Under the pieces are notes generated by a model. The model saw nothing but the letters and a program-made list of their open reading frames with translations, ran no database searches and was not told the DNA's origin. The position numbers were made by a program, and so were the translations under genes. A stretch of 60,324 nucleotides of DNA, the filler included. It is 3 parts of 3 records of this genome, joined end to end, with 100 filler letters (N's around TTAATTAATTAA, not from the genome) between each part and the next. Parts side by side here need not be neighbours in the genome. Positions count along the whole stretch, not along the records: positions 28,620 to 44,285 come from DRR378314_199; 2 more parts are not named here. One strand, 5' to 3'. Shown piece by piece: positions 1 to 60,324 of this stretch. Positions within the stretch are counted from its first letter, which is position 1. Every line of letters starts with the position of its first letter.

Positions 1-28
1 GCCGCCGCCGCCGCCGCCGCCGCCGCCG
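1..28. repeat. (GCC)n trinucleotide microsatellite
   Basis: About 9 consecutive gcc units at the window start. Confidence 0.9.
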
Positions 29-149
29 TTGACGGTGACGTGTCGCCACCGCCCGCCATCTGGTGGTGAAGCATGCCAGAAAGCCGCGATTGACGTTCCG
101 CAGAGGGCGGGACAAGGACCGATGTAATCATTCGCTGCGAAGTGCTTGG

Positions 150-1605
150 CGCGTCGAACAGCGATGGGCGAAGATTCAGACGCCCCGACGCGCGGCGGCT
201 ATCGCGGAGCGAGCTGCTCTCCAGCACTGACGGGGTGTATCGAGTTCGCCGCTGGCGCCGACGGTTCCGCTGCATGCATTCCTGCTCCGCGAGCGACAAC
301 CAAGAGATCGGAAATTCGCCAACATATCAGCACAAACGAGGACATGTACCATGCTCAGGCGCAGTGGCAAGCTCCTGGAATAGGCCGCTGGTCCGCGGCA
401 GCGGCACCATTATCGTGCCACACTTCGCGCGCTGCGCAGAAGCCGCTTGCCAACATACCGTAACGAGGTAGTGGAACATGCGCTTCGTGAACGCGTCTGT
501 CGGATCGAAATTCAAGGCGAAATCCTCAAACGTATACGAACCAGAGCCCTGCAATAAGAAATTACACGCCCTTCATGAGATATACAGCAACAATGAAGGG
601 TCTGGCGCGGCAGGACGCAGCGCACTGTCGCAGCGCACCCGTGCGACAAGCAACAGCCGGGAGCAGGCCATGGTGCTGGCGCCGGGGAGGACCTGCCTCA
701 GCGCGCAACGCGCTGCAACACCAGAAGCCTACAAACTCCGCGCCCGCGCCGAACACAGAATCTCGCCTGTCCGCAATAAAATGCACTAAGCATGATCTAT
801 TGAAAATCTTGGGTCTCTGATACTTTAAAAGAAAATAGAGGTCCAGGCGCCTGCACGCGCGCGCGCCCTTGAAGTGTAGAGCGTCCAAGTTTGGTGACAG
901 CCAGCGACGGCGTGCCCCGTGGCGCAGCGCAATTGGGGACAAGCGCAGCACTGCGAAAGGCACGCTGCTCGCGCAGAAACGGCTGCGGTCCACGCAGTTC
1001 CCCCGCCGCTACAACTGCGCACAACCCTCCTCTTTCCCTCTATGTAGCGCATGGGGCACGATGACAACGGTTCAGACACGCAAATGGAAAGCATTCTCCG
1101 CCTCCGCAGCGCTGGCAAGTGGCACGCGATCGTGGCACGCCCCCGTCGCAATCGGACGCTGAGCCTGCAACTCAGCCGCGTCGCAGCAGATACGCAAAGA
1201 GCGAATACCGCCACACGGCAGCGGCACGACACGCGCACGGTCCCCGCCCGCCGCGCGCCGCAACAAATACGGCCGAGCATGCCCACAATGCAACCTTCTG
1301 CGAAAAATTGTTATGTTGGCACGTACATCATCTTTCTCGATGCGCTTGGAAACTTCCTCAAACACTTCCTCAATGCGCTCGATCAGAAGACGCTGCGGGT
1401 CGGCCTCGGCAAGCTTCCCCATGACCGCGCGGGTGCGGAGTCCTCGCCCAGTGCCCGTCGCAGCGGAAGACACCTCGCCTGCGCTGCTGCGGCGGTCGGA
1501 CGCGAACGGCGAAGCGCTGCTACTGAAGGAAGTTTGCATTGTAGGGTGAGGGGAGAACCGTTGCCGCCCGATCGAATCCATGGTCAACCCACACTGTTGT
1601 TCCAC
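150..1605 (-). CDS. Probable multi-exon gene, product unknown; both ends uncertain
   Basis: Open segments bounded by splice signals matching the other genes on this contig: ...LLIERIEEVFEEVSKRIEKDD|gtacgt (~1327) and cag|GSGSYTFEDFALNFDPTDAFTKRMFHYLVT|gtatgt (~459-550). No family recognised. Confidence 0.4.
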
Positions 1606-3675
1606 AAGCGCAACCAGGGTGTCCGTCTATTTGAAGCTAGGGCTACGGAAACTGTACACACCACTTACAATTAGAGACGATTGTTTACATTTGTTATCCG
1701 CGTCAATAGAAATTGAATTTCTTTGAGGACCCAGCGGTGTAGGGCTACTGGCATTCTGCGCCCTAACATCACATTAATAGATTCCTTACCATGTAAATTC
1801 CAGTATGCCAAACAGAATTTAATCACAGTAAATTAGGGTCCTGGCTTCTGCTTTCAATGCATTCCAGCAGCAGCAGCAACCGCCAGCGGTGAACGGCTTT
1901 GAAGCGGCGCGCGTGGAACGTCGCCTGGCGCACGAACTTTCGCGGGAAGCATTGCCCGATTGCCTTGTCGCTGCGGGACTGGCCTGCACGCGCAAGCTGT
2001 TCTTTGCGAGCCAACTGAAGAAAGAAAGCGTGTGTCATTGCCACATACGCGCCTTGGGAGGTGCGGGAAGTGCAGGAAACCACCAGAGCGGTCAACAATA
2101 AACATGCCGGCAGCAGGTAGACGGGTAAGTTGGCGGCGGGAATCAAACGTCAGGGCACCTGGACTGCAAGCTCTGATTGCTTCCGAGCTGTGCGGAAGTT
2201 GATCGAGTCGGCGGCTTCTGTCGCCTTCCCTGGGGAGCACGTCAATGCGTGAGTATTTCGCTGTATCAAAGTATCGTATCTTCTCGTAGGCTGACGAAGG
2301 CTGCGGCACTGTTGGATGGGTTGAGCAGGAACGCGTGCGCACAAGTGCGCGCACCTGGCATACGACTCGCTCGTTGGTTGTCCGTCGCGGCGCGCACCGC
2401 TCGAGCGCCTTCATTGCGAGCGGTGCGCGCGAACCGCGCCAGTCAGCGTCCTCTCGTCGCCATCCACAGTTATTTTTCCGAGCGTGACTTCCGCACATAT
2501 TTATCTGTGAGAACACAGCTCTACGCTAGCTTTGCATCGGCTATGTGGGGATTCTATTCGCGAAATATGGCGGGAGCGATGCACAATAGTGTCGCCTGGC
2601 CGCTTTGTACTGTTTGGCGCGTTGCCGGCCTCGACTCCTGCTCGTTCGCTGCCTACGACACGGCGCACTGCAGCGCCGCCCGAGGTCGCTTGCTGCTCGC
2701 AGCACAAGCGGCACGAGCGCCTGCCCGCGATTTTTTTGGATTGCATTGGTGAGAGATATGTATCGGACTCTATTCACGGGGAGGAATAGTAGCTGTGGAT
2801 ACCGCAGGAACGCTGAATTCGGGGGAAAAATATCGGACGCTGGCTCCAGCCTTGGAGTGCAGTCGGCCGGCCATGAGGCTGTTGCGCGCATCGCGGGAAC
2901 GTCTTCCCGCGCCGCCCGGACGCTGCCAGTAGCGCGCTTATGAGCGAAGTTCCGGCGGCGTTGCTTGAGCATTCGCGACGTTGTTCCTCCTGCCCACCCC
3001 CTCCCCGCTACCGAGCCGGGCGTGCACATGTATCACGGCGCACATGCGTTGATGTGATCCCGCTGAGCTTTTGCGCGCGTAGAGAGCGAGGGGTTTTCGC
3101 GGCCGAGCCGCTACTGCACGGTTTGCGGTTCTTGGCAGGGTTCGGTTTTCGCGGGTTGCTGCCCGCGCGCCTGGAACAGCTTTGTCGGGCCCGGCGAGCG
3201 GCAGGCGGTGCCATGCAGCTGCCGTGGAGCAGGGATGCTTCTCTTCCGCACGATTCCCGTTGATTCATACGAGCCATTGCAACTGTGTTCATTTTGGATG
3301 CGTTTTGTGTACCGTTTCCTTTGCGGAATGATGAGCAGGGCGAGCCCCGTGGCCAGCAGGTGCTTGCAACTCCTCCGGTACGTGGTTCTCGGTTTTCGCC
3401 AAGCGAACGGCTCGGGTCTACAGCAGCACGCTGCGTTTGACGCCGTGATACTGGAAGTTGTAGCGCACTCGCAAGCATCTGTTGTTGCACTTAATTGTAT
3501 ATACCGACCCATCTTTGTACAGTTGTTTGCAACGCTGCGGGACGAAAGGAAAACAATCCCGCCGAGCGCTCGGGTTGCGCTTCCGCTTGTCTGACCGGCG
3601 CTCTTTCCTTTTGCGCTTACACGCTTGCCGGGAGCGTAGAGGAGGGCAGGTCGACGCGCGGGGAATACGGTCGCG

Positions 3676-6600
3676 ATGCCTTCCGGCTCGCCTACGCAGG
3701 AAAAGCTCGATGCCTATGGGGAAGAAGTCGCGAAGCGCCAGGCACAAGCAACGACAAATAACAGTCCCGGAAGTGCCGCAGCTGTACGTGTGTGAGAGGG
3801 CTTACCACAGAAAGACGCGTTGCACGTGCTGTTGCGCCGTTTCTGGCGGAGAATGCGCTCGCCGTCGGCGCCGCGTTCTCGTCTGTTGTGCCCTCGTGCA
3901 TCCGCCTTGGATTATTCTCTTCGTTTACACGCCGGTACTCGCTTCTTTCGCCGTACTGTGACATAAGCAGATGTCGCGGAGCTCTCAAGATCCTGAATTT
4001 CCTCCTGGGAATCCGCTCTTTTGGCTCTCCGCGATAACAACGTTTCTGGAGCCAGAACCGATTACGCCGACGGGAAGTAACGTGTCAAATCTCGACAGGT
4101 GCGCAGCAGGTGGACCTTGCGCGCAGTGACCACAGCAGTCCAATGACAGCGTATTGCGCAACCCTGGATGGAAACGATGATAATATGAAGTATCATTGTA
4201 CTGAGCTCCTTCTTCGCTATCCGCGCGCGGTGTGTGTATATTTTGTGTGCGCGTTGCTCTAGGAGAGGGAAACGGCATCGCAAAGAAGCAAGCGGCACTG
4301 CTGGCGCGCGCTCGTCGAAGCGGGAGGGCGGCTCGCGCTCGAGTTCGCGTTCTCGATCACGATCGCGCGACCCTGGCTACTCGCGGAAAGAAAAATCTCT
4401 GGGGCGACTTTGTGAAAAGTACGACAAGGATATTTCCTGAAGGGTTTCTAGCGACCTCCGCGAGCATTCCATTCTTCCGCATACGCGCTGCACCACCCTA
4501 CCGAACAAATACTCATTTGCTGCCTGAAGCCGTGTTTCCCGCGCATACCCTCCGCTAACTACCTTGTCATCTGTTTCTCTCTTACCTACCACCCGGTGGG
4601 ACGCTTCAGTTTCCTGAAGCGCTATAATTCACCGTCGACAAAGACCGTGAGTCTCGACAAGGCAGCTGTGGAACTCGGTGCGTTCTGCGCAGTGCAACTG
4701 TAATCCAAGCTGCCCCTGAGTGCCGAGCACTTGACTGCGGCAGGCGCGTGGCCAGCTGCAAACTCCTCTCACGCGGATCCTCACTATTTTCAGCGGGGAA
4801 CGCCCTTGCTCTCCTGCACAGGTGTGGAGCGTCGCCGCATCTACGACATTGTCAACGTGTTCGAGTCGCTAGGCATTGTCGAGGTTCGTTTGTTTGTTTT
4901 TTTTGCTTTGCGTACAGCAAGCCCAGGATCGCCCGCTTTCTTCTGTGGCATATGCCGCTGGCGGAAACTGGCCTCCTTTCTATTCGCCTTACTAACCCTT
5001 GTGCAAAACCTTGGCATTCGACAACTTTGCAGAGACTAGCAAAGAACAGCTACGTGTGGCTTGGGCTGCAGCGCATGCACGTAGCCGTCGAAGATTTGCA
5101 GCGGAATGGCGTTACAGGTATGCAGGACCTGCCACGACGCACTTTTTTTTTCTGCGCGCGTTCAGCGCTTTACAAACAGCATGCACTGACAAGTAACACG
5201 AGAATAAACCCTGTACAAGGGCTGTGCGCAAGGCAACGATGTGCAAACGCGACATTCTGACCGGTTTTTTCCTTCCTGCTCACTCGCTGCGCTTTCCTGC
5301 AGACGATCCTTCCATGAGCGGCACACAGCGGAAAGCAAAGTCACTGGGGCTTCTGACGCAGCACTTTTTGCTTCTGTTCCTCGCGGAGACGGAGGAGATA
5401 ATTCCACTGGAGGATGCTGCCAAGGTTCGACTCGCGAACACGGCCGCTGTTCTCCGCCGTGGCCAGCGATGCCCTTTCCCGTGTTGCGAGTGGATCCCCG
5501 CAGTCCCTAACGGTGTGTCAGCGATGCCTGTCTCGATGCAGACGCTTTTGGGGGAAGAAGCCTCGGATCCTGGCAAGCTGAAGACCAAGGTACTTTCGTG
5601 CAACTTGCTACGTTTGCACGGGCGAAGAGCGAAGAACTCTTACTAGATCTCCGCTATTCCCGGGCCACACAACAGCACACCTACCCGCATCCGATACCAT
5701 GGCCAATCATTGTGCAGTATCTCCGTCGCTAAGAATTGGAAAATTATGGTCTACCAATGCTGTTGATGCGATTCTTAGGTCCGCCGTTTGTATGATATTG
5801 CAAATATCCTCGCGAGTCTCGGCCTGATCTCCAAGACTTCCGTCATCGACGGCGACGTGCGGTACGTACTACCTCGAGTGCTCGCGGACCAAGTAGGACA
5901 AGTGTTACGTATTGCTGCGGTATCGCTCTCCCGCACCTCACGGAAAGACGGCATGCATGCGATATTGCCTTACGCGAATTCTCATATGTGCCTACGGGGT
6001 GATGTGTTGGACATGGGAAATTGGTGGGGGTTTTTTTTTGTATACAATGTAGGAAACCTGCGTTTGTATGGAGTTTTCGGGAGCGGAACAAGAGCGGCGT
6101 GAAGCGCGCCGCTGCCGGCGGTGCGGGCTCAGGCTCGGCTGGAGGACGTAGCGCAAAGCGCGCACGGGCTGGAACAAGCGGTCAGCGGTACGATGACAAA
6201 CGGAATTCTTCTTGTGGGCCCAAATATATCCCGCTCCCTTTCGCGAATAGAGGTAGAGGTATTGCTCTGACGCAACACGGAGATCGCTATTGATCGCAGT
6301 TGGTGCATATGCGCAATTCAGTTCCACCTGTCCACTCCGCATTGCTGCGGGTACGTTTGGATGATGCAATGACAATGGGATTCTCTTTTTCTCACTTGCC
6401 GCCTCCTCTTCTCCCTGTTCCTTTGCGTGGTGCAGAGAGCCTATTGGCGATGAAAAAGCGGAGCCGTCTTCGGACGACCGGCCTGCGGAAGAGGCCGCGC
6501 CAACGTCGGCAAGCAGTGCCAGTGTGGCGGCCGCAGTGCCCACTTCGCGTACCGCTCGCAGCACCGCTCGTGCAAATGACCAGGGAAACGCTGAGGGGAC

Positions 6601-7664
6601 GTCACGGAATCCCCGGAGTCTGCCGTGCGCGTCCCGACAAAATCGAGCAAAAGACGTACGTTTGTTGTCCGCGAACCGGGAGCATGCGTGTACTCACGTT
6701 GATGTGGATGGCGAATGCCACGACTGCCTGTGCGGACGTCGCATGCGCCCGTGCCTGCTCGCCGAGAATAACCCATGTGCAACATGTTGCTGTTCTGTAC
6801 GCGTACTGCAAACTTTTCGGTGTAGTCGCCCTCGAGTTCTTCGTCCTTGTCCATGGCTCCACCGCGTCTAGCCCAGCTTCCGCCCCGTATTGACGCGTAC
6901 TCCCAGCACTCTACAAACGACATCGAGCGCGGTATGTTTCGCCAGCGCGTCGCCGCAGCTGCTGCTGCTTCTTTTACCGCTTGCGCGCAGCTCCGTTCCT
7001 TAAAGAGGACATAATAGAGCGCGATCGCTGTGCATTTGTGTACTTTTCCACCGTTGGTACTTTCCCATCCTTACAATGCATGCGGAACCTGCCTGGGCAC
7101 GTAGCAGGAACACGAGCAGTCCTGCGCGCCAGAACCGACGACAGCCACGGCAGGGTACGTATGCTTTCTTCGGCCTACGGGGAACTACCGTGCCACCAAT
7201 AGAGCCCAGGTCCTCTCAGTTGTGTAACGAAGAGTCAAATTGTCTCCACAATAATGATCTATCTTACCGTATGTGCGTCATGCCTTACAACGTGAGCGGA
7301 ACGCGGGCGAGAATACAAGTGCACGCGTGCTAACGCTTGTTTGCGTGTGCGTTTTGTGCGGCTCTCTGTCGGCGATCTCCCCATCCCTTTTGTGCAGCCT
7401 CACCCATTGCTGCAATCCATCCGAGACACGTCCAAGCCTACAATCCAAGCTGGAGGTATGTGCCAGTGCGCAAAGCATTGGATGCGCAACCGCTCCACTC
7501 TCTTGATCGAGAAGAAATGCAGCAGGCGACACGCGAATGTGTCTGCGTGTGCGTGCGCAACCAGTTTCCAACCCACACTTGCCCTGCACTCCTTCTGATC
7601 TATCCGTACTTTCCAGGGTATTAATTTGCTGCCACAGAGCGCAGTCTTCGACACCATATCCTAA
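3676..7664 (+). CDS. Atypical E2F transcription factor with two DNA-binding domains (E2F7/E2F8/DEL type), multi-exon; 3' end approximate
   Basis: GT-AG exons join in phase. DBD1: YSRKEKSLGRLCEK|FLKRY...SLDKAAVELG|VERRRIYDIVNVFESLGIVE|RLAKNSYVWLG. DBD2: RKAKSLGLLTQHFLLLF...LEDAAK|TLLG...KTK|VRRLYDIANILASLGLISK...|RKPAFVW. ATG at 3676 links in phase through exons ending at 3783 and 4098. C-terminal exons after ~6190 are less certain. Confidence 0.9.
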
Positions 7665-8595
7665 TATTCTTGTATTTTTTTACCAAAGTATGCGGGAAAT
7701 GGTCTCTGAAGTTCGGAACAGCGAGTCCGTGTAACGTTGGCTGTCGCCGACTACGGCGGCTGCGCGCGCTCTTCGGGAGCGTGCACGCCGAGCCTGTACA
7801 GTACCTTGCCGCTGCACCTAGTATGTTTGCGGGAACCTACCACACTCCCCTCGCTCTGCACTGCTACACTTACAAATTGGCGTAGACAGTCAGAAGTACG
7901 GATTGTTACATTGGAATGGCAGTGCGCACAATATTCCCCGTAAATGTTCGACGAGAGCCTGAAGGCAGAGGGGAGAACAAATGAATGCGAATGGAGGAAC
8001 CGCCGCCCGCCAGCGCACGTACGAAACCGAGACCTCTAACAACCATGGAAACCCCGCCTCAAGCGAGACCACAAGCCATAGCTCCCCTCCGGACCAAGGT
8101 CTACAGAAAGAAAATCAGAATGACAGAGAGGAAGCAAGAATAATCTCCCAGGCAAACGGACAAACTGCTCTACAATGGAAGAGAGAGGACGTGCCAGACA
8201 CACATGACGCCTGTAAACAGAGGCTGCGAGAAAAACAAACCTCCTCGTTCGCTCCAACGAGCGCTCTCACTAACGAGGCCGGACAAAAACTTGCAGAAAT
8301 TGCGCAGCCGCAAACAACGTCCGGAGATCGCAATCCTCTTCTATAGCAAGGTTGGTAAAATCGATTCACGTAAAGACCTCCACTTCCTGTGCCTTGCTCC
8401 AAGGTATGGCAAATCGGGCAAAGGGCGCCTCGACCAGCTAAAGACGGCAACTCTGCGACGGCGCGCGCGAAGCGGGAGGGCCTGGCAAAGCAACCTGATC
8501 CAGAGTAAGGCCAGAGGTATCGGAGAGCCAATTACAGAAATTTATGTGTATATATACAATAATTTTCCACAAAGCTTCAGCTCAGGAGAGCATCG

Positions 8596-8668
8596 GGTTC
8601 CTTGGCTCAGCTGGTAGAGCGTCGGATTCTGATTCCGAAGGTCGGCGGTTCGAGCCCGTCAGGGACCT
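8596..8668 (+). tRNA. tRNA-Gln(CTG)
   Basis: Cloverleaf: acceptor GGTTCCT/AGGGACC, D stem GCTC/GAGC, anticodon stem TCGGA/TCCGA with loop TTCTGAT (CTG at 8629-8631), T arm GGCGG-TTCGAGC-CCGTC, discriminator T, no encoded CCA. Followed by an oligo-T Pol III terminator. Confidence 0.93.
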
Positions 8669-9253
8669 CTTTTTTTGCGTTTATAACACATAAACCCTAC
8701 TGAACCGATTGTAACGAAATGTCGAGGCTGATCCACCTGAGAGATCACCAAGACGACGGGACTTCCCATCCGCGCCGCCCGTGCATGGGCAGCTCATTTT
8801 CATTTGCGTCTTTGAGGGTTAGGCATATATATTTTATTCGTTGTTGAAGGCCCTTTGCGTTACAGGACAACCGCTGATGAGTATGGCGGGGGGGGGGGCA
8901 CGGAAGTGTGCGAAAGAATTGCAAAGGCTGCTGCTGGTACGCGGCTGCGTCTCGCTGCTGCACTGTTATCCACTGCCGCCGCGAGCGCGAACGTGCATCG
9001 CGTAGCCTTTCGTCGAGCATTAGAAACCCGCCTCTCCAGGAGCATCTGGGATGCAACAGAGTCTGTACGGCCAACATGAACATGTCTTTGTTGTTGTTGT
9101 TGTTTTCCTTTTGCACTCCCCAGCAATGCGTCATGTTATTCACTGCCTGACGGAGCAGGTGCAAACGCAGGAAACCCAGAACTCGCCAGCTAGGGGTGCG
9201 GCGGCAACGAAACGCAGATTGTAGCTCTCGCACAACACGACATAGACGCACTG

Positions 9254-12200
9254 CTACAGCCCGCGCAATAGCCCGATCAGTTCCATCAGCCGCTCGGTTT
9301 CCTCTTCCAGTACATCTGTCCGTCGTCGCAACCGCGTCAGTGTCATTATCTGCGCGTTGCTGTACTCAAATTTGCGCAGAACAGAAAGAAGATAGACGGA
9401 AGGGCATTCAGAGCGGAGCGCTCCGGCGAGGACAGTCCGGAAGAGACAGCTGAGCAACGGCGCAGGCAGGGCAACCAAGGGAGGCGACACACGCGCATCT
9501 CCTTCGGGGGAGAAACATGCGCACCTGAAATCTTCTGCCTCGCTGTCGAGCGCCTTGGCAGCCAAAATGGCAGAGCCATATTTCGGATTCAGAGATTCGG
9601 GATCGTGGTCACCGGATATGGTTTCTTGCACCTTGACATTGCGTTGCACACAGCACATGTACAATTAGTCCCACGTGATAGATCGCGCGCAAATTGTGAA
9701 ACCACGGGAATGTCCCCGCTGGAAGACAAAATCACTTCTTCTTTATTTTTTGCGCCCGCGCAAGGTTTTTCGCTGACGAAGTGAGACGCACCTGGGCAAC
9801 TTCCGCTCGAATACGATGCCGGAGGTTGAACAAGGCCTGATACACCCATTCCACGTGTTCCTGCAATGCGCGGAAACAACGTAAACGAGTAGCGGCGCCT
9901 CAGAGAACTCAGCGAGTGTGCAAAGTAGCAACTGCATGACTAACCCGCGCATCTGAAAACCAATCTATTGCCAAGCTCAGCGCGCCCGCTGCAGTAGCAG
10001 TAAACGAACCATTCGCACGCGGTCTTCATCGGCGGACCAGTAGTACAGGCACTTGTTTGCGACGCGTTCGGGACCTTTGGGGATCTCGTGCATTTCAACC
10101 ACTCGCGCAGCAAGCATCTGGAACGAGACCGCACGAGAACCCGTACACCAAGGTTCACCCGCGAAGACATGGAATTGCCCAGCGAGCGTGAATGTCAGCG
10201 CCGCGCTTTTCGTAGTGCAGAAGCGCCGGTGCGGCGGAAAGGGGAAAACCCGCGCGCCTTTACAGCGCCTACAGCTGACCGCGCTTGACCGTTGAGCAGC
10301 GCTTTGCTTTCCGGCCGCCTCGGAACCCTCGCGACACACGTGCGCTATACCGCTGCAAACCGCACCGAGAACGATTTTTTCCCCTGCTGTTTCGTCCAAT
10401 TCCCATTCCTACATGTTTCTTGCGCGTACCAGCCAACCCGCAGCGGCATATACGCGAAATGCACGGCGCACAATGCGCAAATGGAGCGCTCGTCGCACCT
10501 TGTACAGGAGCTCCCTGACTTTCTTGACAGGCGCCATAGCGCGATCGTGGATCATCCGCTGATCGAGCTTCTGGCCCTCGGTCAGGAGCCGGAAGATGCG
10601 CACACCAATCGCTCCAAATCTGTGCACAGAAGACAAATGCACGTTGGGATCGGCCGGGGGTTCCGTTATGGAGCGCTCGGCGCTCATCGCAACCACCGCA
10701 CGGCCGACGACCAACGCGCGCCGAGCACAAACGCGCGCGGTTCAAGAATCGTCACCACATACAGGGCGCAATAGTATACAACTACCGACAAACCACATGG
10801 ACTTGGTAATACTTCATCATTGCCTCGGGAAGACCGAGAACAGTTGAAAATACAAACGCTTGTCTCCACTACGTTGCTAAACGGAGACTACACCAAGAGA
10901 CAATCAACCAAACGAGCAAGCAAGCAAAACAGCAAACATGCGGCGTGTAGAGCATAGACAGACAAGAAGACTGTCATGCGCCACATACTATACAATTTTG
11001 AGAACCGAGAGCACTGGTACTTTGTTGTTTAGCAGGAACTAAGCGCTGAATATGGCCAAAACTGCTGAACGCCAGGAATGATCGCACGCATTGGGTTTCA
11101 CGGGCAAGAAGGCGAGGGCACTACCAAGCGTAACGCACAACCACCTATCGATACATTCCCCCACGCGTGTGAGGACATGGACCGGCATAACGCACCGACG
11201 GCGAATCGTAGTGTGTGCGACAGCGTCGCGAGCAGCTCGCAGAAGCACTTCCTTCGCCACAGAGAACTTGAAGCGCGCCTTGCCCGTCTGTCCTGCGTGC
11301 TTGAGCACCGCGCACTGCTTCGTTCCATCAAGAGCCGCATGTAGCAGCTTCTCCAAAATCGGCGCTGCACAGGAGTGGAAGTTCCACATTGAACAAGGAC
11401 AACGAAGAGAAGATGTGATGAGAACGTTGAGCACGTTTGTGCGCAAGAGGGATCCGCGATCTTACAGCAGAGAAACTCCAATATCTCCTTTTAATGCACA
11501 CCACCTTTCTTTCCCTGGCAACCGGTTCGCCATTACCATACTCGCGTTGTAGCCCAGTAGACCAAGCTCCGTTCAAGCGATGCAAGCGACGACGGTATTC
11601 TCACTATGGTGGTGTTACGCGCCATGAGCAAACGCGAGTTTGACGGGAGTGGATAAACTGGACGCGCTCAAACGCGTCTCGATTTGAACTCACAACAGGA
11701 TTGCACCCTCACACAGAAACCGAACGCCCATTGGCCGCTAAACAATAGAACCAGTTGAGTTCCGCACGCCTTATCTCTCATAGAAAACAACGGTCCTTCC
11801 CATCGGATGAATACAACATTTTCTCAACGTACTTACGATCGAAGCTTGAAGCCCAGTTTTCGCTGCAATCTCCATGATCGTCATAGGCGTAACTTCTGTG
11901 CCACATAGCCGATCATTTTCCAGCATTGCGCGAACAACGAGCGCATACTCTACATGAATTCCATACATATTCCGCCGTACATGATACATGTTCGCACAGT
12001 TAGAAAGATTCGTGTATTGGCAGAGGTCTGGCGAGACGAAAAACGAGAGAGCACTGATTATGGGCGCACTGACCGCTGCGAGACACATCGTGTCAAAATA
12101 CCTATCAGCAATTCGCCAGATTTCTGGCGCGGAGACAAAAGGTGCTCGTCAAAGTACGCATGACATAATGCAAACGATAGTGTGCCACAGTGCGTAGCGT

Positions 12201-14957
12201 ATTGAATTTACAAGCCCTTCGATCATCTGAAGCTACGTCGTACCGCTTTCCGAGAAGCTGGAGGAAACCGTAGAGCAGCAAATTTCGACGCGCAACAGGT
12301 CCCACAGACTCTGACTTTCCAGGAAAAACAGGGGCTCGGCTGCACCATACATCCAGCAACACGTACACATGGGTTAGGACGTACGACACAGTTGCAAGTG
12401 AAGCGCATGCACGATAGAGGGGCCAGTGCAAAAGAGGGATGAGCTGGAGTGCACTACTTCGTCGAAGCAAGAGACCATAACGCTTGCACTGGCGGATATC
12501 CCTTTCGCTTCCCTCGCTCGAATCACGGAGGAATAATGTCATTCACGATTCAAAGCATGCAACGCAGCTATGCAGGATTACGTCTTGGAAGCATACGTTT
12601 ATCTCGATTGGCGGAAACGTCATCGACTTTCACCCACACGTACTGCCTCTCCCATTCGTGTTCGGCAAACGTTCCAAAATATACCAGCAGGACATCCAAG
12701 TCCACATCAAATACTGCAGCCACTGCGCTGCTGTAAGGACGAGAGCTGTACGGTGCAAAGTCTAACCATAACCATACTATTCATCTGCCGCGGCCACAGA
12801 CTTGTCAACAGGCTCAACGCACCTGGTTCAGACGCGGGCGCTCCCTTGGCACCTTTGGCTCGTGGAGGAGCACTTGCAGTCTTTGGCGTCCATGCCTACA
12901 AACCGCCCCGAAACAATCATTAGCATGTACATGAAAATGGTACATCAGGGAAGTAAAGAGGGGAACGATTTCCCCGCTTTTCTCGAAGCACTCAATGAAA
13001 TTTCATTGCGAGCGGGGAACCACGCACGCCACTGCCATAACAGGTTTCGCGACGCATCTCGTGAGCGAGGTTCACAGCATCACAAGTCGAAACGTAAGGC
13101 ACACGTAGCCGACACACATTGCCCCCAAGCAATACGAAGACTGTATATTGAATATGTATACAAGGCATGCAAGACATACTTCAGAAATGAGGTTCTCCTG
13201 AAGCGCTTTCGCCCACAAGGCCACGGCCGACGATTCCGCGGACGAGCCTCCTTCGCGCTTCACCGCAACAGGAGCAGAAGCTGACCCAGTACGTCGCCTC
13301 TTAGTGGAAGGCTCTGGCGCTGTGAAGCGGTACACACGCGGAGAACAGGGCGTCAGAGATGATCCTTGGATTTGAACACTTGAAAGACGATGGGCGAAAG
13401 AAATAGGACAAGGTAAGATCCAGGTGAAATGCCCTTTCTAAAGCGCACAGAGGCGAGCACAACAGAATCCGAAGCAACGGCGCCAAGCAGCACGACGTCC
13501 GTATCGCGAACTTTCTGAAGTCCCCCTTTCGGTGTAGAAAGAGAAAATAATCAAAATTGACACCTCAGAATTGTTTTATCTTATCGTTTTGTACAGTAAA
13601 TAGCTCTCTTGTGCAAGGATGCGCAAGCAACCGTACTTTCTGCATTGGGGGCCTGGCTGCTCTCGGTTGCCAGCAGCGCGATGACGCGCGAGCGCGGAAG
13701 CCGTCCGTGCTCCACGAAGAGCATCAGTAGGTCGGCAACTCCCTGGCCAAAGCGCTTTGCAGCGCAAAAAAGAAACTTGGCATACAAGATGCGATCCAAT
13801 GCAGCCTGTGATATGTTGGAAGCAAGATGTAGAAGAAATGAGCGCGGGCAGCTTGCGACGTCCAACAAGGATATCCTCGTAGCCGCAACTGGATTGAGCA
13901 CAACAACGCGAAGCACACGCCATCGGTCTCACTACCTGCATACACGAGTTCGGGCAGTAGCATCGCTCGTCGTACAATTTTCACACCACAGAGCATTACG
14001 CATGACTCAATCCATCTCATCACTATCTTACCTGCGGATGAAGCACGAAGCGCGGCGGCGGTGCCGGCGCATCGCTCGCGCTGCCGGTGTCGTCGACTCG
14101 CTTTTCCCGAACCATATCGAACTGCAGCAAGACGACGAGCGCCTAGCAGCAGCGCAGCCAAGGACGCAGACCGAGCGCAAAGGAACCGCGGCCATACCAC
14201 ATGAGCACCCCTTTCGCCCCAGCGGATCGATAATCTTACACATTCGTGTTGTTCAAATCAGTATTGTGGAGATGTTACAGATTAGATGGCTATTTCCACC
14301 TGCAAACTAAGCCTCCCGCCCCCGCGCCGCGCGCGGCACCGGCGGCGTCGGAAGCTGCGACGGCGGCAGCAGCAACCAACAAACAAGAGCCGCGACTGCC
14401 GTGCATCACAGGGAGGCCGTGTTCAAGGATCAACAGAATGCGTAAACGTACTGCGCGTACAGCATCCTCTGAATGATCCTGAACACCAAGGACGATGCCG
14501 GAAAGCGGAAGCGTGCCCAGGGCATTAAGCGTTTCCGCAACGGCCTGGAACGAGCGCACGCGCCAACGCACACCGGAGAGCACGCAGGTTCTCAGCGCGA
14601 GTCAGAAGGGTGACCCCTCGGCACGCTCCACCCCGCCAGTCACAAACGCAGATAGTCCCGCGCCCCACATCGCAGCCGTAAGCTGTTCGAAATGGCTGAG
14701 CTTGCGCCGGCACTCCGTCTATCGGCACGACCATGCCGGGCTGAGCTCCCAGGGAATGCGGTCGCTGCTCCCTTGCTGCAGAGCGCAGCGGAAAGGCGCC
14801 GCGAGCGCCGAGTTTCATCCAGCACCGGGCGCCCGCTGCCTCCGCGCGGATCCTCTCCCTGTCCCCAACACACCCTCGCAACCTCGCCAAAATCTTCCTC
14901 GATCACATCAAGCGCCACCGCAACGCCCCGCGTTGAGACTACTTCGTCTGGGCGCAT
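9254..14957 (-). CDS. POLR3C: DNA-directed RNA polymerase III subunit RPC3 (RPC62/RPC82), multi-exon
   Basis: Exon 1 (14957-14874) reads MRPDEVVSTRGVAVALDVIEEDFGEVAR|gtgtgt. Later exons read ALLVLLQFDMV, RFGQGVADLLMLFVEHGRL, RFGAIGVRIFRLLTEGQKLDQRMIHDRAMAPVKKVRELLYK|MLAARVVEMHEIPKGPERVANKCLYYW, and the coiled C-terminus LTRLRRRTDVLEEETERLMELIGLLRGL*. These match RPC3 motif order. Confidence 0.85.
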
Positions 14958-15470
14958 CGTACAAAGGAGCGCGACGCCGCGACTTTCCGCAGCGAGGCGC
15001 GACGCTGCGAGGGAAGGGCTCTTGCCTGCGCGACGGGCGTCGCTGCCTTGCGGGGCAAAAGATACTTCATTCCTGCTCAACCCTCATCTCAACACGCGCG
15101 CCAGCTGCTGCCCTGGCGCCGCCACACGCCATTTCGTAGACCCCCCCTGCACGCTTGCGGACGATGCGCATCTTGCCACCGCAGCGATTCTCGGCGATCA
15201 ACGTTAATAGCATCCGTGTAGAGAAACCCCGAATTCTACAGGGAAGCTCTGGTGGCACTATGCAAGGCGGGTGCAGCCAGCTGCCTTTGGCAGCACAAGA
15301 ACGCTGGGGAACAGCGCAGCACACCGGCGTGGCCAGACCGCAGGAATGTTTCCCAGTCTCAAGGTCAAGATCACCAACCTTGGCAGCAGCGCTATCCGCA
15401 CTGATACCTCCATGTATTTGATACGAGCTAAATTTGTCCCAAAATCCGCGAGAAGCCGCGCAAGCTGCAT

Positions 15471-17217
15471 CTACTCGCCAGAGATTGCAGTGCCTCGCTG
15501 CACCCACAATCCTGCAGGAGGCTCCGGACGTGATAGGAGCTGCTTCCACTGGCCGTGGAGCTCCGACACGACGTCCACACTTGCGCTCTGTCGATTACAA
15601 AGATGATAGATACACAAGGCAACGGCCAGTCCAGTAATTGATCAGAATGAATCACAAACACGAAGTGTGCGGGAGGTGTGTGACACTCGCGTCATCGGCA
15701 GGGCACGATGATCCGCGGACGGACAGTCCGCACGAGCGCGCCGCAGGATCGAGAAAAACCGCTTGCACACTCGCGATCTGCGCGCGCACGTACCATAGGG
15801 AGCAGTGCGCCATTGTAGGCATACTCGTTCTCCGCCTTACCCTGCGACAAACCCGCAAACATGAACCATGTCAGACATGACACTTTTCAGAATTACACTT
15901 CGCTACACCTTCGACGTTGCTAACCACGGGCTGAAATAGATATGCACTTTCCCTGCTCGCACCTCTGCAGTCTTGTACAATCGGAACCACGACCGAACGC
16001 GCTCAATATCATCGGCAAACCATCGTCGGATGTCCGCATCACTCGTGATGAGCATTGCGCGCGGGTCTGATTCTCGGATCGCAAGGACCTTCCAGTCCAT
16101 CTGCAGGGCAAGAGAAGCGCAAATGGACGTAAGAAAGCGGAAAGGAGCCGCGAACAGACAGCAATGTAGCACGGAATGCAGCTTCCGCATCCATACAGCT
16201 ACGCCCGTACCTCGCCGGAATCAATGAGCGCCAGAGCACCGAGCATTCGTACACGAAGAATCTCGCCTACTCCAACAGGCGTATCGCCAAGCTCTACAAC
16301 ATCCAACGGATCATTATCCCCTGGAAACTGCACAGCAGAAAGAGAACAGCGAAGCAAGGAACCATGACCGCACGCCGGAGGAACCACAACACAAAATAAA
16401 AGTGCCGCTGCGCTTGGGCGCCCCAAGAAACTGTGCGAAAATCGTGCGTAGATTCCAGGGCTTGCCCGGCCTTACCGAGTTCCTCTTCCTGCTTCGCACC
16501 TTGTTTCCATCTACAAGAACTTCCGGATCTTCCCACGTCTGTGGAGCGCATCCATAGTTGAATGGTGAATCGCCGTACGCGTAAAAGCGAAGCCTTGCAA
16601 AGCGAAACCCCGAGCGCACACGAACAGCACCGCTGCGCCTTGAGCACAAGGCGGAGAGAGAAGGGACGAAACGGCGACTGCGTAAAGTAATCGAGGCGTC
16701 AAATATACGCCATACGCGCACAAGAGAATACAGCTGTAATCTGATGGCATACTGCCACAATTAAAGAGCCATCACAAAAACAGAGCTCACTTCCGTAGAC
16801 AGAGCGCATTGGAAGAACGCGCACCGCGCTCTTCCACGCACACGCGTCAGGCCAAAGGCAGCACAAAGCACTGGAGCGAAACACGAATACATACTTTCCC
16901 TTTTTCCGGTCCTGCCAAATAGGATTGCCTTCCTCTCCCGTCGCAATTTCCATTTTCGCACGAGTGTGGAGTGGAATTTCGTTCACAAAAGTTACCGCGA
17001 TATCGGAAGACGAAAGCTGCAAAGGAAGCTCGTGCCAGGCAGAAGATTCCGCGCCGGACGCATCGAAAAACCGGAAACGACGCTCGCCTGCTGCTTCCTC
17101 GCCGCCGCAGTCTTCGACGCTCCATCCGTTCTCGCACGTGGCAAGGCGAGAATGACAACGACGGGACCGTAGGCAATGTTGGCGCAAGGCGCTCATCCGA
17201 TTGCGTAGAGCGTTCAT
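15471..17217 (-). CDS. Family I soluble inorganic pyrophosphatase, eukaryotic type, probably mitochondrial; multi-exon
   Basis: Exons give WHELPL...EIPLHTRAKMEIAT...NPIWQDRKKGK|LRFY...NYGCAPQTWEDP|GDNDPLDVVELG...LGALALIDSGE|MDWKVLAI...WFRLYKTAE|GKAENEY|...ELHGQWKQLL...SGE*. The N-terminus is Arg/Ser-rich and acid-free. Confidence 0.93.
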
Positions 17218-17747
17218 TCTGAGTAAGAAATACGGCGTGAGCACCACACTACAAAAGTGCGCCGTCGATGGCAGAGGATGTACGCGCGCAGCAGCGCTCG
17301 CTGCACGCGCCCGACTGCCCACAGAGGTCCCGCCAGCGCACAGCACTTTCCCAAGTATTCCCCGATACTTCTCACGTCTGCTCGGCGCGGCACAGGAGCA
17401 CGCCGCTGACGTTCTCCTCCTAAAACGACCAAGTTGGCGCTAGAAAGGAGATGTTCCCTCGCAGAGCCATCAACGGAAAACATCAAACTCTGTGAAAGAA
17501 AATGGAAACCAAGCAAATGCAGGCAGTACAATCAAGAGCACGCTTGGGGCGCTGACCAAGACCCAACGAACGATACGTCGTGCGGTGCTCTGCGGGGCAC
17601 TCGAGTTGCACTGACGCACAAAAGCGCTCTTTTTTAGGGTAAATAAAGAAAGCCGAGACATGCTGTGACGCGCGGTCCAAGTGCCTCGACCGCCGAGCGC
17701 GCTCCACGTAGACTTGCCGCACTGAGCGCGCGCCGTCACTTGCCGCA

Positions 17748-20384
17748 ATGCTCGTGCGCCAGATTCTTCGCCCACGCCTGCTCGTCGGAGCACGAACGCT
17801 TGGTACGTCAGAAACGCGGGGCGACGCATAGCTGTCCGCTAAGTGCACGCCGTTTGGCTCTTGCACCCGCGCCACCTACACGCTGCTCTGTGCGCTGAGG
17901 TTCGCTTGCTGTCGCCGCCCGTCGAACGTGCAGGCGTTCGGAACGCGTCGACAATTTCGCAAGCGCGAGATACGGAGGACGATGCAGTCCTTGTAGTCAC
18001 TCTGAACGATCCAGATCGTCTGAACGCGCTGACGGTAAGCCTCTAATGCTCGCAGCTTCTTTCGTTCTTGGAAAGAAGCTGCGCGCGCGCAGTGCTTTCG
18101 CACCTACAACCACTTCACACAGCTCCCTCCGGTTCTCGCCGGGGCTGCGCTATGATACGCAGGTGTAACCTGCTCGTATGCGCGCGTCCTCTGTTTCTGT
18201 ATCATTCATTCGGTTGTCTCAACCAACAAACATATTTGCATCGAACAGTGCTGCCATTCAATCCTGACTTGGCGCTGCCGATCGTGCGGTGCGACGCGGC
18301 GTGCAGGAAACCATGGGCGAGCAGTTGCTCAGCGACGTGGTGTCGCCCCTGCGCGACGACACGTCCGTGCGAGCGGTGGTGCTCACCGGCGCGGGCAGGG
18401 CATTCAGGTGCGCGACGTATAGAGGTGTATGGGCGCACTATTCCAATGCTCCCGATGTGCGGTATTTCATCGCGAGCATTTTATCGATTCGCAGGTTCTG
18501 GCAAGTGCAGGGCGCCATTTCGCCGGACGCGCAGCTGCGGCTAGCGCGTAAGCCGGCTGCGCCGTTGTGCTCGCCGCGCGCGTTGGGCTTCTCTCTCGAG
18601 CGGGTGCCCTGGTGCAGCGATTTACGCCAACACGTCGATGAATCTAACGAGCAACGGCGTCGACCTCGCTGTAGTAAATGAGAATAGTTGCGCAGTCGTA
18701 CGTGTGGATTTCCTGTGCTTGCAGAAAGACTGCACTTCATTGTGTCTCTGCAGCAACAGCGGCAACGTAATCTTGCTTACCCACGGTTGCCACTGTGGTC
18801 GCAAGCTCATCACTCCTCGGCGTTCTCTCAACTCTGGTATGCTTCTCGTGTATGCGCTTCTGGCCTTTTTGTTATATCCTGCCTGAAGTGCCGGAGGAGA
18901 CCTCGGCTTTCTGGACGAGAGAACGCGGGACGACCCCTTCCGTAACGCTGAGAAGATGCGGCGCTTCTACCAGCGGTTCTTGTCGATCCGCGAGATTCCA
19001 GTCCCGGTCATTGCCGCAGTGAACGGACACGCGATTGGCGCCGGAGCCTGCCTAGCTATGGCGTGCGATCTCCGGTACGCCGCTGCACCCCGGTCCACTG
19101 CGCCGCGCGCCTCCAGAAACAATTCATGCTACAAACGATAGGATAAGGTCTCTTGACGCAAGAATTAGAAGCGAGCGTGTGGACAATCGCCCCTGTTTTT
19201 GATTCTTTCTCGGGAAGAGGACATCTGTCCGCGCCCTTGCCTGAAAAAATCAAGTGCTGCTCATGTGACGTACAGGCAGAGCGTTTCGCGAGCGATGCAG
19301 GCTCTTAGAGTTGTGCAACGTTGTGGTACTATTCCTCAGTATATTCGCCGTACTTACTTGATATACTTATAGAGTGAGAAGCTCGCTACATTCCTATTTT
19401 GTCTCTTGATATTGATCCCTTTTGTTGGCCGGTTTCGTGCGCACGACAGCATTATAGCAGAGGAAGCAAAGTTCGGGTTCACGTTCGTCGGGCTTGGACT
19501 CCATCCCGGAATGGGTGCTACGCATTTTGTTCCGCGCGCCGTCGGGCCGCAGATTGCCTCGAAGCTTCTTCTCACAGGTGCGTCGGACTGCCTGTCACAT
19601 TGAATCGTAATGCCCCTTTTTTCCGTGTTCTTTTCTCTGTCCCGTTTCCACGTGTGCTCGGCCACGGCGGGCATGTTCCGCAAGTCCCTCCTCAGGTCCT
19701 CCAGATTTTCGCGAGTGTAACTCCGCTTGCCCACAAAATCATCCTGCCTCAATGTGCATCATCGTCATTGAACATGTTGTGGTAATTGCTGTTCGCGCTT
19801 TTGCTATGTAACGATTATTCTTTCTGTACAGGTGAGACGGTCAACGGCGCAGAGGCGGTTTCCCTTGGTCTGGCGGCGGAGTCCACGCAGTCGGGGAAGC
19901 AAGCGTACGAGCGGGCCTTGCAACTCGCGCGCAAGATTGCCAATGGCTCGCAAACCGCTGTGCGAACCACCGTACGCTCGCTTCGGCTAGCACAAGAGGT
20001 ATGTTATGTGCACCACAGCTCTTATTCTTACCGTTTGTTTGCTGTGCTCGTGAAGGAAGACCCTGGCGCTTTCGTCTTCGTGCCGAGTGGATGGCTCGCT
20101 GCTGTTCCGTTGCTTCGAAGTTCTCGCAGTAGGCGGAGATACCATGATCCCGTATCTGCACCTTTCTTCGAGGAATGAATTGAACGTTAACAATATCATA
20201 CTTATTCTCCCTTTCATTCAACTGTTGTTTTCTATGCTGGCGCTATGCGTGTGCGCAGAGCGAGCTTGAGCGAGCTTTATGGCGAGAGGCAGACGCGCAG
20301 GCGGAGTGCTATGCCCATCCAGATATGCGTGAGGGAATAGCAGCGATCACATCGCGCCGCGCACCGAACTTCCGCGAATCGTGA
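17748..20384 (+). CDS. Enoyl-CoA hydratase/isomerase (crotonase) family protein, probably mitochondrial; 7 exons
   Basis: [19 protein letters not shown]...[13 protein letters not shown]|...[16 protein letters not shown]...[24 protein letters not shown]|...[13 protein letters not shown]...LLLTG|E...|...EADAQA...[20 protein letters not shown]. All joins are GT-AG and in phase. Confidence 0.93.
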
Positions 20385-20781
20385 GCAACGCAAAGAACCT
20401 CGACCATGGCGACGATTTCCAAAAGAAACCACTGCACATCCATAGAGTAAAGGACCGCCAGCCGCAAGGTATCACGTATAACCCACAGAATACAAAGAGC
20501 ACACGTCCCAACGCACGCGTCGAATATTCGGGCACGAGTTTCCTCAGGACATTCAAGGCGGAGAGAAGATAATCATAATCTTTGCGCCCATCAACCCTGC
20601 AGTTTCGACTGCTTCGCATACCGACATTGCATTGTGGAAACTGGCCCTCTCTTGCGTCCCGAAACGTCAAAGTGTCCATAAACTTAAGAATAGCTGCCCA
20701 CAGTTCAGGCAATAGCATTTGTACGCGCCAGCGCGCTCCTACAAAGGACTAGGGTTGGGAAGACGAATGCGAAAAAAAAAT

Positions 20782-20854
20782 AGCCACCACCCGGATTCGA
20801 ACCGGGGTTACTGGATTCAAAGTCCAGTGTCATAAACCCCTAGACCATGGCGGC
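20782..20854 (-). tRNA. tRNA-Gln(TTG)
   Basis: Reverse complement reads GCCGCCA TG GTCTAGGGGTTTATGAC A CTGGA CTTTGAA TCCAG TAAC CCCGG TTCGAAT CCGGG TGGTGGC T, followed by T9 (A run at 20772-20780 on +). Confidence 0.93.
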
Positions 20855-21286
20855 CACACAAACATAATGTATTTCGAAAGCGAAAAATATGTATATAAAC
20901 CCGTTTTACCGAGTTGGGCATCAACACAAAGAGGCAGCCTTCCCAAATAGAAACACAGTATACGCACACCAAAAAGGCGCTCGTAGGAGGGCATGAGATG
21001 CTTTCATCTGCTGTGAAGTCTTCAATACAAATGAGAGAGTTTTCCATTTTTTTCTCATTGATTCTTTTCACAAAGCCGAAGATATGCAGAAGTGAAGTCT
21101 TGCTGAATGACAGTAGCGCCCACTGTCCATATTGTGCACCAGCCTTGCAGCTCGACGGGTGCTGCACCCTGCGCAAGCATTGCGCCACACTTGGCATGTA
21201 TCCCTAAAATACCGCATGCTGATACAGCGAACACGTGTATTCACATTGATTTCTAGCTGAATAGTGTATGAAGGTGCGATCAGGGC

Positions 21287-22777
21287 TCATGAAAGTTCCA
21301 GATGCTCAAGAAAATGCGGAACTCGCAGCCCGTGTTGGCCCAAGTACGCTTTGAAACTTTTGGAGCAGTAGAGCGCCCGCAAGCTGCTCTGTGTGCTGGT
21401 GTCCGCTTCGTGCGCAAACGTGGCAAGCTGCACACCCTTGCCCTGTGCGATGCTGTTCTCTCGTTCGTTTCCACATTCGATACTGTCCAGTCGTGGCTTC
21501 TCCAACGGGAAGGACGAATCGAGAAACAGTGATGCCGAATGGCTGCCGCGCAAAATGTCCCTGCGGAGCGAGGGAATATCAATCCACGACTGCGGCGAAT
21601 CATCACTGCCCACCCGCCAGTATTTCGGCGGTATATACCAGCATCCGTACCGATGCCGCACCGAAGGTATGCGCCCTGACTGCACTGCTGAGTTTACATT
21701 TTGCTCTTTCTGGGAAAATTGTAGGCGAGGAAGCCGTAGCTGGCAGCGCTTTCTTCGCTTGGCCCGCGAGGAATCCGATGGAGTGCTAGTTGCGATGGAG
21801 TCGACTCGCGAATCGCTGGGCCCCGCAAGCCGGCCTTTTGAAATACTGCATGCAGACAGATTTTCCGCTTCGTCCGCAGACTGAGTGTTTGAGACCGTAT
21901 CTCTAGACATGACCGAAGAAAGAGCACTGTCAGATGAACCCTGAGCCCCGGAGCTCTCCGAGCGCACCGAGACTTCGGTCGCAGTTGGACAAGCAAGGAG
22001 CTCTGCAAGAACCGCTTTGCTGAGCCCCTGAGCTTCGCAAACATCCGAGCGACTCTGCCACACCACCACAGGATCTTCTTCTCGCACGATTTCTCCACTT
22101 GCTATAAACTTCAAATCAGCAACTTTCTCTGCTGTGTTGCGCGAGTTTTCTTGATCATCATGGCGCGTACTTGCGATAGAAGGGTTAGTATCATGTGCAA
22201 AATTTTCCCGAGACGATACGTGGGGGTTGGCGGCATGGCGGATTGCAGTCCTCCTTGGGCTTGCCTTGCGAACGCGATCCACGATCGCGGGAAGTACAAG
22301 ACCGAGGCTCGGATCATCCAAACGAGTTTTCTCCTGCCAACGAGCATTTTTTCGTCGCGCTGCCGCAACGTAGTTACACTTGAAGGTTGTATCGAACTGG
22401 GGACCGGCTCGCCCTGGCTGGACGCGACCTCGCTGCGAACTGGGGTTCGCCGAAACGCCCGCGCCACCATGCTCTGTAACCATTCCTGTACCCGCTTCTC
22501 CTTCCGAATATCTTTTTTTCCGGTTAGAGGTCTTAAGATTCACAATCGCATCATGTAACATGTCAGGGTCGTCAAAATCCACGCTTGCAACCCACCAGTC
22601 AGTGCTCGCCTGGCTCCATTCGTCCGAGACAAAAATCCGAGGAGCGGTAGCACAGTTCGAGCCGGGCTCGAACGCTTCGACCTTTGCAATTGAGTCTTTC
22701 TCAGCCTTATTCTTGAACACACGCTTCCAAAGCTGTCTGCCAGACCTTTCCTTTTGTAGCAAATGTACAACCTGCAC
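21287..22777 (-). CDS. Large terminal exon of an unknown protein; upstream exons probably extend to ~25-26 kb
   Basis: 496-codon open frame beginning at a gcag acceptor. The middle is Ser-rich and disordered; the C-terminus has motif-like segments RYGCWYIPPKYW and LYCSKSFKAYLGQHGLRVPHFL. Confidence 0.65.
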   Translation of the reverse strand: MQVVHLLQKERSGRQLWKRVFKNKAEKDSIAKVEAFEPGSNCATAPRIFVSDEWSQASTDWWVASVDFDDPDMLHDAIVNLKTSNRKKRYSEGEAGTGMVTEHGGAGVSANPSSQRGRVQPGRAGPQFDTTFKCNYVAAARRKNARWQEKTRLDDPSLGLVLPAIVDRVRKASPRRTAIRHAANPHVSSRENFAHDTNPSIASTRHDDQENSRNTAEKVADLKFIASGEIVREEDPVVVWQSRSDVCEAQGLSKAVLAELLACPTATEVSVRSESSGAQGSSDSALSSVMSRDTVSNTQSADEAENLSACSISKGRLAGPSDSRVDSIATSTPSDSSRAKRRKRCQLRLPRLQFSQKEQNVNSAVQSGRIPSVRHRYGCWYIPPKYWRVGSDDSPQSWIDIPSLRRDILRGSHSASLFLDSSFPLEKPRLDSIECGNERENSIAQGKGVQLATFAHEADTSTQSSLRALYCSKSFKAYLGQHGLRVPHFLEHLELS

Positions 22778-25700
22778 GGAGGTTCGACCGAAAACAGAGG
22801 CAGCGTGAAAGAGCTGTCAACTCATTTAATATATGTGGATCCTGCAACCCAAAACGAAGCAGTCCGTGATTCACATGCGTCTGAGCACGCACCTCCCTAC
22901 GCGAATGCACTGCATGCGCCAACACGCTACGCAAAAAGACTGTACACGCAGAGAATCACATGTGCTTACAAACCCAAATTCATTAAGCCGAAAAAATTGT
23001 TTGTATTCCCAAGGTAAGGAATGTCCGCTTCCCCGCCTACGCGGCGATCCGCAGAAAGATACTTTTCCCACGCACATGTGCCACATGTATCACAAGACAA
23101 TTTGTAAAACGCAAAATTCATACCAAGGCTGCTCGGTTGCGCTCCTCTGTTTGAAGTACTAGAGATTGGAGTCCCTGCAACGCTTTGGCCTTGTCGTCGC
23201 TGGCGAAGTGCGCCATGCCTTCAGCGATAGTGCTTGGTGCCGTACGGTTCAGGTTTTTCGCCAGAGTGCTGTCTCCCTGCGACTCTACGGAATTCGATAC
23301 CATATGTTTGAAAAAGACGAAATGTCAAGAGTAAACCTCACGGATTCACACGCCTATCTAAAGATCACGCGCTGTCATGGCAACCTGGAAGGTACAGAGA
23401 AAGTTTACTTCCGCAAGATTCTACGCGGATAGGTACGGAAATGGCAACCTCCGCTCCACGCGGTCGCTGCCGTGCAAAGCTGACCAAAGGCCAAGTCTGC
23501 AGTGAGTTGTCTCTTTCCAGACCTGTGCTCTCTCTGAGGCGAAATGCGCACGCACAGTAGCGGTTGGTTTTCCTCTGTTTGACGTTCGACTAGTGAATGA
23601 ATTCCCCGCATGGCCCAGAGTTCCACAGGGAAAGCAGTGCGACAATGCGAGAACACAAACTGGGCACTGCTGGGTCTCGCCCGATCGAGCAGGAGCACTC
23701 AGGACGGATTACTGATGCGTGCTTTCTACCGGACGTACAACGTAACCTTATCAATGTACTTTGAGAAACATAAAATACTGCGCATTCGTTAACAAGGATG
23801 AAATTCTGGCTACTATCGGCCGCAGAGTGCAATGGCGAGTCTTGGGCGCCGAGGCGTCCGCAAGGATATGGAGCTGCTTTCTCTTCGGCCGCCTGCACGC
23901 CATTTCACCGTGCAAAAAAGACCCAAAGTGCCTCTTCTTTTCGCCAGAAAAGCACCGTCCAAACTAATACTGCAACACATCACATGTGCTGCACACAATG
24001 TCATGTACGCGGCCCATAATGTGCAAGAACGGACCTTTCACAATACTTCCCCCCGTAGAATGCGACCCAAAACTCACGGAGTACCAGTGTCGCGCAGACT
24101 GGACGTCGTCGCGGACGAACCGCCACCGGACTGCCTGTAAACTTTTCACCTCGGGCTCCTCACTCACGCCTTTCGAAGTTCTCATTGTAGCAATAGAGAA
24201 AAATAAGAGAAAAAGACGAATGGTAATACAGTCCGATGTACACCTTTCCTCTAAAGCGGAGTGGAAGAATCTGTTGTGCACACGAACGCGTAGTCTTGCC
24301 TGGAGGTATGGAAACCTGTTGTCCAGCGTTTCCGACGTTCCAAGGGGCAGACTCTTTACTGCACTGTGCCCTAGCACGAGCCATGCAGTGCCTCCGCTAT
24401 ATTCGATTCAATGACTCGCTATCCCGTCGCAAAGTGTTTATATTCGCTGAAGTCAACACGGCAGGAAATACGACTCTGGGCTCGAGGCAGAGACAATGGA
24501 AATTGCTAGCGTCTGCGTGCGCAGTGCAAATTGCTGGCGTCGCGCGGCGGTGCTACTGCGCAAACCGCCCTCACGTGGCTTTGCGGCGCGAAATACGCCT
24601 TTGGAAGCTGATAATTGTGACATCGCGTTGCGGACGCGAGAGAAGTCGCAATGGGTGCGAAGACGTCCCTCGAAAATCGAAGACCCCGTTCCCAGACTGC
24701 CGGGTGACTCCGGCGGAGTTTCACAGAAGCGGCAGGGCCGTGCACTGCGACACACCGTAGAGCTCAGAGAGCCTGAGAGCTCGCATGCCCCGTCTATAAC
24801 CCTCTGCGGGGAGATTCGACGCACGTTATTATATTTTATACGTCAGCAAGATGCATGAAAAATAACACTCAACCGTGCAAGGAGGGAAAGGCATAGGCCC
24901 AAGATTACCTGCCCTTCGCGTGACAATGACTCGCAAGAGGCCTCGCAACGGGTGCCCGTTGGTTTGAGCAACGAGTCGATGCACAAACAATTGGAAATCC
25001 TGTGCTGCAATATTTCCAGCGATATGCAATATGTAAACGGCAATGCAATGGGCAATGATAATAGGGCGTGTAAAGTGGAAACTCCTCACGAGGCAGATAT
25101 GGTGATACGGATTGGCAGCGTGCTCGTGCTCGCTCAGGTGCCGCGCGAGTAAAGTGATACCCGTCGCTGGCGGTAGTATGCGTAGTACACGCACGCAATC
25201 ACGGAGCTGCGCGCATGGATGTCGTGCCACGAATGAGGGCACGCAGTGCAGTGATTCTGAACATAGACACTTTCATTTGCAACAATGCAACGGCAACATC
25301 GCAAGCATGGAAACGTGAAAGGAGGAAAGGGGAGGGGGGAAGGAGTGCGCACTGCGATTTCCGTGTTGCACGCCGGCAAAAACGCCGTGCCTGAGGCGAC
25401 AGGTCCAGCTCCAGCAACGTGCGCATGAGCTTCGTCGCGTCACAAGCACAAAAATCAGCCGTGATTCGCACGCCACAGCGGGCGCGTTCTAATCCGCACA
25501 CGATCCACCCTCTCTGCGCTGATCCCGCTCGTATAATCATCCCACGTTAGAAAGGGCTGCAGAGAGTGGAGCAACAAAAGGCAACAGGGCAGCGCCGTGA
25601 GCGCGGGACCAAACATCAGACTCGAAACACGCACTCACACAGGACCCTCCGCCACCATAACCTTGCAACGCAGCGATCATATGTTAAACCTTTGGCGCAT

Positions 25701-26140
25701 GTACACGTAGATGGTCGCGAGAGCATCCGCTGGTTCGTGTGTGAGGGCTCACTATCCTCGCCAAGGCGGCAACGCCTGGCAGGCGAGCAAACGAGAGCAG
25801 AGCGGTCTTGGCTGCCTCACGCCCGACACAGCGCGTCAACACGGCAACGACAAGAACCAGCGGCAATCCACGATACGACAACCGATACCCCCTTCCTGTG
25901 TGACAATCCAGTTTTTTGTTTTCTGCACGCTGAGCGGCAAGCACTACAACGGCCGCGCTTCGCATGGGAACAGCCTCTCTGCGGAGGCTGTGGGCGCCAC
26001 AATACCCGCGTGCCGCCCAACACGCAAAACGCAGCGCGCGCGGCGCCCGAAACGAATACTGGCGTGTCACCTCCGAGCATACTACCAGGGTTGGTCACAG
26101 AAATGTAGTCCTCCAAAAATTTATGCGGAGAGCAATAACC

Positions 26141-26968
26141 TCACTGGGCCGAGCTCAGTGCAACGTACTGGAAGACGTCCAGCAGCTGTCAAAGTCGACG
26201 CGAGCATCAGAGAGCGAGTTCGCGCACCGTGGAGCGCACCGACAGCACGGTCCGAGAGAGAAAGCGAAAGGAACGGTGCGAAACGTAGCGCAACGCGGCA
26301 AGTAAGACAATCACGAGATGCGCAACCTCGTGAGCATGACAAATGCGTTGGTAAAAATGCCCAGATCAGCGTGCCAAGACCAAATACGTTGCAATCAGCC
26401 GGGCCGAAACGCCGCGCGCCGGGGCGCCTGCGTAGTGCAGGAGGCGCGCCGGCAGCGCTGTGTGTGGCTCCACTGCGTGGAGCGGCCCCTGAGTGAGTGT
26501 GAGGCGGCGGAGAAGCGCCCGCGTCAGACAGTGCGCCGCTCGTGCCCGACCACACGCCTCTTGCACCACAGTGACGGCACGAACAGCAATCGATCGCGCA
26601 AGAGCAGCGCGTAGTGCAACAGTATCCAGTGTAACGTGTGGTAGACAGCAGATCGGGATCCTATGCACGACGATGAAAGACTAGGCAACTCCGTGCAACC
26701 GTGCCAGCTACATCAGGCGACGTGCGCGAGGCGAGTCCGCTGTGGCATTTCAGCATGCAAACACGCTACGCCGCTTGCTCGCCGCCGAGCAGGAGCTGCA
26801 GGCAGCGCGCGCACAACGCACCGCGGGCCGCGGGTCCGACAGCAGATATCCGACTGCTAAAGCAGTGGGGAGCGATCCGTAGTACACGAGCGCATGAGCA
26901 ATGCGCTTTGCCGCGCTCACTGGAGGAGCGGCGGCGGCTCCAGGCTGGCCACGCTGCTGTCTTGGCAT
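26141..26968 (-). CDS. TOM7: Mitochondrial import receptor subunit TOM7, 2 exons (26968-26822, 26185-26141), 63 aa
   Basis: MPRQQRGQPGAAAAPPVSAAKRIAHALVYYGSLPTALAVGYLLSDPRPA|LLDVFQYVALSSAQ*. Has the Tom7 aromatic-G-x-x-P transmembrane signature and S-D-P-R-P-x-L-L tail. Phase-0 GTGCGT...ACAG intron. Confidence 0.75.
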
Positions 26969-27405
26969 ATCGACGCGGTCGTAAATGCGGTTCTGGCGGA
27001 AACTTTGTCCGACTCATAACCGCACCTGCTCAGCAGCCAGCGGTGTTGCGCGCACAGAGTTGGGCGCCGACTGCAGTCCCGTCGATGAAAAATTCGATCC
27101 ATCGAGAATGTACGTTGTTTCCGACCACCTGCCTGCCGCGACGATGATGCTCCAAATTTGTCCTCGCCACCAAGGCAAGTCCAGCAAGCAATCAGCGTCG
27201 CAAAAGTGTAATCTTAACCCTACTATCGTGATACGCTACCCAGAAGAAATGACAGACACTGATGCGAAATTGCATATTAGATTTCAGACAGCGCCCATTT
27301 GCCGGAGTGCTGTCCTCCCCAGCGCTGGCAGGCATCTTTTTGTCTTTCTCGATTCCCTTTCAACCGCGTCGTGTTTTGTCCAGCGCGCTCTTTTCCAAGC
27401 CCTTT

Positions 27406-28507
27406 ATGACAGAACAGAACAATGCACCAGTGAACGCCCTCAATGATGAAGGTACGCCAATTGAGTCTTCCTTTTCTCCATTCGCATCGTTCAATCATCC
27501 TGTCTTGTGAACTGCGTTGCGCAAGTAGTGCGTCGGCCGGCGAGTCCTGCAGCTGGCGAGCAGGATCGCTCCTGTACTCCGCAAGTCCACCGTCAGTCGG
27601 GCGCAGCACCCCGCCAGCGTGCTTTGTAGATGTTCCGCGCTCGCCTTCTTGTTGCCAACGTCTGTTGCCTTTCCACGTCTTGAGGCAAAAAAACGGGTAG
27701 ATTTACTGCGAAGCATGGTGAATTAGAGTCTCGATTTTTCGTTGGAAACGGCGTTTTTGCGCGCTCTGGCGCGTGCGTGTTGTCGTAGGGAGGGCCTGCG
27801 AAGAACGTGCTGTGCGCGCTGTGCGGACAGGGGGCATGGTCATGTCGGTCAATATCACCAGAGGAGTGTGAGGTGTTGGCGTCCGCTCCACGAGGGGGCG
27901 CGTGTGGGAATAGAAGTGCTGCCACATTTCGGTTTCGATAGCCGCGTGCTCAAAGCATAGAGGTTTTGCCCCAGTCTTGCCGCTACAGTTCTACCCCTCA
28001 TTTGTGCTTTTTCGTGTGCTTCAATTTTTCATGAGAAGCTAGCATTGAGAATGGGCGTTGCAAGGCCCTTGCGAACAATGGGCGATGCTGCTGTCGAGAA
28101 GCCTTTGGCGGTCTTGAAGCGCGCGTGGCGGCGTTGTGCGTGCCTGCGGGCGGTGCTGCCTCTGTCGTGGCACTTTGCCACTGCTGCTGCGTGCGGCTGT
28201 TCTCTTGCTGTGCTTGCAGGCCTCCCCGTATCGCACTGTATCCGAGACCCGAAAGGCTGAGCGAAATCTTCATTACTCTACATTGTTTCCCGTATGCGTG
28301 TCGCAGTGAACAAGCTTTCGCTTCGGGGGGCTCCCAACGGCAACGGAAGTGGCAACCGCGGCGGCGGCGGTCGCAACAACCGTGGTGGTCGTGGAGGCAG
28401 CAATGGCGTCCGCGGCCGCTATGTCCCGCCTCATATGAGGAACTCGGGAGGCGCAAACCGTGGAACGCCACCTGATCACGAAGGTGGAGATCGCTCGCAG
28501 GATTTCG
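27406..28507 (+). CDS. DEAD-box RNA helicase DDX3/Ded1, 5' part (exons 27406-27451, 28307-28507), truncated by contig end
   Basis: MTEQNNAPVNALNDE|VNKLSL (NES-like), an RGG-rich tract and GRYVPPHMRN (the Ded1/DDX3 YVPPHLR motif). The helicase core is not in the window. Confidence 0.75.
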
Positions 28508-28519
28508 GTGCGTTATTTT

Positions 28520-28619
28520 NNNNNNNNNNNNNNNNNNNNNNNNNNNNNNNNNNNNNNNNNNNNTTAATTAATTAANNNNNNNNNNNNNNNNNNNNNNNNN
28601 NNNNNNNNNNNNNNNNNNN
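28520..28619. other. Artificial contig linker N44-TTAATTAATTAA-N44
   Basis: 100-nt spacer with stops in all six frames. Composition and gene style change abruptly across it. Confidence 0.99.
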
Positions 28620-28674
28620 ACAAAATCAAAATTTTGTTGCTTTTTAGACGACCTCTTTTTTTAACCCTTTAATT

Positions 28675-29310
28675 TTGAAAAGAAAACTAAAATTACTTTT
28701 TCTACTGTCCATATCCGTATTTTTAATCATCCTTATTTTGAAAGAACTCAAAAACACCATCCCAGATAGTATTAGACCAGAGGTGGAGACTGCCCTAGGG
28801 CATTTTCCGGAACTTAAGGGCATTCCTATTGAATTCAAATTCAAAAAAAACATAAGAAAATCCGTAATGCAGGCCCAGCCGACCTGGAGCGCACTGCTAA
28901 AGCCCAAAAGCAAACGTAGCTACGTAATTCTTATCAGTGAAGAGTTCAAAATTTCCGGCGAAGAATTTAAAACGGTGGACATGCCTACAGATGTTTTGAT
29001 AGGATGGGTAGGTCACGAACTTGGGCACGTTATGGATTACCAAGAGCGGGGAAACCTGAATCTTGTAGGCTTTGGCGTTCGGTATGTGTTGTTGAAGGAG
29101 TTCGTAAAAAAAGCGGAGCGTGCTGCAGATTCCTTTGCCGTATCGCGAGGTATGTCCGAATATATTCTGAAAACAAAGCGTTTTATACTCGACCATTCGG
29201 AAATTGATGAAACCTACAAAACAAGAATAAAGCAATATTACCTATCTCCCGATGAAATTATGGAAATGGTCAAAGAGCAAGATTCCCTAAATGACAATGG
29301 ATTGTTATGA
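28675..29310 (+). CDS. Hypothetical membrane-anchored/exported zincin-like protein (HExxH)
   Basis: Hydrophobic N-terminus, GHELGH and a downstream E-R-A-A-D (ExxAD) third-ligand motif. TTG start. Confidence 0.7.
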   Translation: MKRKLKLLFLLSISVFLIILILKELKNTIPDSIRPEVETALGHFPELKGIPIEFKFKKNIRKSVMQAQPTWSALLKPKSKRSYVILISEEFKISGEEFKTVDMPTDVLIGWVGHELGHVMDYQERGNLNLVGFGVRYVLLKEFVKKAERAADSFAVSRGMSEYILKTKRFILDHSEIDETYKTRIKQYYLSPDEIMEMVKEQDSLNDNGLL

Positions 29311-30828
29311 GTTTTGGAAAACAAATGCCTCCCATTCCTTAAAACGGCCCTCTCCCATAACTCTTTCCATTTTTACCTGTCCGCCCTTTTTCTTATTGGC
29401 ACCGTTCCAATCCGCGAACATTTGCTGGGGCACAAAATTTACCTTCACCCCTTCCAAAGCTTTGCTTCGGGCAACTTTGTAATTTTTGTTGGCTTCTTTT
29501 AAGTAACTGTCCAGGACGCTGGCCGTTTTTTCTTCGTCCAAATGCTCATCGGAACCCAAATACCACGTATGGTAAAATCCGTCATCAAAACGTTTTGCAC
29601 AAAGTGTATATTCAGGAACCTTAATATTCAGTTCTTCCTCCAAATGTTTTACGGCATCATTCAATTTGTTCACCGAAAGCTGTGACCCCACGGTATTTAA
29701 AAAGAATTTGGTACGTCCCGTGATTTTTATTTCGGCTCGTTCCACATCGGTAAAGGCAATGGTATCTCCAATTATATATCGCCACGCACCGGACACCGTT
29801 GATATTATCAAAACATAATCCACATCTGCTTCAACCTCATCCAAGGTAATGGAGGGTGCATCCTCCGTTAACGAACCATCTTGATTGACATACTCAGGTT
29901 CAAAAGGCACAAACTCAAAATAGATTCCGTTGTCCGTGATAAGTTTCATCGCAGTGGTCTCTGGCCTGTTTTGACAGGCAAAAAATCCTTCGGACGCCAA
30001 ATAGGTATCTATAATTTGAATGGGGCGGCCCAATAGGGCATTGAAGCTTTTCTCGTAAGGGTCAAACGCCACTCCACCCGATGTAAAAGCCCGTAAGTTG
30101 GGCCATATCTCGTGGATATTGTCCACCTTATGATAGTCTATTACTTTCTTGAGCATCAGCTCCATCCAAGAAGGAATGCCGCTCAGGGCGCCAATATCCC
30201 AATTTTTGGCATTCTGTGCTATGGAAAGTACACGCTCGTCCCAATCATCTATTTTTGCGATTTGGTCACCGGGCTTATAGTATTTTTTGAACCAGAAAGG
30301 AATGTTACTGGCACTTATGCCGCTAATTTCACCTTCTTTTTTACCATCGCGCTCCTGCAGATTGGTAGAACTCCCCAACATCATGATTTCTTTCTCAAAA
30401 AAATCGGCGGGCATATCAAAATTGCTCATCGCAAACACCTGTTGCCTTCCAGCTCGGGTAATGGAGTCCAACATATCTCCGGTAACGGGTATTCTTTTGG
30501 GTTTTTTTCCCGTAGTACCCGAAGAAAGAGCAAAGAAATCAGGGCTTCCCGGCCAGACAACGTCAGCTTCGCCTTGAATGGTCTTGCTCCACCATTCATC
30601 GGTTATTTTTTTATAATCGTGGTAGGGTATCGCTTCGGAAAATGCCTTTTGGACATCGTTGGATTTTAAAATGGAATCAAAAACGTATTCTTTTCCAAAT
30701 TGAGTATTCTTTGCCTTGGCCAATAATGTCTCCAAGGTCTTTTTCTGCTCTTCGACCGGACTATTTTCCTTGCTCAGCGCATCCCGAGCTTCGATAACCC
30801 CTTTTATAATGTTTCCTATGATTGCCAT
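29305..30828 (-). CDS. GH3 auxin-responsive-promoter family protein (acyl-adenylate-forming)
   Basis: SSGTTGKKPK, YLASEGFF, YFEFVP, GAWRYIIGD and ITGRT motifs; 507 aa. Confidence 0.9.
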   Translation of the reverse strand: MAIIGNIIKGVIEARDALSKENSPVEEQKKTLETLLAKAKNTQFGKEYVFDSILKSNDVQKAFSEAIPYHDYKKITDEWWSKTIQGEADVVWPGSPDFFALSSGTTGKKPKRIPVTGDMLDSITRAGRQQVFAMSNFDMPADFFEKEIMMLGSSTNLQERDGKKEGEISGISASNIPFWFKKYYKPGDQIAKIDDWDERVLSIAQNAKNWDIGALSGIPSWMELMLKKVIDYHKVDNIHEIWPNLRAFTSGGVAFDPYEKSFNALLGRPIQIIDTYLASEGFFACQNRPETTAMKLITDNGIYFEFVPFEPEYVNQDGSLTEDAPSITLDEVEADVDYVLIISTVSGAWRYIIGDTIAFTDVERAEIKITGRTKFFLNTVGSQLSVNKLNDAVKHLEEELNIKVPEYTLCAKRFDDGFYHTWYLGSDEHLDEEKTASVLDSYLKEANKNYKVARSKALEGVKVNFVPQQMFADWNGANKKKGGQVKMERVMGEGRFKEWEAFVFQNS

Positions 30829-30912
30829 TTATCGGTAATTTATGTGTTTAAATTTACCCTAATAACGCAGGAAAGTTTCACTCAATCCATTTTTAGATTG
30901 ACGTAAATCATC

Positions 30913-31209
30913 TTAAGCATTTACAGCGGCCGATAAAGAAGAGGAATCGGTGAAAACATCTCTGGCAACAGGCTGTTCCAATTTGTTGGCAATTTTGGAA
31001 TAAAGAGGCTCTGGTGTATCCCGATGTATTGAAACATTGCCATTGCCAGGATCGATTTGAACAACGACCAAAGAAAGGTAATCCATAAGGTGTTCGGCTT
31101 CTTTTATGAGTATTCTAACCACCTGAAGCCGGACCGCATATTCTAAATTGATTTTGCGCTCATGGTGCAATGCCCTTTTATCCTTTAGATTTTTCCAGAT
31201 TATTTCCAA
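30913..31209 (-). CDS. Hypothetical protein
   Basis: 98-aa ORF in an AT-rich region; no family recognised. Confidence 0.55.
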   Translation of the reverse strand: MEIIWKNLKDKRALHHERKINLEYAVRLQVVRILIKEAEHLMDYLSLVVVQIDPGNGNVSIHRDTPEPLYSKIANKLEQPVARDVFTDSSSLSAAVNA

Positions 31210-31503
31210 GTCAAAATTTTCAACAAAAATAGCCCAAATAATATTTGTTTTACAATTACGTTACATTTATTTAACATTGAAAACATCTTCCTGCTTTCTT
31301 TGGCCCATCTTATTTCTTGCGAGCTAAGGACACATTATCAACCCGTTAACCCCCAAATCCATTTTTATTGGGTTTTTTTCAACACTTTAGCCGATTCACT
31401 TCTTAATGTTTTCATAAATATGGAAATCAAATAGTTCCATAGGCAAAAAATATCAAACTAACTCTTATATTTAGCCGATTGCGAATAATTTTAAAAACAA
31501 AAA

Positions 31504-31731
31504 ATGACCCACGAATTACTAGAAAAGGCGGAAGAGTTTGAAAAAAGGCCCATGAGCCACATGTCCACCAGCGATAGGGTTAAGGCCTCAAGGGAAGCAA
31601 AAAGCTTGATTCTTTCCATAAACGAGATTTATAAAAAAACCAAGGATTCCAAATTAATGGAAACCATGAAAAACATTACCGCAAAGAAGCGTAAAATAGA
31701 AAAGCGCCTCAAAGGTTCCCCTTTGGTTTAA
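31504..31731 (+). CDS. Small basic helical hypothetical protein
   Basis: 75-aa ORF with an A-rich translation-initiation region typical of Bacteroidota. Confidence 0.65.
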   Translation: MTHELLEKAEEFEKRPMSHMSTSDRVKASREAKSLILSINEIYKKTKDSKLMETMKNITAKKRKIEKRLKGSPLV

Positions 31732-32015
31732 TATACCTTTTGTGGAAGGGTATTGGTGGTTCCCAAACCAATACCCTTCCCAAAAAACTTTTGTTCCCCT
31801 TCCCAAAACCTTTCTAAATTGTTGTTTTTCAGCGAACAACTCAATTTCGCTAAGCACTCTATTACCTGAGAACAATACTTTTTCCATTTACATAACATTT
31901 ATAACCAATTATGTCTTAATTACTGCAACCAATAAAAAACTGGATTGTATTAATGGGTGTTATAGATAATTTAGAGCTATAGTTTTAACTCAACTAAATA
32001 CAAACACTCAGAAAA

Positions 32016-32117
32016 ATGAACACTATGGAAGCAAAGCTAGGGTACCTATTCTGGTACGTTGTAATTGCACTATCCGTTTACGCTCTTTTAAGCAGTATCT
32101 ACCTTTACATTAGTTAA
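32016..32117 (+). CDS. Putative 33-aa single-pass membrane protein (not in ORF track)
   Basis: MNTMEAKLGYLFWYVVIALSVYALLSSIYLYIS*, with an A-rich leader and a downstream terminator. Confidence 0.5.
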   Translation: MNTMEAKLGYLFWYVVIALSVYALLSSIYLYIS

Positions 32118-32170
32118 CTATACTAAACACTAACACAAACCCAATATAGTTAGTAATGTGTCTTTATAGG

Positions 32171-32196
32171 GGGCCCCTGATCAGGTGCCCTTTTTT
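32171..32196 (+). terminator. Intrinsic terminator, possibly bidirectional
   Basis: GGGCCCCT-GATC-AGGTGCCC hairpin (one mismatch) followed by TTTTTT, abutting the pyruvate kinase stop. Confidence 0.6.
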
Positions 32197-33733
32197 AATT
32201 CCAGTTCATTCTCGGTAACAAAACTTCTTTCTTGTAGTGATAATCCTCCACATTTATTAGTACCTCATCCAAAAAAGATATAGCTTCATTTACATGAGGT
32301 CCTTTGTTCAACATTACACATTCAGCTTGAACCGAAGAAGTAATATCGGTTATTTCAGACCTTGAGGGCATGCCCTTCTTTGCAAGACTTTCCAATACTT
32401 GAGTGGCCCAAACCACCGGTATATGGGCTGCACTGCAAAACGATAAAATCCCTTCCTGCACCATTCCCATATTTTTCCAACCCACTTCCAATGCCAGATC
32501 GCCGCGGGCAATCATAATGCCCAAATGCTTGCGCTGCATCGCAGATATTAGAATGCTTATTAAATTCCTGTACGCCAAATTGGTCTCAATTTTCAGAATA
32601 ATGCCCAATTCTTCATCTGCCCCCAATCTTTTCAATTCATACAAGAGGTCGTCAACATCATTTTCATCGTTTACATAAGAGTAATTTACGATGTCCGCAT
32701 GAGCAACCACAAACTTCAAGTCTTCCCGATCTTTGTCCGTAAGCCCAGAAATGCCCAAATCCAAGGTGGGCAGGTTGATTCCCTTTTCTCCTTTTAGTTT
32801 TGCACCGCCAACTTTGGCCCGTGTTATTTTTACCCTAAACGATTCCGAAGCCGTTTCCACAACCTCGCCCTCCATTTTGCCATCATCAAATAAAATGGGC
32901 TCTCCTTTTTTTACACGTTGAATAATTTGAGAAGGTACACAACCAATTGTCGCAGGTTTCACAACGATTCCGTTTTTATCATACTCTGGAAGGGTTGCTC
33001 CATTTTCTCTGTCGGTAACAATAAGGTGGTCCCCTTTATTAAGTGGAATAAATTGTTTTTCTTTCTTTTTTGAAGCTTTGGATCGTTTTCCTTGCACAGT
33101 GAAATCAATGCTACCTGTTCTAACCTTGGACCCTGTTAAATCCATGGCAACTTTGACAGTGGCGGAACATTCTTTAGCTGCTTTGCGCACATTGTCAATT
33201 ATGGCTTTCCAAACATCGGGACCATCATGCGCGCAATTTATTCGAGCACAGTCCATCCCGTTTTTTACCATATGCAACACCATATCGTAATTGGTGGCTG
33301 CCTCGGTGGGCTGCGTGACCATAATCCTGACCCTTCGCGATTTGGTATTGGTCCCAAAAAGTTCATCAGTATGCTTTACAAGTAATTTCGCACCATCACC
33401 AATGCTTAAAAACTCTTTCTTGGAAAGGTCTGGAGCAGCTCCCAATAAGCTGTTAACGATAATTTTGAGATTGATGATACTCCCCAAAATATTACCTTCC
33501 GAATTGGCAAGACGCGTTAAGCCCAATTGCTTTAGACCTTTTTGCATGTTTCGGGCATCAAAACTTCGGAAGGTAGCATAGTGCAATAAATTTTTTGCAC
33601 TTTCCCTATAAACCGGACATACCTCCGCAGGCAAAATACCATCAATAGCCTGTTGCCGTTGAATCAAATTTATGACTTCGTCAATCTGCAAAGCCATTTT
33701 TTGCAACTGTTGCCGTGTAATACCCATACCCAC
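32195..33733 (-). CDS. pyk: Pyruvate kinase, atypical form with N-terminal extension and no C-terminal regulatory domain
   Basis: RIMVT, GMDCARINCAH, MDLTGSKVRTG, FDDGK, KGINLP, LKIET, MIARGDL, WATQVLES, PSRSEITD and CVMLNKG. The protein ends ~35 aa after the barrel. Confidence 0.88.
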   Translation of the reverse strand: MGMGITRQQLQKMALQIDEVINLIQRQQAIDGILPAEVCPVYRESAKNLLHYATFRSFDARNMQKGLKQLGLTRLANSEGNILGSIINLKIIVNSLLGAAPDLSKKEFLSIGDGAKLLVKHTDELFGTNTKSRRVRIMVTQPTEAATNYDMVLHMVKNGMDCARINCAHDGPDVWKAIIDNVRKAAKECSATVKVAMDLTGSKVRTGSIDFTVQGKRSKASKKKEKQFIPLNKGDHLIVTDRENGATLPEYDKNGIVVKPATIGCVPSQIIQRVKKGEPILFDDGKMEGEVVETASESFRVKITRAKVGGAKLKGEKGINLPTLDLGISGLTDKDREDLKFVVAHADIVNYSYVNDENDVDDLLYELKRLGADEELGIILKIETNLAYRNLISILISAMQRKHLGIMIARGDLALEVGWKNMGMVQEGILSFCSAAHIPVVWATQVLESLAKKGMPSRSEITDITSSVQAECVMLNKGPHVNEAISFLDEVLINVEDYHYKKEVLLPRMNWN

Positions 33734-33738
33734 TATTT

Positions 33739-33786
33739 ATGACAAAGATCATAAGTAAATCGTTCAAAAAAACTGACATTGATCAG
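33739..33786. promoter_or_regulatory. Tandem Crp/Fnr-type palindromes upstream of pyk
   Basis: ATGAC-AAAG-ATCAT (33739-33752) and CTGAC-ATTG-ATCAG (33773-33786). Confidence 0.55.
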
Positions 33787-33798
33787 CGTAATGTAACA

Positions 33799-35346
33799 TT
33801 ACCAGACAGATTGCATCTTCTTGATGGATTCAATTACAATGGGAGCCTGCTTATCCTCATTTACAATAATTAAGGTATGGTAAGGGTTTGTTGGGAATAT
33901 CTGTTCTGTCATGGAAAGCATTCCTTGGTCCACAAACAATTCCATGGACGACCAATCCATTAATATTTTGAACTCTTTTACATCTCCCTCTATACCGTTT
34001 AAAGGTGCGACATGCTTTTTGGCTCCAAAATCTTCTTGAAAATCAACTTTTCCGGACAAAGTTCTATCTACAGAAAAAATCTGATTGTCAGAATCCATAG
34101 TCATTACAAACGCCTCATCCAGTTCATTTTTAAACAGTAATTTAAAATTTTTAGCGGCCGTTCTAAGCCGAATCTCTGATTGATTGAGCCCTTCTACCTG
34201 TAAGGTATCCGATGTATTGGCCGCCACCTCAACCTCATTGACCAGTGTTGAATTGGTCAAACCACTTATTTTGTCAATTGGGTAATTTGCCAAAAAGTAA
34301 TCATCCGCAACTTTGTGCAAGGATAATTTTCGGGGCACCGTCATGGCACTTCGCCATTTCTTTGTAGGCGTATCTCGGGCGTAGTCCCAGTTGCTCATCC
34401 ATCCTATAAAAATACGCTCCTCTTCCGGAACATTGTTATAGGTTACTCCTGCGTAATTATCTGTTCCGTAATCAAACCATTTAGGATTCTTTTGATCGGA
34501 AGTAAAAGTTGTACCATCAAAATCTCCCACGAAATATTGAGTCCCACTGCCACCATTTGGGGCTCCGGGGTTAATACTAATGATCAAGACCCATTTTTCC
34601 TCATTGGAACCCTCTACTTTCAAGGGAAAAAGATCCGGACATTCCCACACTCCCCCATGTGCGCCTTGCGATTTACCAAAATCGCTCAAGTATGACCAAT
34701 CCTTTAAGTTTTTGGAACTATAAAATTTGGCATGGTCACCGGCTACCAAGATCAAAATCCAACTGTCAGACGGCTCATGCCAAAATACTTTGGGATCCCT
34801 AAAATCCTTGATGCCATCGTTAAGAATCACAGGGTTGTTCTTATACTTTTTCCAAGTGTCGCCATTGTCCAAACTATAGGCTATCCCCTGAGTTTGAAAA
34901 TCCTTCCTTCCAGCCTTCTCCCCTTCCATGGAATGGTATGTGAAAATGGCCACCAAAGGTGTTTTCCCATTTGCACCAAAACCCGAGGTGTTTTTCTTAT
35001 CCACTACTGCACTCCCGGAAAAAATATAGCCGTGCTCATCAGGGTAAAGTGCAATGGGCCTGTGCTTCCAATGCACCAAGTCCTCACTTACAGCGTGTCC
35101 CCAATGCATGGGGCCCCATACAATATCCTCCGGGTAATATTGGTAAAAAAGATGGTAAACCCCTTGGTTAAAGACCAACCCATTAGGGTCGTTCATCCAT
35201 TTTTCCTTTGGTGAAAAGTGGAATTGCGGACGATACTCCTCCTTGTACCATGATTCCTCTTTCGGTTGATTCGGCACTTCTTCCCTTTTTTCCTTACAAG
35301 AAACAAGTGCAGCCATCACTATGCAACTGATAATTAGTCTAAACAT
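33799..35346 (-). CDS. GH32 beta-fructosidase/levanase, lipoprotein
   Basis: WMNDPNG, WGHAVS, FSGS, RDPKV and WECPD catalytic motifs; lipobox LVSC. Confidence 0.93.
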   Translation of the reverse strand: MFRLIISCIVMAALVSCKEKREEVPNQPKEESWYKEEYRPQFHFSPKEKWMNDPNGLVFNQGVYHLFYQYYPEDIVWGPMHWGHAVSEDLVHWKHRPIALYPDEHGYIFSGSAVVDKKNTSGFGANGKTPLVAIFTYHSMEGEKAGRKDFQTQGIAYSLDNGDTWKKYKNNPVILNDGIKDFRDPKVFWHEPSDSWILILVAGDHAKFYSSKNLKDWSYLSDFGKSQGAHGGVWECPDLFPLKVEGSNEEKWVLIISINPGAPNGGSGTQYFVGDFDGTTFTSDQKNPKWFDYGTDNYAGVTYNNVPEEERIFIGWMSNWDYARDTPTKKWRSAMTVPRKLSLHKVADDYFLANYPIDKISGLTNSTLVNEVEVAANTSDTLQVEGLNQSEIRLRTAAKNFKLLFKNELDEAFVMTMDSDNQIFSVDRTLSGKVDFQEDFGAKKHVAPLNGIEGDVKEFKILMDWSSMELFVDQGMLSMTEQIFPTNPYHTLIIVNEDKQAPIVIESIKKMQSVW

Positions 35347-35550
35347 TACCTTAAGTTAAAATAATCTTTTTCAAGATAAAGAAATTTTATCTCCCACCTT
35401 ACATGCTTCTGAAAACCAAGAAATAATCACTTTGAATGGCAACCAAGGCTACATTCAAAAAAATAATTCCCACATGCTTGAAAGGAATGAAACCAAAAAT
35501 CTACCTATCTTTAAACAACGTTTTGCAAACCCCAACTAAATCTAAATAAG

Positions 35551-36165
35551 TTGAGCAAAAACCTACTTTTAATCCTTACCCGAAACCCCGAACTCGGTAA
35601 ATGCAAGACCCGGTTGGCCGACAAAGTAGGCGACAAATCCGCTTTGGACATCTATAAGTTTTTGCTGGACCACACCGTATCCTTTACCAAAGATCTTAAG
35701 GTTGAAAAATGGGTGTATTATTCCGAAAGCATTTGGGAAAATGACATTTGGGACAACAATGTTTACCAAAAAAAACTTCAGGTAGGAAAGGATTTGGGTG
35801 AACGTATGATGAACGCCTTTAGGGAAGGATTCCAAGCCGGTTTTGAAAATATCATCGTTATTGGTAGCGATATGTTCCACCTAAACCAATCCGATTTGGA
35901 AGAGGCTTTCTCAAAATTTAAAGACCACAACTATGTTGTGGGTCCCGCTGAAGATGGTGGCTACTATCTTTTGGGGATGAAATCCATAAAAACTGAACTG
36001 TTCCAAAATAAAAACTGGGGCACAGATACCGTTCTACAGGATACACTTTCCGATATCAAAAACGAAAAAGTGGCACTAATGGATGAGAAAAATGATGTGG
36101 ATTACTACAAAGACATAAAAGATGTAAAGGCCTTTGCACCATTTTTAAAACATATACAAGAATGA
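35551..36165 (+). CDS. TIGR04282/DUF2064 family transferase (arsenosugar-associated, CofC-like fold)
   Basis: RNPELGKCKTRL, QVGKDLGERM, IGSD, GPAEDGGYYLLG, WGT and DVD motifs. TTG start. Confidence 0.88.
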   Translation: MSKNLLLILTRNPELGKCKTRLADKVGDKSALDIYKFLLDHTVSFTKDLKVEKWVYYSESIWENDIWDNNVYQKKLQVGKDLGERMMNAFREGFQAGFENIIVIGSDMFHLNQSDLEEAFSKFKDHNYVVGPAEDGGYYLLGMKSIKTELFQNKNWGTDTVLQDTLSDIKNEKVALMDEKNDVDYYKDIKDVKAFAPFLKHIQE

Positions 36166-36977
36166 CACAAAAACAGATTGGCGAATCCGTTGAATATTTA
36201 AAAAAGCAAGGTTTTGAAACCCCAGAAATCGGCATTGTGCTCGGCACGGGCCTGGGACAACTTGTGGACAAAATAGAAAATTCCATTGAAGCCCATTACA
36301 ACCACATCCCCTATTTTCCTTTGGCTACTGTGGAATTCCATACCGGCAAATTGATTTATGGGACAATCGAAGGCAAAAAAGCCGTGGTAATGCAAGGGCG
36401 TTTTCATCTGTACGAAGGCTATGATTTTCTCGACATCACCTATCCCATACGGGTTATGCATCAGCTCGGCATAAAAAAACTGTTTGTTTCCAATGCCGCG
36501 GGAGCCATCAACCTCGACTTTAAAAAAGGGGATATTATGTTGATCGAAGATCACATCAACCTTCAAGGAGGTTCTCCCTTAGCTTTTAAAAATGTAGGAG
36601 AGTTTGGCGACCGATTTGTTGATATGAGCGAACCCTACGACCTGGACATGCGCAAAAAATTGGAAGCCATTGCGTTAAGAGAGAATATATCACTTAAAAA
36701 AGGAGTCTATGTTTCGGTAGTTGGCCCCCAACTCGAAACCAAGGCCGAATATAGAATGCTCAAAATTATGGGCGCCGATGCTGTAGGAATGAGTACGGTT
36801 CCCGAAGTAATTGTTGCAAATCATTTACGACTACCCATTGTAGCGGTATCCGTGTTGACCGATGAATGTGATCCAGATAATCTAGAACCCGTTGATGTTC
36901 AGGAGATTATAAAAAAAGCAAAGCAAACGGAGCCAAAAATGATCAAGCTGTTTCAAGAATTAATCAAAGAACTATGA
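36162..36977 (+). CDS. Purine nucleoside phosphorylase, trimeric PNP family
   Basis: IVLGTGLG, QGRFHLYEG, NAAG, DHIN, GPQLETKAE and DAVGMSTVPE. ATGA overlaps with both neighbours. Confidence 0.93.
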   Translation: MTQKQIGESVEYLKKQGFETPEIGIVLGTGLGQLVDKIENSIEAHYNHIPYFPLATVEFHTGKLIYGTIEGKKAVVMQGRFHLYEGYDFLDITYPIRVMHQLGIKKLFVSNAAGAINLDFKKGDIMLIEDHINLQGGSPLAFKNVGEFGDRFVDMSEPYDLDMRKKLEAIALRENISLKKGVYVSVVGPQLETKAEYRMLKIMGADAVGMSTVPEVIVANHLRLPIVAVSVLTDECDPDNLEPVDVQEIIKKAKQTEPKMIKLFQELIKEL

Positions 36978-37939
36978 GCTATTTAGATGCCACCCAAGAC
37001 CTCTATAAAGAGGCCGCCCTAACCCCAGATGTTGGGCTTTGCTGTACCACCAACCCCATTTGGCAATTTCCCGGGCTTTCCATTCCCAAGATTATGCAAG
37101 AAATGAACTATGGCTGTGGCAGCACCGTTTCCGCACAGGATTTGGTGAACAATCCCAAAGTACTTTATGTAGGTGTAGGTGGCGGAATGGAACTGCTTCA
37201 ATTCTCCTATTTTTCCAGACAACAAGGAGGTGTAACAGGAGTGGATTCCGTAGATGAAATGTTGGAGGCTTCCAGAAAAAACTTCAAAATTGCCGAACAA
37301 GAAAACGATTGGTTCAAAAGTGAGTATGTGAACTTGGTCAAAGGTGATGCATTACATCTACCAGTAGAAGATGAAAGTATTGATGTCGCGGCACAAAATT
37401 GCCTCTTCAATATTTTTAAAATAGAGGATTTGAAGAAAGCGGTTTCCGAAATGTACCGTGTTTTAAAGCCGCACGGCAGATTGGTAATGAGCGACCCCAT
37501 TTGCGAGCAGCCTATGAGTGATGAACTCCGTAATGATGATAGACTGAGAGCGCAATGCCTGAGCGGCAGTATTCCGTTGAACGATTATGTAAAAGTGTTG
37601 ACGGATGCTGGCTTTGGCACCATCGAAATTCGCGGGAAACGATCGTACAGGGTATTATCCCCCAACCATTACCCTACCAATGAACTCATCCATATCGAAT
37701 CTATTGAAATTGCAGCTATCAAAGACCCAATGCCAGAGGATGGACCTTGTGTTTTTACAGGTAAAACAGCCATCTATTTTGGCAACGAAGATTATTTTGA
37801 TGACAAAAAAGGACACATGCTACAACAAAACCAACCCCTAGCAGTTTGTGATAAAACAGCAGCAGCCTTGGCAAATGCTTCGAATGAAATTTACATTAGC
37901 GAAAGTACCTACCACTATAATGGTGGCGGATGTTGTTAG
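36974..37939 (+). CDS. arsM: Arsenite S-adenosylmethionine methyltransferase, ArsM-like (arsenosugar-cluster type)
   Basis: Class I SAM fold (YVGVGGG, GVD, GDA, RVLKPHG). ArsM-type cysteines in GLCC, YGCG, NCLFNI and QCLSG, plus C-terminal GGCC. Confidence 0.85.
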   Translation: MSYLDATQDLYKEAALTPDVGLCCTTNPIWQFPGLSIPKIMQEMNYGCGSTVSAQDLVNNPKVLYVGVGGGMELLQFSYFSRQQGGVTGVDSVDEMLEASRKNFKIAEQENDWFKSEYVNLVKGDALHLPVEDESIDVAAQNCLFNIFKIEDLKKAVSEMYRVLKPHGRLVMSDPICEQPMSDELRNDDRLRAQCLSGSIPLNDYVKVLTDAGFGTIEIRGKRSYRVLSPNHYPTNELIHIESIEIAAIKDPMPEDGPCVFTGKTAIYFGNEDYFDDKKGHMLQQNQPLAVCDKTAAALANASNEIYISESTYHYNGGGCC

Positions 37940-37944
37940 GTGAT

Positions 37945-38961
37945 TTATTTAGAAATTGTAGTCTTGGAAGATTCGTAGTCCAACAGAATTCCTTCGGAGA
38001 TCCACTTGGCCAAAGCCTGTCGGTTATCCGGATCTAAAATTCTGCGCTGGTCCTTTTTGTTTCTGATATTGCCGATTTCGATATAGGCCATGGCAGGAAA
38101 CGTATTTTTAACCATGTACAAACTGCTTCGCTCCATAAAAGTACCGTTGTACAATCGGTTGGGCTGAAACTTTTTGTATTTCCTAAAAAATGTCCGGTGA
38201 ATGCTCTCTGCCAGTTTTTTGCCGTTTTTGCTCTTTTCGTGATGGTAGAAAAACACATCGATATTGGTTCCCTCGCTACGGCTGTCCACGTGAGTGACCA
38301 GTAAACGTTGATATTTCCCAGAATTCTTCAGATACAAATCATTTACAGCTTTGGAGCGCTGCTTCAATCGCTCCAACTGACTCAACGGAATAGTATTGGA
38401 CTGCACGGTCTCATCCGTGTCCAATTCCAGCAACCTACTGTCTCGGATTCCATCATTTTCATCCTGAACAATCAAATGTACCTCCGCACCATGTGATACC
38501 AACTCACGGGCCAGCCTAAGGGTTACATCATAAGCATATTCATCTTCAGAAATCAATTTTCCGCGGTACTTTTCCACAGCGCCCGGGTCTGGACCACCGT
38601 GCCCTGAGATTAAATAGTAGACTGTTTTGTCCAAGCGTTTGCTCACGACATCCACCTTTTTAAAATCTTCTCCAAAAATGGGATAGGTAATTCCTTGATC
38701 AATCTCCTCTACTTTTTTGGTTGCCAAAGTATCCGGCAATACATAGGAACGTCCCATAAACAACGATTCATCCTCGCCCAAATCCTCTGCGTTCAACGAT
38801 ACAAATTTATTATAATGTTTTGTTGGGCTCACTCCGTGCCTTCTGAGCAAGGAATAGATACCATCCCCTTCTTGGGCAATAACTTTTGGAAATTCCTCTT
38901 GGGCACAGATTGCACCTTGAAGTAAAATGCTGAGTAAAACGGTAAACTGAAAAGATTTCAT
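37945..38961 (-). CDS. N-acetylmuramoyl-L-alanine amidase (Amidase_3) with LysM-like N-terminal domain
   Basis: Signal peptide from MKSFQF (38961). Zn/catalytic motifs GHGGPDPGA, EDEYAYD, HVD and YIEIGN. Confidence 0.88.
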   Translation of the reverse strand: MKSFQFTVLLSILLQGAICAQEEFPKVIAQEGDGIYSLLRRHGVSPTKHYNKFVSLNAEDLGEDESLFMGRSYVLPDTLATKKVEEIDQGITYPIFGEDFKKVDVVSKRLDKTVYYLISGHGGPDPGAVEKYRGKLISEDEYAYDVTLRLARELVSHGAEVHLIVQDENDGIRDSRLLELDTDETVQSNTIPLSQLERLKQRSKAVNDLYLKNSGKYQRLLVTHVDSRSEGTNIDVFFYHHEKSKNGKKLAESIHRTFFRKYKKFQPNRLYNGTFMERSSLYMVKNTFPAMAYIEIGNIRNKKDQRRILDPDNRQALAKWISEGILLDYESSKTTISK

Positions 38962-38962
38962 T

Positions 38963-39892
38963 TTAATTCTCAAATTCCAGATCAACATAATCATTAATAA
39001 TGCCATTGCTGATCAAGTTGGCAAATTCTTTTTTGTTGGGTTTGAGGGAAATCTTGCTGTCCGATATACTGGAACCGCTTTCAATAGTAAGCAAGCTAAT
39101 GGCCGGCAGCATGTTTCTGGCCAAATACAGACTGTTCTGATCTTCGAAAATCAAGCTGGCTTCATTGGAAGATTTGCTGGAAATACTTTTTTCCTTAAAA
39201 ACATTTTGAAGGTTTTGTGCAAAACGCTGCCCTTGGGTGCTTTTGTTATAGTGATAAACGGCCACATTCAAATTGCCTGAGTTTACAATGTTTTCAGTAC
39301 GGATGAACAATACCCGTTGGTATTTACCCGTGTTCTGCAAGTAACGTTTGTTAACGACCTTTATGTAATCTCCCAACACATCTTTTGTGAATATATCTCC
39401 CCCCAAGTCCGTGGCAATCTCATCACCCATCACATACACTTGGGCTCCGTTCACCATTAGCTCCGCTGCCAATCGTTGGGTGATATCCTTTATAAAGTCT
39501 TTATCTCCTTCGGTACTGTTTTCGGTAATCAAGTAGTAGACAGCATCCTTGAGTTTATTACTTTTTAGCGACATTTGGGCAAGTTCCTTATCAAAAATGG
39601 GTTCCTCCGCATCTTTCTTGGCCTCGACCATCACTCCGGTCTTCTTAAAGGAATCATCAGCATAGGGAACATTATATGCCTCACCTAGTTTTAGCGCGCT
39701 TCCTTTTTTTATCTTGTCCGAATTGAGTTCCAAAAATTCTCCATAGTGTTTAGCAGGATCCAATCCTTGTTTGCGGAGCAGGGAAAAAATACCGTCTCCT
39801 TGTTCTGCAACCACCTTGTAGTAAGTGCTTTCCTGTGCAAAAATGAACGTACAGGCCCAAACCCAAAAAAGAAGGGATAATCGTGATTTCAT
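38963..39892 (-). CDS. Catalytically degenerate amidase paralogue
   Basis: Collinear with the adjacent amidase (VVAEQGDGIFSLLRK, PIF, VYYLI, KYQR, SLY..N..PA), but Zn-ligand motifs are missing. Confidence 0.75.
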   Translation of the reverse strand: MKSRLSLLFWVWACTFIFAQESTYYKVVAEQGDGIFSLLRKQGLDPAKHYGEFLELNSDKIKKGSALKLGEAYNVPYADDSFKKTGVMVEAKKDAEEPIFDKELAQMSLKSNKLKDAVYYLITENSTEGDKDFIKDITQRLAAELMVNGAQVYVMGDEIATDLGGDIFTKDVLGDYIKVVNKRYLQNTGKYQRVLFIRTENIVNSGNLNVAVYHYNKSTQGQRFAQNLQNVFKEKSISSKSSNEASLIFEDQNSLYLARNMLPAISLLTIESGSSISDSKISLKPNKKEFANLISNGIINDYVDLEFEN

Positions 39893-39987
39893 TATTGTAT
39901 GTCTTTGGGTGGGATGTGTTGCAAATATGGCAAAAAAACACGTAGCTCGGTTACGAATTAGCCCAAAATTTCGGACAAATTAATTTA

Positions 39988-41007
39988 TTAATCCTGAAGA
40001 CTGGATTGCTTTACATTTGCAAACTGTCTTCGGATTACAGATTCGGCAGGTTTGTTTTGGGGCGTAAAGCGGTTGTCCTCGTGCCCCCCTACCTGATCGT
40101 GCTGCATAAACCACTTCCAAACAAAGCCGCCCGCAAACCAATCCTCATTCCAAAATTCATCAAAGATTACCTGCGTGGCGTCGGCTTGGGCCTGAAGATT
40201 AACATTCATTTGGTTTCGGTCGACCAACCAAGGTTTTTTGCCGGCAAAGTCCATACTTCGGTACCCAAACTCCGTAAAAAGAATAGGTTTATCTTCTTGT
40301 TTGGATAGTTCCCTCATTTCAGTTTTCCAAGGTTGCCATCCCTCGGTAAGTGTTTGAATGGTTGGATTTTCTTTTTCGCACAATGGGAAGTAGGCGTTCA
40401 CCCCAATATAATCCAATTGCGACCAAAACGGTGTTTTGGCATATTCATCCCAGTTGGCAGCATAGGTAAGTTCACCGTGGTACACCTTTTTTACTTTTTG
40501 GATAAGGCTGTTCCAAAACTCAGGTCGCTCGTTTACGAAGGTTTTCAACTCCGTTCCAATACAAAACATATCGCTCTGGGTTTCCTCGGCCAGTGCTGCA
40601 TATAGTAGTATAAATTGTTCGTACGCTACTTCCAGTTGCTTCCAATCCTTTTCCGTTGGCATCTTCATGTTTCCTGTAAACTCACCTCTATGGATCCAGA
40701 TTTGGGGCTTTACCATCACGCTCACCCCATTTTGATGCATTTTTTGGATGTATTGCCTGGCTCCTTCCCTTCTCTCCCCATACCATTGGTGGTCCGAATC
40801 AAAAACCAATTCGGGCGAATCCAAATCGCGGATAAAGCCAAAAGGCATAATGGCCGCATAATTGGCCTGAATATCCAGAACAGGGGTAATATGATGTTGA
40901 GCCACTTCTTCCCGGGACGAGACAAAACTGACACCATTGACTTTGGCTAACTTGCCACTACCGCAAGAGGCAAAAATAAAGACCCATAATAGAACTACTT
41001 TCTTCAT
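39988..41007 (-). CDS. GH113-like TIM-barrel glycoside hydrolase, lipoprotein
   Basis: Lipobox FASC; KPQIW, GTEL (acid/base), TYAANWD, AYFPL, TEFGY (nucleophile) and GGFVWKW. Confidence 0.8.
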   Translation of the reverse strand: MKKVVLLWVFIFASCGSGKLAKVNGVSFVSSREEVAQHHITPVLDIQANYAAIMPFGFIRDLDSPELVFDSDHQWYGERREGARQYIQKMHQNGVSVMVKPQIWIHRGEFTGNMKMPTEKDWKQLEVAYEQFILLYAALAEETQSDMFCIGTELKTFVNERPEFWNSLIQKVKKVYHGELTYAANWDEYAKTPFWSQLDYIGVNAYFPLCEKENPTIQTLTEGWQPWKTEMRELSKQEDKPILFTEFGYRSMDFAGKKPWLVDRNQMNVNLQAQADATQVIFDEFWNEDWFAGGFVWKWFMQHDQVGGHEDNRFTPQNKPAESVIRRQFANVKQSSLQD

Positions 41008-41135
41008 AATAATTGTGGAACCCTCTAAAATAATAATTTTAAAGCATCATTTAGCTGCCAAATTCTTATTAAATTCCATTTCACTGTTAAGTTCTTTCCA
41101 TAAAACTCGACATATAAAACAATCAAAGCCAACCC

Positions 41136-42485
41136 ATGGAACATATTGTCATCATTGGAAATGGAATAGCCGGAATTACCGCTGCTAGGCATATCCGGAA
41201 ACTTTCCGATAAAAAAATCACCGTTGTTTCGGTCGAAAGCAAGTATTTCTTTTCAAGAACCGCTTTAATGTACGTGTACATGGGGCACATGAAATTTGAG
41301 CATACTCAACCCTACGAAAACCACTTTTGGAAGAAAAACAGAATTGAATTGGTAGAGGGCTATGTTTCGCATGTAAATACTCAAGAAAAAATTATTCAAA
41401 TTGATGGAGCACCAGACCTTAATTATGACAAACTCGTTATAGCTACGGGGTCCAAACCCAATAAATTTGGATGGCCCGGTCAAGATTTAGATGGGGTCCA
41501 AGGACTCTACTCCAAACAAGACTTGGAACTTTTAGAAGAAAACGCCCCCAACAATAAGGTCTGCAAACGCGCTGTAATTGTGGGCGGCGGTTTAATCGGC
41601 ATCGAATTGGCCGAAATGCTTCGCACTCGCAACATTCCTGTTACTTTTTTGGTTCGAGAGGACAGTTTTTGGAACGGCGTCTTACCCAAAGGCGAATCAG
41701 AAATGATCAACGAACATATTCGGGAACACCATATTGACCTGCGTTTGGGTGCTTCGCTCAAAGAAATCAACTCAGATGAACACGGAAAAGTAAAATCCGT
41801 GACGCTTGCCGAAACGGGTGAACAAATTGAATGTAATCTGGTGGGCTTGACGGCTGGCGTTACTCCAAATATTGATTTCCTCAAAGATTCGGGCATTGAA
41901 TTGGGCCGTGGTGTTAAAGTAAATCGATTTTTGGAGACCAATGTTAAAGATGTTTTTGCTATCGGTGATTGTGCCGAGCAGCATGAAGCCATTGGGAATC
42001 GCAGACCTATTGAAGCCGTATGGTACACAGGCCGGATGATGGGAGAAACCCTTGCCCAGACCATTTGTGACAACCGAATGGAATACAAACCCGGACACTG
42101 GTTTAACTCAGCCAAATTTCTGGATATCGAATACCAAACCTATGGTTGGGTATTTTCAGAAAAAAGAAAAAAAGAAACGGAAACCCATTTTCATTGGCGA
42201 CATCCCAAACAAAAAATCTGTATCACCCTAGCGTTTGATAAAGATTCCGAAACACTCTTGGGCATCAATACCTTTGGCATTCGTTTACGACACGAGGTTT
42301 TTGACCGTTGGCTCAACGAAAAAAGAAATGTCGATTATGTAATGGAGCATCTCGTAGATGCCAATTTTGACCCTGAATTTTATAAAAATTTTGAAGCGCA
42401 GATCGTATCCAAATACAATTCCGATTTTGGAAAATCCATCAAACTGAAAAAGAAAAACCTAAAACGCATCTTCCAATTGGGTTGA
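41136..42485 (+). CDS. NAD(P)/FAD-dependent oxidoreductase (ferredoxin/rubredoxin reductase-like)
   Basis: GNGIAG FAD motif, ATGS, GGGLIGIE NAD motif and FAIGDCA. Confidence 0.9.
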   Translation: MEHIVIIGNGIAGITAARHIRKLSDKKITVVSVESKYFFSRTALMYVYMGHMKFEHTQPYENHFWKKNRIELVEGYVSHVNTQEKIIQIDGAPDLNYDKLVIATGSKPNKFGWPGQDLDGVQGLYSKQDLELLEENAPNNKVCKRAVIVGGGLIGIELAEMLRTRNIPVTFLVREDSFWNGVLPKGESEMINEHIREHHIDLRLGASLKEINSDEHGKVKSVTLAETGEQIECNLVGLTAGVTPNIDFLKDSGIELGRGVKVNRFLETNVKDVFAIGDCAEQHEAIGNRRPIEAVWYTGRMMGETLAQTICDNRMEYKPGHWFNSAKFLDIEYQTYGWVFSEKRKKETETHFHWRHPKQKICITLAFDKDSETLLGINTFGIRLRHEVFDRWLNEKRNVDYVMEHLVDANFDPEFYKNFEAQIVSKYNSDFGKSIKLKKKNLKRIFQLG

Positions 42486-42537
42486 TTAGTTTACGTTTTA
42501 ATAAAAAGTTTAAATCAGAACAAAGGAACAACAAACA

Positions 42538-44148
42538 ATGAACAACCAAACACATAGTCCAAGTATGGCCCTAACCGGGGAACCACCAAAAAGTTTGAGC
42601 ATCGGTCAAAAAATCGCTGTGTTTTTAGGAATGTCCGGTCTTGGCATTCTATTATTGGCCGTTTTCAATGTCGGTTTTCCAAACAAAGTTTTGTGGCTGA
42701 CCCTATCATTATCAATCATTGCCATTGGCGTTGTTTGGTTTTCCTGGGGTGCCTATTCGAGCAAACTTCCAGGTATAAAAAACGATGGGGTTTGGTTTAA
42801 ATCCATTTCCAGCCGCGGTTTATGGGGCTGGATGGCAGGTCTTGCACTCACAGGCTTTTACATTGTGCTCTACTTTTATCCTGAATATCTAGGTTTGGTC
42901 AGCGATGGAGATAACAAAGGAGTAATCGGCCTTTTTGATCCCCTTAGCATATTCTTGAACGGCAATCCAGCAAGCCAGTGGTTTGTTTACGGCACGCTCT
43001 ATACCGTGGCCATTTTGATTTTTGGCATCAAGTTCCTTTGGAAATACCGTCATAATCGATACGAAAAACTGCGCACATGGAGCGTGATGTTCTTTCAAAC
43101 CGCTTTTGCGTTCATCATTCCAGAACTGATGGCCCGTTTGAACGGTCACAAGATTTTGGACGGTGGTAGCCTCCCTTATTTTGATCTGAAAAATATTTGG
43201 CCGCTCAACTATTATAATTTTGAGGGGTACCGTATCAAAATGTTCTTAACCTCCGGGGAAATTGGGTTTGCACTATTGATTTTTGCCATTCTTTCCATTT
43301 TTGTGATAACTCCCATACTCACATACAAATACGGTAAAAGATGGTATTGTTCTTGGGTTTGCGGTTGTGGTGGACTTGCCGAAACCGCTGGTGATTCGTT
43401 TAGGCAATTGAGTGATAAATCTACCAAAGCATGGAAAATTGAGCGTTGGGTGGTGCATAGCGTGGTAGTTTTTGTGACCTTGATGACCACAGCGGTCATC
43501 TATTCCTATTTGGGGACTGATACCAGCAAATACTGGCTGACGAAAAGCTCTTTTTTGATCGGCGTAGGCGTTTTGTTGACCTTAGTGTTTGCTTGGGTGA
43601 TGATTTTTAAAAGAAATCAGCTTCAAAAAGATGCACAATACGGAGCCATCGGATATTTTGTGATTATAATTGCGTTGATCGGATTCCACTTTTTTAGTGG
43701 TGAAGGAGAAGTTTTTCTCTTCAAATCTGGAACGCTTCGTAAATCGTACTCTTTTTTGATTGGCAGTATTTTCTCTGGAGTCATCGGAACCGGGTTCTAT
43801 CCCATATTTGGTAGCAGGGTTTGGTGCAGATTCGGTTGTCCTATGGCTGCTATCCTAGGTTTTCAACAGAAATTGTTTTCCAGATTTAGAATAACCACCA
43901 ACGGCGGACAATGCATTTCTTGCGGAAACTGCTCAACGTACTGCGAAATGGGCATTGATGTGCGTGCCTACGCGCAAAAAGGTGAAAACATCGTAAGGTC
44001 CAGTTGCGTCGGTTGCGGTATCTGCTCAGCAGTCTGCCCTAGAGGTGTCCTTAAATTGGAAAATGGACCTTTGGAAGGTAGAATTGACAGCAATCAGGTG
44101 CTTTTGGGCAATGATGTGGATTTGATGACCCTCGTAAACAAGAAGTAA
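42538..44148 (+). CDS. Polytopic membrane 4Fe-4S protein (NapH/MauN/RdxA-like)
   Basis: Many TM helices, CSWVCGCG and CRFGCP motifs, and ferredoxin motifs CISCGNCSTYC and CVGCGICSAVCP. Confidence 0.88.
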   Translation: MNNQTHSPSMALTGEPPKSLSIGQKIAVFLGMSGLGILLLAVFNVGFPNKVLWLTLSLSIIAIGVVWFSWGAYSSKLPGIKNDGVWFKSISSRGLWGWMAGLALTGFYIVLYFYPEYLGLVSDGDNKGVIGLFDPLSIFLNGNPASQWFVYGTLYTVAILIFGIKFLWKYRHNRYEKLRTWSVMFFQTAFAFIIPELMARLNGHKILDGGSLPYFDLKNIWPLNYYNFEGYRIKMFLTSGEIGFALLIFAILSIFVITPILTYKYGKRWYCSWVCGCGGLAETAGDSFRQLSDKSTKAWKIERWVVHSVVVFVTLMTTAVIYSYLGTDTSKYWLTKSSFLIGVGVLLTLVFAWVMIFKRNQLQKDAQYGAIGYFVIIIALIGFHFFSGEGEVFLFKSGTLRKSYSFLIGSIFSGVIGTGFYPIFGSRVWCRFGCPMAAILGFQQKLFSRFRITTNGGQCISCGNCSTYCEMGIDVRAYAQKGENIVRSSCVGCGICSAVCPRGVLKLENGPLEGRIDSNQVLLGNDVDLMTLVNKK

Positions 44149-44285
44149 ATCACTTTTCTTTTTGAACAATTCAAGGTAGAATCCATGGAAAATTTTAGTT
44201 TTGGCAACTTAAACATTAACTAAAACCTGTTGTGCATTTTGAAGGCTTCATGTATCAAAAGCCGTCAATTCGAGTGAAATTCCAA

Positions 44286-44385
44286 NNNNNNNNNNNNNNN
44301 NNNNNNNNNNNNNNNNNNNNNNNNNNNNNTTAATTAATTAANNNNNNNNNNNNNNNNNNNNNNNNNNNNNNNNNNNNNNNNNNNN
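44286..44385. other. Artificial contig linker N44-TTAATTAATTAA-N44
   Basis: Identical to the first linker; GC rises sharply after it. Confidence 0.99.
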
Positions 44386-44413
44386 CGCGGTTCGAGTCCG
44401 TGTGGGGGCACCA
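44386..44413 (+). tRNA. 3' fragment of a bacterial tRNA (T arm, acceptor strand, CCA), probably tRNA-Thr
   Basis: CGCGG-TTCGAGT-CCGTG TGGGGGC A CCA. The anticodon is absent, so the isotype rests on recalled resemblance to alphaproteobacterial tRNA-Thr. Confidence 0.7.
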
Positions 44414-44818
44414 TTTCATTACCCTAAATCGTCCAAAGACATCGAAAACCCTGTGTTATATGGGTTTTATCGAGATCGTTTGTCCGATTCTGTCCAGCTG
44501 CAAACGATACAACACCCCCGGATTGGGGGTGTTTGTGAGGGTATCGGGTTTGAACCGGAACAAGTCCCTTCCCCAGCAATGCCGTTCTCAGACATTCAAC
44601 CCCGCAACCTTAAGCCGCGCGAAAAAGCCTATAAACGCTGCGCAAGATCGAAGCAAAGGGCACCTACGAAACGGCCCATCGCCTGCGCGCCTGCATCGGG
44701 TCCGTCTTTCGCTATACAGTTGCCCGCAGCATCGCCGATGGTCCGGCGCCAGCGCCTAACTCAATCAACTATCACTCGTGAAGCCTCTCAATAGCTAGAT
44801 CACTTGACCTACCATTTC

Positions 44819-44841
44819 GATTGTATACAAATTGTGTACAT
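44819..44841. promoter_or_regulatory. Putative GntR operator
   Basis: Perfect palindrome TTGTATACAA (44821-44830) and an adjacent degenerate copy TTGTGTACAT, just upstream of the GntR RBS (GGAG). Confidence 0.65.
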
Positions 44842-44855
44842 TACTGGAGAACATG

Positions 44856-45560
44856 ATGAGTCGCTTCTCAAAATCAGACTGTCTGGATGACTTGCGTCGC
44901 CGCATCCTATCAACGGAGCTTGAGCCCGGGCTTGATTTGGATGAGGCGGGGCTCTCACGACATTACGATATGTCGCGAACCCCAATGCGCGAGGTTCTTC
45001 AAAGACTTCAAGGCGAGGGCTTTGTCGTGATGAGCGAGAACCGCGGTGCAAAGGTTGCATCGATGGATATCAGCGTGTTGCGGACATTTTTCCAAACCGC
45101 ACCCATGGTCTACGCCAACATTGCGCGGCTCGCTTGCGAAAACCGTATGGGCGCGCAGATCGACCTTCTTAAACGCACGCAGGTTCAATTCGCAAAGGCG
45201 ACAAAGTCGTCGGATGGTGCAGAGGCCGCGCTCGCCAACCACCAGTTCCACGCGATCATCGGTGAAATGGCGCATAACACGTATCTGGTCGCCTCACTGG
45301 CGCGGCTTCAGATTGATCACACGCGGATGAGCCAGACGTTCTATCGCCCTGCAGCCCCGTCCGAAACGATGCTCGTCTTAAAGGCGATCGAACAACACGA
45401 CGCGATGATCGCCGCAATCGAAGCCCGCGAGGGCGCGTTGGCGATCGACCTCACACTGCAACACTGGGACCTCAGCCGTGACCGGATGGAACGCTTTGTG
45501 CGCCCCGACCCGCTTCCTGTTGATGTCATTTCGTTTAAGGATCACACCAATGCAATTTGA
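44856..45560 (+). CDS. GntR family regulator (FCD domain)
   Basis: wHTH LEPGLDLDEAGLSRHYDMSRTPMREVLQRLQGEG; FCD motifs NHQFH, EQHDAMI and QHW. Start 44853 or 44856. Confidence 0.92.
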   Translation: MSRFSKSDCLDDLRRRILSTELEPGLDLDEAGLSRHYDMSRTPMREVLQRLQGEGFVVMSENRGAKVASMDISVLRTFFQTAPMVYANIARLACENRMGAQIDLLKRTQVQFAKATKSSDGAEAALANHQFHAIIGEMAHNTYLVASLARLQIDHTRMSQTFYRPAAPSETMLVLKAIEQHDAMIAAIEAREGALAIDLTLQHWDLSRDRMERFVRPDPLPVDVISFKDHTNAI

Positions 45561-46458
45561 AGGCATCTACACGCCGCTTGTGACGCCGTATCACGACGAT
45601 TTCTCGCTTAATGAAAAGGCGCTTTCCGAAACGGTAGACCATCTGGTGAACGCCGGTGTTCACGGCATCATCGTGGCTGGGTCGACGGGTGAATACTACG
45701 CCCAGTCGACCGCGGAACGGCTGGACATGATGACGCGCTGCGCCGCGCTGATTAGCGGGCGTGTCCCGATGATCGTTGGCACGGGCGCGATCCGCACCGA
45801 GGACAGCGTGATGTTTGCCTCCGCCGCCAAAGCCGCAGGTGCCGATGCGCTCTTGGTGGCCACACCGCCTTATGCATACCCGACAGGCCGAGAGATTGCG
45901 CTCCATGCGCTTGCCGTTGATCGTGCCGCGAATCTGCCGGTGATGCTGTATAACTACCCGGGGCGGATGTCGGTGAACATGGACGAAGACTGCCTTGACC
46001 GCTTGGGGCGTTCACCAAATTTCTGTGCGATCAAGGAAAGCTCGGGTGATGTGAACCGGCTTCATATGCTGGCGCGGGACTATCCGCATATCGCCCTGTC
46101 CTGCGGTATGGACGATCAGGCGCTTGAGTTTTTTGCATGGGGCGCGCGCAGCTGGGTCTGCGCGGGATCGAACTTTGCACCGGAGGCACATATCGCACTC
46201 TATCAAGCCTGTGCGGTCGAGGGCGATTTCACCAAAGGACGCGCCATCATGTCGGCGATGCTGCCACTGATGCGGGTGCTGGAACAGGGCGGCAAGTTTG
46301 TTCAGTGCATTAAATACGGGCTGACCTTGCGCGGCATTGATGCGGGGCCGCCACGCAAACCACTGCAACCATTGAACAAAGACGACAAACGCGAACTGGC
46401 CGAAGTGATCCGCACCATGAACACCGCCATTTCAAGCATTACAGGGGCCACGATATGA
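45550..46458 (+). CDS. Dihydrodipicolinate synthase (DapA/NAL) family aldolase/deaminase
   Basis: TP, GSTGE, LYNYPG and the Schiff-base Lys in IKESSG. True start MQFEG at 45550. Confidence 0.9.
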   Translation: MQFEGIYTPLVTPYHDDFSLNEKALSETVDHLVNAGVHGIIVAGSTGEYYAQSTAERLDMMTRCAALISGRVPMIVGTGAIRTEDSVMFASAAKAAGADALLVATPPYAYPTGREIALHALAVDRAANLPVMLYNYPGRMSVNMDEDCLDRLGRSPNFCAIKESSGDVNRLHMLARDYPHIALSCGMDDQALEFFAWGARSWVCAGSNFAPEAHIALYQACAVEGDFTKGRAIMSAMLPLMRVLEQGGKFVQCIKYGLTLRGIDAGPPRKPLQPLNKDDKRELAEVIRTMNTAISSITGATI

Positions 46459-47927
46459 CCGATCTGCTGACAAAAGCCGAATACGCAGCCATTGCAGATA
46501 CACTTGATCTGCCCCGCAGCCCGTTCATTGACGGAAAATTCCAACGCGGCGGCGGCCCAATGATGGCGACAACCAATCCTGCCACTGGCGAAGAAATCAC
46601 ACAGGTTTCAACGGCGGATACAAAGGACGTCGATCTTGCCGTCACCAAGGCCCGCGAGGCGTTCGATCAGGGCCACTGGTCCAAACTGGACCCCGACGCG
46701 CGCAAGGATGTGCTGATCCGGCTTTGCAAACTGCTGACGCGAAACAAGCGCGAGCTGGCTGTCATGGAAAGCGTCGAAAGCGGCAAACCGATCCTTGATT
46801 GCGAGACGATTGATCTTCCCGAAACGATCCACTGCATCAAGTGGCATGCCGAAGCGATCGACAAGATATACGACCAGACGGCCCCGACAGGGGACGGGGC
46901 GCTGGCCGTGATCCTGCGCGAACCTATCGGTGTCGTGGCGGCCATTCTGCCATGGAACTTTCCGCTGATGATGCTTGCATGGAAGATCGGACCCGCGCTT
47001 GCAGCGGGCTGTTCTGTCATCGTGAAACCCGCCGAGCAAACCAGTCTGACAGCCCTGCGCGTGGCCGAACTGGCCCATGAAGCTGGCGTGCCGCGCGGCG
47101 TGCTGCAAGTCCTTCCGGGCGATGGTCCGTCGGTGGGGGAACCTTTGGGGCGTCACATGGATGTCGATCTGGTCACGTTCACGGGGTCAACTGAAACGGG
47201 TCGGCGATTCCTGCACTATGCGGCGGACAGCAACCTCAAGAAAGTTGTGTTGGAATGTGGCGGCAAGAACCCTGCGCTTGTGTTCGATGATGCTGAAAAT
47301 CTTGATCATGTGGCTGAACATGTGGTCAACGCTGCGTTCTGGAATGCGGGCCAGAACTGCTCTGCCACGTCGCGATTGATCGTCCACTCATCGGTCAAGG
47401 CCGCGTTGATGGAAAAGATCGATGCGCGGCTTCGCGATTGGAAACTAGGCGACCCGCTGGACCCCGCAACCCACATCGGGGCGCTGATTGATGCCGATCA
47501 CTGTGCCAAGGTGCGCGGTTTTCTGGATTCCAAAGAGGATGGTCCGTTTGTTGCCCCTGTGGTTGTCGAGGTCAGTGCTGATGACGCATGCGCTCGCGAC
47601 GAAATCTTCGGCCCGGTGCTGAGTGTGATCGAAGTGGCCAGTAACGACGAAGCGGTGCAGGTCGCCAATGATACCGCCTATGGGCTTGCCGCATCGGTCT
47701 TTTCCGCAGGTGGACGCCGCGCCATACGTGCGGCCCGCGACATCAAGGCGGGCACGGTCACTGTGAACTGCTACGGCGAGGGCAACATCGCCACACCGTT
47801 TGGCGGCTACAAGCAATCGGGCTTTGGCGGGCGCGATAATGGTCTTCACGCCCATGATCAATACACCGAAGTCAAAACCATCTGGATCGACCTGAACGAC
47901 CCCGCAGACGGAGACAATTTCGCATGA
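46455..47927 (+). CDS. Aldehyde dehydrogenase (PuuC-like subfamily)
   Basis: PWNFP, KPAEQT, FTGSTETG, LECGGKNP, NAGQNC, EIFGPV and PFGGYKQSGFGGRD. Confidence 0.93.
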   Translation: MTDLLTKAEYAAIADTLDLPRSPFIDGKFQRGGGPMMATTNPATGEEITQVSTADTKDVDLAVTKAREAFDQGHWSKLDPDARKDVLIRLCKLLTRNKRELAVMESVESGKPILDCETIDLPETIHCIKWHAEAIDKIYDQTAPTGDGALAVILREPIGVVAAILPWNFPLMMLAWKIGPALAAGCSVIVKPAEQTSLTALRVAELAHEAGVPRGVLQVLPGDGPSVGEPLGRHMDVDLVTFTGSTETGRRFLHYAADSNLKKVVLECGGKNPALVFDDAENLDHVAEHVVNAAFWNAGQNCSATSRLIVHSSVKAALMEKIDARLRDWKLGDPLDPATHIGALIDADHCAKVRGFLDSKEDGPFVAPVVVEVSADDACARDEIFGPVLSVIEVASNDEAVQVANDTAYGLAASVFSAGGRRAIRAARDIKAGTVTVNCYGEGNIATPFGGYKQSGFGGRDNGLHAHDQYTEVKTIWIDLNDPADGDNFA

Positions 47928-49474
47928 GCGTGGACGCGGTCGGAACCGCCCGCCGGGGTCGCGGCGCACGCAAGGCCCTGCGCCAGACCCGCAATGTGAC
48001 GATGCTGCCCGCGCTAAAGCGCAAGCTGCCGCTGACCGAACCCATGACGCCCGACCAGATCGAAAAGATCGACGCGGCCTCTATGGATATTCTGGAAAAC
48101 GTTGGCGTCCAGTTCCGTGATGACATCGCGTTGGCAGATTGGAAACGCGCAGGCGCAAAGGTGGTGGACGAGATGGTCTATCTGGACCGCCATCTGGTGC
48201 GCGAATTGATCGCAACGATCCCTGAAACCTTTACCTACAACGCGCGCAATCCAGCCAACAACCTGCCGTTCGGGCGGGATCATGGGATGTTCATTCCGAT
48301 GACGGGCGCGCCGTTTCTGCGTGATCTGGATGACGTGCGCCGCAACCCGACGCTGGATGACCTCGCGAATTTCCACAAGCTGTCCCACATGCTGCCCGCG
48401 ATCCATTCCTCGGCGCACCACATTGTCGAACCCTATGACCACCCGATCAGCCAGCGACATCTGCGCATCACCTATTCGTCGATGAAACACTCCGATAAGA
48501 CGTTCATGGGTATGACCACCAGCCCCAAGAACGCCGAAGATGTAATCGAAATGTGCGGGCTCCTGTTCGGGGATGATTTCATCGACACGCACCCTGTTGT
48601 GACTGGCAATTGCAACGGCAACTCACCGCTCGTTTGGGATGAAACAATGCTGGGCGCGCTGCGGGCGTTCAGTCGGCGCAACCAACCGGTGCTTTGCAGC
48701 CCCTTCGTGCTGGGCGGGGCCAATACGCCCGCCAGTGTGCCCGCAACCGTGGCACAACTGAACGCGGAAGCGCTAAGTGCACTGGCTTATACGCAGGTCG
48801 TGCGCAAAGGCGCGCCCGCGATTTATGGACATTATCTGTCCACGGTCAGCATGAAATCGGGTGCCCCCATGGCAGGCACACCAGAGATCAGCCTGATGAA
48901 TTTCATGATCGGGCAGATGGCGCGGTTTTATGGCGTGCCGTGGCGCACATCGAACACGCTTGGCGGGGCAAAGACGTTTGACGCCCAAGCGGGCTATGAA
49001 AGTGCCATGACCATGAACGCCGTACTGATGGCCGGGGCCAACTACATGTGGCACTCCGCTGGATGGAACGAGGCGGGCATGCATTGTTCCACGGCCAAAT
49101 TCATTGTCGACGCCGAGATGTGCGAAATGGGCTACCGCATGGCGGAAGGTATCAATTGGACCGACTTCGATGCCGCGATGTCCGCCGTGCCAGACGTTGG
49201 CCCGGGCGGGCATTATCTGGGGCATCCCCATACGTTAGAGAATTTCCAAAAGGCGTTTTTCATGCCCGAAATGTTCGACAATAACTCAATCGAGCAGTGG
49301 CAGGCGGAAGGCAGCGTAGAGATCACCGAACGCGCCTTGATCAAGGCCCGCGCAATGCTCAACGAATATGAAGAGCCTAAATTGGACGACGGGGTGAACG
49401 AAGCCCTTCTGGATTACATTGCGCGCCGCGAGCGGGAGATTCCGGCCGTCGACGCGCTTAATCAGGACCACTAG
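47924..49474 (+). CDS. Trimethylamine methyltransferase (MttB) superfamily protein, non-pyrrolysine
   Basis: ILENVGV, NSPLVWD, PFVLGGANTP, AEAL, MKSGAPMAGTPE, AKTFDAQAGYE, HSAGW and VGPGGHYLGHPHT. No in-frame UAG. Confidence 0.92.
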   Translation: MSVDAVGTARRGRGARKALRQTRNVTMLPALKRKLPLTEPMTPDQIEKIDAASMDILENVGVQFRDDIALADWKRAGAKVVDEMVYLDRHLVRELIATIPETFTYNARNPANNLPFGRDHGMFIPMTGAPFLRDLDDVRRNPTLDDLANFHKLSHMLPAIHSSAHHIVEPYDHPISQRHLRITYSSMKHSDKTFMGMTTSPKNAEDVIEMCGLLFGDDFIDTHPVVTGNCNGNSPLVWDETMLGALRAFSRRNQPVLCSPFVLGGANTPASVPATVAQLNAEALSALAYTQVVRKGAPAIYGHYLSTVSMKSGAPMAGTPEISLMNFMIGQMARFYGVPWRTSNTLGGAKTFDAQAGYESAMTMNAVLMAGANYMWHSAGWNEAGMHCSTAKFIVDAEMCEMGYRMAEGINWTDFDAAMSAVPDVGPGGHYLGHPHTLENFQKAFFMPEMFDNNSIEQWQAEGSVEITERALIKARAMLNEYEEPKLDDGVNEALLDYIARREREIPAVDALNQDH

Positions 49475-49475
49475 G

Positions 49476-50807
49476 GTGGACGTCACCCGACTTCCCAACG
49501 ACCCCGGCCCGGCGGCGTGGAACCGTCTGTTGCCAGACGCAGATCCCGCGACGCCGCTGGAGGGGAACATCACCGCCGATTGGCTGATTATCGGCGCGGG
49601 GTTTGCCGGACTTGCCGCCGCGCACCGTTTGTCAAAGCAGGCGCTAGGCGACCGGATCGTAGTGCTGGATGCGGTGCGGGTCGGGGACGGACCGGCAGGG
49701 CGCAATTCAGGGTTCATGATCGATCTGCCCCATGATCTGACCTCAGCCGATTATGGCGGTGCATTAGAGGCGGATCGGGCACAAACGCAGGACAACCGTC
49801 TGGGTATCGCCCATGCCCGCGACATGGCGCAGGAATTTGGGCTGAGCGACGAGGCATTTACCATATCGGGAAAGATCAACGGTGCGGCAACGGAGAAGGG
49901 CCACGCGCACAACCTGAGCTTTGCCAAACATCTGACGGCATTGGGCGAACCCCACGACATGCTGGACGCAGCACACATGCGCGACATCACGGGCAGCGAG
50001 TATTATCAAAGCGGGCTCTTTACACCCGGCTGCGCCATGATCCAGCCCGCCATGTTCGTGCACGGTGTCGCGTCGGGGCTGCGATCCAACCACGTTTCGA
50101 TACATGAGATGAGCCCCGTCACCCGCTTGGAACGGCAAACGGATTGGATCGCATCGACCCCCAAGGGGCAGGTCACCGCACCGCGGGTCATTCTTGCGGT
50201 CAACGGGCATCTGAACAGTTTTGGATACCTGCCGGGCCGCCTGATGCATGTTTTTACCTATGCGTCGATGACCCGTACCCTCAGCCCCCAAGAGAGCGCA
50301 TGTTTGGGTGGTCATGCCACCTGGGGTCTCACACCTGCGGATCCGATGGGCACGACTGTGAGGCGCGTCTCTGGGGTTGGCGGGGACAGGATCATCATCC
50401 GCAACCGCTTTACGTTCGATCCATCCATGGAGGTGGGGGCGAAACGCATCAATGACGTCGCCCGCGATCACGACCGCGCCTTCGCAGCGCGATTTCCCAA
50501 GCTCGCAGATGTCAGCATGGAATATCGCTGGGGCGGGAGGCTCTGCCTGAGCCGGAACAACGTACAGGTTATCGGTGAATTGGAAGAGAGGCTGTATTCC
50601 GCCTGCTGTCAAAACGGGCTAGGCACCGCCAAAGGCACCTTGGCCGGTGGTCTCGCTGCGGATCTCGCGCTCGGTATATCCTCCCCTGCTTTGAGCCGTG
50701 CGATAACAGCCGATGCGCCATCACGACTGCCCCCGGCTCCTTTGTCGCGTATAGGCGCGAACCTATTTCTCAAATGGCAGGAACGCCAAGCGGGTGGCGA
50801 GCTGTAG
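49476..50807 (+). CDS. FAD-dependent oxidoreductase, DAO/PuuB-like family
   Basis: IIGAGFAGL, GRNSGF, WGG and NGLG motifs. GTG start immediately after the MttB stop. Confidence 0.9.
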   Translation: MDVTRLPNDPGPAAWNRLLPDADPATPLEGNITADWLIIGAGFAGLAAAHRLSKQALGDRIVVLDAVRVGDGPAGRNSGFMIDLPHDLTSADYGGALEADRAQTQDNRLGIAHARDMAQEFGLSDEAFTISGKINGAATEKGHAHNLSFAKHLTALGEPHDMLDAAHMRDITGSEYYQSGLFTPGCAMIQPAMFVHGVASGLRSNHVSIHEMSPVTRLERQTDWIASTPKGQVTAPRVILAVNGHLNSFGYLPGRLMHVFTYASMTRTLSPQESACLGGHATWGLTPADPMGTTVRRVSGVGGDRIIIRNRFTFDPSMEVGAKRINDVARDHDRAFAARFPKLADVSMEYRWGGRLCLSRNNVQVIGELEERLYSACCQNGLGTAKGTLAGGLAADLALGISSPALSRAITADAPSRLPPAPLSRIGANLFLKWQERQAGGEL

Positions 50808-51371
50808 TTTGAAAAGGTCACTTCGCCGCGCTAATCCTCGGATTGACCGCCTATGGCATTGGGCACTTCAGATTTACGCCTCCACCTTCTTGCAATCTGC
50901 ACCCGGGCGTCCCGCCGGTGTTTCATCCGTCAGATAAATGCTCGTTTAGGTGTCGGCGTATAAACATCCAACCCATTGACGGATATCCTGTGTGGCGGCG
51001 GCATTCGCAAGGACTTCCCCCGCCTCCCGGAAGCGGACATTCACGCCAGCCGCAGCATCGAATAACTTGGAATCGTAGCGGTCATTCCCTGCGTGATGTA
51101 TGAATGGCCGGTCTCGGATAATCCGCCATCTGCTGCGCTTTCATTTTGAATGCGCGAAATTCAGATTCCAAATTTGGGTATAAAAGTAAGATTTAGGGTT
51201 ACAACTGTGCGTAGATATATATTCCTCCCTTAATATATCGTCTCAAAACAAATAATTAGATGCTCAACGTGGAGATCTGCGGGCCATTCACATCGCCAAG
51301 TGCCCATATGTTCAAGCAAATCAAACAGTTCGCGTTGTGCGGCGCAGCTATCTTTACTTTCTGAACCTTTC

Positions 51372-53836
51372 TCACGCGGCAATATCATCAATCAAGCCGA
51401 CAAGCTGGATCAGAAACTCACCTGACCCGTCTGTGGCAAGGGCTGCCTGATAATATTCGTCTGATGCAGAAAAAGCGGTGGTTAGACTTTTCGTGCTGCC
51501 GTCAAATAATTTCATCACGTTATTTGCACGCTCAATGTTGCTCATGCCCAAGACCGCACCAAAATGAAGACCTACATCGGTCTTGTTTTCGAGATAGGTC
51601 TGATCCACGTTCTGTTGTGCGACAAATGAACTGCTTGCCCCCTCCGAGGCTTCGGCCCGCACCCCGTTGACGAAGATGCGGATAAACTGGCCTTCTGACA
51701 CATCTCCAGACATCAAAGAATCGATCCAAAACGCCCTGCCCTCTTCATCGGGGCCCCGACCAAGTACATTTTGATAAACCGAGGTGACAAACTCGGCTGC
51801 GTCTGGTGTATCCCCATAAATCAAACGGGTTTCGGGCTGGTCAAAAAAGAACTCAGCAACCTCATCAAGACTGGACCCGTTGATAAAGGCACAGGTCCAG
51901 AAGTAGAGCCCTTCCGCATCGGGGGCACGATTGAAATACGCAATGTAAAGCTCAACGAGAGAGATGTACTCGCTGGGATCAAGGTCGGTTCGTCTCCGTC
52001 TGCTGTCAAGGTCCAGTCTCTATTGGTAAAGCGCAATATGTTTATCCCACCGGTGTCCGTGCCTTCTGCCCCGCTGCGGTCAACGATCCTCACGGTATCT
52101 TCGGTAAAATCGAGCTGAATACTGAAACGATCTGATGCCCCATCATAGACTGCAATATCATTGCCCAGGTTACCCAAGAATTGATCATTTCCTGAACTGC
52201 TGATTATCACATCATCGAAAACCGTTCCAATGATCCGCTCGATATTGCTGAAGGATTGTACGAAACCCTGCCCTGCGGCTGTGCCTCGCGCTTCCTTATT
52301 GGCAATGTCAATCTCAAGCCCACTGTCGAATGCCCCGAAATCAAAGCTCAGCAAATCCTCACCCGCCCCCCCGTCAATTGTATCATTGCCGATGCTCGGG
52401 CTGAGGGTATCATTGCCAGCCAGACCGTTGAGAATGTCATCACCGTCCAAGCCTGATAGTAGGTTGTTTGCCCCGCTGCCGGTGATGCTGTCGTTGGCAC
52501 GGGTACCTTGAAAACCCTCGATTTCTACGAGTGTGTAGGTGAAAGTATCTTCGCCCACCTGGGCGCTTGCAGAAGCTAATGAAAGGTCCGCGTCTACTCC
52601 GTTTACAAAGATTCGATTGTCGCCTCTCGCGGTGTTGAACATTACCCAATCCCGCCCCTCGCCGCCGTCAAGTGTTTCGTTCCCTTCTGTCGCATAGAGG
52701 CTGTCATTGCCGTCGCCACCGAGCACGCTGTCATTGCCTAAGCCGCCAAACAGGGTGTCATTGCCGTCGCCGCCAATCAAAGTGTCATCACCTTCGCGGC
52801 CTTGAAGTTCGTTGTCGCCTTCATCCCCGGTCAGGGCGTCAGCAAAGCGAGAACCTTCTAGGGTTTCAATACTTTCCAGAGTGTATCTGTATGTCTGGCC
52901 CTCAATCTGGGCTACAGCCTGGCGTGATCCGAGGTCCACGGTGACACCTTCGACAAAGATCGGGCCGCTGCCGGTAGATGTTCTAAAACTTGCTTCGTCA
53001 CGACCGTCGCCACCGTTGAGCGTGTCGTCGCCTTTTGTTGCGTAGAGCGCATCATCGCCTGCGTCACCATAGAGCAGGTCGTCGCCCAAACCGCCAAACA
53101 GCCAGTCATCTCCACCCTGACCGAACAGGGTGTCATTCCCTCTACGACCGCGAATTTCATTGTCGTTTTCGTCACCCCGGAGCATGTCATCAAACTCCGA
53201 CCCTTCAAGGTTTTCTACGTTTTCAAGGAAGTAGGTAAACTGCTGACCATCGATCTGAGCATTTGCAAGCCTCGCGGCGAGTTCGACTGAGACGCCTTCT
53301 ACAAAAACCGGGCTGCCAGAACTTAATGCTCCAAAACTAACTTCATCACGACCCTCGCCCCCGTCAAGGGTGTCGTTGCCTTGCATCGCAAAAAGCTCGT
53401 CATTGCCCGCGCCGCCATATATGAAATCATTTCCCCTGCCGCCGAACAACTGATCATCGCCGGCCCCTCCGTTCAGGGTGTCATCACCGTCGCGACCTTG
53501 AAGAGTGTTGTTTTGGCCATCTCCAGACAGGGTATCATTGAAATTCGAGCCTGCTACATTTTCAATACCAATCAAGACGTGTGCCAAAGATGACTCCTGC
53601 AGAACTGCAGTAGTACGTCCAGCAGCCAGATCGACAGAGACACCATTGATGAAATAGGGATTGCCCTGAAACCACGTGGTATATTGCACCCGGTCGGTGC
53701 CTTGACCACCGTTCAGCGTGTCATTGCCATTGCCGCCAAAGAGAGTGTCATCGCCGCTAAACCCAAAAAATCTCACATCTTCGTCGTTGAAACCAAAGAG
53801 TCTATCGTCCCCGAGCGTGCCATATACTGTGCGCAT
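51372..53836 (-). pseudogene. RTX (hemolysin-type Ca-binding) repeat protein with C-terminal DUF4214-like domain, split by one frameshift near 51975-52019
   Basis: GGxGxD nonapeptides in ~116-aa modules. The -1 frame is open from 52019 and reads ELYIAYFNRAPDAEGLYFW...FFDQPETRLIY...VYQNVLGRGPDEEGRAFW. Could be a sequencing error. Confidence 0.75.
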
Positions 53837-54304
53837 GAGTGCCTATCCGTTGCTATGGGTTGATCGTTAATTTAGAAACATGACACAATTGATGCAACCT
53901 ATGATTGAGATCATTCCCGCACTCAATGGCATCTTGCAGTCGGATTGCACCCGAAATTGGCCTGTTCACCTCTGGAGAGAAAATACATGGTCTTCGGCAA
54001 TCAAAACGGGGTTCAAGAACGGTCAACGCCACCAATAGAGGTGACGGCCGAAGCCACGCCTGCCTTGCCATTGCTTAACGTCAAAGGCCTGGTCCCGTCA
54101 CGCTGCTGTGAGGCAAGCCTCGCTCAATCGTTGATTGCCCCCCCCCCGCAAAAATCGGGCGATCGGTTTCATCAGTTCAGAGCGTTTCGCCATCCCGGTG
54201 ACGGGGGAACAGTGCTGCATCCCTCATCAGCGGCGCTGGTCCCTAGTCAAGCGCCAGCTGCTGGTGGGCGCGGGGGCCGCCCAAGGATAGCGACCCGCCC
54301 ATCC

Positions 54305-55321
54305 CTACGCGTTCAGACGGGCAACGATGCTTTGGGCGGTGACCATCCCCAGTACCGTATCCCCATCCATAACACGCAATGCGTCAATCTCGCCGGTCAA
54401 TTGCTGCATCAGCTCTGCCACGGGGGTTTCCGCCGCGACCTGAGGGGCTGTCACCTCGCTGGCAGGCTCCATCACGTCGCGGGCGGTCAAAACGCCCAGG
54501 GGGTTCATATTTGACACGAAATCAGCCACATAATCGGATGCGGGATTCGAGAAAATCTCGCGCGGGGTGCCCAATTGCACGATGCGCCCACCTTCCATGA
54601 TCGCGATACGGCCGCCCAGTTTGAATGCCTCGTCCAGATCGTGGCTGACAAAAATGATCGTGCGTTTCAGATCGCGTTGTAGTTCCAACAGCTCATCCTG
54701 CAGGCGTGTGCGGATCAGCGGGTCCAACGCCGAAAACGGTTCATCCATCAGCAAAATCGGCGCTTCCGTGACAAACGCACGGGCAAGGCCGACCCGTTGC
54801 TGCATACCGCCTGACAGGTCCCCCACCTTGCGATCGGCCCAATCGGAAAGCCCCACCAGCGCCAGTTGCTTTTCGGCGCGGGCGTTGCGTTCGGCCTTGG
54901 CAATGTCGGAAAACTCCAGCGCCATCGCCACATTATCGCGCACCGTGCGCCAAGGCAGCAGCCCGAATTGCTGAAACACCATCGACACACATTCACGCCG
55001 CACCTTACGCAGATCCGAGGGCGAACATTCCTGTACATTGGCCGACCACGCGCCGTCATTGACTTCGACATGGCCGCGCACCACCGGGTTCAACCCGTTC
55101 ACCGCCCGCAGCAGGGTGGATTTGCCCGAACCCGAGAGCCCCATCAGCACAAGGATCTCGCCCTCCGCCACCTCAAGCGAGCAATTATGCACCCCAAGCA
55201 CCTGACCGGTCGCCGCCTCAATCTCTGGGCGGTTCTGACCTTGGTCCATCAGTTCAAGCGCTGCTTGAGGTTTTTCCCCAAAGACAATGGAAACATTGTC
55301 GAATTTTACTGCTGTGCTCAT
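54305..55321 (-). CDS. choV: Choline ABC transporter ATP-binding protein
   Basis: GLSGSGKS, LSGGMQQRVG, LMDEPFSALDPLIR and VSHD (ProV/OpuAA family). Confidence 0.9.
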   Translation of the reverse strand: MSTAVKFDNVSIVFGEKPQAALELMDQGQNRPEIEAATGQVLGVHNCSLEVAEGEILVLMGLSGSGKSTLLRAVNGLNPVVRGHVEVNDGAWSANVQECSPSDLRKVRRECVSMVFQQFGLLPWRTVRDNVAMALEFSDIAKAERNARAEKQLALVGLSDWADRKVGDLSGGMQQRVGLARAFVTEAPILLMDEPFSALDPLIRTRLQDELLELQRDLKRTIIFVSHDLDEAFKLGGRIAIMEGGRIVQLGTPREIFSNPASDYVADFVSNMNPLGVLTARDVMEPASEVTAPQVAAETPVAELMQQLTGEIDALRVMDGDTVLGMVTAQSIVARLNA

Positions 55322-56151
55322 TTTTGACCCACCCGCAACATCCGATCCAGCATGATGGCAACCACCACAATGATCAGACCGCTTTCAAATCCCAATCCGG
55401 TGTTGACCGAATTCAACGCCCGCACCACCGGCACGCCCAGACCGTCCGCCCCGACAAGGGCAGCAATCACCACCATCGAGAGCGATAACATGATCGTCTG
55501 GTTCAGCCCCGTCATGATCTGGGGCAGCGCGTAGGGCAGTTCGATTTTCCACAGTGTCTGGCGGGGCGTCGCGCCAAAGGCCTGCGCTGCTTCCAGCAAG
55601 GATTTGGGGGTAGAGGCAATCCCAAGCTGAGTCAGCCGGATCGGTGCCGGCAGAACAAAGATCACCGTGGCAATCAGGCCGGGCACCATACCAATGCCAA
55701 AGAACACAATGGCCGGGATGAGATAGACAAATGTGGGCAGCGTCTGCATCAGGTCCAGCACCGGCCGCATGAAACGGTACAGGCGCGGACGATGGGCTGC
55801 CGCAATACCGATCGGCACACCAACCCCCATGCAGACCACACAGGCCGACAGCACCAGCGTCAGGCTTTCAGTCGTCTCTTCCCAGTAGTCCTGATTGAGG
55901 ATGAACAGGAAACCCACCACAATAAAGGCTACGGTTTTCCAATTGCGCTGGATGCCCCAAGTGAGTGCAGCAAAAGCGGCAATCACAATCAGCGGATGCG
56001 GGGTTTGCAACACCCAGAGAATGGCCTCGATCAGCCACTCCATCACCATCGCCAGCCCGTCAAAGAACCATTCGCCCTTGATCTGAAGCCAGTCGAACGC
56101 CGCCTCTGCGATGTCATCGACCGGTATCTTATTTTCCGTCAGCCAGTTCAT
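55318..56151 (-). CDS. choW: Choline ABC transporter permease
   Basis: MNWLTENKIP start; PVLDLMQTLPTFVYLIP, EAAQAFG and GLNQTIMLSLSMVVIAA. Confidence 0.9.
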   Translation of the reverse strand: MNWLTENKIPVDDIAEAAFDWLQIKGEWFFDGLAMVMEWLIEAILWVLQTPHPLIVIAAFAALTWGIQRNWKTVAFIVVGFLFILNQDYWEETTESLTLVLSACVVCMGVGVPIGIAAAHRPRLYRFMRPVLDLMQTLPTFVYLIPAIVFFGIGMVPGLIATVIFVLPAPIRLTQLGIASTPKSLLEAAQAFGATPRQTLWKIELPYALPQIMTGLNQTIMLSLSMVVIAALVGADGLGVPVVRALNSVNTGLGFESGLIIVVVAIMLDRMLRVGQK

Positions 56152-56169
56152 CTTTTCCCCCGAAAACAC

Positions 56170-56200
56170 GATGCCCGCCCCTAAGATCAGGGCGGGCATC
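56170..56200. terminator. Stem-loop between choX and choW (mRNA stabiliser or partial terminator)
   Basis: GATGCCCGCCC-CTAAGATCA-GGGCGGGCATC, an 11-bp perfect stem. Confidence 0.6.
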
Positions 56201-56218
56201 TTTTACGCTCTGTCGCGA

Positions 56219-57139
56219 TTACTTCAGCGATGCGGCTGCGGCCATTGCATCACCACCGTCCTTGGTGGTCACACCGTCAAGCCATCCACCCAGAACATCG
56301 GCATTTGCCTTGATCCACATGGCGGCGGCTTCTTCGGGGTCGTTGCCGTCATCCAGAATCGACCCCATGATCTCGTTTTCCATGGCCAGGGTGAATTCCA
56401 TATTGTTCAGCAGTTTGCCGACATTCGGGCATTCTTCCACGTAACCAGCACGCGTGTTGGTATGCACCGTGGCACCGCCCAGATCCGGGCCAAAGAAATC
56501 ATCGCCACCTTCCAGATAGGTCAGCTCGAAATTGGCGTTCATCGGGTGGGGTTCCCAGCCAAGGAAGACAATCGGATCCCCCTTACGGCTTAGGCGTTTA
56601 ACCTGCGCCAACATGCCTTGCTCAGAGGATTCGACCACTTCGAAATCTTTCAGGTCGAATGCGTTGTCATCAATCATCGACTGGATCAGGCGGTTGCCGT
56701 CGTTGCCCGGCTCGATGCCATAGATCTTGCCGTCCAGCGCGTCAGCCTTGGCTGCGATATCAGTGAAAGAAGCGATTCCCATATCCGCTGCGGCCTTGTT
56801 GACTGCCAGCGTGTATTTCGCGCCTTGCAGGTTGGCGCGTACGGTATCGACGGTACCCGCCTCACGATAGGGAGCGATGTCAGCTTCCATTGTCGGCATC
56901 CAGTTGCCAAGGAAAACGTCGATATCACCCGCCGCCATGGAGGTATAGGTGACCGGCACCGACAGGATCTTGGTCTCTGTCTCATAGCCCAGCGCGTCCA
57001 GTACAACAGAGGCAGCAGCCGTCGTGGCGGTGATGTCGGTCCAGCCGACATCAGAAAAGGTCACCTTGTCGCATCCAGCTGCGGACAAAGATGTGGCAAA
57101 GCCAAGGGCGACAGCAGTAGTGGCCAAAAGATGTTTCAT
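56219..57139 (-). CDS. choX: Choline ABC transporter substrate-binding protein
   Basis: Signal peptide; SDVGWTDI, FLGNWMP, YGIEPGNDGN, SSEQGML and LGWEPHPMN. RBS GGGAG. Confidence 0.92.
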   Translation of the reverse strand: MKHLLATTAVALGFATSLSAAGCDKVTFSDVGWTDITATTAAASVVLDALGYETETKILSVPVTYTSMAAGDIDVFLGNWMPTMEADIAPYREAGTVDTVRANLQGAKYTLAVNKAAADMGIASFTDIAAKADALDGKIYGIEPGNDGNRLIQSMIDDNAFDLKDFEVVESSEQGMLAQVKRLSRKGDPIVFLGWEPHPMNANFELTYLEGGDDFFGPDLGGATVHTNTRAGYVEECPNVGKLLNNMEFTLAMENEIMGSILDDGNDPEEAAAMWIKANADVLGGWLDGVTTKDGGDAMAAAASLK

Positions 57140-57156
57140 CATAAACTCCCGGTTTT

Positions 57157-57178
57157 TTGTTGATCGTTGCGTCAATAA
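57157..57178. promoter_or_regulatory. Putative BetI-type operator upstream of choX
   Basis: Imperfect palindrome TTGTTGA-TCGTTGCG-TCAATAA just 5' of the choX RBS. Confidence 0.55.
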
Positions 57179-57348
57179 CAAGCGATTGCGAAGGGCAATG
57201 CAACCAGTATCATGAGAAATCACATCAATCCCCCACCAACCATCGGTAAATTAACGGCCTCCCCCTCCCAAAGTGCCATTGGCAGTCGATTGAGTTTTCT
57301 AATCGGCATGCTAGAATTGGCACACCCTAGTGATGAAAGACGCAAGAC

Positions 57349-58095
57349 ATGAATCTGGCCCAATCCAGCGGCAATTTTACATCCTGTGCGGATTGTAACA
57401 TCAGAAACCGTGCTGTCTGTGCGACTTGCGACGCTGAAGAGCTGAGCCGTCTGGAAGATATCAAATATTACCGATCCTTTGATGCCGGTCAGCAGATCAT
57501 GTTTCAGGGTGACGAAATGCATTTTGTGGCCTCTGTTGTTACGGGTGCTGCAAAGCTGTCGCGCACCCTGCCCGACGGGCGCATCCAGATGTTGGGGCTG
57601 TTGCTGCCTTCCGATTTTATCGGGCGTCCGGGACGCGAACATGTGGCTTATGATGTTGAGGCGATTCAGGATGTCACCCTGTGTTGTTTCCGTCGCAAAC
57701 CCTTTGAGGCCCTGATCGAGGTCACCCCTCATATCGGCCAGCGTCTGTTGGTGATGTCACTGGATGAATTGGAAGTGGCGCGCGAGTGGATGATGCTTTT
57801 GGGGCGCAAGACCGCGCGGGAAAAGATCAGCTGTCTGTTGTCCTTGATTGGTCGACGCACCGCATCGCTGCACCACAAGCGGGTAAGTGACGGGCTGTCC
57901 TTCGAAATGCCGATGTCGCGTGAGGCGATGGGGGAATATCTGGGCCTGACCATCGAAACCGTCAGCCGCCAGATGACCGCCCTGCGCAAGGACGGTGTGA
58001 TTGAAATGACCGGCAGCCGCACCATTACGATCCCTGACCTGACCGTACTGATGGCCGAGACGGGTGATGATACGGATGGTGGGGTGCTGTACTAA
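57349..58095 (+). CDS. fnrL: Oxygen-sensing Crp/Fnr regulator FnrL
   Basis: CADCNIRNRAVC plus a central Cys (LCCF); LGRKTAREK; HTH LGLTIETVSR. Close to uspA and ccoN. Confidence 0.93.
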   Translation: MNLAQSSGNFTSCADCNIRNRAVCATCDAEELSRLEDIKYYRSFDAGQQIMFQGDEMHFVASVVTGAAKLSRTLPDGRIQMLGLLLPSDFIGRPGREHVAYDVEAIQDVTLCCFRRKPFEALIEVTPHIGQRLLVMSLDELEVAREWMMLLGRKTAREKISCLLSLIGRRTASLHHKRVSDGLSFEMPMSREAMGEYLGLTIETVSRQMTALRKDGVIEMTGSRTITIPDLTVLMAETGDDTDGGVLY

Positions 58096-58214
58096 GCCAT
58101 TCCACGAGATCGCAGGGGCATCTAAAACCATCCGCTCTGAAATGCCATTGTTATGGCTGCGTCAGGGGTCGACGGCTGCCATAAAGGGAACAGGCGAAAT
58201 CGGCGCACCAGTGC

Positions 58215-58565
58215 CTAGTCACCGTCAGCGCGGCAGGAAAAGGGCACAAAGGTGCTGGCCATCCCCTCGTTCATGGTCATGATCGTCAGCATATTTGCCA
58301 TATCAAACTCTGCCTTGCTGCGCGGGCAGACGGCAACCCTTTCGCGACATCCGGCGGCGAGGAAAGAGGCGTTACGGGATAGAAATTCCTCGCTGACGTC
58401 CTGCTGATCAACAGCCAGATAAGCCGCGTCCCAAGCCCGCTTATAAAGCAGACATTTCTGCGCCCGCCATGTCAGCCCCTCATTGCTATGCCCTTCGGCC
58501 TGTGAACCATCAGGGACAAGCTGCGCGGCCATCAAAGCCAAAGCAAAACCGAACCGCCGCATCAT
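58215..58565 (-). CDS. Small exported Cys-containing hypothetical protein
   Basis: Signal peptide MMRRFGFALALMAA; four Cys; ends MNEGMASTFVPFSC. Confidence 0.7.
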   Translation of the reverse strand: MMRRFGFALALMAAQLVPDGSQAEGHSNEGLTWRAQKCLLYKRAWDAAYLAVDQQDVSEEFLSRNASFLAAGCRERVAVCPRSKAEFDMANMLTIMTMNEGMASTFVPFSCRADGD

Positions 58566-58801
58566 AGCCCCCTTGCTGCCCAATGCTCTGCGGATTCTAT
58601 ACGCGGCGCAACTTCGCCTTCAAGGGGTCACGGCCCACGCGGCGGGGATATGCCACCGCTTCGTAAGGGCTTAACCGAAGTACGCCGCGACCAATGGGCA
58701 GGGCGATCACAGTTGCGACCACCCCGGCCCGGCATTTCGAAAGCACGCCTCTTCCTTCTCATACCAGCCTAGGGAGAACCTGTCTGATCCAGGGCTGCCC
58801 G

Positions 58802-59641
58802 CTAATGCGCCATGAACACCGGTACGGTGGCATCTGTCAGGATGCTGCGGGTGGTGCCGCCAAAGATCGCTTCGCGCAGACGGGAACGACCGTAGGCCCC
58901 CATCACCATCATACCACACCCCAGTTCAGTCGCGCGGCGTTCCAACGTGGCGGCCACGCTACCGTCACTCTGATTGCAGACCGAAAGCTCACATTTGATC
59001 CCCTGCCGCGACAGGTATTGTGCAAAGGCCCCACCGGGATCGGAACGATCTGGCGCATCCTTGGGAGGATCGACCATCACCACATGCACATATGAGGCTT
59101 TGGTCAGCAGGGGCAGCGCCTGCCGGGCGGCCCGCAGCGCGGTCGCGCTCTCGTCCCAGGACACCAGTATCTTGCTGGGCGGGGCCGTCACCTGCGCTTC
59201 TTCGGGCAGCAAAAGCAGCGGCACACCGGCCTCAAACAGGATGGTTTCCGCCAGTCTGCGCGTGCGATCCTGATCGCCTGTACTGTTGATGCGGTGCTGC
59301 ACCACCAGATCGCTGAACCGCGTGTGACGCGCAATTTCTGTGGCGCTGCTGGCCCCGCTGCCGACAATTGGCTCCACATGCCAGCGGATGTCTTCATCGG
59401 CCAGCTGCGCCGTGGCCAGATTGCCCAGCGCTTTGGCACGCTCCAGACTTTCCTCTACGCCAAGCCCCATCGGGATCGGATCAAGGGCCGCGCCCATCAT
59501 CGCGGTCTGATCAAACCCGATGGCAAGGGCCAATACATGTAGATGCGCGTCCAATGCCCGCGCCGTGCCGATTGCAGCCTCAAGCTGGCCCGGAGCCTGA
59601 TCAATTTCGGTGATAATCGTGGTGACAGTTTGAATAGACAT
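58802..59641 (-). CDS. Universal stress protein (tandem USP domains)
   Basis: Start MSIQTVTT after a GGAGG RBS; RFSDLVV, WDESATA.RA and VMGAYGRSRLREAIFGGTTR. The ORF-track extension to 60190 is spurious. Confidence 0.9.
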   Translation of the reverse strand: MSIQTVTTIITEIDQAPGQLEAAIGTARALDAHLHVLALAIGFDQTAMMGAALDPIPMGLGVEESLERAKALGNLATAQLADEDIRWHVEPIVGSGASSATEIARHTRFSDLVVQHRINSTGDQDRTRRLAETILFEAGVPLLLLPEEAQVTAPPSKILVSWDESATALRAARQALPLLTKASYVHVVMVDPPKDAPDRSDPGGAFAQYLSRQGIKCELSVCNQSDGSVAATLERRATELGCGMMVMGAYGRSRLREAIFGGTTRSILTDATVPVFMAH

Positions 59642-59699
59642 AAAGAGCCCTCCTGTTTCCGGTCTACTCTCACTGTGCCTTCCTATCTTCATGCCGTCT

Positions 59700-59745
59700 T
59701 TGACCTTGGCCAAGCAAAAACCACCCCGGCATTGACTCAGATCAA
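59700..59745. promoter_or_regulatory. Two FNR boxes in the divergent usp/ccoN promoter
   Basis: TTGAC-CTTG-GCCAA (59700-59713) and TTGAC-TCAG-ATCAA (59732-59745) versus consensus TTGAT-N4-ATCAA. Confidence 0.8.
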
Positions 59746-59836
59746 AGACCGCCCGGCCTGTCCTTGGGAAAAGGCCACATAGGAATGAACGCCCCAGCCC
59801 TGAATTTGGCTGCGGGTGAATAAAAGGGGCACCATT

Positions 59837-60324
59837 ATGACGTCTGACTATTTCAAGCTGATCCTGCTGGCGGGGATTACGCTTTTTGCCGCAATAGCTG
59901 CCAGTTGGGGCCGCGATCTGGCTTATCAGGTGCATGCTTTCCTGATCATGGTCATCGCTGCTGGCATGTTCATCTGGGTGCTGCGTAATACCGACGAAGA
60001 GCCGCGCCCGCAGACTGATTCCAATGGCTATATGGACGACGTGATCCGCGCCGGTGTCATCGCCACCGCCTTCTGGGGTGTTGTGGGCTTCCTTGCCGGT
60101 ACCTTCATCGCGTTCCAGCTGGCCTTTCCGGCGCTGAACTTTGAATGGGCGCAACCCTATGCAAACTTTGGACGTCTGCGCCCCCTGCATACGTCAGCGG
60201 TGATTTTTGCCTTTGGCGGCAACGCGCTGATCATGTCGTCTTTCTATATCGTGCAACGCACCTGCGGTACGCGCCTTTGGGGCGGCAACCTGCGGTGGTT
60301 CGTGTTCTGGGGCTATCAGCTGTT
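59837..60324 (+). CDS. ccoN: cbb3-type cytochrome c oxidase subunit I, 5' part (not in ORF track, runs off window)
   Basis: MTSDYFKL...[20 protein letters not shown]...[22 protein letters not shown]...VQRTC...FVFWGYQL. Confidence 0.95.

Follow-up and report, generated by a model that had tools for sequence, protein, structure and literature searches.

A TIGR04282, nucleoside phosphorylase and ArsM gene trio of a marine flavobacterium as part of a known arsenosugar-type gene set, with a possible role of the phosphorylase in DDMAA cleavage

Organization of the locus

The window, i.e., the whole stretch of DNA that was analyzed (60,324 nucleotides), consists of three contigs joined via N44-TTAATTAATTAA-N44 linkers, with runs of N at 28520-28619 and 44286-44385. 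Only the contig at 28620-44285 (about 15.7 kb, GC 41%) is flavobacterial, the flanking contigs having a GC content of 51-59%, and the source of the three genes considered here (hereafter, the trio) is a marine flavobacterium. The closest genome is that of Muricauda sp. NFXS6, with an ArsM identity of 99%. The trio and its upstream surroundings comprise the following features:

33799-35346, minus strand: GH32-like gene, divergent neighbour of the trio
35347-35550, plus strand: intergenic region of 204 bp, situated upstream of the trio and divergent from the GH32-like gene, where the promoter presumably lies (ORF list)
35551-36165, plus strand: TIGR04282/DUF2064 protein, 204 aa, TTG start, CofC/MobA-like fold (TIGR04282, 210.5 bits, cut-off 134)
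36162-36977, plus strand: trimeric-type (PunA-like) nucleoside phosphorylase (PNP), 271 aa, ATGA overlap on either side (NF006054, 345.1 bits, cut-off 218)
36974-37939, plus strand: arsenite S-adenosylmethionine methyltransferase (ArsM), "arsenosugar" subtype, 321 aa (NF038099, 569.3 bits, cut-off 400)

The three ORFs (ORF list) share one strand, and since the letters ATGA are read in the sequence at both junctions (36162-36165 and 36974-36977), the stop of each trio gene overlaps the start of the next; an earlier note on this DNA had described three genes coupled in this way, and both the ORFs and the two ATGA sites agree with it. Across the whole contig no Rfam match was obtained at E<=0.1, riboswitches and other RNAs upstream of the trio included. 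A sigma-70-type promoter scan, which does not cover Bacteroidota promoters, returned sites at or below the level of shuffled sequence, and a terminator scan gave nothing exceeding the shuffled level.

The protein families named in the same note were confirmed, each above curated cut-offs. The TIGR04282 match spans model positions 1-189 of 189 (NCBIfam), and the TTG start is backed by relatives with Met at the equivalent position. The protein has a conserved N-terminal G-x-x-K-T-R-L motif and a DGGYYL motif, and in Pfam it matches PF09837 (DUF2064; 102.5 bits) and, weakly, PF01983 (CofC; 25.2 bits). Both its nearest solved structure, the DUF2064 protein 3cgx (profile E 4e-66), and the CofC/FbiD guanylyltransferase 6bwg (profile E 1e-4) match it; however, 3cgx, named "putative nucleotide-diphospho-sugar transferase", carries no assigned function, and the CofC/FbiD score falls short of the family cut-off (TIGR03552, 31.6 bits vs. 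105). The NCBIfam name, "arsenosugar biosynthesis glycosyltransferase", denotes a predicted activity. Most of the 120 listed long homologues are fusions of TIGR04282 with TIGR04283, a GT2 protein, and the two proteins therefore act together; the two long open frames that were fetched (L100, L123) are both such fusions.

The ArsM protein matches NF038099 (AsSugarArsM, "arsenosugar biosynthesis ArsM") over its full length and carries class I methyltransferase domains in Pfam. The three As(III)-binding cysteines of the solved algal enzyme (Cys72, Cys174 and Cys224; chains 4fr0/4kw7) have aligned counterparts in its Cys48, Cys143 and Cys195, and it is a putative As(III) methyltransferase. Each of three related genomes has a single NF038099 copy above cut-off.

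Relation to known arsenic gene sets

The earlier note had pointed out that the contig is devoid of arsR, arsC and acr3, and none of arsR, arsC and acr3/arsB was present among the contig genes scanned, so that the regulator, reductase and efflux pump expected beside the methyltransferase in an ars resistance operon are missing. While true of the contig, this says little about the organism, since the contig is about 15.7 kb long and Acr3 scores above cut-off on a separate contig of Muricauda sp. NFXS6; Acr3 was not found in two other related genomes. The ArsS gene is likewise absent from the 15.7-kb contig. The same note expected arsS in genomes bearing the trio, and had set its lack beforehand as an argument against its own reading: ArsS (TIGR04167) was found in all three related genomes searched (442-444 bits, cut-off 300), Muricauda sp. 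NFXS6 among them, as was TIGR04283 (215-239 bits, cut-off 182).

Of 80 ArsM-centred genome loci, 5 have ArsS immediately upstream of the trio, as do many metagenome loci, and 66 have TIGR04283 on the locus. Some relatives possess a nine-gene cluster (annotated in L079), the order of the fuller set being peroxidase-like TIGR04169, ArsS, rhodanese NF045521, TIGR04282, PNP, ArsM, sometimes a PHO4 transporter, DUF547 and TIGR04283. NCBIfam attaches the name "arsenosugar biosynthesis" to TIGR04282, TIGR04283, TIGR04167, TIGR04169 and NF038099, a set neighboured by the rhodanese NF045521; two of the three trio genes match it above cut-off, and its remaining members were found in the relatives of the trio. 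Because NCBIfam already labels two of the three genes in this way, the arsenosugar reading is not new. The set holds, however, no nucleoside phosphorylase model, and the PNP of the trio is annotated as an ordinary purine nucleoside phosphorylase. Given the family matches, and since relatives encode ArsS and TIGR04283, the trio is best explained as a fragment of a flavobacterial ArsS-dependent arsenosugar gene set rather than of an ars resistance cassette, in line with the earlier note, which preferred a biosynthetic or salvage module to a detox cassette.

We know of no report of arsenosugar production by Flavobacteriaceae, nor of a product for any flavobacterium. The better known counterpart is the cyanobacterial pathway of Synechocystis, formed by ArsM and the radical-SAM enzyme ArsS, with Xue et al. 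2019 and Cheng et al. 2021 as primary papers. The ArsS reaction of that pathway is described in PMC13598754. An ArsM-type methyltransferase is common to both systems, ArsS is found in the relatives of the trio, and DDMAA is the expected intermediate in either case. The flavobacterial cluster nevertheless adds TIGR04282, PNP, DUF547 and TIGR04283, the relatives further carry the rhodanese and an AhpD-like protein, and in the flavobacterium ArsS is not adjacent to ArsM. A protein search with ArsS returned, among the 120 matches listed, only close flavobacterial relatives.

Linkage of the phosphorylase to TIGR04282

Of the 80 ArsM-centred loci taken from species genomes, 77 show the order TIGR04282-PNP-ArsM and three end at a contig edge just upstream; the arrangement of the trio is not due to chance. 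In the metagenome sample of 80 loci, PNP adjoins TIGR04282 in 49; of the 48 loci in which both flanks extend for at least 1 kb, 35 show the adjacency. Metagenome loci were kept only at >=40% identity to the TIGR04282 of the window, which leaves phyla outside Bacteroidota hardly covered: a GC of >=0.46 is reached in only 4 assessable loci, and PNP was present in none of these four. The adjacency is kept across at least six gene orders:

TIGR04282-PNP-ArsM
TIGR04282-PNP-TIGR04283
ArsS-ArsM-(rhodanese)-TIGR04282-PNP
ArsS-PNP-TIGR04282-TIGR04283 (L217, L243)
TIGR04282-PNP-TIGR04283-peroxidase-ArsS-ArsM (L237)
PNP and TIGR04282 divergent (L213, L225)

In a further order PNP is divergent from the cluster start (G086). 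The TIGR04282-PNP pair is intact where ArsM has moved (L169, L170, L185, L187). A PNP-centred, and hence unbiased, search of 381 genomes yielded 25 genomes with a linked-clade PNP (>=413 bits), which lies in the cluster in 17 of them. The PNP is the new element of the trio, with a linkage to TIGR04282 that persists through rearrangements.

Specificity residues of the phosphorylase

The trio's PNP belongs to PNP_UDP_1 in Pfam and also exceeds the cut-off of TIGR01697 (300.7 bits vs. 197.1). Canonical trimeric PNPs are its solved relatives, 45 PDB sequences matching it at E<=1e-20 and human PNP at 1e-66. Residue positions were related to those of human PNP by aligning the protein with chain 4ear (numbering offset 35). 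Those of the phosphate and ribose sites (equivalents of H64, R84, H86, Y88, A116, G118, F159, Y192, M219 and S220) are invariant among the 183 PNPs tabulated, so that these contacts are the same as in canonical PNPs (human and calf PNP, bacterial PunA), and Glu201 is kept as well. The trio's PNP differs from them in having Asp234, Val246 and Leu191 in place of Asn243, His257 and Phe200. Its score against TIGR01700, the inosine/guanosine-specific PNP I, is barely over the cut-off (307.4 bits vs. 293.35), and the two determinants of that type, Asn243 for the 6-oxopurine and His257 as ligand of the 5'-OH, are missing. In the residue table all 135 TIGR04282-linked PNPs carry Asp and Ile/Val at these two positions.

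In human PNP, the double mutant Glu201Gln:Asn243Asp cleaves adenosine analogues (PMC2799393), and His257 binds O5' in PNP, whereas a hydrophobic pocket devoid of hydrogen-bond partners is credited for the preference of MTAP for 5'-substituted nucleosides (PMC5147791). The replacement of Asn243 by Asp, of His257 by Val and of Phe200 by Leu makes strict 6-oxopurine specificity and 5'-OH recognition unexpected in the trio's PNP. The MTAP of methionine salvage shares with it the PNP_UDP_1 fold and the trimeric-type family, has Asp at the base-recognition position and lacks a hydrogen-bonding residue in the 5' pocket (PMC5147791). The trio's PNP is nonetheless not a member of that family (TIGR01694, 104.2 bits vs. 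a cut-off of 274.85), being of PunA type by sequence with Glu201 retained, and its resemblance to MTAP is confined to two specificity positions.

A possible route to ribose-linked arsenicals

What is observed is the identity of the genes, their linkage, the residues and, in relatives, ArsS and TIGR04283. From these a five-step route can be proposed, in which we infer the chemistry after ArsM and take the ArsS reaction from the literature. ArsM would convert As(III) to dimethylarsenite, to which ArsS, encoded elsewhere in the genome, would add the 5'-deoxyadenosyl group of SAM, yielding DDMAA. With phosphate, the PNP would then split DDMAA into adenine and 5-deoxy-5-dimethylarsinoyl-alpha-D-ribose-1-phosphate, as MTAP does with methylthioadenosine, in a reaction of the general form 5'-substituted adenosine plus phosphate to adenine plus 5-substituted ribose-1-phosphate; the step is proposed because Asn243 is replaced by an Asp that would accept adenine, and His257, the ligand of the 5'-OH, by a hydrophobic Val. 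TIGR04282, with its nucleotidyltransferase-like fold, may activate the arsenic sugar phosphate, and TIGR04283, as an inverting GT2 enzyme, may pass the sugar to an acceptor to form a beta-riboside. PNPs yield the alpha-1-phosphate and GT2 enzymes act with inversion; a PNP followed by such an enzyme fits the configuration of arsenosugars, which are beta-ribosides.

Arsenosugars are the main arsenic species of seaweeds and a major dietary organoarsenical, and to our knowledge enzymes are assigned only for the steps up to DDMAA (ArsM and ArsS). In the literature searched, the adenine-removing step was met solely as a hypothetical "adenosyl nucleosidase" (PMC10456119). A phosphorylase kept beside TIGR04282 through rearrangements provides a concrete candidate enzyme and a reaction order, and such a step, if true, would also account for the beta-configuration of the products. 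We tentatively favour the reading of the trio as part of the known gene set with the PNP as candidate for DDMAA cleavage, and consider the PNP a good, if unproven, candidate for the adenine-removing step. More doubtful is the broader proposal that marine Flavobacteriaceae, beyond algae and cyanobacteria, make ribose-linked arsenicals through phosphorolysis by a His257-less PNP, nucleotidyl activation by TIGR04282 and inverting transfer by TIGR04283, an unlinked PNP of the same type acting in trans where the linkage is missing. Were heterotrophic flavobacteria to make arsenosugars, the assumed sources of these compounds in the sea would widen.

Is the phosphorylase dedicated to the cluster?

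The PNP could instead be a housekeeping purine, adenosine or 5'-deoxyadenosine phosphorylase with no arsenical substrate, co-located for co-regulation or for the clearance of by-products, such as 5'-deoxyadenosine from abortive ArsS turnover or adenosine from the S-adenosylhomocysteine made by ArsM. We regard this as possible, though we would not expect it, and in that case the finding would shrink to the gene set already annotated. It is favoured by the gene complement of the nearest genomes, where the trio's PNP is the sole PunA-type PNP (nearest genome) and no PF01048 gene of MTAP or MtnN type was found; the PF01048 genes are limited to the trio-type PNP, a DeoD and a Udp-like protein in one genome (G001), and to the trio-type PNP and a second match of equal size and score, without annotation, in another (G003). 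A PunA-type PNP is moreover near universal in the phylum sample (above cut-off in 374 of 401 genomes, vs. 244 of 401 for TIGR04282), and it is missing from the clusters that we call type A. In 21 of the 30 best TIGR04282 loci of that sample the order is (ArsS)-TIGR04282-TIGR04283, with PNP neither between nor beside, and no phosphorylase or nucleosidase was present among the 10 flanking ORFs scanned in four metagenome clusters of this order. Two further points speak against DDMAA cleavage by the PNP: by hand count, 35 of 246 TIGR04282-positive genomes are without a PNP in the His-less score range, and Glu201 is kept, whereas the adenosine-cleaving human mutant changes this residue too (PMC2799393).

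The residue type does not follow the cluster either. One idea was that PNPs lacking the His, called type 2, are restricted to genomes with TIGR04282. It was rejected, as all 10 PNPs that were fetched from genomes negative for TIGR04282, chosen within the intermediate score band, were of type 2, with Leu, Asp and a hydrophobic residue at the three specificity positions. The surroundings of unlinked copies are of the housekeeping kind (YggS-DivIVA). Equally, the exclusive clade of linked PNPs seen in a TIGR04282-centred tree was abandoned when the PNP-centred search placed unlinked members inside it, from both TIGR04282-negative (G314, G362, G114, G198) and TIGR04282-positive genomes (G174, G218, G202); the PNP is therefore retained without the cluster. 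The trio's PNP is not a dedicated paralogue, and it is most likely the general 5'-substituted adenosine phosphorylase of its lineage, recruited into the operon and not exclusive to the arsenosugar pathway.

What a purely housekeeping role explains less well is the linkage itself, since the PNP stays with TIGR04282 in six or more gene orders and across deeply branching parts of its tree, more than drift usually keeps. A scavenger would be expected beside ArsS or ArsM rather than always beside TIGR04282, and the TIGR04282-PNP pair stays together though ArsM has moved.

Ten candidate columns for residues separating linked from unlinked PNPs mark the core clade only, deep-branching linked PNPs keeping the ancestral letters, and the SPLAF loop is likewise a marker of the core clade only. 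A TIGR04282-PNP fusion of the Rosetta-stone kind was discarded, as it occurs in 1 of the 120 long homologues listed, on one contig, and looks like an in-frame deletion of about 97 N-terminal PNP residues. A complex prediction for PNP and TIGR04282 (score 0.00, without controls) speaks neither for nor against an interaction.

Other functions of the cluster

The cluster may serve another 5'-deoxyribosyl conjugate or another metalloid, the NCBIfam names over-reaching in these bacteria. The ArsS/TIGR04282/TIGR04283 set was originally described as "rSAM/selenodomain-associated", and JGI names the fusions "rSAM/selenodomain-associated transferase 1/2"; TIGR04282 is of model type "hypoth_equivalog" in NCBIfam, and neither for it nor for TIGR04283 was a transferase activity reported in the literature searched. 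We nevertheless hold this reading to be improbable, for the cluster includes a dedicated ArsM whose As(III)-binding cysteines are intact, its ArsS lies far over the cut-off of a family containing a characterised enzyme, and some clusters hold a PHO4-type phosphate/arsenate-like transporter.

Production of arsenite by arsenolysis, the PNP forming ribose-1-arsenate from a nucleoside and arsenate for reduction by thiols and so standing in for ArsC, draws on the absence of arsC from the contig and on human literature that treated PNP as a candidate arsenate reductase (PMC1257606). It seems very improbable, as the rhodanese-fold protein usual in the clusters could perform arsenate reduction, and both the pairing with TIGR04282 and the loss of His257 would be left unexplained. 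The arsenolysis route has, besides, been judged an in vitro phenomenon.

Another reading, a salvage option already raised in the earlier note, is that the trio serves to degrade or salvage arsenosugars or arsenonucleosides of algae, imported compounds resembling DDMAA being the substrates of the PNP. It fits the alga-associated lifestyle suggested by the glycoside hydrolases (GH32-like, GH113) neighbouring the trio on the contig, yet it is hardly to be expected where the biosynthetic ArsS and ArsM share the cluster in relatives and these hydrolases are kept with the trio only among close relatives.

The arsenosugar operon and its surroundings

On the middle contig, the three ORFs and their two ATGA overlaps match the earlier note's description exactly, as judged from the ORF list and the sequence:

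35551-36165, + strand: TIGR04282/DUF2064 protein (210.5 bits vs. a curated cut-off of 134)
36162-36977, + strand: PunA-type purine nucleoside phosphorylase, PNP (NF006054, 345.1 vs. 218 bits; TIGR01697, 300.7 vs. 197.1 bits)
36974-37939, + strand: NF038099 'arsenosugar biosynthesis arsenite methyltransferase ArsM' (569.3 bits vs. a cut-off of 400)

NCBIfam labels both TIGR04282 and TIGR04283 'arsenosugar biosynthesis glycosyltransferase', the radical-SAM family TIGR04167 'ArsS', TIGR04169 'arsenosugar biosynthesis-associated peroxidase-like protein' and NF038099 'arsenosugar biosynthesis ArsM'. For two of the three genes, the proposal of a biosynthetic module instead of a detox cassette therefore coincides with the existing annotation; reading TIGR04282 and ArsM as arsenosugar genes was right, yet already contained in these names. 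The window ArsM keeps three cysteines, aligned to Cys72, Cys174 and Cys224, the As(III)-binding cysteines of a solved algal enzyme.

Two N runs (28520-28619 and 44286-44385, each N44-TTAATTAATTAA-N44) join the three contigs, whose GC content is, in order, 51-60%, 39-43% and 51-59%, and remarks on 'the contig' are valid for 28620-44285 alone. This middle contig falls in Muricauda/Flagellimonas, nearest to Muricauda sp. NFXS6 (ArsM identity 99%), and no arsenic gene was found among its genes outside the trio, whose products are GH3/OlsH-like and pyruvate-kinase-like proteins, GH32-like and GH113 hydrolases, an amidase, a NapH-like ferredoxin and a flavoprotein disulfide reductase. In the first contig (1-28519) long ORFs are very scarce (longest 496 aa), three ORFs tested against Pfam gave no match, and its DNA may be something other than ordinary bacterial coding sequence. 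The third (44386-60324) is bacterial, without relation to the trio, and encodes a GntR regulator, a DapA-like lyase, an aldehyde dehydrogenase, an MttB-family methyltransferase, a 671-aa RTX-repeat protein and a Usp-domain protein.

Conservation of the PNP beside TIGR04282

The species-genome sample comprised 80 ArsM-centred loci (ArsM identity 80-99%), all taxonomically labelled ones being Flavobacteriaceae or Bacteroidota MAGs. The order TIGR04282-PNP-ArsM was found in 77 of them, a contig end truncating the other three; TIGR04283 also lies downstream in 66/80, mostly behind a DUF547 gene, and ArsS directly upstream in 5/80. The fullest cluster (L079) reads TIGR04169, ArsS, rhodanese NF045521, TIGR04282, PNP, ArsM, PHO4-family transporter, DUF547, TIGR04283. 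In some clusters such a transporter, for phosphate or possibly arsenate, lies between ArsM and DUF547 (11123-12226 in L079, about 10617 in L180).

Scanning metagenomes with a TIGR04282 alignment gave 80 loci, 49 of which have a PNP within 1.5 kb of TIGR04282 (35 of the 48 with 1 kb or more on either side). The pair is kept as TIGR04282-PNP-TIGR04283 (L169), TIGR04282-PNP-DUF547-TIGR04283 (L170, L173, L179), ArsS-ArsM-(rhodanese)-TIGR04282-PNP (L185, L187, L192), ArsS-PNP-TIGR04282-TIGR04283 (L217, L243) and TIGR04282-PNP-TIGR04283-peroxidase-ArsS-ArsM (L237); PNP and TIGR04282 are divergent in L213 and L225, and in genome G086 the PNP and the gene that opens the cluster are divergent. That the pair outlasts these rearrangements is the chief argument for a functional tie, with TIGR04282 as the partner.

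An arsS homologue, whose absence from trio-bearing genomes would in the earlier note speak against a role in arsenosugar metabolism, is present in all three related genomes searched (442-444 bits, cut-off 300), as is TIGR04283 (215-239 bits, cut-off 182). TIGR04283 is a short way downstream of ArsM in Flagellimonas sp. S174 and in Maribacter halichondriae. In Muricauda sp. NFXS6 both ArsS and TIGR04283 are on contigs other than the trio's. In this closest genome DUF547 and TIGR04283 are gone from the ArsM operon and stand in that order at L125 7995-11568 (- strand), adjoining deoC and deoD, the latter for a DeoD-type, adenosine-accepting PNP. Acr3 is encoded elsewhere in the NFXS6 genome and was not found in a search of the two other related genomes.

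Predicted activity and place in the pathway

Ten residues, the equivalents of His64, Arg84, His86, Tyr88, Ala116, Gly118, Phe159, Tyr192, Met219 and Ser220, are the same in each of the 183 PNPs compared, and the window PNP should therefore be an active phosphorylase. Aligned to human PNP (chain 4ear, offset 35), its Leu191, Glu192, Asp234 and Val246 correspond to Phe200, Glu201, Asn243 and residue 257. Human PNP carrying Asn243Asp and Glu201Gln cleaves adenosine analogues (PMC2799393); His257 binds O5' in the human enzyme, and the preference of MTAP for 5'-deoxy/5'-substituted nucleosides is put down to a hydrophobic pocket that offers no H-bond partner (both in PMC5147791). Judged by Asp234 and Val246, the window PNP is therefore predicted to take adenine nucleosides as substrates and to tolerate a 5' group other than hydroxyl, features common to 5'-deoxy-5'-dimethylarsinoyl-adenosine (DDMAA), MTA and 5'-deoxyadenosine. 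By sequence it is no member of MTAP (104 bits vs. a cut-off of 275). No MTAP- or MtnN-type alternative was found in the nearest genomes, of which G001 has a window-type PNP, one DeoD and one Udp-like protein, and G003 a window-type PNP and an unannotated PF01048 match of about 292 aa, whose length and score resemble those of the Udp-like gene. Asp stands at position 243 and Leu at 257 also in two bacterial PNPs of solved structure (PDB 4lna and 4m1e), so models of the 5' pocket can draw on existing structures of this His-less type; to our knowledge neither protein has been functionally characterised.

The earlier note had the PNP split DDMAA into adenine and arsenoribose-1-phosphate, with a CofC-like protein activating or transferring the sugar. 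In such a pathway ArsM would supply dimethylarsenite and ArsS would convert it to DDMAA, a reaction described in PMC13598754. We infer all steps beyond ArsS: the PNP would free adenine and leave the alpha-1-phosphate of 5-deoxy-5-dimethylarsinoyl-ribose, TIGR04282 would activate this to an NDP-sugar, and TIGR04283, as an inverting GT2 enzyme, would form the beta-riboside. Such a route would fit the stereochemistry: PNPs give alpha products, GT2 enzymes are inverting, and arsenosugars have the beta-ribofuranoside form.

In the open-access articles searched, no paper was found that names the enzyme for removing adenine or for forming the glycoside; a review takes up a hypothetical 'adenosyl nucleosidase' (PMC10456119), and two genome papers only cite the NCBI names (PMC13077682, PMC8801600). 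The PNP idea is new within this scope, given which it may have been published before. Its comparative support is real and its chemical logic clear; clear signs that the enzyme is not specific to this pathway weaken it, and it merits a bench test.

Is the PNP a dedicated enzyme?

By those signs the PNP is not dedicated to the pathway. Tentatively, we favour a general 5'-substituted-adenosine phosphorylase that some Flavobacteriaceae have recruited to the operon and that perhaps acts in trans elsewhere. In the phylum sample of 401 genomes, a PunA-type PNP exceeds the cut-off in 374 and TIGR04282 in 244. At the 30 best TIGR04282 loci of this sample a PNP is adjacent in seven, (ArsS)-TIGR04282-TIGR04283 occurs without it in 21 and TIGR04282 is alone in two; no phosphorylase or nucleosidase was found among 10 ORFs flanking four PNP-less metagenome clusters.

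PNPs that keep Phe200 and His257 ('type 1') were the best-scoring ones in 10/10 TIGR04282-negative genomes first checked, and are a second copy in some cluster-bearing genomes. 'Type 2' PNPs have Leu at 200 and a hydrophobic residue at 257; their confinement to TIGR04282-positive genomes was ruled out by ten further PNPs from negative genomes, all type 2. By a hand count with a fuzzy boundary and kinship uncontrolled, a PNP whose score falls in the range of type 2 occurs in 211/246 TIGR04282-positive and 87/155 negative genomes. Unlinked type 2 genes have a conserved context of their own (YggS, small ORF, DivIVA-domain, PNP).

A first tree placed 24/24 linked PNPs, i.e., those encoded beside TIGR04282 or the cluster, in one clade (SH-aLRT 99), separate from 25 unlinked type 2 sequences. 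A linked-clade profile, run as a PNP-centred search over 381 genomes (threshold 413 bits), yielded 25 genomes, with the PNP in the cluster in 17, unlinked in a TIGR04282-positive genome in four (G218, G174, G202, G020) and in a genome without TIGR04282 in four (G314, G362, G114, G198). A new tree put the unlinked PNPs inside the linked clade, except that of G020, which is sister to it, ruling out an exclusive clade; thus the enzyme is kept where the cluster is absent. A purely housekeeping role, or the clearance of a by-product, is a somewhat less probable rival reading; this retention speaks for it, and the persistence of the pair through rearrangement against it.

Residue columns dividing linked from unlinked PNPs were likewise rejected, as they mark only the core clade, the window's PNP included; notable among them is the GGSPLAF loop (residues 136-142, window 36567-36587) just before the Phe159 equivalent. 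Other PNPs have NPLRG instead, the ancestral form, which deep-branching linked PNPs keep.

In G020 the unlinked PNP is about 2 kb from a TIGR04283-like gene (L257 3020-6600, 43% identity), with TIGR04282 on another contig. The TIGR04282-negative G362 and G114 carry tandem duplicate linked-clade PNPs (L249 3007-4700 and L250 3045-4750), with Asp at the human-243 position in one copy, Asn in the other, and Leu at 257 in both.

Structural relatives and fusions of TIGR04282

The closest solved relative of TIGR04282 is 3cgx, an uncharacterised 'putative nucleotide-diphospho-sugar transferase', followed by the guanylyltransferase CofC (E 1e-4). Most of the 120 long TIGR04282 homologues listed, which come from many phyla, carry a GT2 domain and are TIGR04282-TIGR04283 fusions. 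One TIGR04282-PNP fusion is among the 120; its PNP part lacks the first ~97 residues, and we read it as a deletion or assembly artefact. A 546-aa TIGR04282 + GT2 fusion (P0018) is annotated to the nemertean Lineus longissimus on a 21-Mb contig, and may represent an animal with the transferase pair or a contaminated record. One of the 120 listed (P0043, 778 aa) is a triple fusion of GT2 (TIGR04283-like), TIGR04282 and radical-SAM ArsS, which links both transferases with ArsS within a single polypeptide.

Follow-up and report, generated by a model that had tools for sequence, protein, structure and literature searches.

A PNP-I family phosphorylase encoded at positions 36162..36977 (+ strand), between a TIGR04282 family gene and the arsenite methyltransferase gene arsM, may be the missing adenine-removing enzyme of arsenosugar synthesis. 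Its active-site residues suggest an adenine-nucleoside phosphorylase that tolerates a non-hydroxyl 5' group, and there is about an even chance that this is so and that its likely job in the operon is the removal of adenine from DDMAA. No enzymes appear to have been assigned to the steps that follow ArsS on the way to arsenosugars. A phosphorylase that occurs in the clusters as members of two families in two phyla is a concrete candidate for one such step.

Gene arrangement

The window is the whole stretch of DNA analysed (60,324 nucleotides), which consists of three joined parts; positions 28,620-44,285 come from DRR378314_199, a 15.7-kb contig piece. Three adjoining genes lie on the + strand of this piece, encoding the TIGR04282 family protein (35551..36165), the phosphorylase (P0001, 271 aa) and the arsenosugar-type arsenite methyltransferase ArsM (36974..37939). 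The genes overlap at both junctions: one 4-nt ATGA is shared by the TGA stop of the TIGR04282 gene and the start of the PNP gene, and another by the PNP stop and the ATG of arsM. The TIGR04282 protein scores 210.5 bits against the NCBIfam model (cut-off 134). It also matches DUF2064 and CofC in Pfam, consistent with a CofC-like nucleotidyltransferase fold, and its closest PDB entry is 3cgx, a "putative nucleotide-diphospho-sugar transferase". The ArsM product scores 569.3 bits against NF038099 (cut-off 400).

The first-pass annotation had placed the phosphorylase in an ArsM/radical-SAM context. ArsM indeed adjoins it, but profile searches found no radical-SAM gene, ArsS included, in the contig piece (28620-44285); nor did they find TIGR04283, TIGR04169, rhodanese or DUF547 there. 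A genome scan gave at least 602 matches, of which the best 80 serve as the set of relatives; counts of related loci below refer to these 80. A GH113-like gene (39988..41007, - strand; Pfam GH113) lies further along the piece, and its family adjoins the cluster in 15 of the 80 loci. Beyond it are genes for a pyridine-nucleotide-disulfide oxidoreductase and a NapH-like membrane ferredoxin (41136..44148, + strand; profile matches), whose families recur in 12 and 8 of the 80 loci, respectively, all of them arsenosugar-context. These two could be accessory redox genes. The first segment of the window is poor in ORFs, and alternative genetic codes brought only modest gains.

Family, fold and active site

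The PNP protein exceeds the cut-offs of NF006054 (345.1 vs 218), TIGR01697 (300.7 vs 197.1) and PF01048 (178.5 vs 25.1). It also passes TIGR01700, the equivalog model for the inosine/guanosine-specific PNP I (307.4 vs 293.35), and stays below the MTAP model TIGR01694 (104.2, cut-off 274.85). The closest solved relatives are 4LNA from Spirosoma linguale, which is the top PDB sequence match (294 bits), and 4M1E from Planctomyces limnophilus (261 bits). An AF2 model with a pLDDT of 92.9 aligns in Foldseek with 4lna, 4m1e and human PNP at TM 0.95-0.96 (0.95 to 4lna, 0.96 to human PNP). Thr29, His60, Arg80, His82, Ala112 and Ser211 align with the human phosphate site, which we take to be Ser33, His64, Arg84, His86, Ala116 and Ser220. 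Phe152 aligns with human Phe159, the Phe given by the neighbouring subunit of the homotrimer. Judged by its alignments and predicted structure, the gene product is a phosphorylase of the PNP-I fold whose phosphate site is intact; it shares both fold and phosphate-site residues with human PNP.

It differs from human PNP in three residues around the nucleoside and in a loop that is 2 residues shorter. The translation reads RFHLYEG from residue 80, GPQLET from 188, SVLTDEC from 230 and LEPVDVQEII from 241. The human reference in the HMMER alignment was chain 4ear, an H257W mutant; T-D falls over T-N, with a 2-residue gap directly after TDEC. As the first-pass annotation had claimed, Asp234 (codon GAT, 36861..36863) occupies the human Asn243 position and no Asn is found there. 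Its second claim, Val in place of His257, is borne out by two alignments: Val246 (GTT, 36897..36899) lies over the mutated His257 position of 4ear, and the gap-free alignment with the Clostridium perfringens PNP 8swu puts the His of that enzyme opposite Val246. Thus both traits of TIGR01700-type enzymes, Asn at the human-243 position and His at the human-257 position, are replaced. The His at human-257 contacts the ribose 5'-OH. The equivalents of His86 and Glu201 are retained, as claimed, as His82 (36405..36407, phosphate site) and Glu192. A third, coupled change was found next to Glu192, where human Phe200 is Leu191 (Leu191-Glu192 codons, 36732..36737). Of 21 Asp/aliphatic representatives, 19 combine Leu191 with the aliphatic residue at 246; of 48 Asn/His representatives, 44 combine the His with Tyr or Phe at 191.

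Asn at the human-243 position sets 6-oxopurine specificity according to PMC5074518, which also describes the N256D variant of the trimeric Kluyveromyces lactis PNP as preferring adenosine to inosine with the Glu kept. According to PMC2799393, human PNP E201Q:N243D cleaves adenosine prodrugs. The Asp in these enzymes (human N243D and E201Q:N243D, K. lactis N256D) was engineered, whereas Asp234 is natural. The first-pass annotation had tied Asp at this position to adenosine use, and the K. lactis variant upholds that link. MTAP/MtnP (TIGR01694) belongs to the same superfamily but is only distantly homologous (~25% identity). In BLASTP alignments with MTAP-family enzymes linked to arsenosugar clusters, the first Asp of TD[YF]D falls opposite Asp234, and a Val or Ala opposite Val246; the second Asp of the MTAP TD.D aligns with Glu235 across a 1-residue gap. 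Glu192 (GPQLET) is a Ser in the cluster MTAPs (GPAFST).

4LNA and 4M1E share with the window's PNP both sequence motifs, TD.C.PD and GPxLET, as well as the aliphatic residue. A literature search found no functional study of either, and 4m1e was used as a modelling template in PMC10900210. The Bacteroides fragilis PNP 8SWT, from Bacteroidota, has Asp at the same position but keeps the His and a Phe (gptfet), which places it in the Asp/His subclass and not in the Asp/aliphatic one. Its crystals were obtained with Immucillin-H, an analogue of hypoxanthine; therefore Asp alone is compatible with 6-oxopurines. From the combination of Asn to Asp, His to Val and Phe to Leu, we infer that the enzyme would accept adenine nucleosides and tolerate a 5' group other than hydroxyl.

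Arsenosugar clusters in relatives and on plasmids

The gene neighbourhoods of related PNPs support the link to arsenosugars that was proposed for the window. TIGR04282 is found within 10 kb of the PNP in 29 of the 80 related loci, and ArsM in 21. ArsS occurs in 23 of the loci, TIGR04169 in 21 and TIGR04283 in 16. In Flavobacteriaceae relatives the operon order is TIGR04169-ArsS-rhodanese-TIGR04282-PNP-ArsM-DUF547-TIGR04283, with the PNP in the middle; the Kordia jejudonensis locus L003 has a full cluster. In Chitinophagales the linkage is kept in other orders, such as ArsS-PNP-TIGR04282 (L032) and PNP-perox-ArsS (L033), and in L037. The two nearest relatives of the window's PNP among the best 80 matches (L001 and L002) have no ArsS within 10 kb. 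For Flavobacteriaceae, arsenosugar synthesis is a prediction from genes. The TIGR04282 model is typed hypoth_equivalog; this family and TIGR04283 owe the word "arsenosugar" in their names to gene association.

Proteobacterial plasmids lend the link independent support: in ArsS clusters there, a second phosphorylase family, MTAP, takes the same slot. Six ArsS plasmid regions were examined, out of 54 records found. Four of the six carry an MTAP-family gene inside the ArsS cluster (Acinetobacter, B. thailandensis, B. glumae and Cupriavidus, the last including the cluster of Cupriavidus sp. KK10, L086), and in the three Burkholderiaceae regions it adjoins TIGR04282 or TIGR04283. Three of the cluster proteins were scanned and scored 310-315 bits against TIGR01694 (cut-off 274.85). 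The Hymenobacter and Pseudanabaena ArsS plasmid regions contain no phosphorylase within 10 kb, and no MTAP-family gene was found near the 80 PNP loci at E <= 1e-20.

A proposed route to arsenosugars

These clusters suggest a phosphorolytic nucleotide-sugar route, which we put forward tentatively and hold to be possible, though somewhat short of probable. ArsM supplies dimethylarsenite, from which ArsS, with SAM, makes DDMAA. The phosphorylase, with Asp for the base-selecting Asn, Val for the 5'-OH-binding His and Leu for the ribose-packing Phe, would then convert DDMAA and phosphate to adenine and 5-deoxy-5-dimethylarsinoyl-alpha-D-ribose 1-phosphate. This enzyme would be of the PNP type in Bacteroidota and of the MTAP type in Proteobacteria. 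The CofC-like TIGR04282 protein would couple the sugar-1-phosphate to a nucleotide, and the GT2 enzyme TIGR04283, which belongs to an inverting family, would transfer the sugar residue from the NDP-sugar to give a beta-riboside. A phosphorylase step would account for the presence of a nucleotidyltransferase-like protein and of a GT2 enzyme beside the phosphorylase gene. If true, the route fills the steps after ArsS, and two phosphorylase families have been recruited to one slot. No paper proposing a phosphorylase was found in a literature search on arsenosugar synthesis.

Distribution of the site and alternative roles

The distribution of the active site extends well beyond the arsenic loci. 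Asp234 is neither accidental nor private to this gene: every one of 13 diverse relatives has it (alignment A1), and among the 80 best-matching loci 79 combine Asp with I, L, V or F at position 246. The 31 arsenic-context loci all belong to a single clade of 43 rows (SH-aLRT 99). Outside this clade, the complete site (Asp, aliphatic residue and Leu191) is found in 37 of 37 D-type relatives among the same 80, at least 29 of them in housekeeping contexts (12 LpxK-PNP-porin and 17 YggS-DivIVA-PNP-IleS). The 43 and the 37 rows differ only at positions 13, 17, 237 and 240, none of them known to be catalytic. Active-site changes private to the arsenic-linked clade were considered and rejected, as both groups conserve the catalytic positions; His82, for example, is at least 90% conserved in each. 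The site is common to the 37 relatives outside the clade, and therefore it did not evolve for DDMAA; the idea that it was "rewired" for an arsenic context is not supported. Some loci, e.g., L017 (from a complete Formosa genome), L028, L029 and L044, keep the PNP without any arsenic gene inside 10 kb, so it probably has a general role as well.

The same observations give weight to the view that the protein is nothing but a general purine nucleoside phosphorylase, broad enough for adenosine and inosine, beside which arsenic genes were inserted in an ancestor of the Bacteroidota clade. The score above the TIGR01700 cut-off fits this view, as does the grouping of all arsenic-linked PNPs in one clade, which would allow the linkage to have arisen only once. 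However, the gene sits mid-operon with 4-nt overlaps at both ends, the linkage has outlasted rearrangement in Chitinophagales, and another family, MTAP, takes its place in the same clusters of three proteobacterial genera. We consider a solely general role unlikely, though it is the alternative to be taken most seriously. A clearance function, in which the enzyme would dispose of inhibitory SAM by-products (MTA, or the 5'-deoxyadenosine released when ArsS turnover aborts) and not process a pathway intermediate, draws on the MTAP-like residues, on co-location with the SAM-using ArsM and, in relatives, the radical-SAM ArsS, and on the RefSeq label of methionine-salvage MtnP given to the proteobacterial counterparts. 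Yet TIGR04282, not ArsS, is the tightest and most persistent neighbour, and both PMC13598754 and bioRxiv 10.64898/2026.04.29.721666 have the 5'-deoxyadenosyl group incorporated into the ArsS product and not released. Clearance thus seems improbable.

The least probable role is arsenate reduction: by arsenolysis, the PNP would form ribose-1-arsenate, which thiols would reduce to arsenite to feed the adjoining ArsM. This would leave the Asp/Val/Leu changes and the pairing with TIGR04282 unexplained, and the clusters of relatives already contain a rhodanese-fold protein, a fold found in some arsenate reductases. In vitro, mammalian PNP does reduce arsenate (Gregus and Nemeti 2002; Radabaugh 2002; both via PMC12608789), but PMC12608789 calls the in-vivo relevance unknown.

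The wider Asp/Leu/aliphatic clade

The PNP clade with the Asp/Leu/aliphatic site is large: besides Bacteroidota, it takes in ten or more further phyla or candidate divisions. It matters for annotation that proteins of this clade pass a model named "inosine and guanosine-specific" without the residue that defines the specificity. Among 16 long representatives scanned, no PNP was fused to ArsM or TIGR04282; Asn/His PNPs were fused to DeoB (P0077) or DeoC (P0032 and P0043).

Identity and active site of the phosphorylase

The ORF at 36162-36977 (+) encodes a PNP of 271 aa. It scores 345.1 against NF006054 (cut-off 218), passes the cut-offs of TIGR01697 and of the "inosine and guanosine-specific" TIGR01700 (307.4 vs 293.35), and fails the MTAP model TIGR01694 (104.2 vs 274.85). 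An AlphaFold2 model built from a 13-sequence alignment (pLDDT 92.9) superposes on 4LNA, 4M1E, 8SWT, 8SWU and human PNP with TM scores of 0.94-0.96.

The motif SVLTDEC starts at residue 230. When aligned by HMMER to human PNP (chain 4ear, an H257W mutant), T-D of the window PNP lies over T-N and Val246 over the mutated His257 position, with a 2-residue gap just past TDEC; Clostridium perfringens PNP (8swu) aligns gap-free and places its His under Val246. The codons are GAT for Asp234 (36861-36863) and GTT for Val246 (36897-36899). Loop positions between residues 234 and 246 were taken from pairwise alignments, where a one-residue shift is possible in distant sequences. The first-pass annotation had proposed Asp at the human Asn243 position, Val at the His257 position and retention of the His86 and Glu201 equivalents; these alignments and codons bear out all three, the retained residues being His82 and Glu192.

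Active-site equivalents were read off the same HMMER alignment, using the human residues that contact phosphate, ribose and base. The phosphate site (Thr29, His60, Arg80, His82, Ala112, Ser211), ribose contacts (Tyr84, Met210, Phe152) and base contacts (Glu192, Thr233) are retained. Three residues differ: Asp234 stands in place of Asn243, Val246 in place of His257 and Leu191 in place of Phe200, the last a third change that the first-pass annotation lacks. Residues 191 and 246 vary together in the 137 cluster representatives that could be aligned at 191 and 234: His246 is accompanied by Tyr or Phe191 (44/48 Asn/His and 8/8 Asp/His proteins, classed by residues 234/246), and an aliphatic residue by Leu191 (19/21 Asp/aliphatic, 17/25 Asn/aliphatic). 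This co-variation makes the two ribose-side replacements, His by an aliphatic residue and Phe by Leu, one coupled switch; Asn versus Asp at 234 is another, independent of it.

Distribution of the signature

Searching 1.84 billion representatives returned 11,879 relatives at E <= 0.001. Among the best 150 of these plus the query, position 234 was alignable in 138 proteins (103 Asn, 33 Asp), and 22 of the 33 Asp234 proteins had I, L, V or M at 246. Scanning genomes with 13 Asp-type seed sequences gave at least 602 matches, of which the best 80 loci were analyzed. Their taxa include Bacteroidota, Ignavibacteriota, Chlorobiota, Omnitrophota, Gemmatimonadota, Calditrichota, Balneolota, Planctomycetota and Fibrobacterota. 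In 79 of the 80, Asp234 is accompanied at position 246 by Ile (55), Leu (12), Val (10) or Phe (2), the lone exception (L072) being Asn/His. The signature is real and ancient, and not peculiar to the window PNP.

Both switch states can coexist as paralogues, since a Belliella kenyensis locus (L066) holds tandem PNP genes (585-1379 and 1742-2515), one Asp/Ile and one Asn/Val. Natural fusions also occur among the relatives: DeoB-PNP (P0077), PNP-DeoC (P0032, P0043), PNP with a (5-formylfuran-3-yl)methyl phosphate synthase-like domain (P0129), and an Asp/His PNP with a DeoD/uridine-phosphorylase-like domain (P0006).

Gene context in the window and in genomic relatives

The window is a composite of separate sequences, not a single locus, because N runs at 28520-28619 and 44286-44385 (each site two 44-base runs with 12 bases between) divide pieces of different GC and taxonomy. 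The first (1-28519; GC 51-60%) is ORF-poor and carries tRNAs at 8596-8668 (+) and 20782-20854 (-). Despite its GC, its longest table 11 ORF is 509 aa and the next 261 aa; ORFs grow only modestly when TGA is translated as sense, and its 496-aa and 261-aa ORFs have no match in NCBIfam or Pfam. The third (44386-60324; GC 51-59%) encodes FnrL, a choline ABC transporter and RTX-repeat genes.

Context for the PNP comes from the middle 15.7-kb piece only (28620-44285; GC ~41%), which resembles Bacteroidota. It begins on the minus strand with a GH3-family gene that weakly matches OlsH, a pyruvate-kinase-like gene of atypical long form (32195-33733; NF011314 569.8 bits vs cut-off 642, in two stretches) and a GH32 gene. 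TIGR04282, PNP and ArsM follow on the plus strand, the PNP overlapping both neighbors as ATGA. Two minus-strand genes (one with an Amidase_3 match, one without a family match) and a GH113 gene (-) come next, then pyridine-nucleotide-disulfide oxidoreductase and NapH-like ferredoxin genes (41136-44148, +). The radical-SAM context named in the first-pass annotation is not found here: the middle piece has no radical-SAM gene, and ArsS, TIGR04169, rhodanese, DUF547 and TIGR04283 are all absent around the PNP within its 15.7 kb. Clusters are likewise reduced in the nearest relatives among the best 80 of at least 602 matches, L001 (83% identity) and L002 (79%).

Across those best 80 loci, tblastn with the window proteins placed TIGR04282 within 10 kb of PNP in 29 and ArsM in 21 (one partial). 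The 1,141 ORFs of these loci were clustered and cluster representatives scanned against NCBIfam and Pfam; ArsS (TIGR04167) is present in 23/80, peroxidase-like TIGR04169 in 21, DUF547 in 20, and rhodanese NF045521 and GT2 TIGR04283 in 16 each. Flavobacteriaceae usually show the one-strand order TIGR04169-ArsS-rhodanese-TIGR04282-PNP-ArsM-(fatty-acid hydroxylase)-DUF547-TIGR04283. In Chitinophagales the linkage persists although the gene order differs (L032, ArsS>PNP>TIGR04282; L033, PNP>TIGR04169>ArsS; L037, divergent).

In a maximum-likelihood tree, all 31 arsenic-context loci (L042 and L051 counted on tblastn alone) and the window fall in one 43-row clade (SH-aLRT 99), and arsenic context occurs in 0/39 rows outside it. 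Only positions 13, 17, 237 and 240 separate the clade from the outside group; the arsenic-linked PNPs may have originated in one linkage event. Two contexts outside the clade, with unchanged active site, are plainly housekeeping: LpxK-PNP-porin (12 loci, mainly Sphingobacteriaceae) and YggS-(ProC)-DivIVA-PNP-IleS (17 loci). The latter (L039, L040, L045, L046, L058, L060-L062, L065, L069, L071, L073, L075-L079) spans seven named phyla (among them Omnitrophota, Ignavibacteriota, Chlorobiota, Gemmatimonadota, Calditrichota and Balneolota), candidate division FCPU426 and an unclassified bin; this cell-division-linked setting of Asp-type PNP is conserved.

MTAP-family enzymes in plasmid ArsS clusters

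Flavobacterial ArsS matched 54 records in a plasmid collection by tblastn, 49 of them Burkholderia. Six regions from these records were examined, and four have an MTAP-family phosphorylase within the cluster. Acinetobacter portensis carries, on one strand, arsS, a TVP38/FAD oxidoreductase, DUF547, TIGR04283, TIGR04282, an ArsM-like methyltransferase and a phosphate transporter, followed by mtnP on the opposite strand. B. thailandensis and B. glumae have a single operon, MTAP-TIGR04283-TIGR04282-FAD oxidoreductase, close to arsS; Cupriavidus sp. KK10 has consecutive TIGR04283, TIGR04282 and MTAP (the last by tblastn only). No phosphorylase lies within 10 kb in the two remaining regions, Hymenobacter and Pseudanabaena. 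The three annotated copies, one from Acinetobacter and two from Burkholderia, score 310-315 bits against TIGR01694 (cut-off 274.85).

In the two copies tested by BLASTP, the first Asp of TDYD/TDFD falls under Asp234 Val or Ala under Val246, and GPAFST under GPQLET. That two different phosphorylase families fill one cluster slot is difficult to account for unless the pathway includes a phosphorylase whose substrate is a 5'-substituted adenosine.

Proposed pathway and alternatives

In the proposed route, ArsM would provide dimethylarsenite, and ArsS would add a 5'-deoxyadenosyl group to give DDMAA, a reaction described in PMC13598754 and bioRxiv 10.64898/2026.04.29.721666. PNP would convert DDMAA and phosphate to adenine and arseno-ribose 1-phosphate, TIGR04282 would join a nucleotide to this monoester, and the GT2 enzyme TIGR04283 would transfer the sugar. 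TIGR04282 is CofC-like, its closest solved relative being 3cgx, a putative nucleotide-diphospho-sugar transferase. PNPs yield alpha-ribose 1-phosphate, GT2 enzymes are inverting, and arsenosugars are beta-ribosides. The stereochemistry agrees with the proposed route, because the alpha product of PNP and GT2 inversion would lead to a beta-riboside. Asp with the kept Glu would favor adenosine in the window PNP by likeness to K. lactis PNP N256D, where this is demonstrated: with Glu retained, PMC5074518 gives adenosine > inosine > xanthosine > guanosine.

Dedicated arsenosugar models exist in NCBIfam release 20 for ArsS, ArsM, TIGR04282, TIGR04283 and TIGR04169; the window PNP is hit by generic PNP and MTAP models only. 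RefSeq labels the proteobacterial cluster copies methionine-salvage MtnP. Full-text searches found no literature proposal of a phosphorylase in the arsenosugar pathway, an earlier mention in Xue 2019/Cheng 2021 being possible; a review (PMC10456119) relays an "adenosyl nucleosidase" proposal.

A general PNP whose arsenic linkage is merely historical would fit an active site common to relatives outside the arsenic-linked clade and the keeping of PNP where arsenic genes are missing, but it sits poorly with a gene lodged mid-operon with overlaps and with the MTAP parallel in plasmid ArsS clusters, and we regard it as unlikely. It is quite improbable that the enzyme clears 5'-deoxyadenosine or MTA. 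Mammalian PNP reduces arsenate in vitro (as cited in PMC12608789); a role of the window PNP in arsenate reduction by arsenolysis is very improbable. None of these readings excludes the others or the pathway reading: a single enzyme may take part in general turnover of adenine nucleosides and in the arsenic pathway alike.

Other cluster components

A DUF547 protein accompanies ArsS/TIGR04283 clusters in Bacteroidota (L001-L025, L034) and on plasmids (L081, L083-L086) of Acinetobacter, Burkholderia, Cupriavidus and Hymenobacter, and looks like a conserved component. A pyridine-nucleotide-disulfide/FAD oxidoreductase, possibly a pathway reductase, lies beside clusters in the window (41136-44148), in L002, L007, L008, L011, L023-L025 and L034, and in plasmid regions L082-L085. 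Flavobacteriaceae carry it together with a NapH-like ferredoxin and two GT2 genes; the proteobacterial and Pseudanabaena copies are fused to, or lie next to, a TVP38 protein or TIGR04282. Burkholderia clusters carry a second radical-SAM gene by DUF547 (L084, 13068-14459; L085, 13063-14460), whose best match, a weak one, is TrsS (109.5 bits vs cut-off 490).
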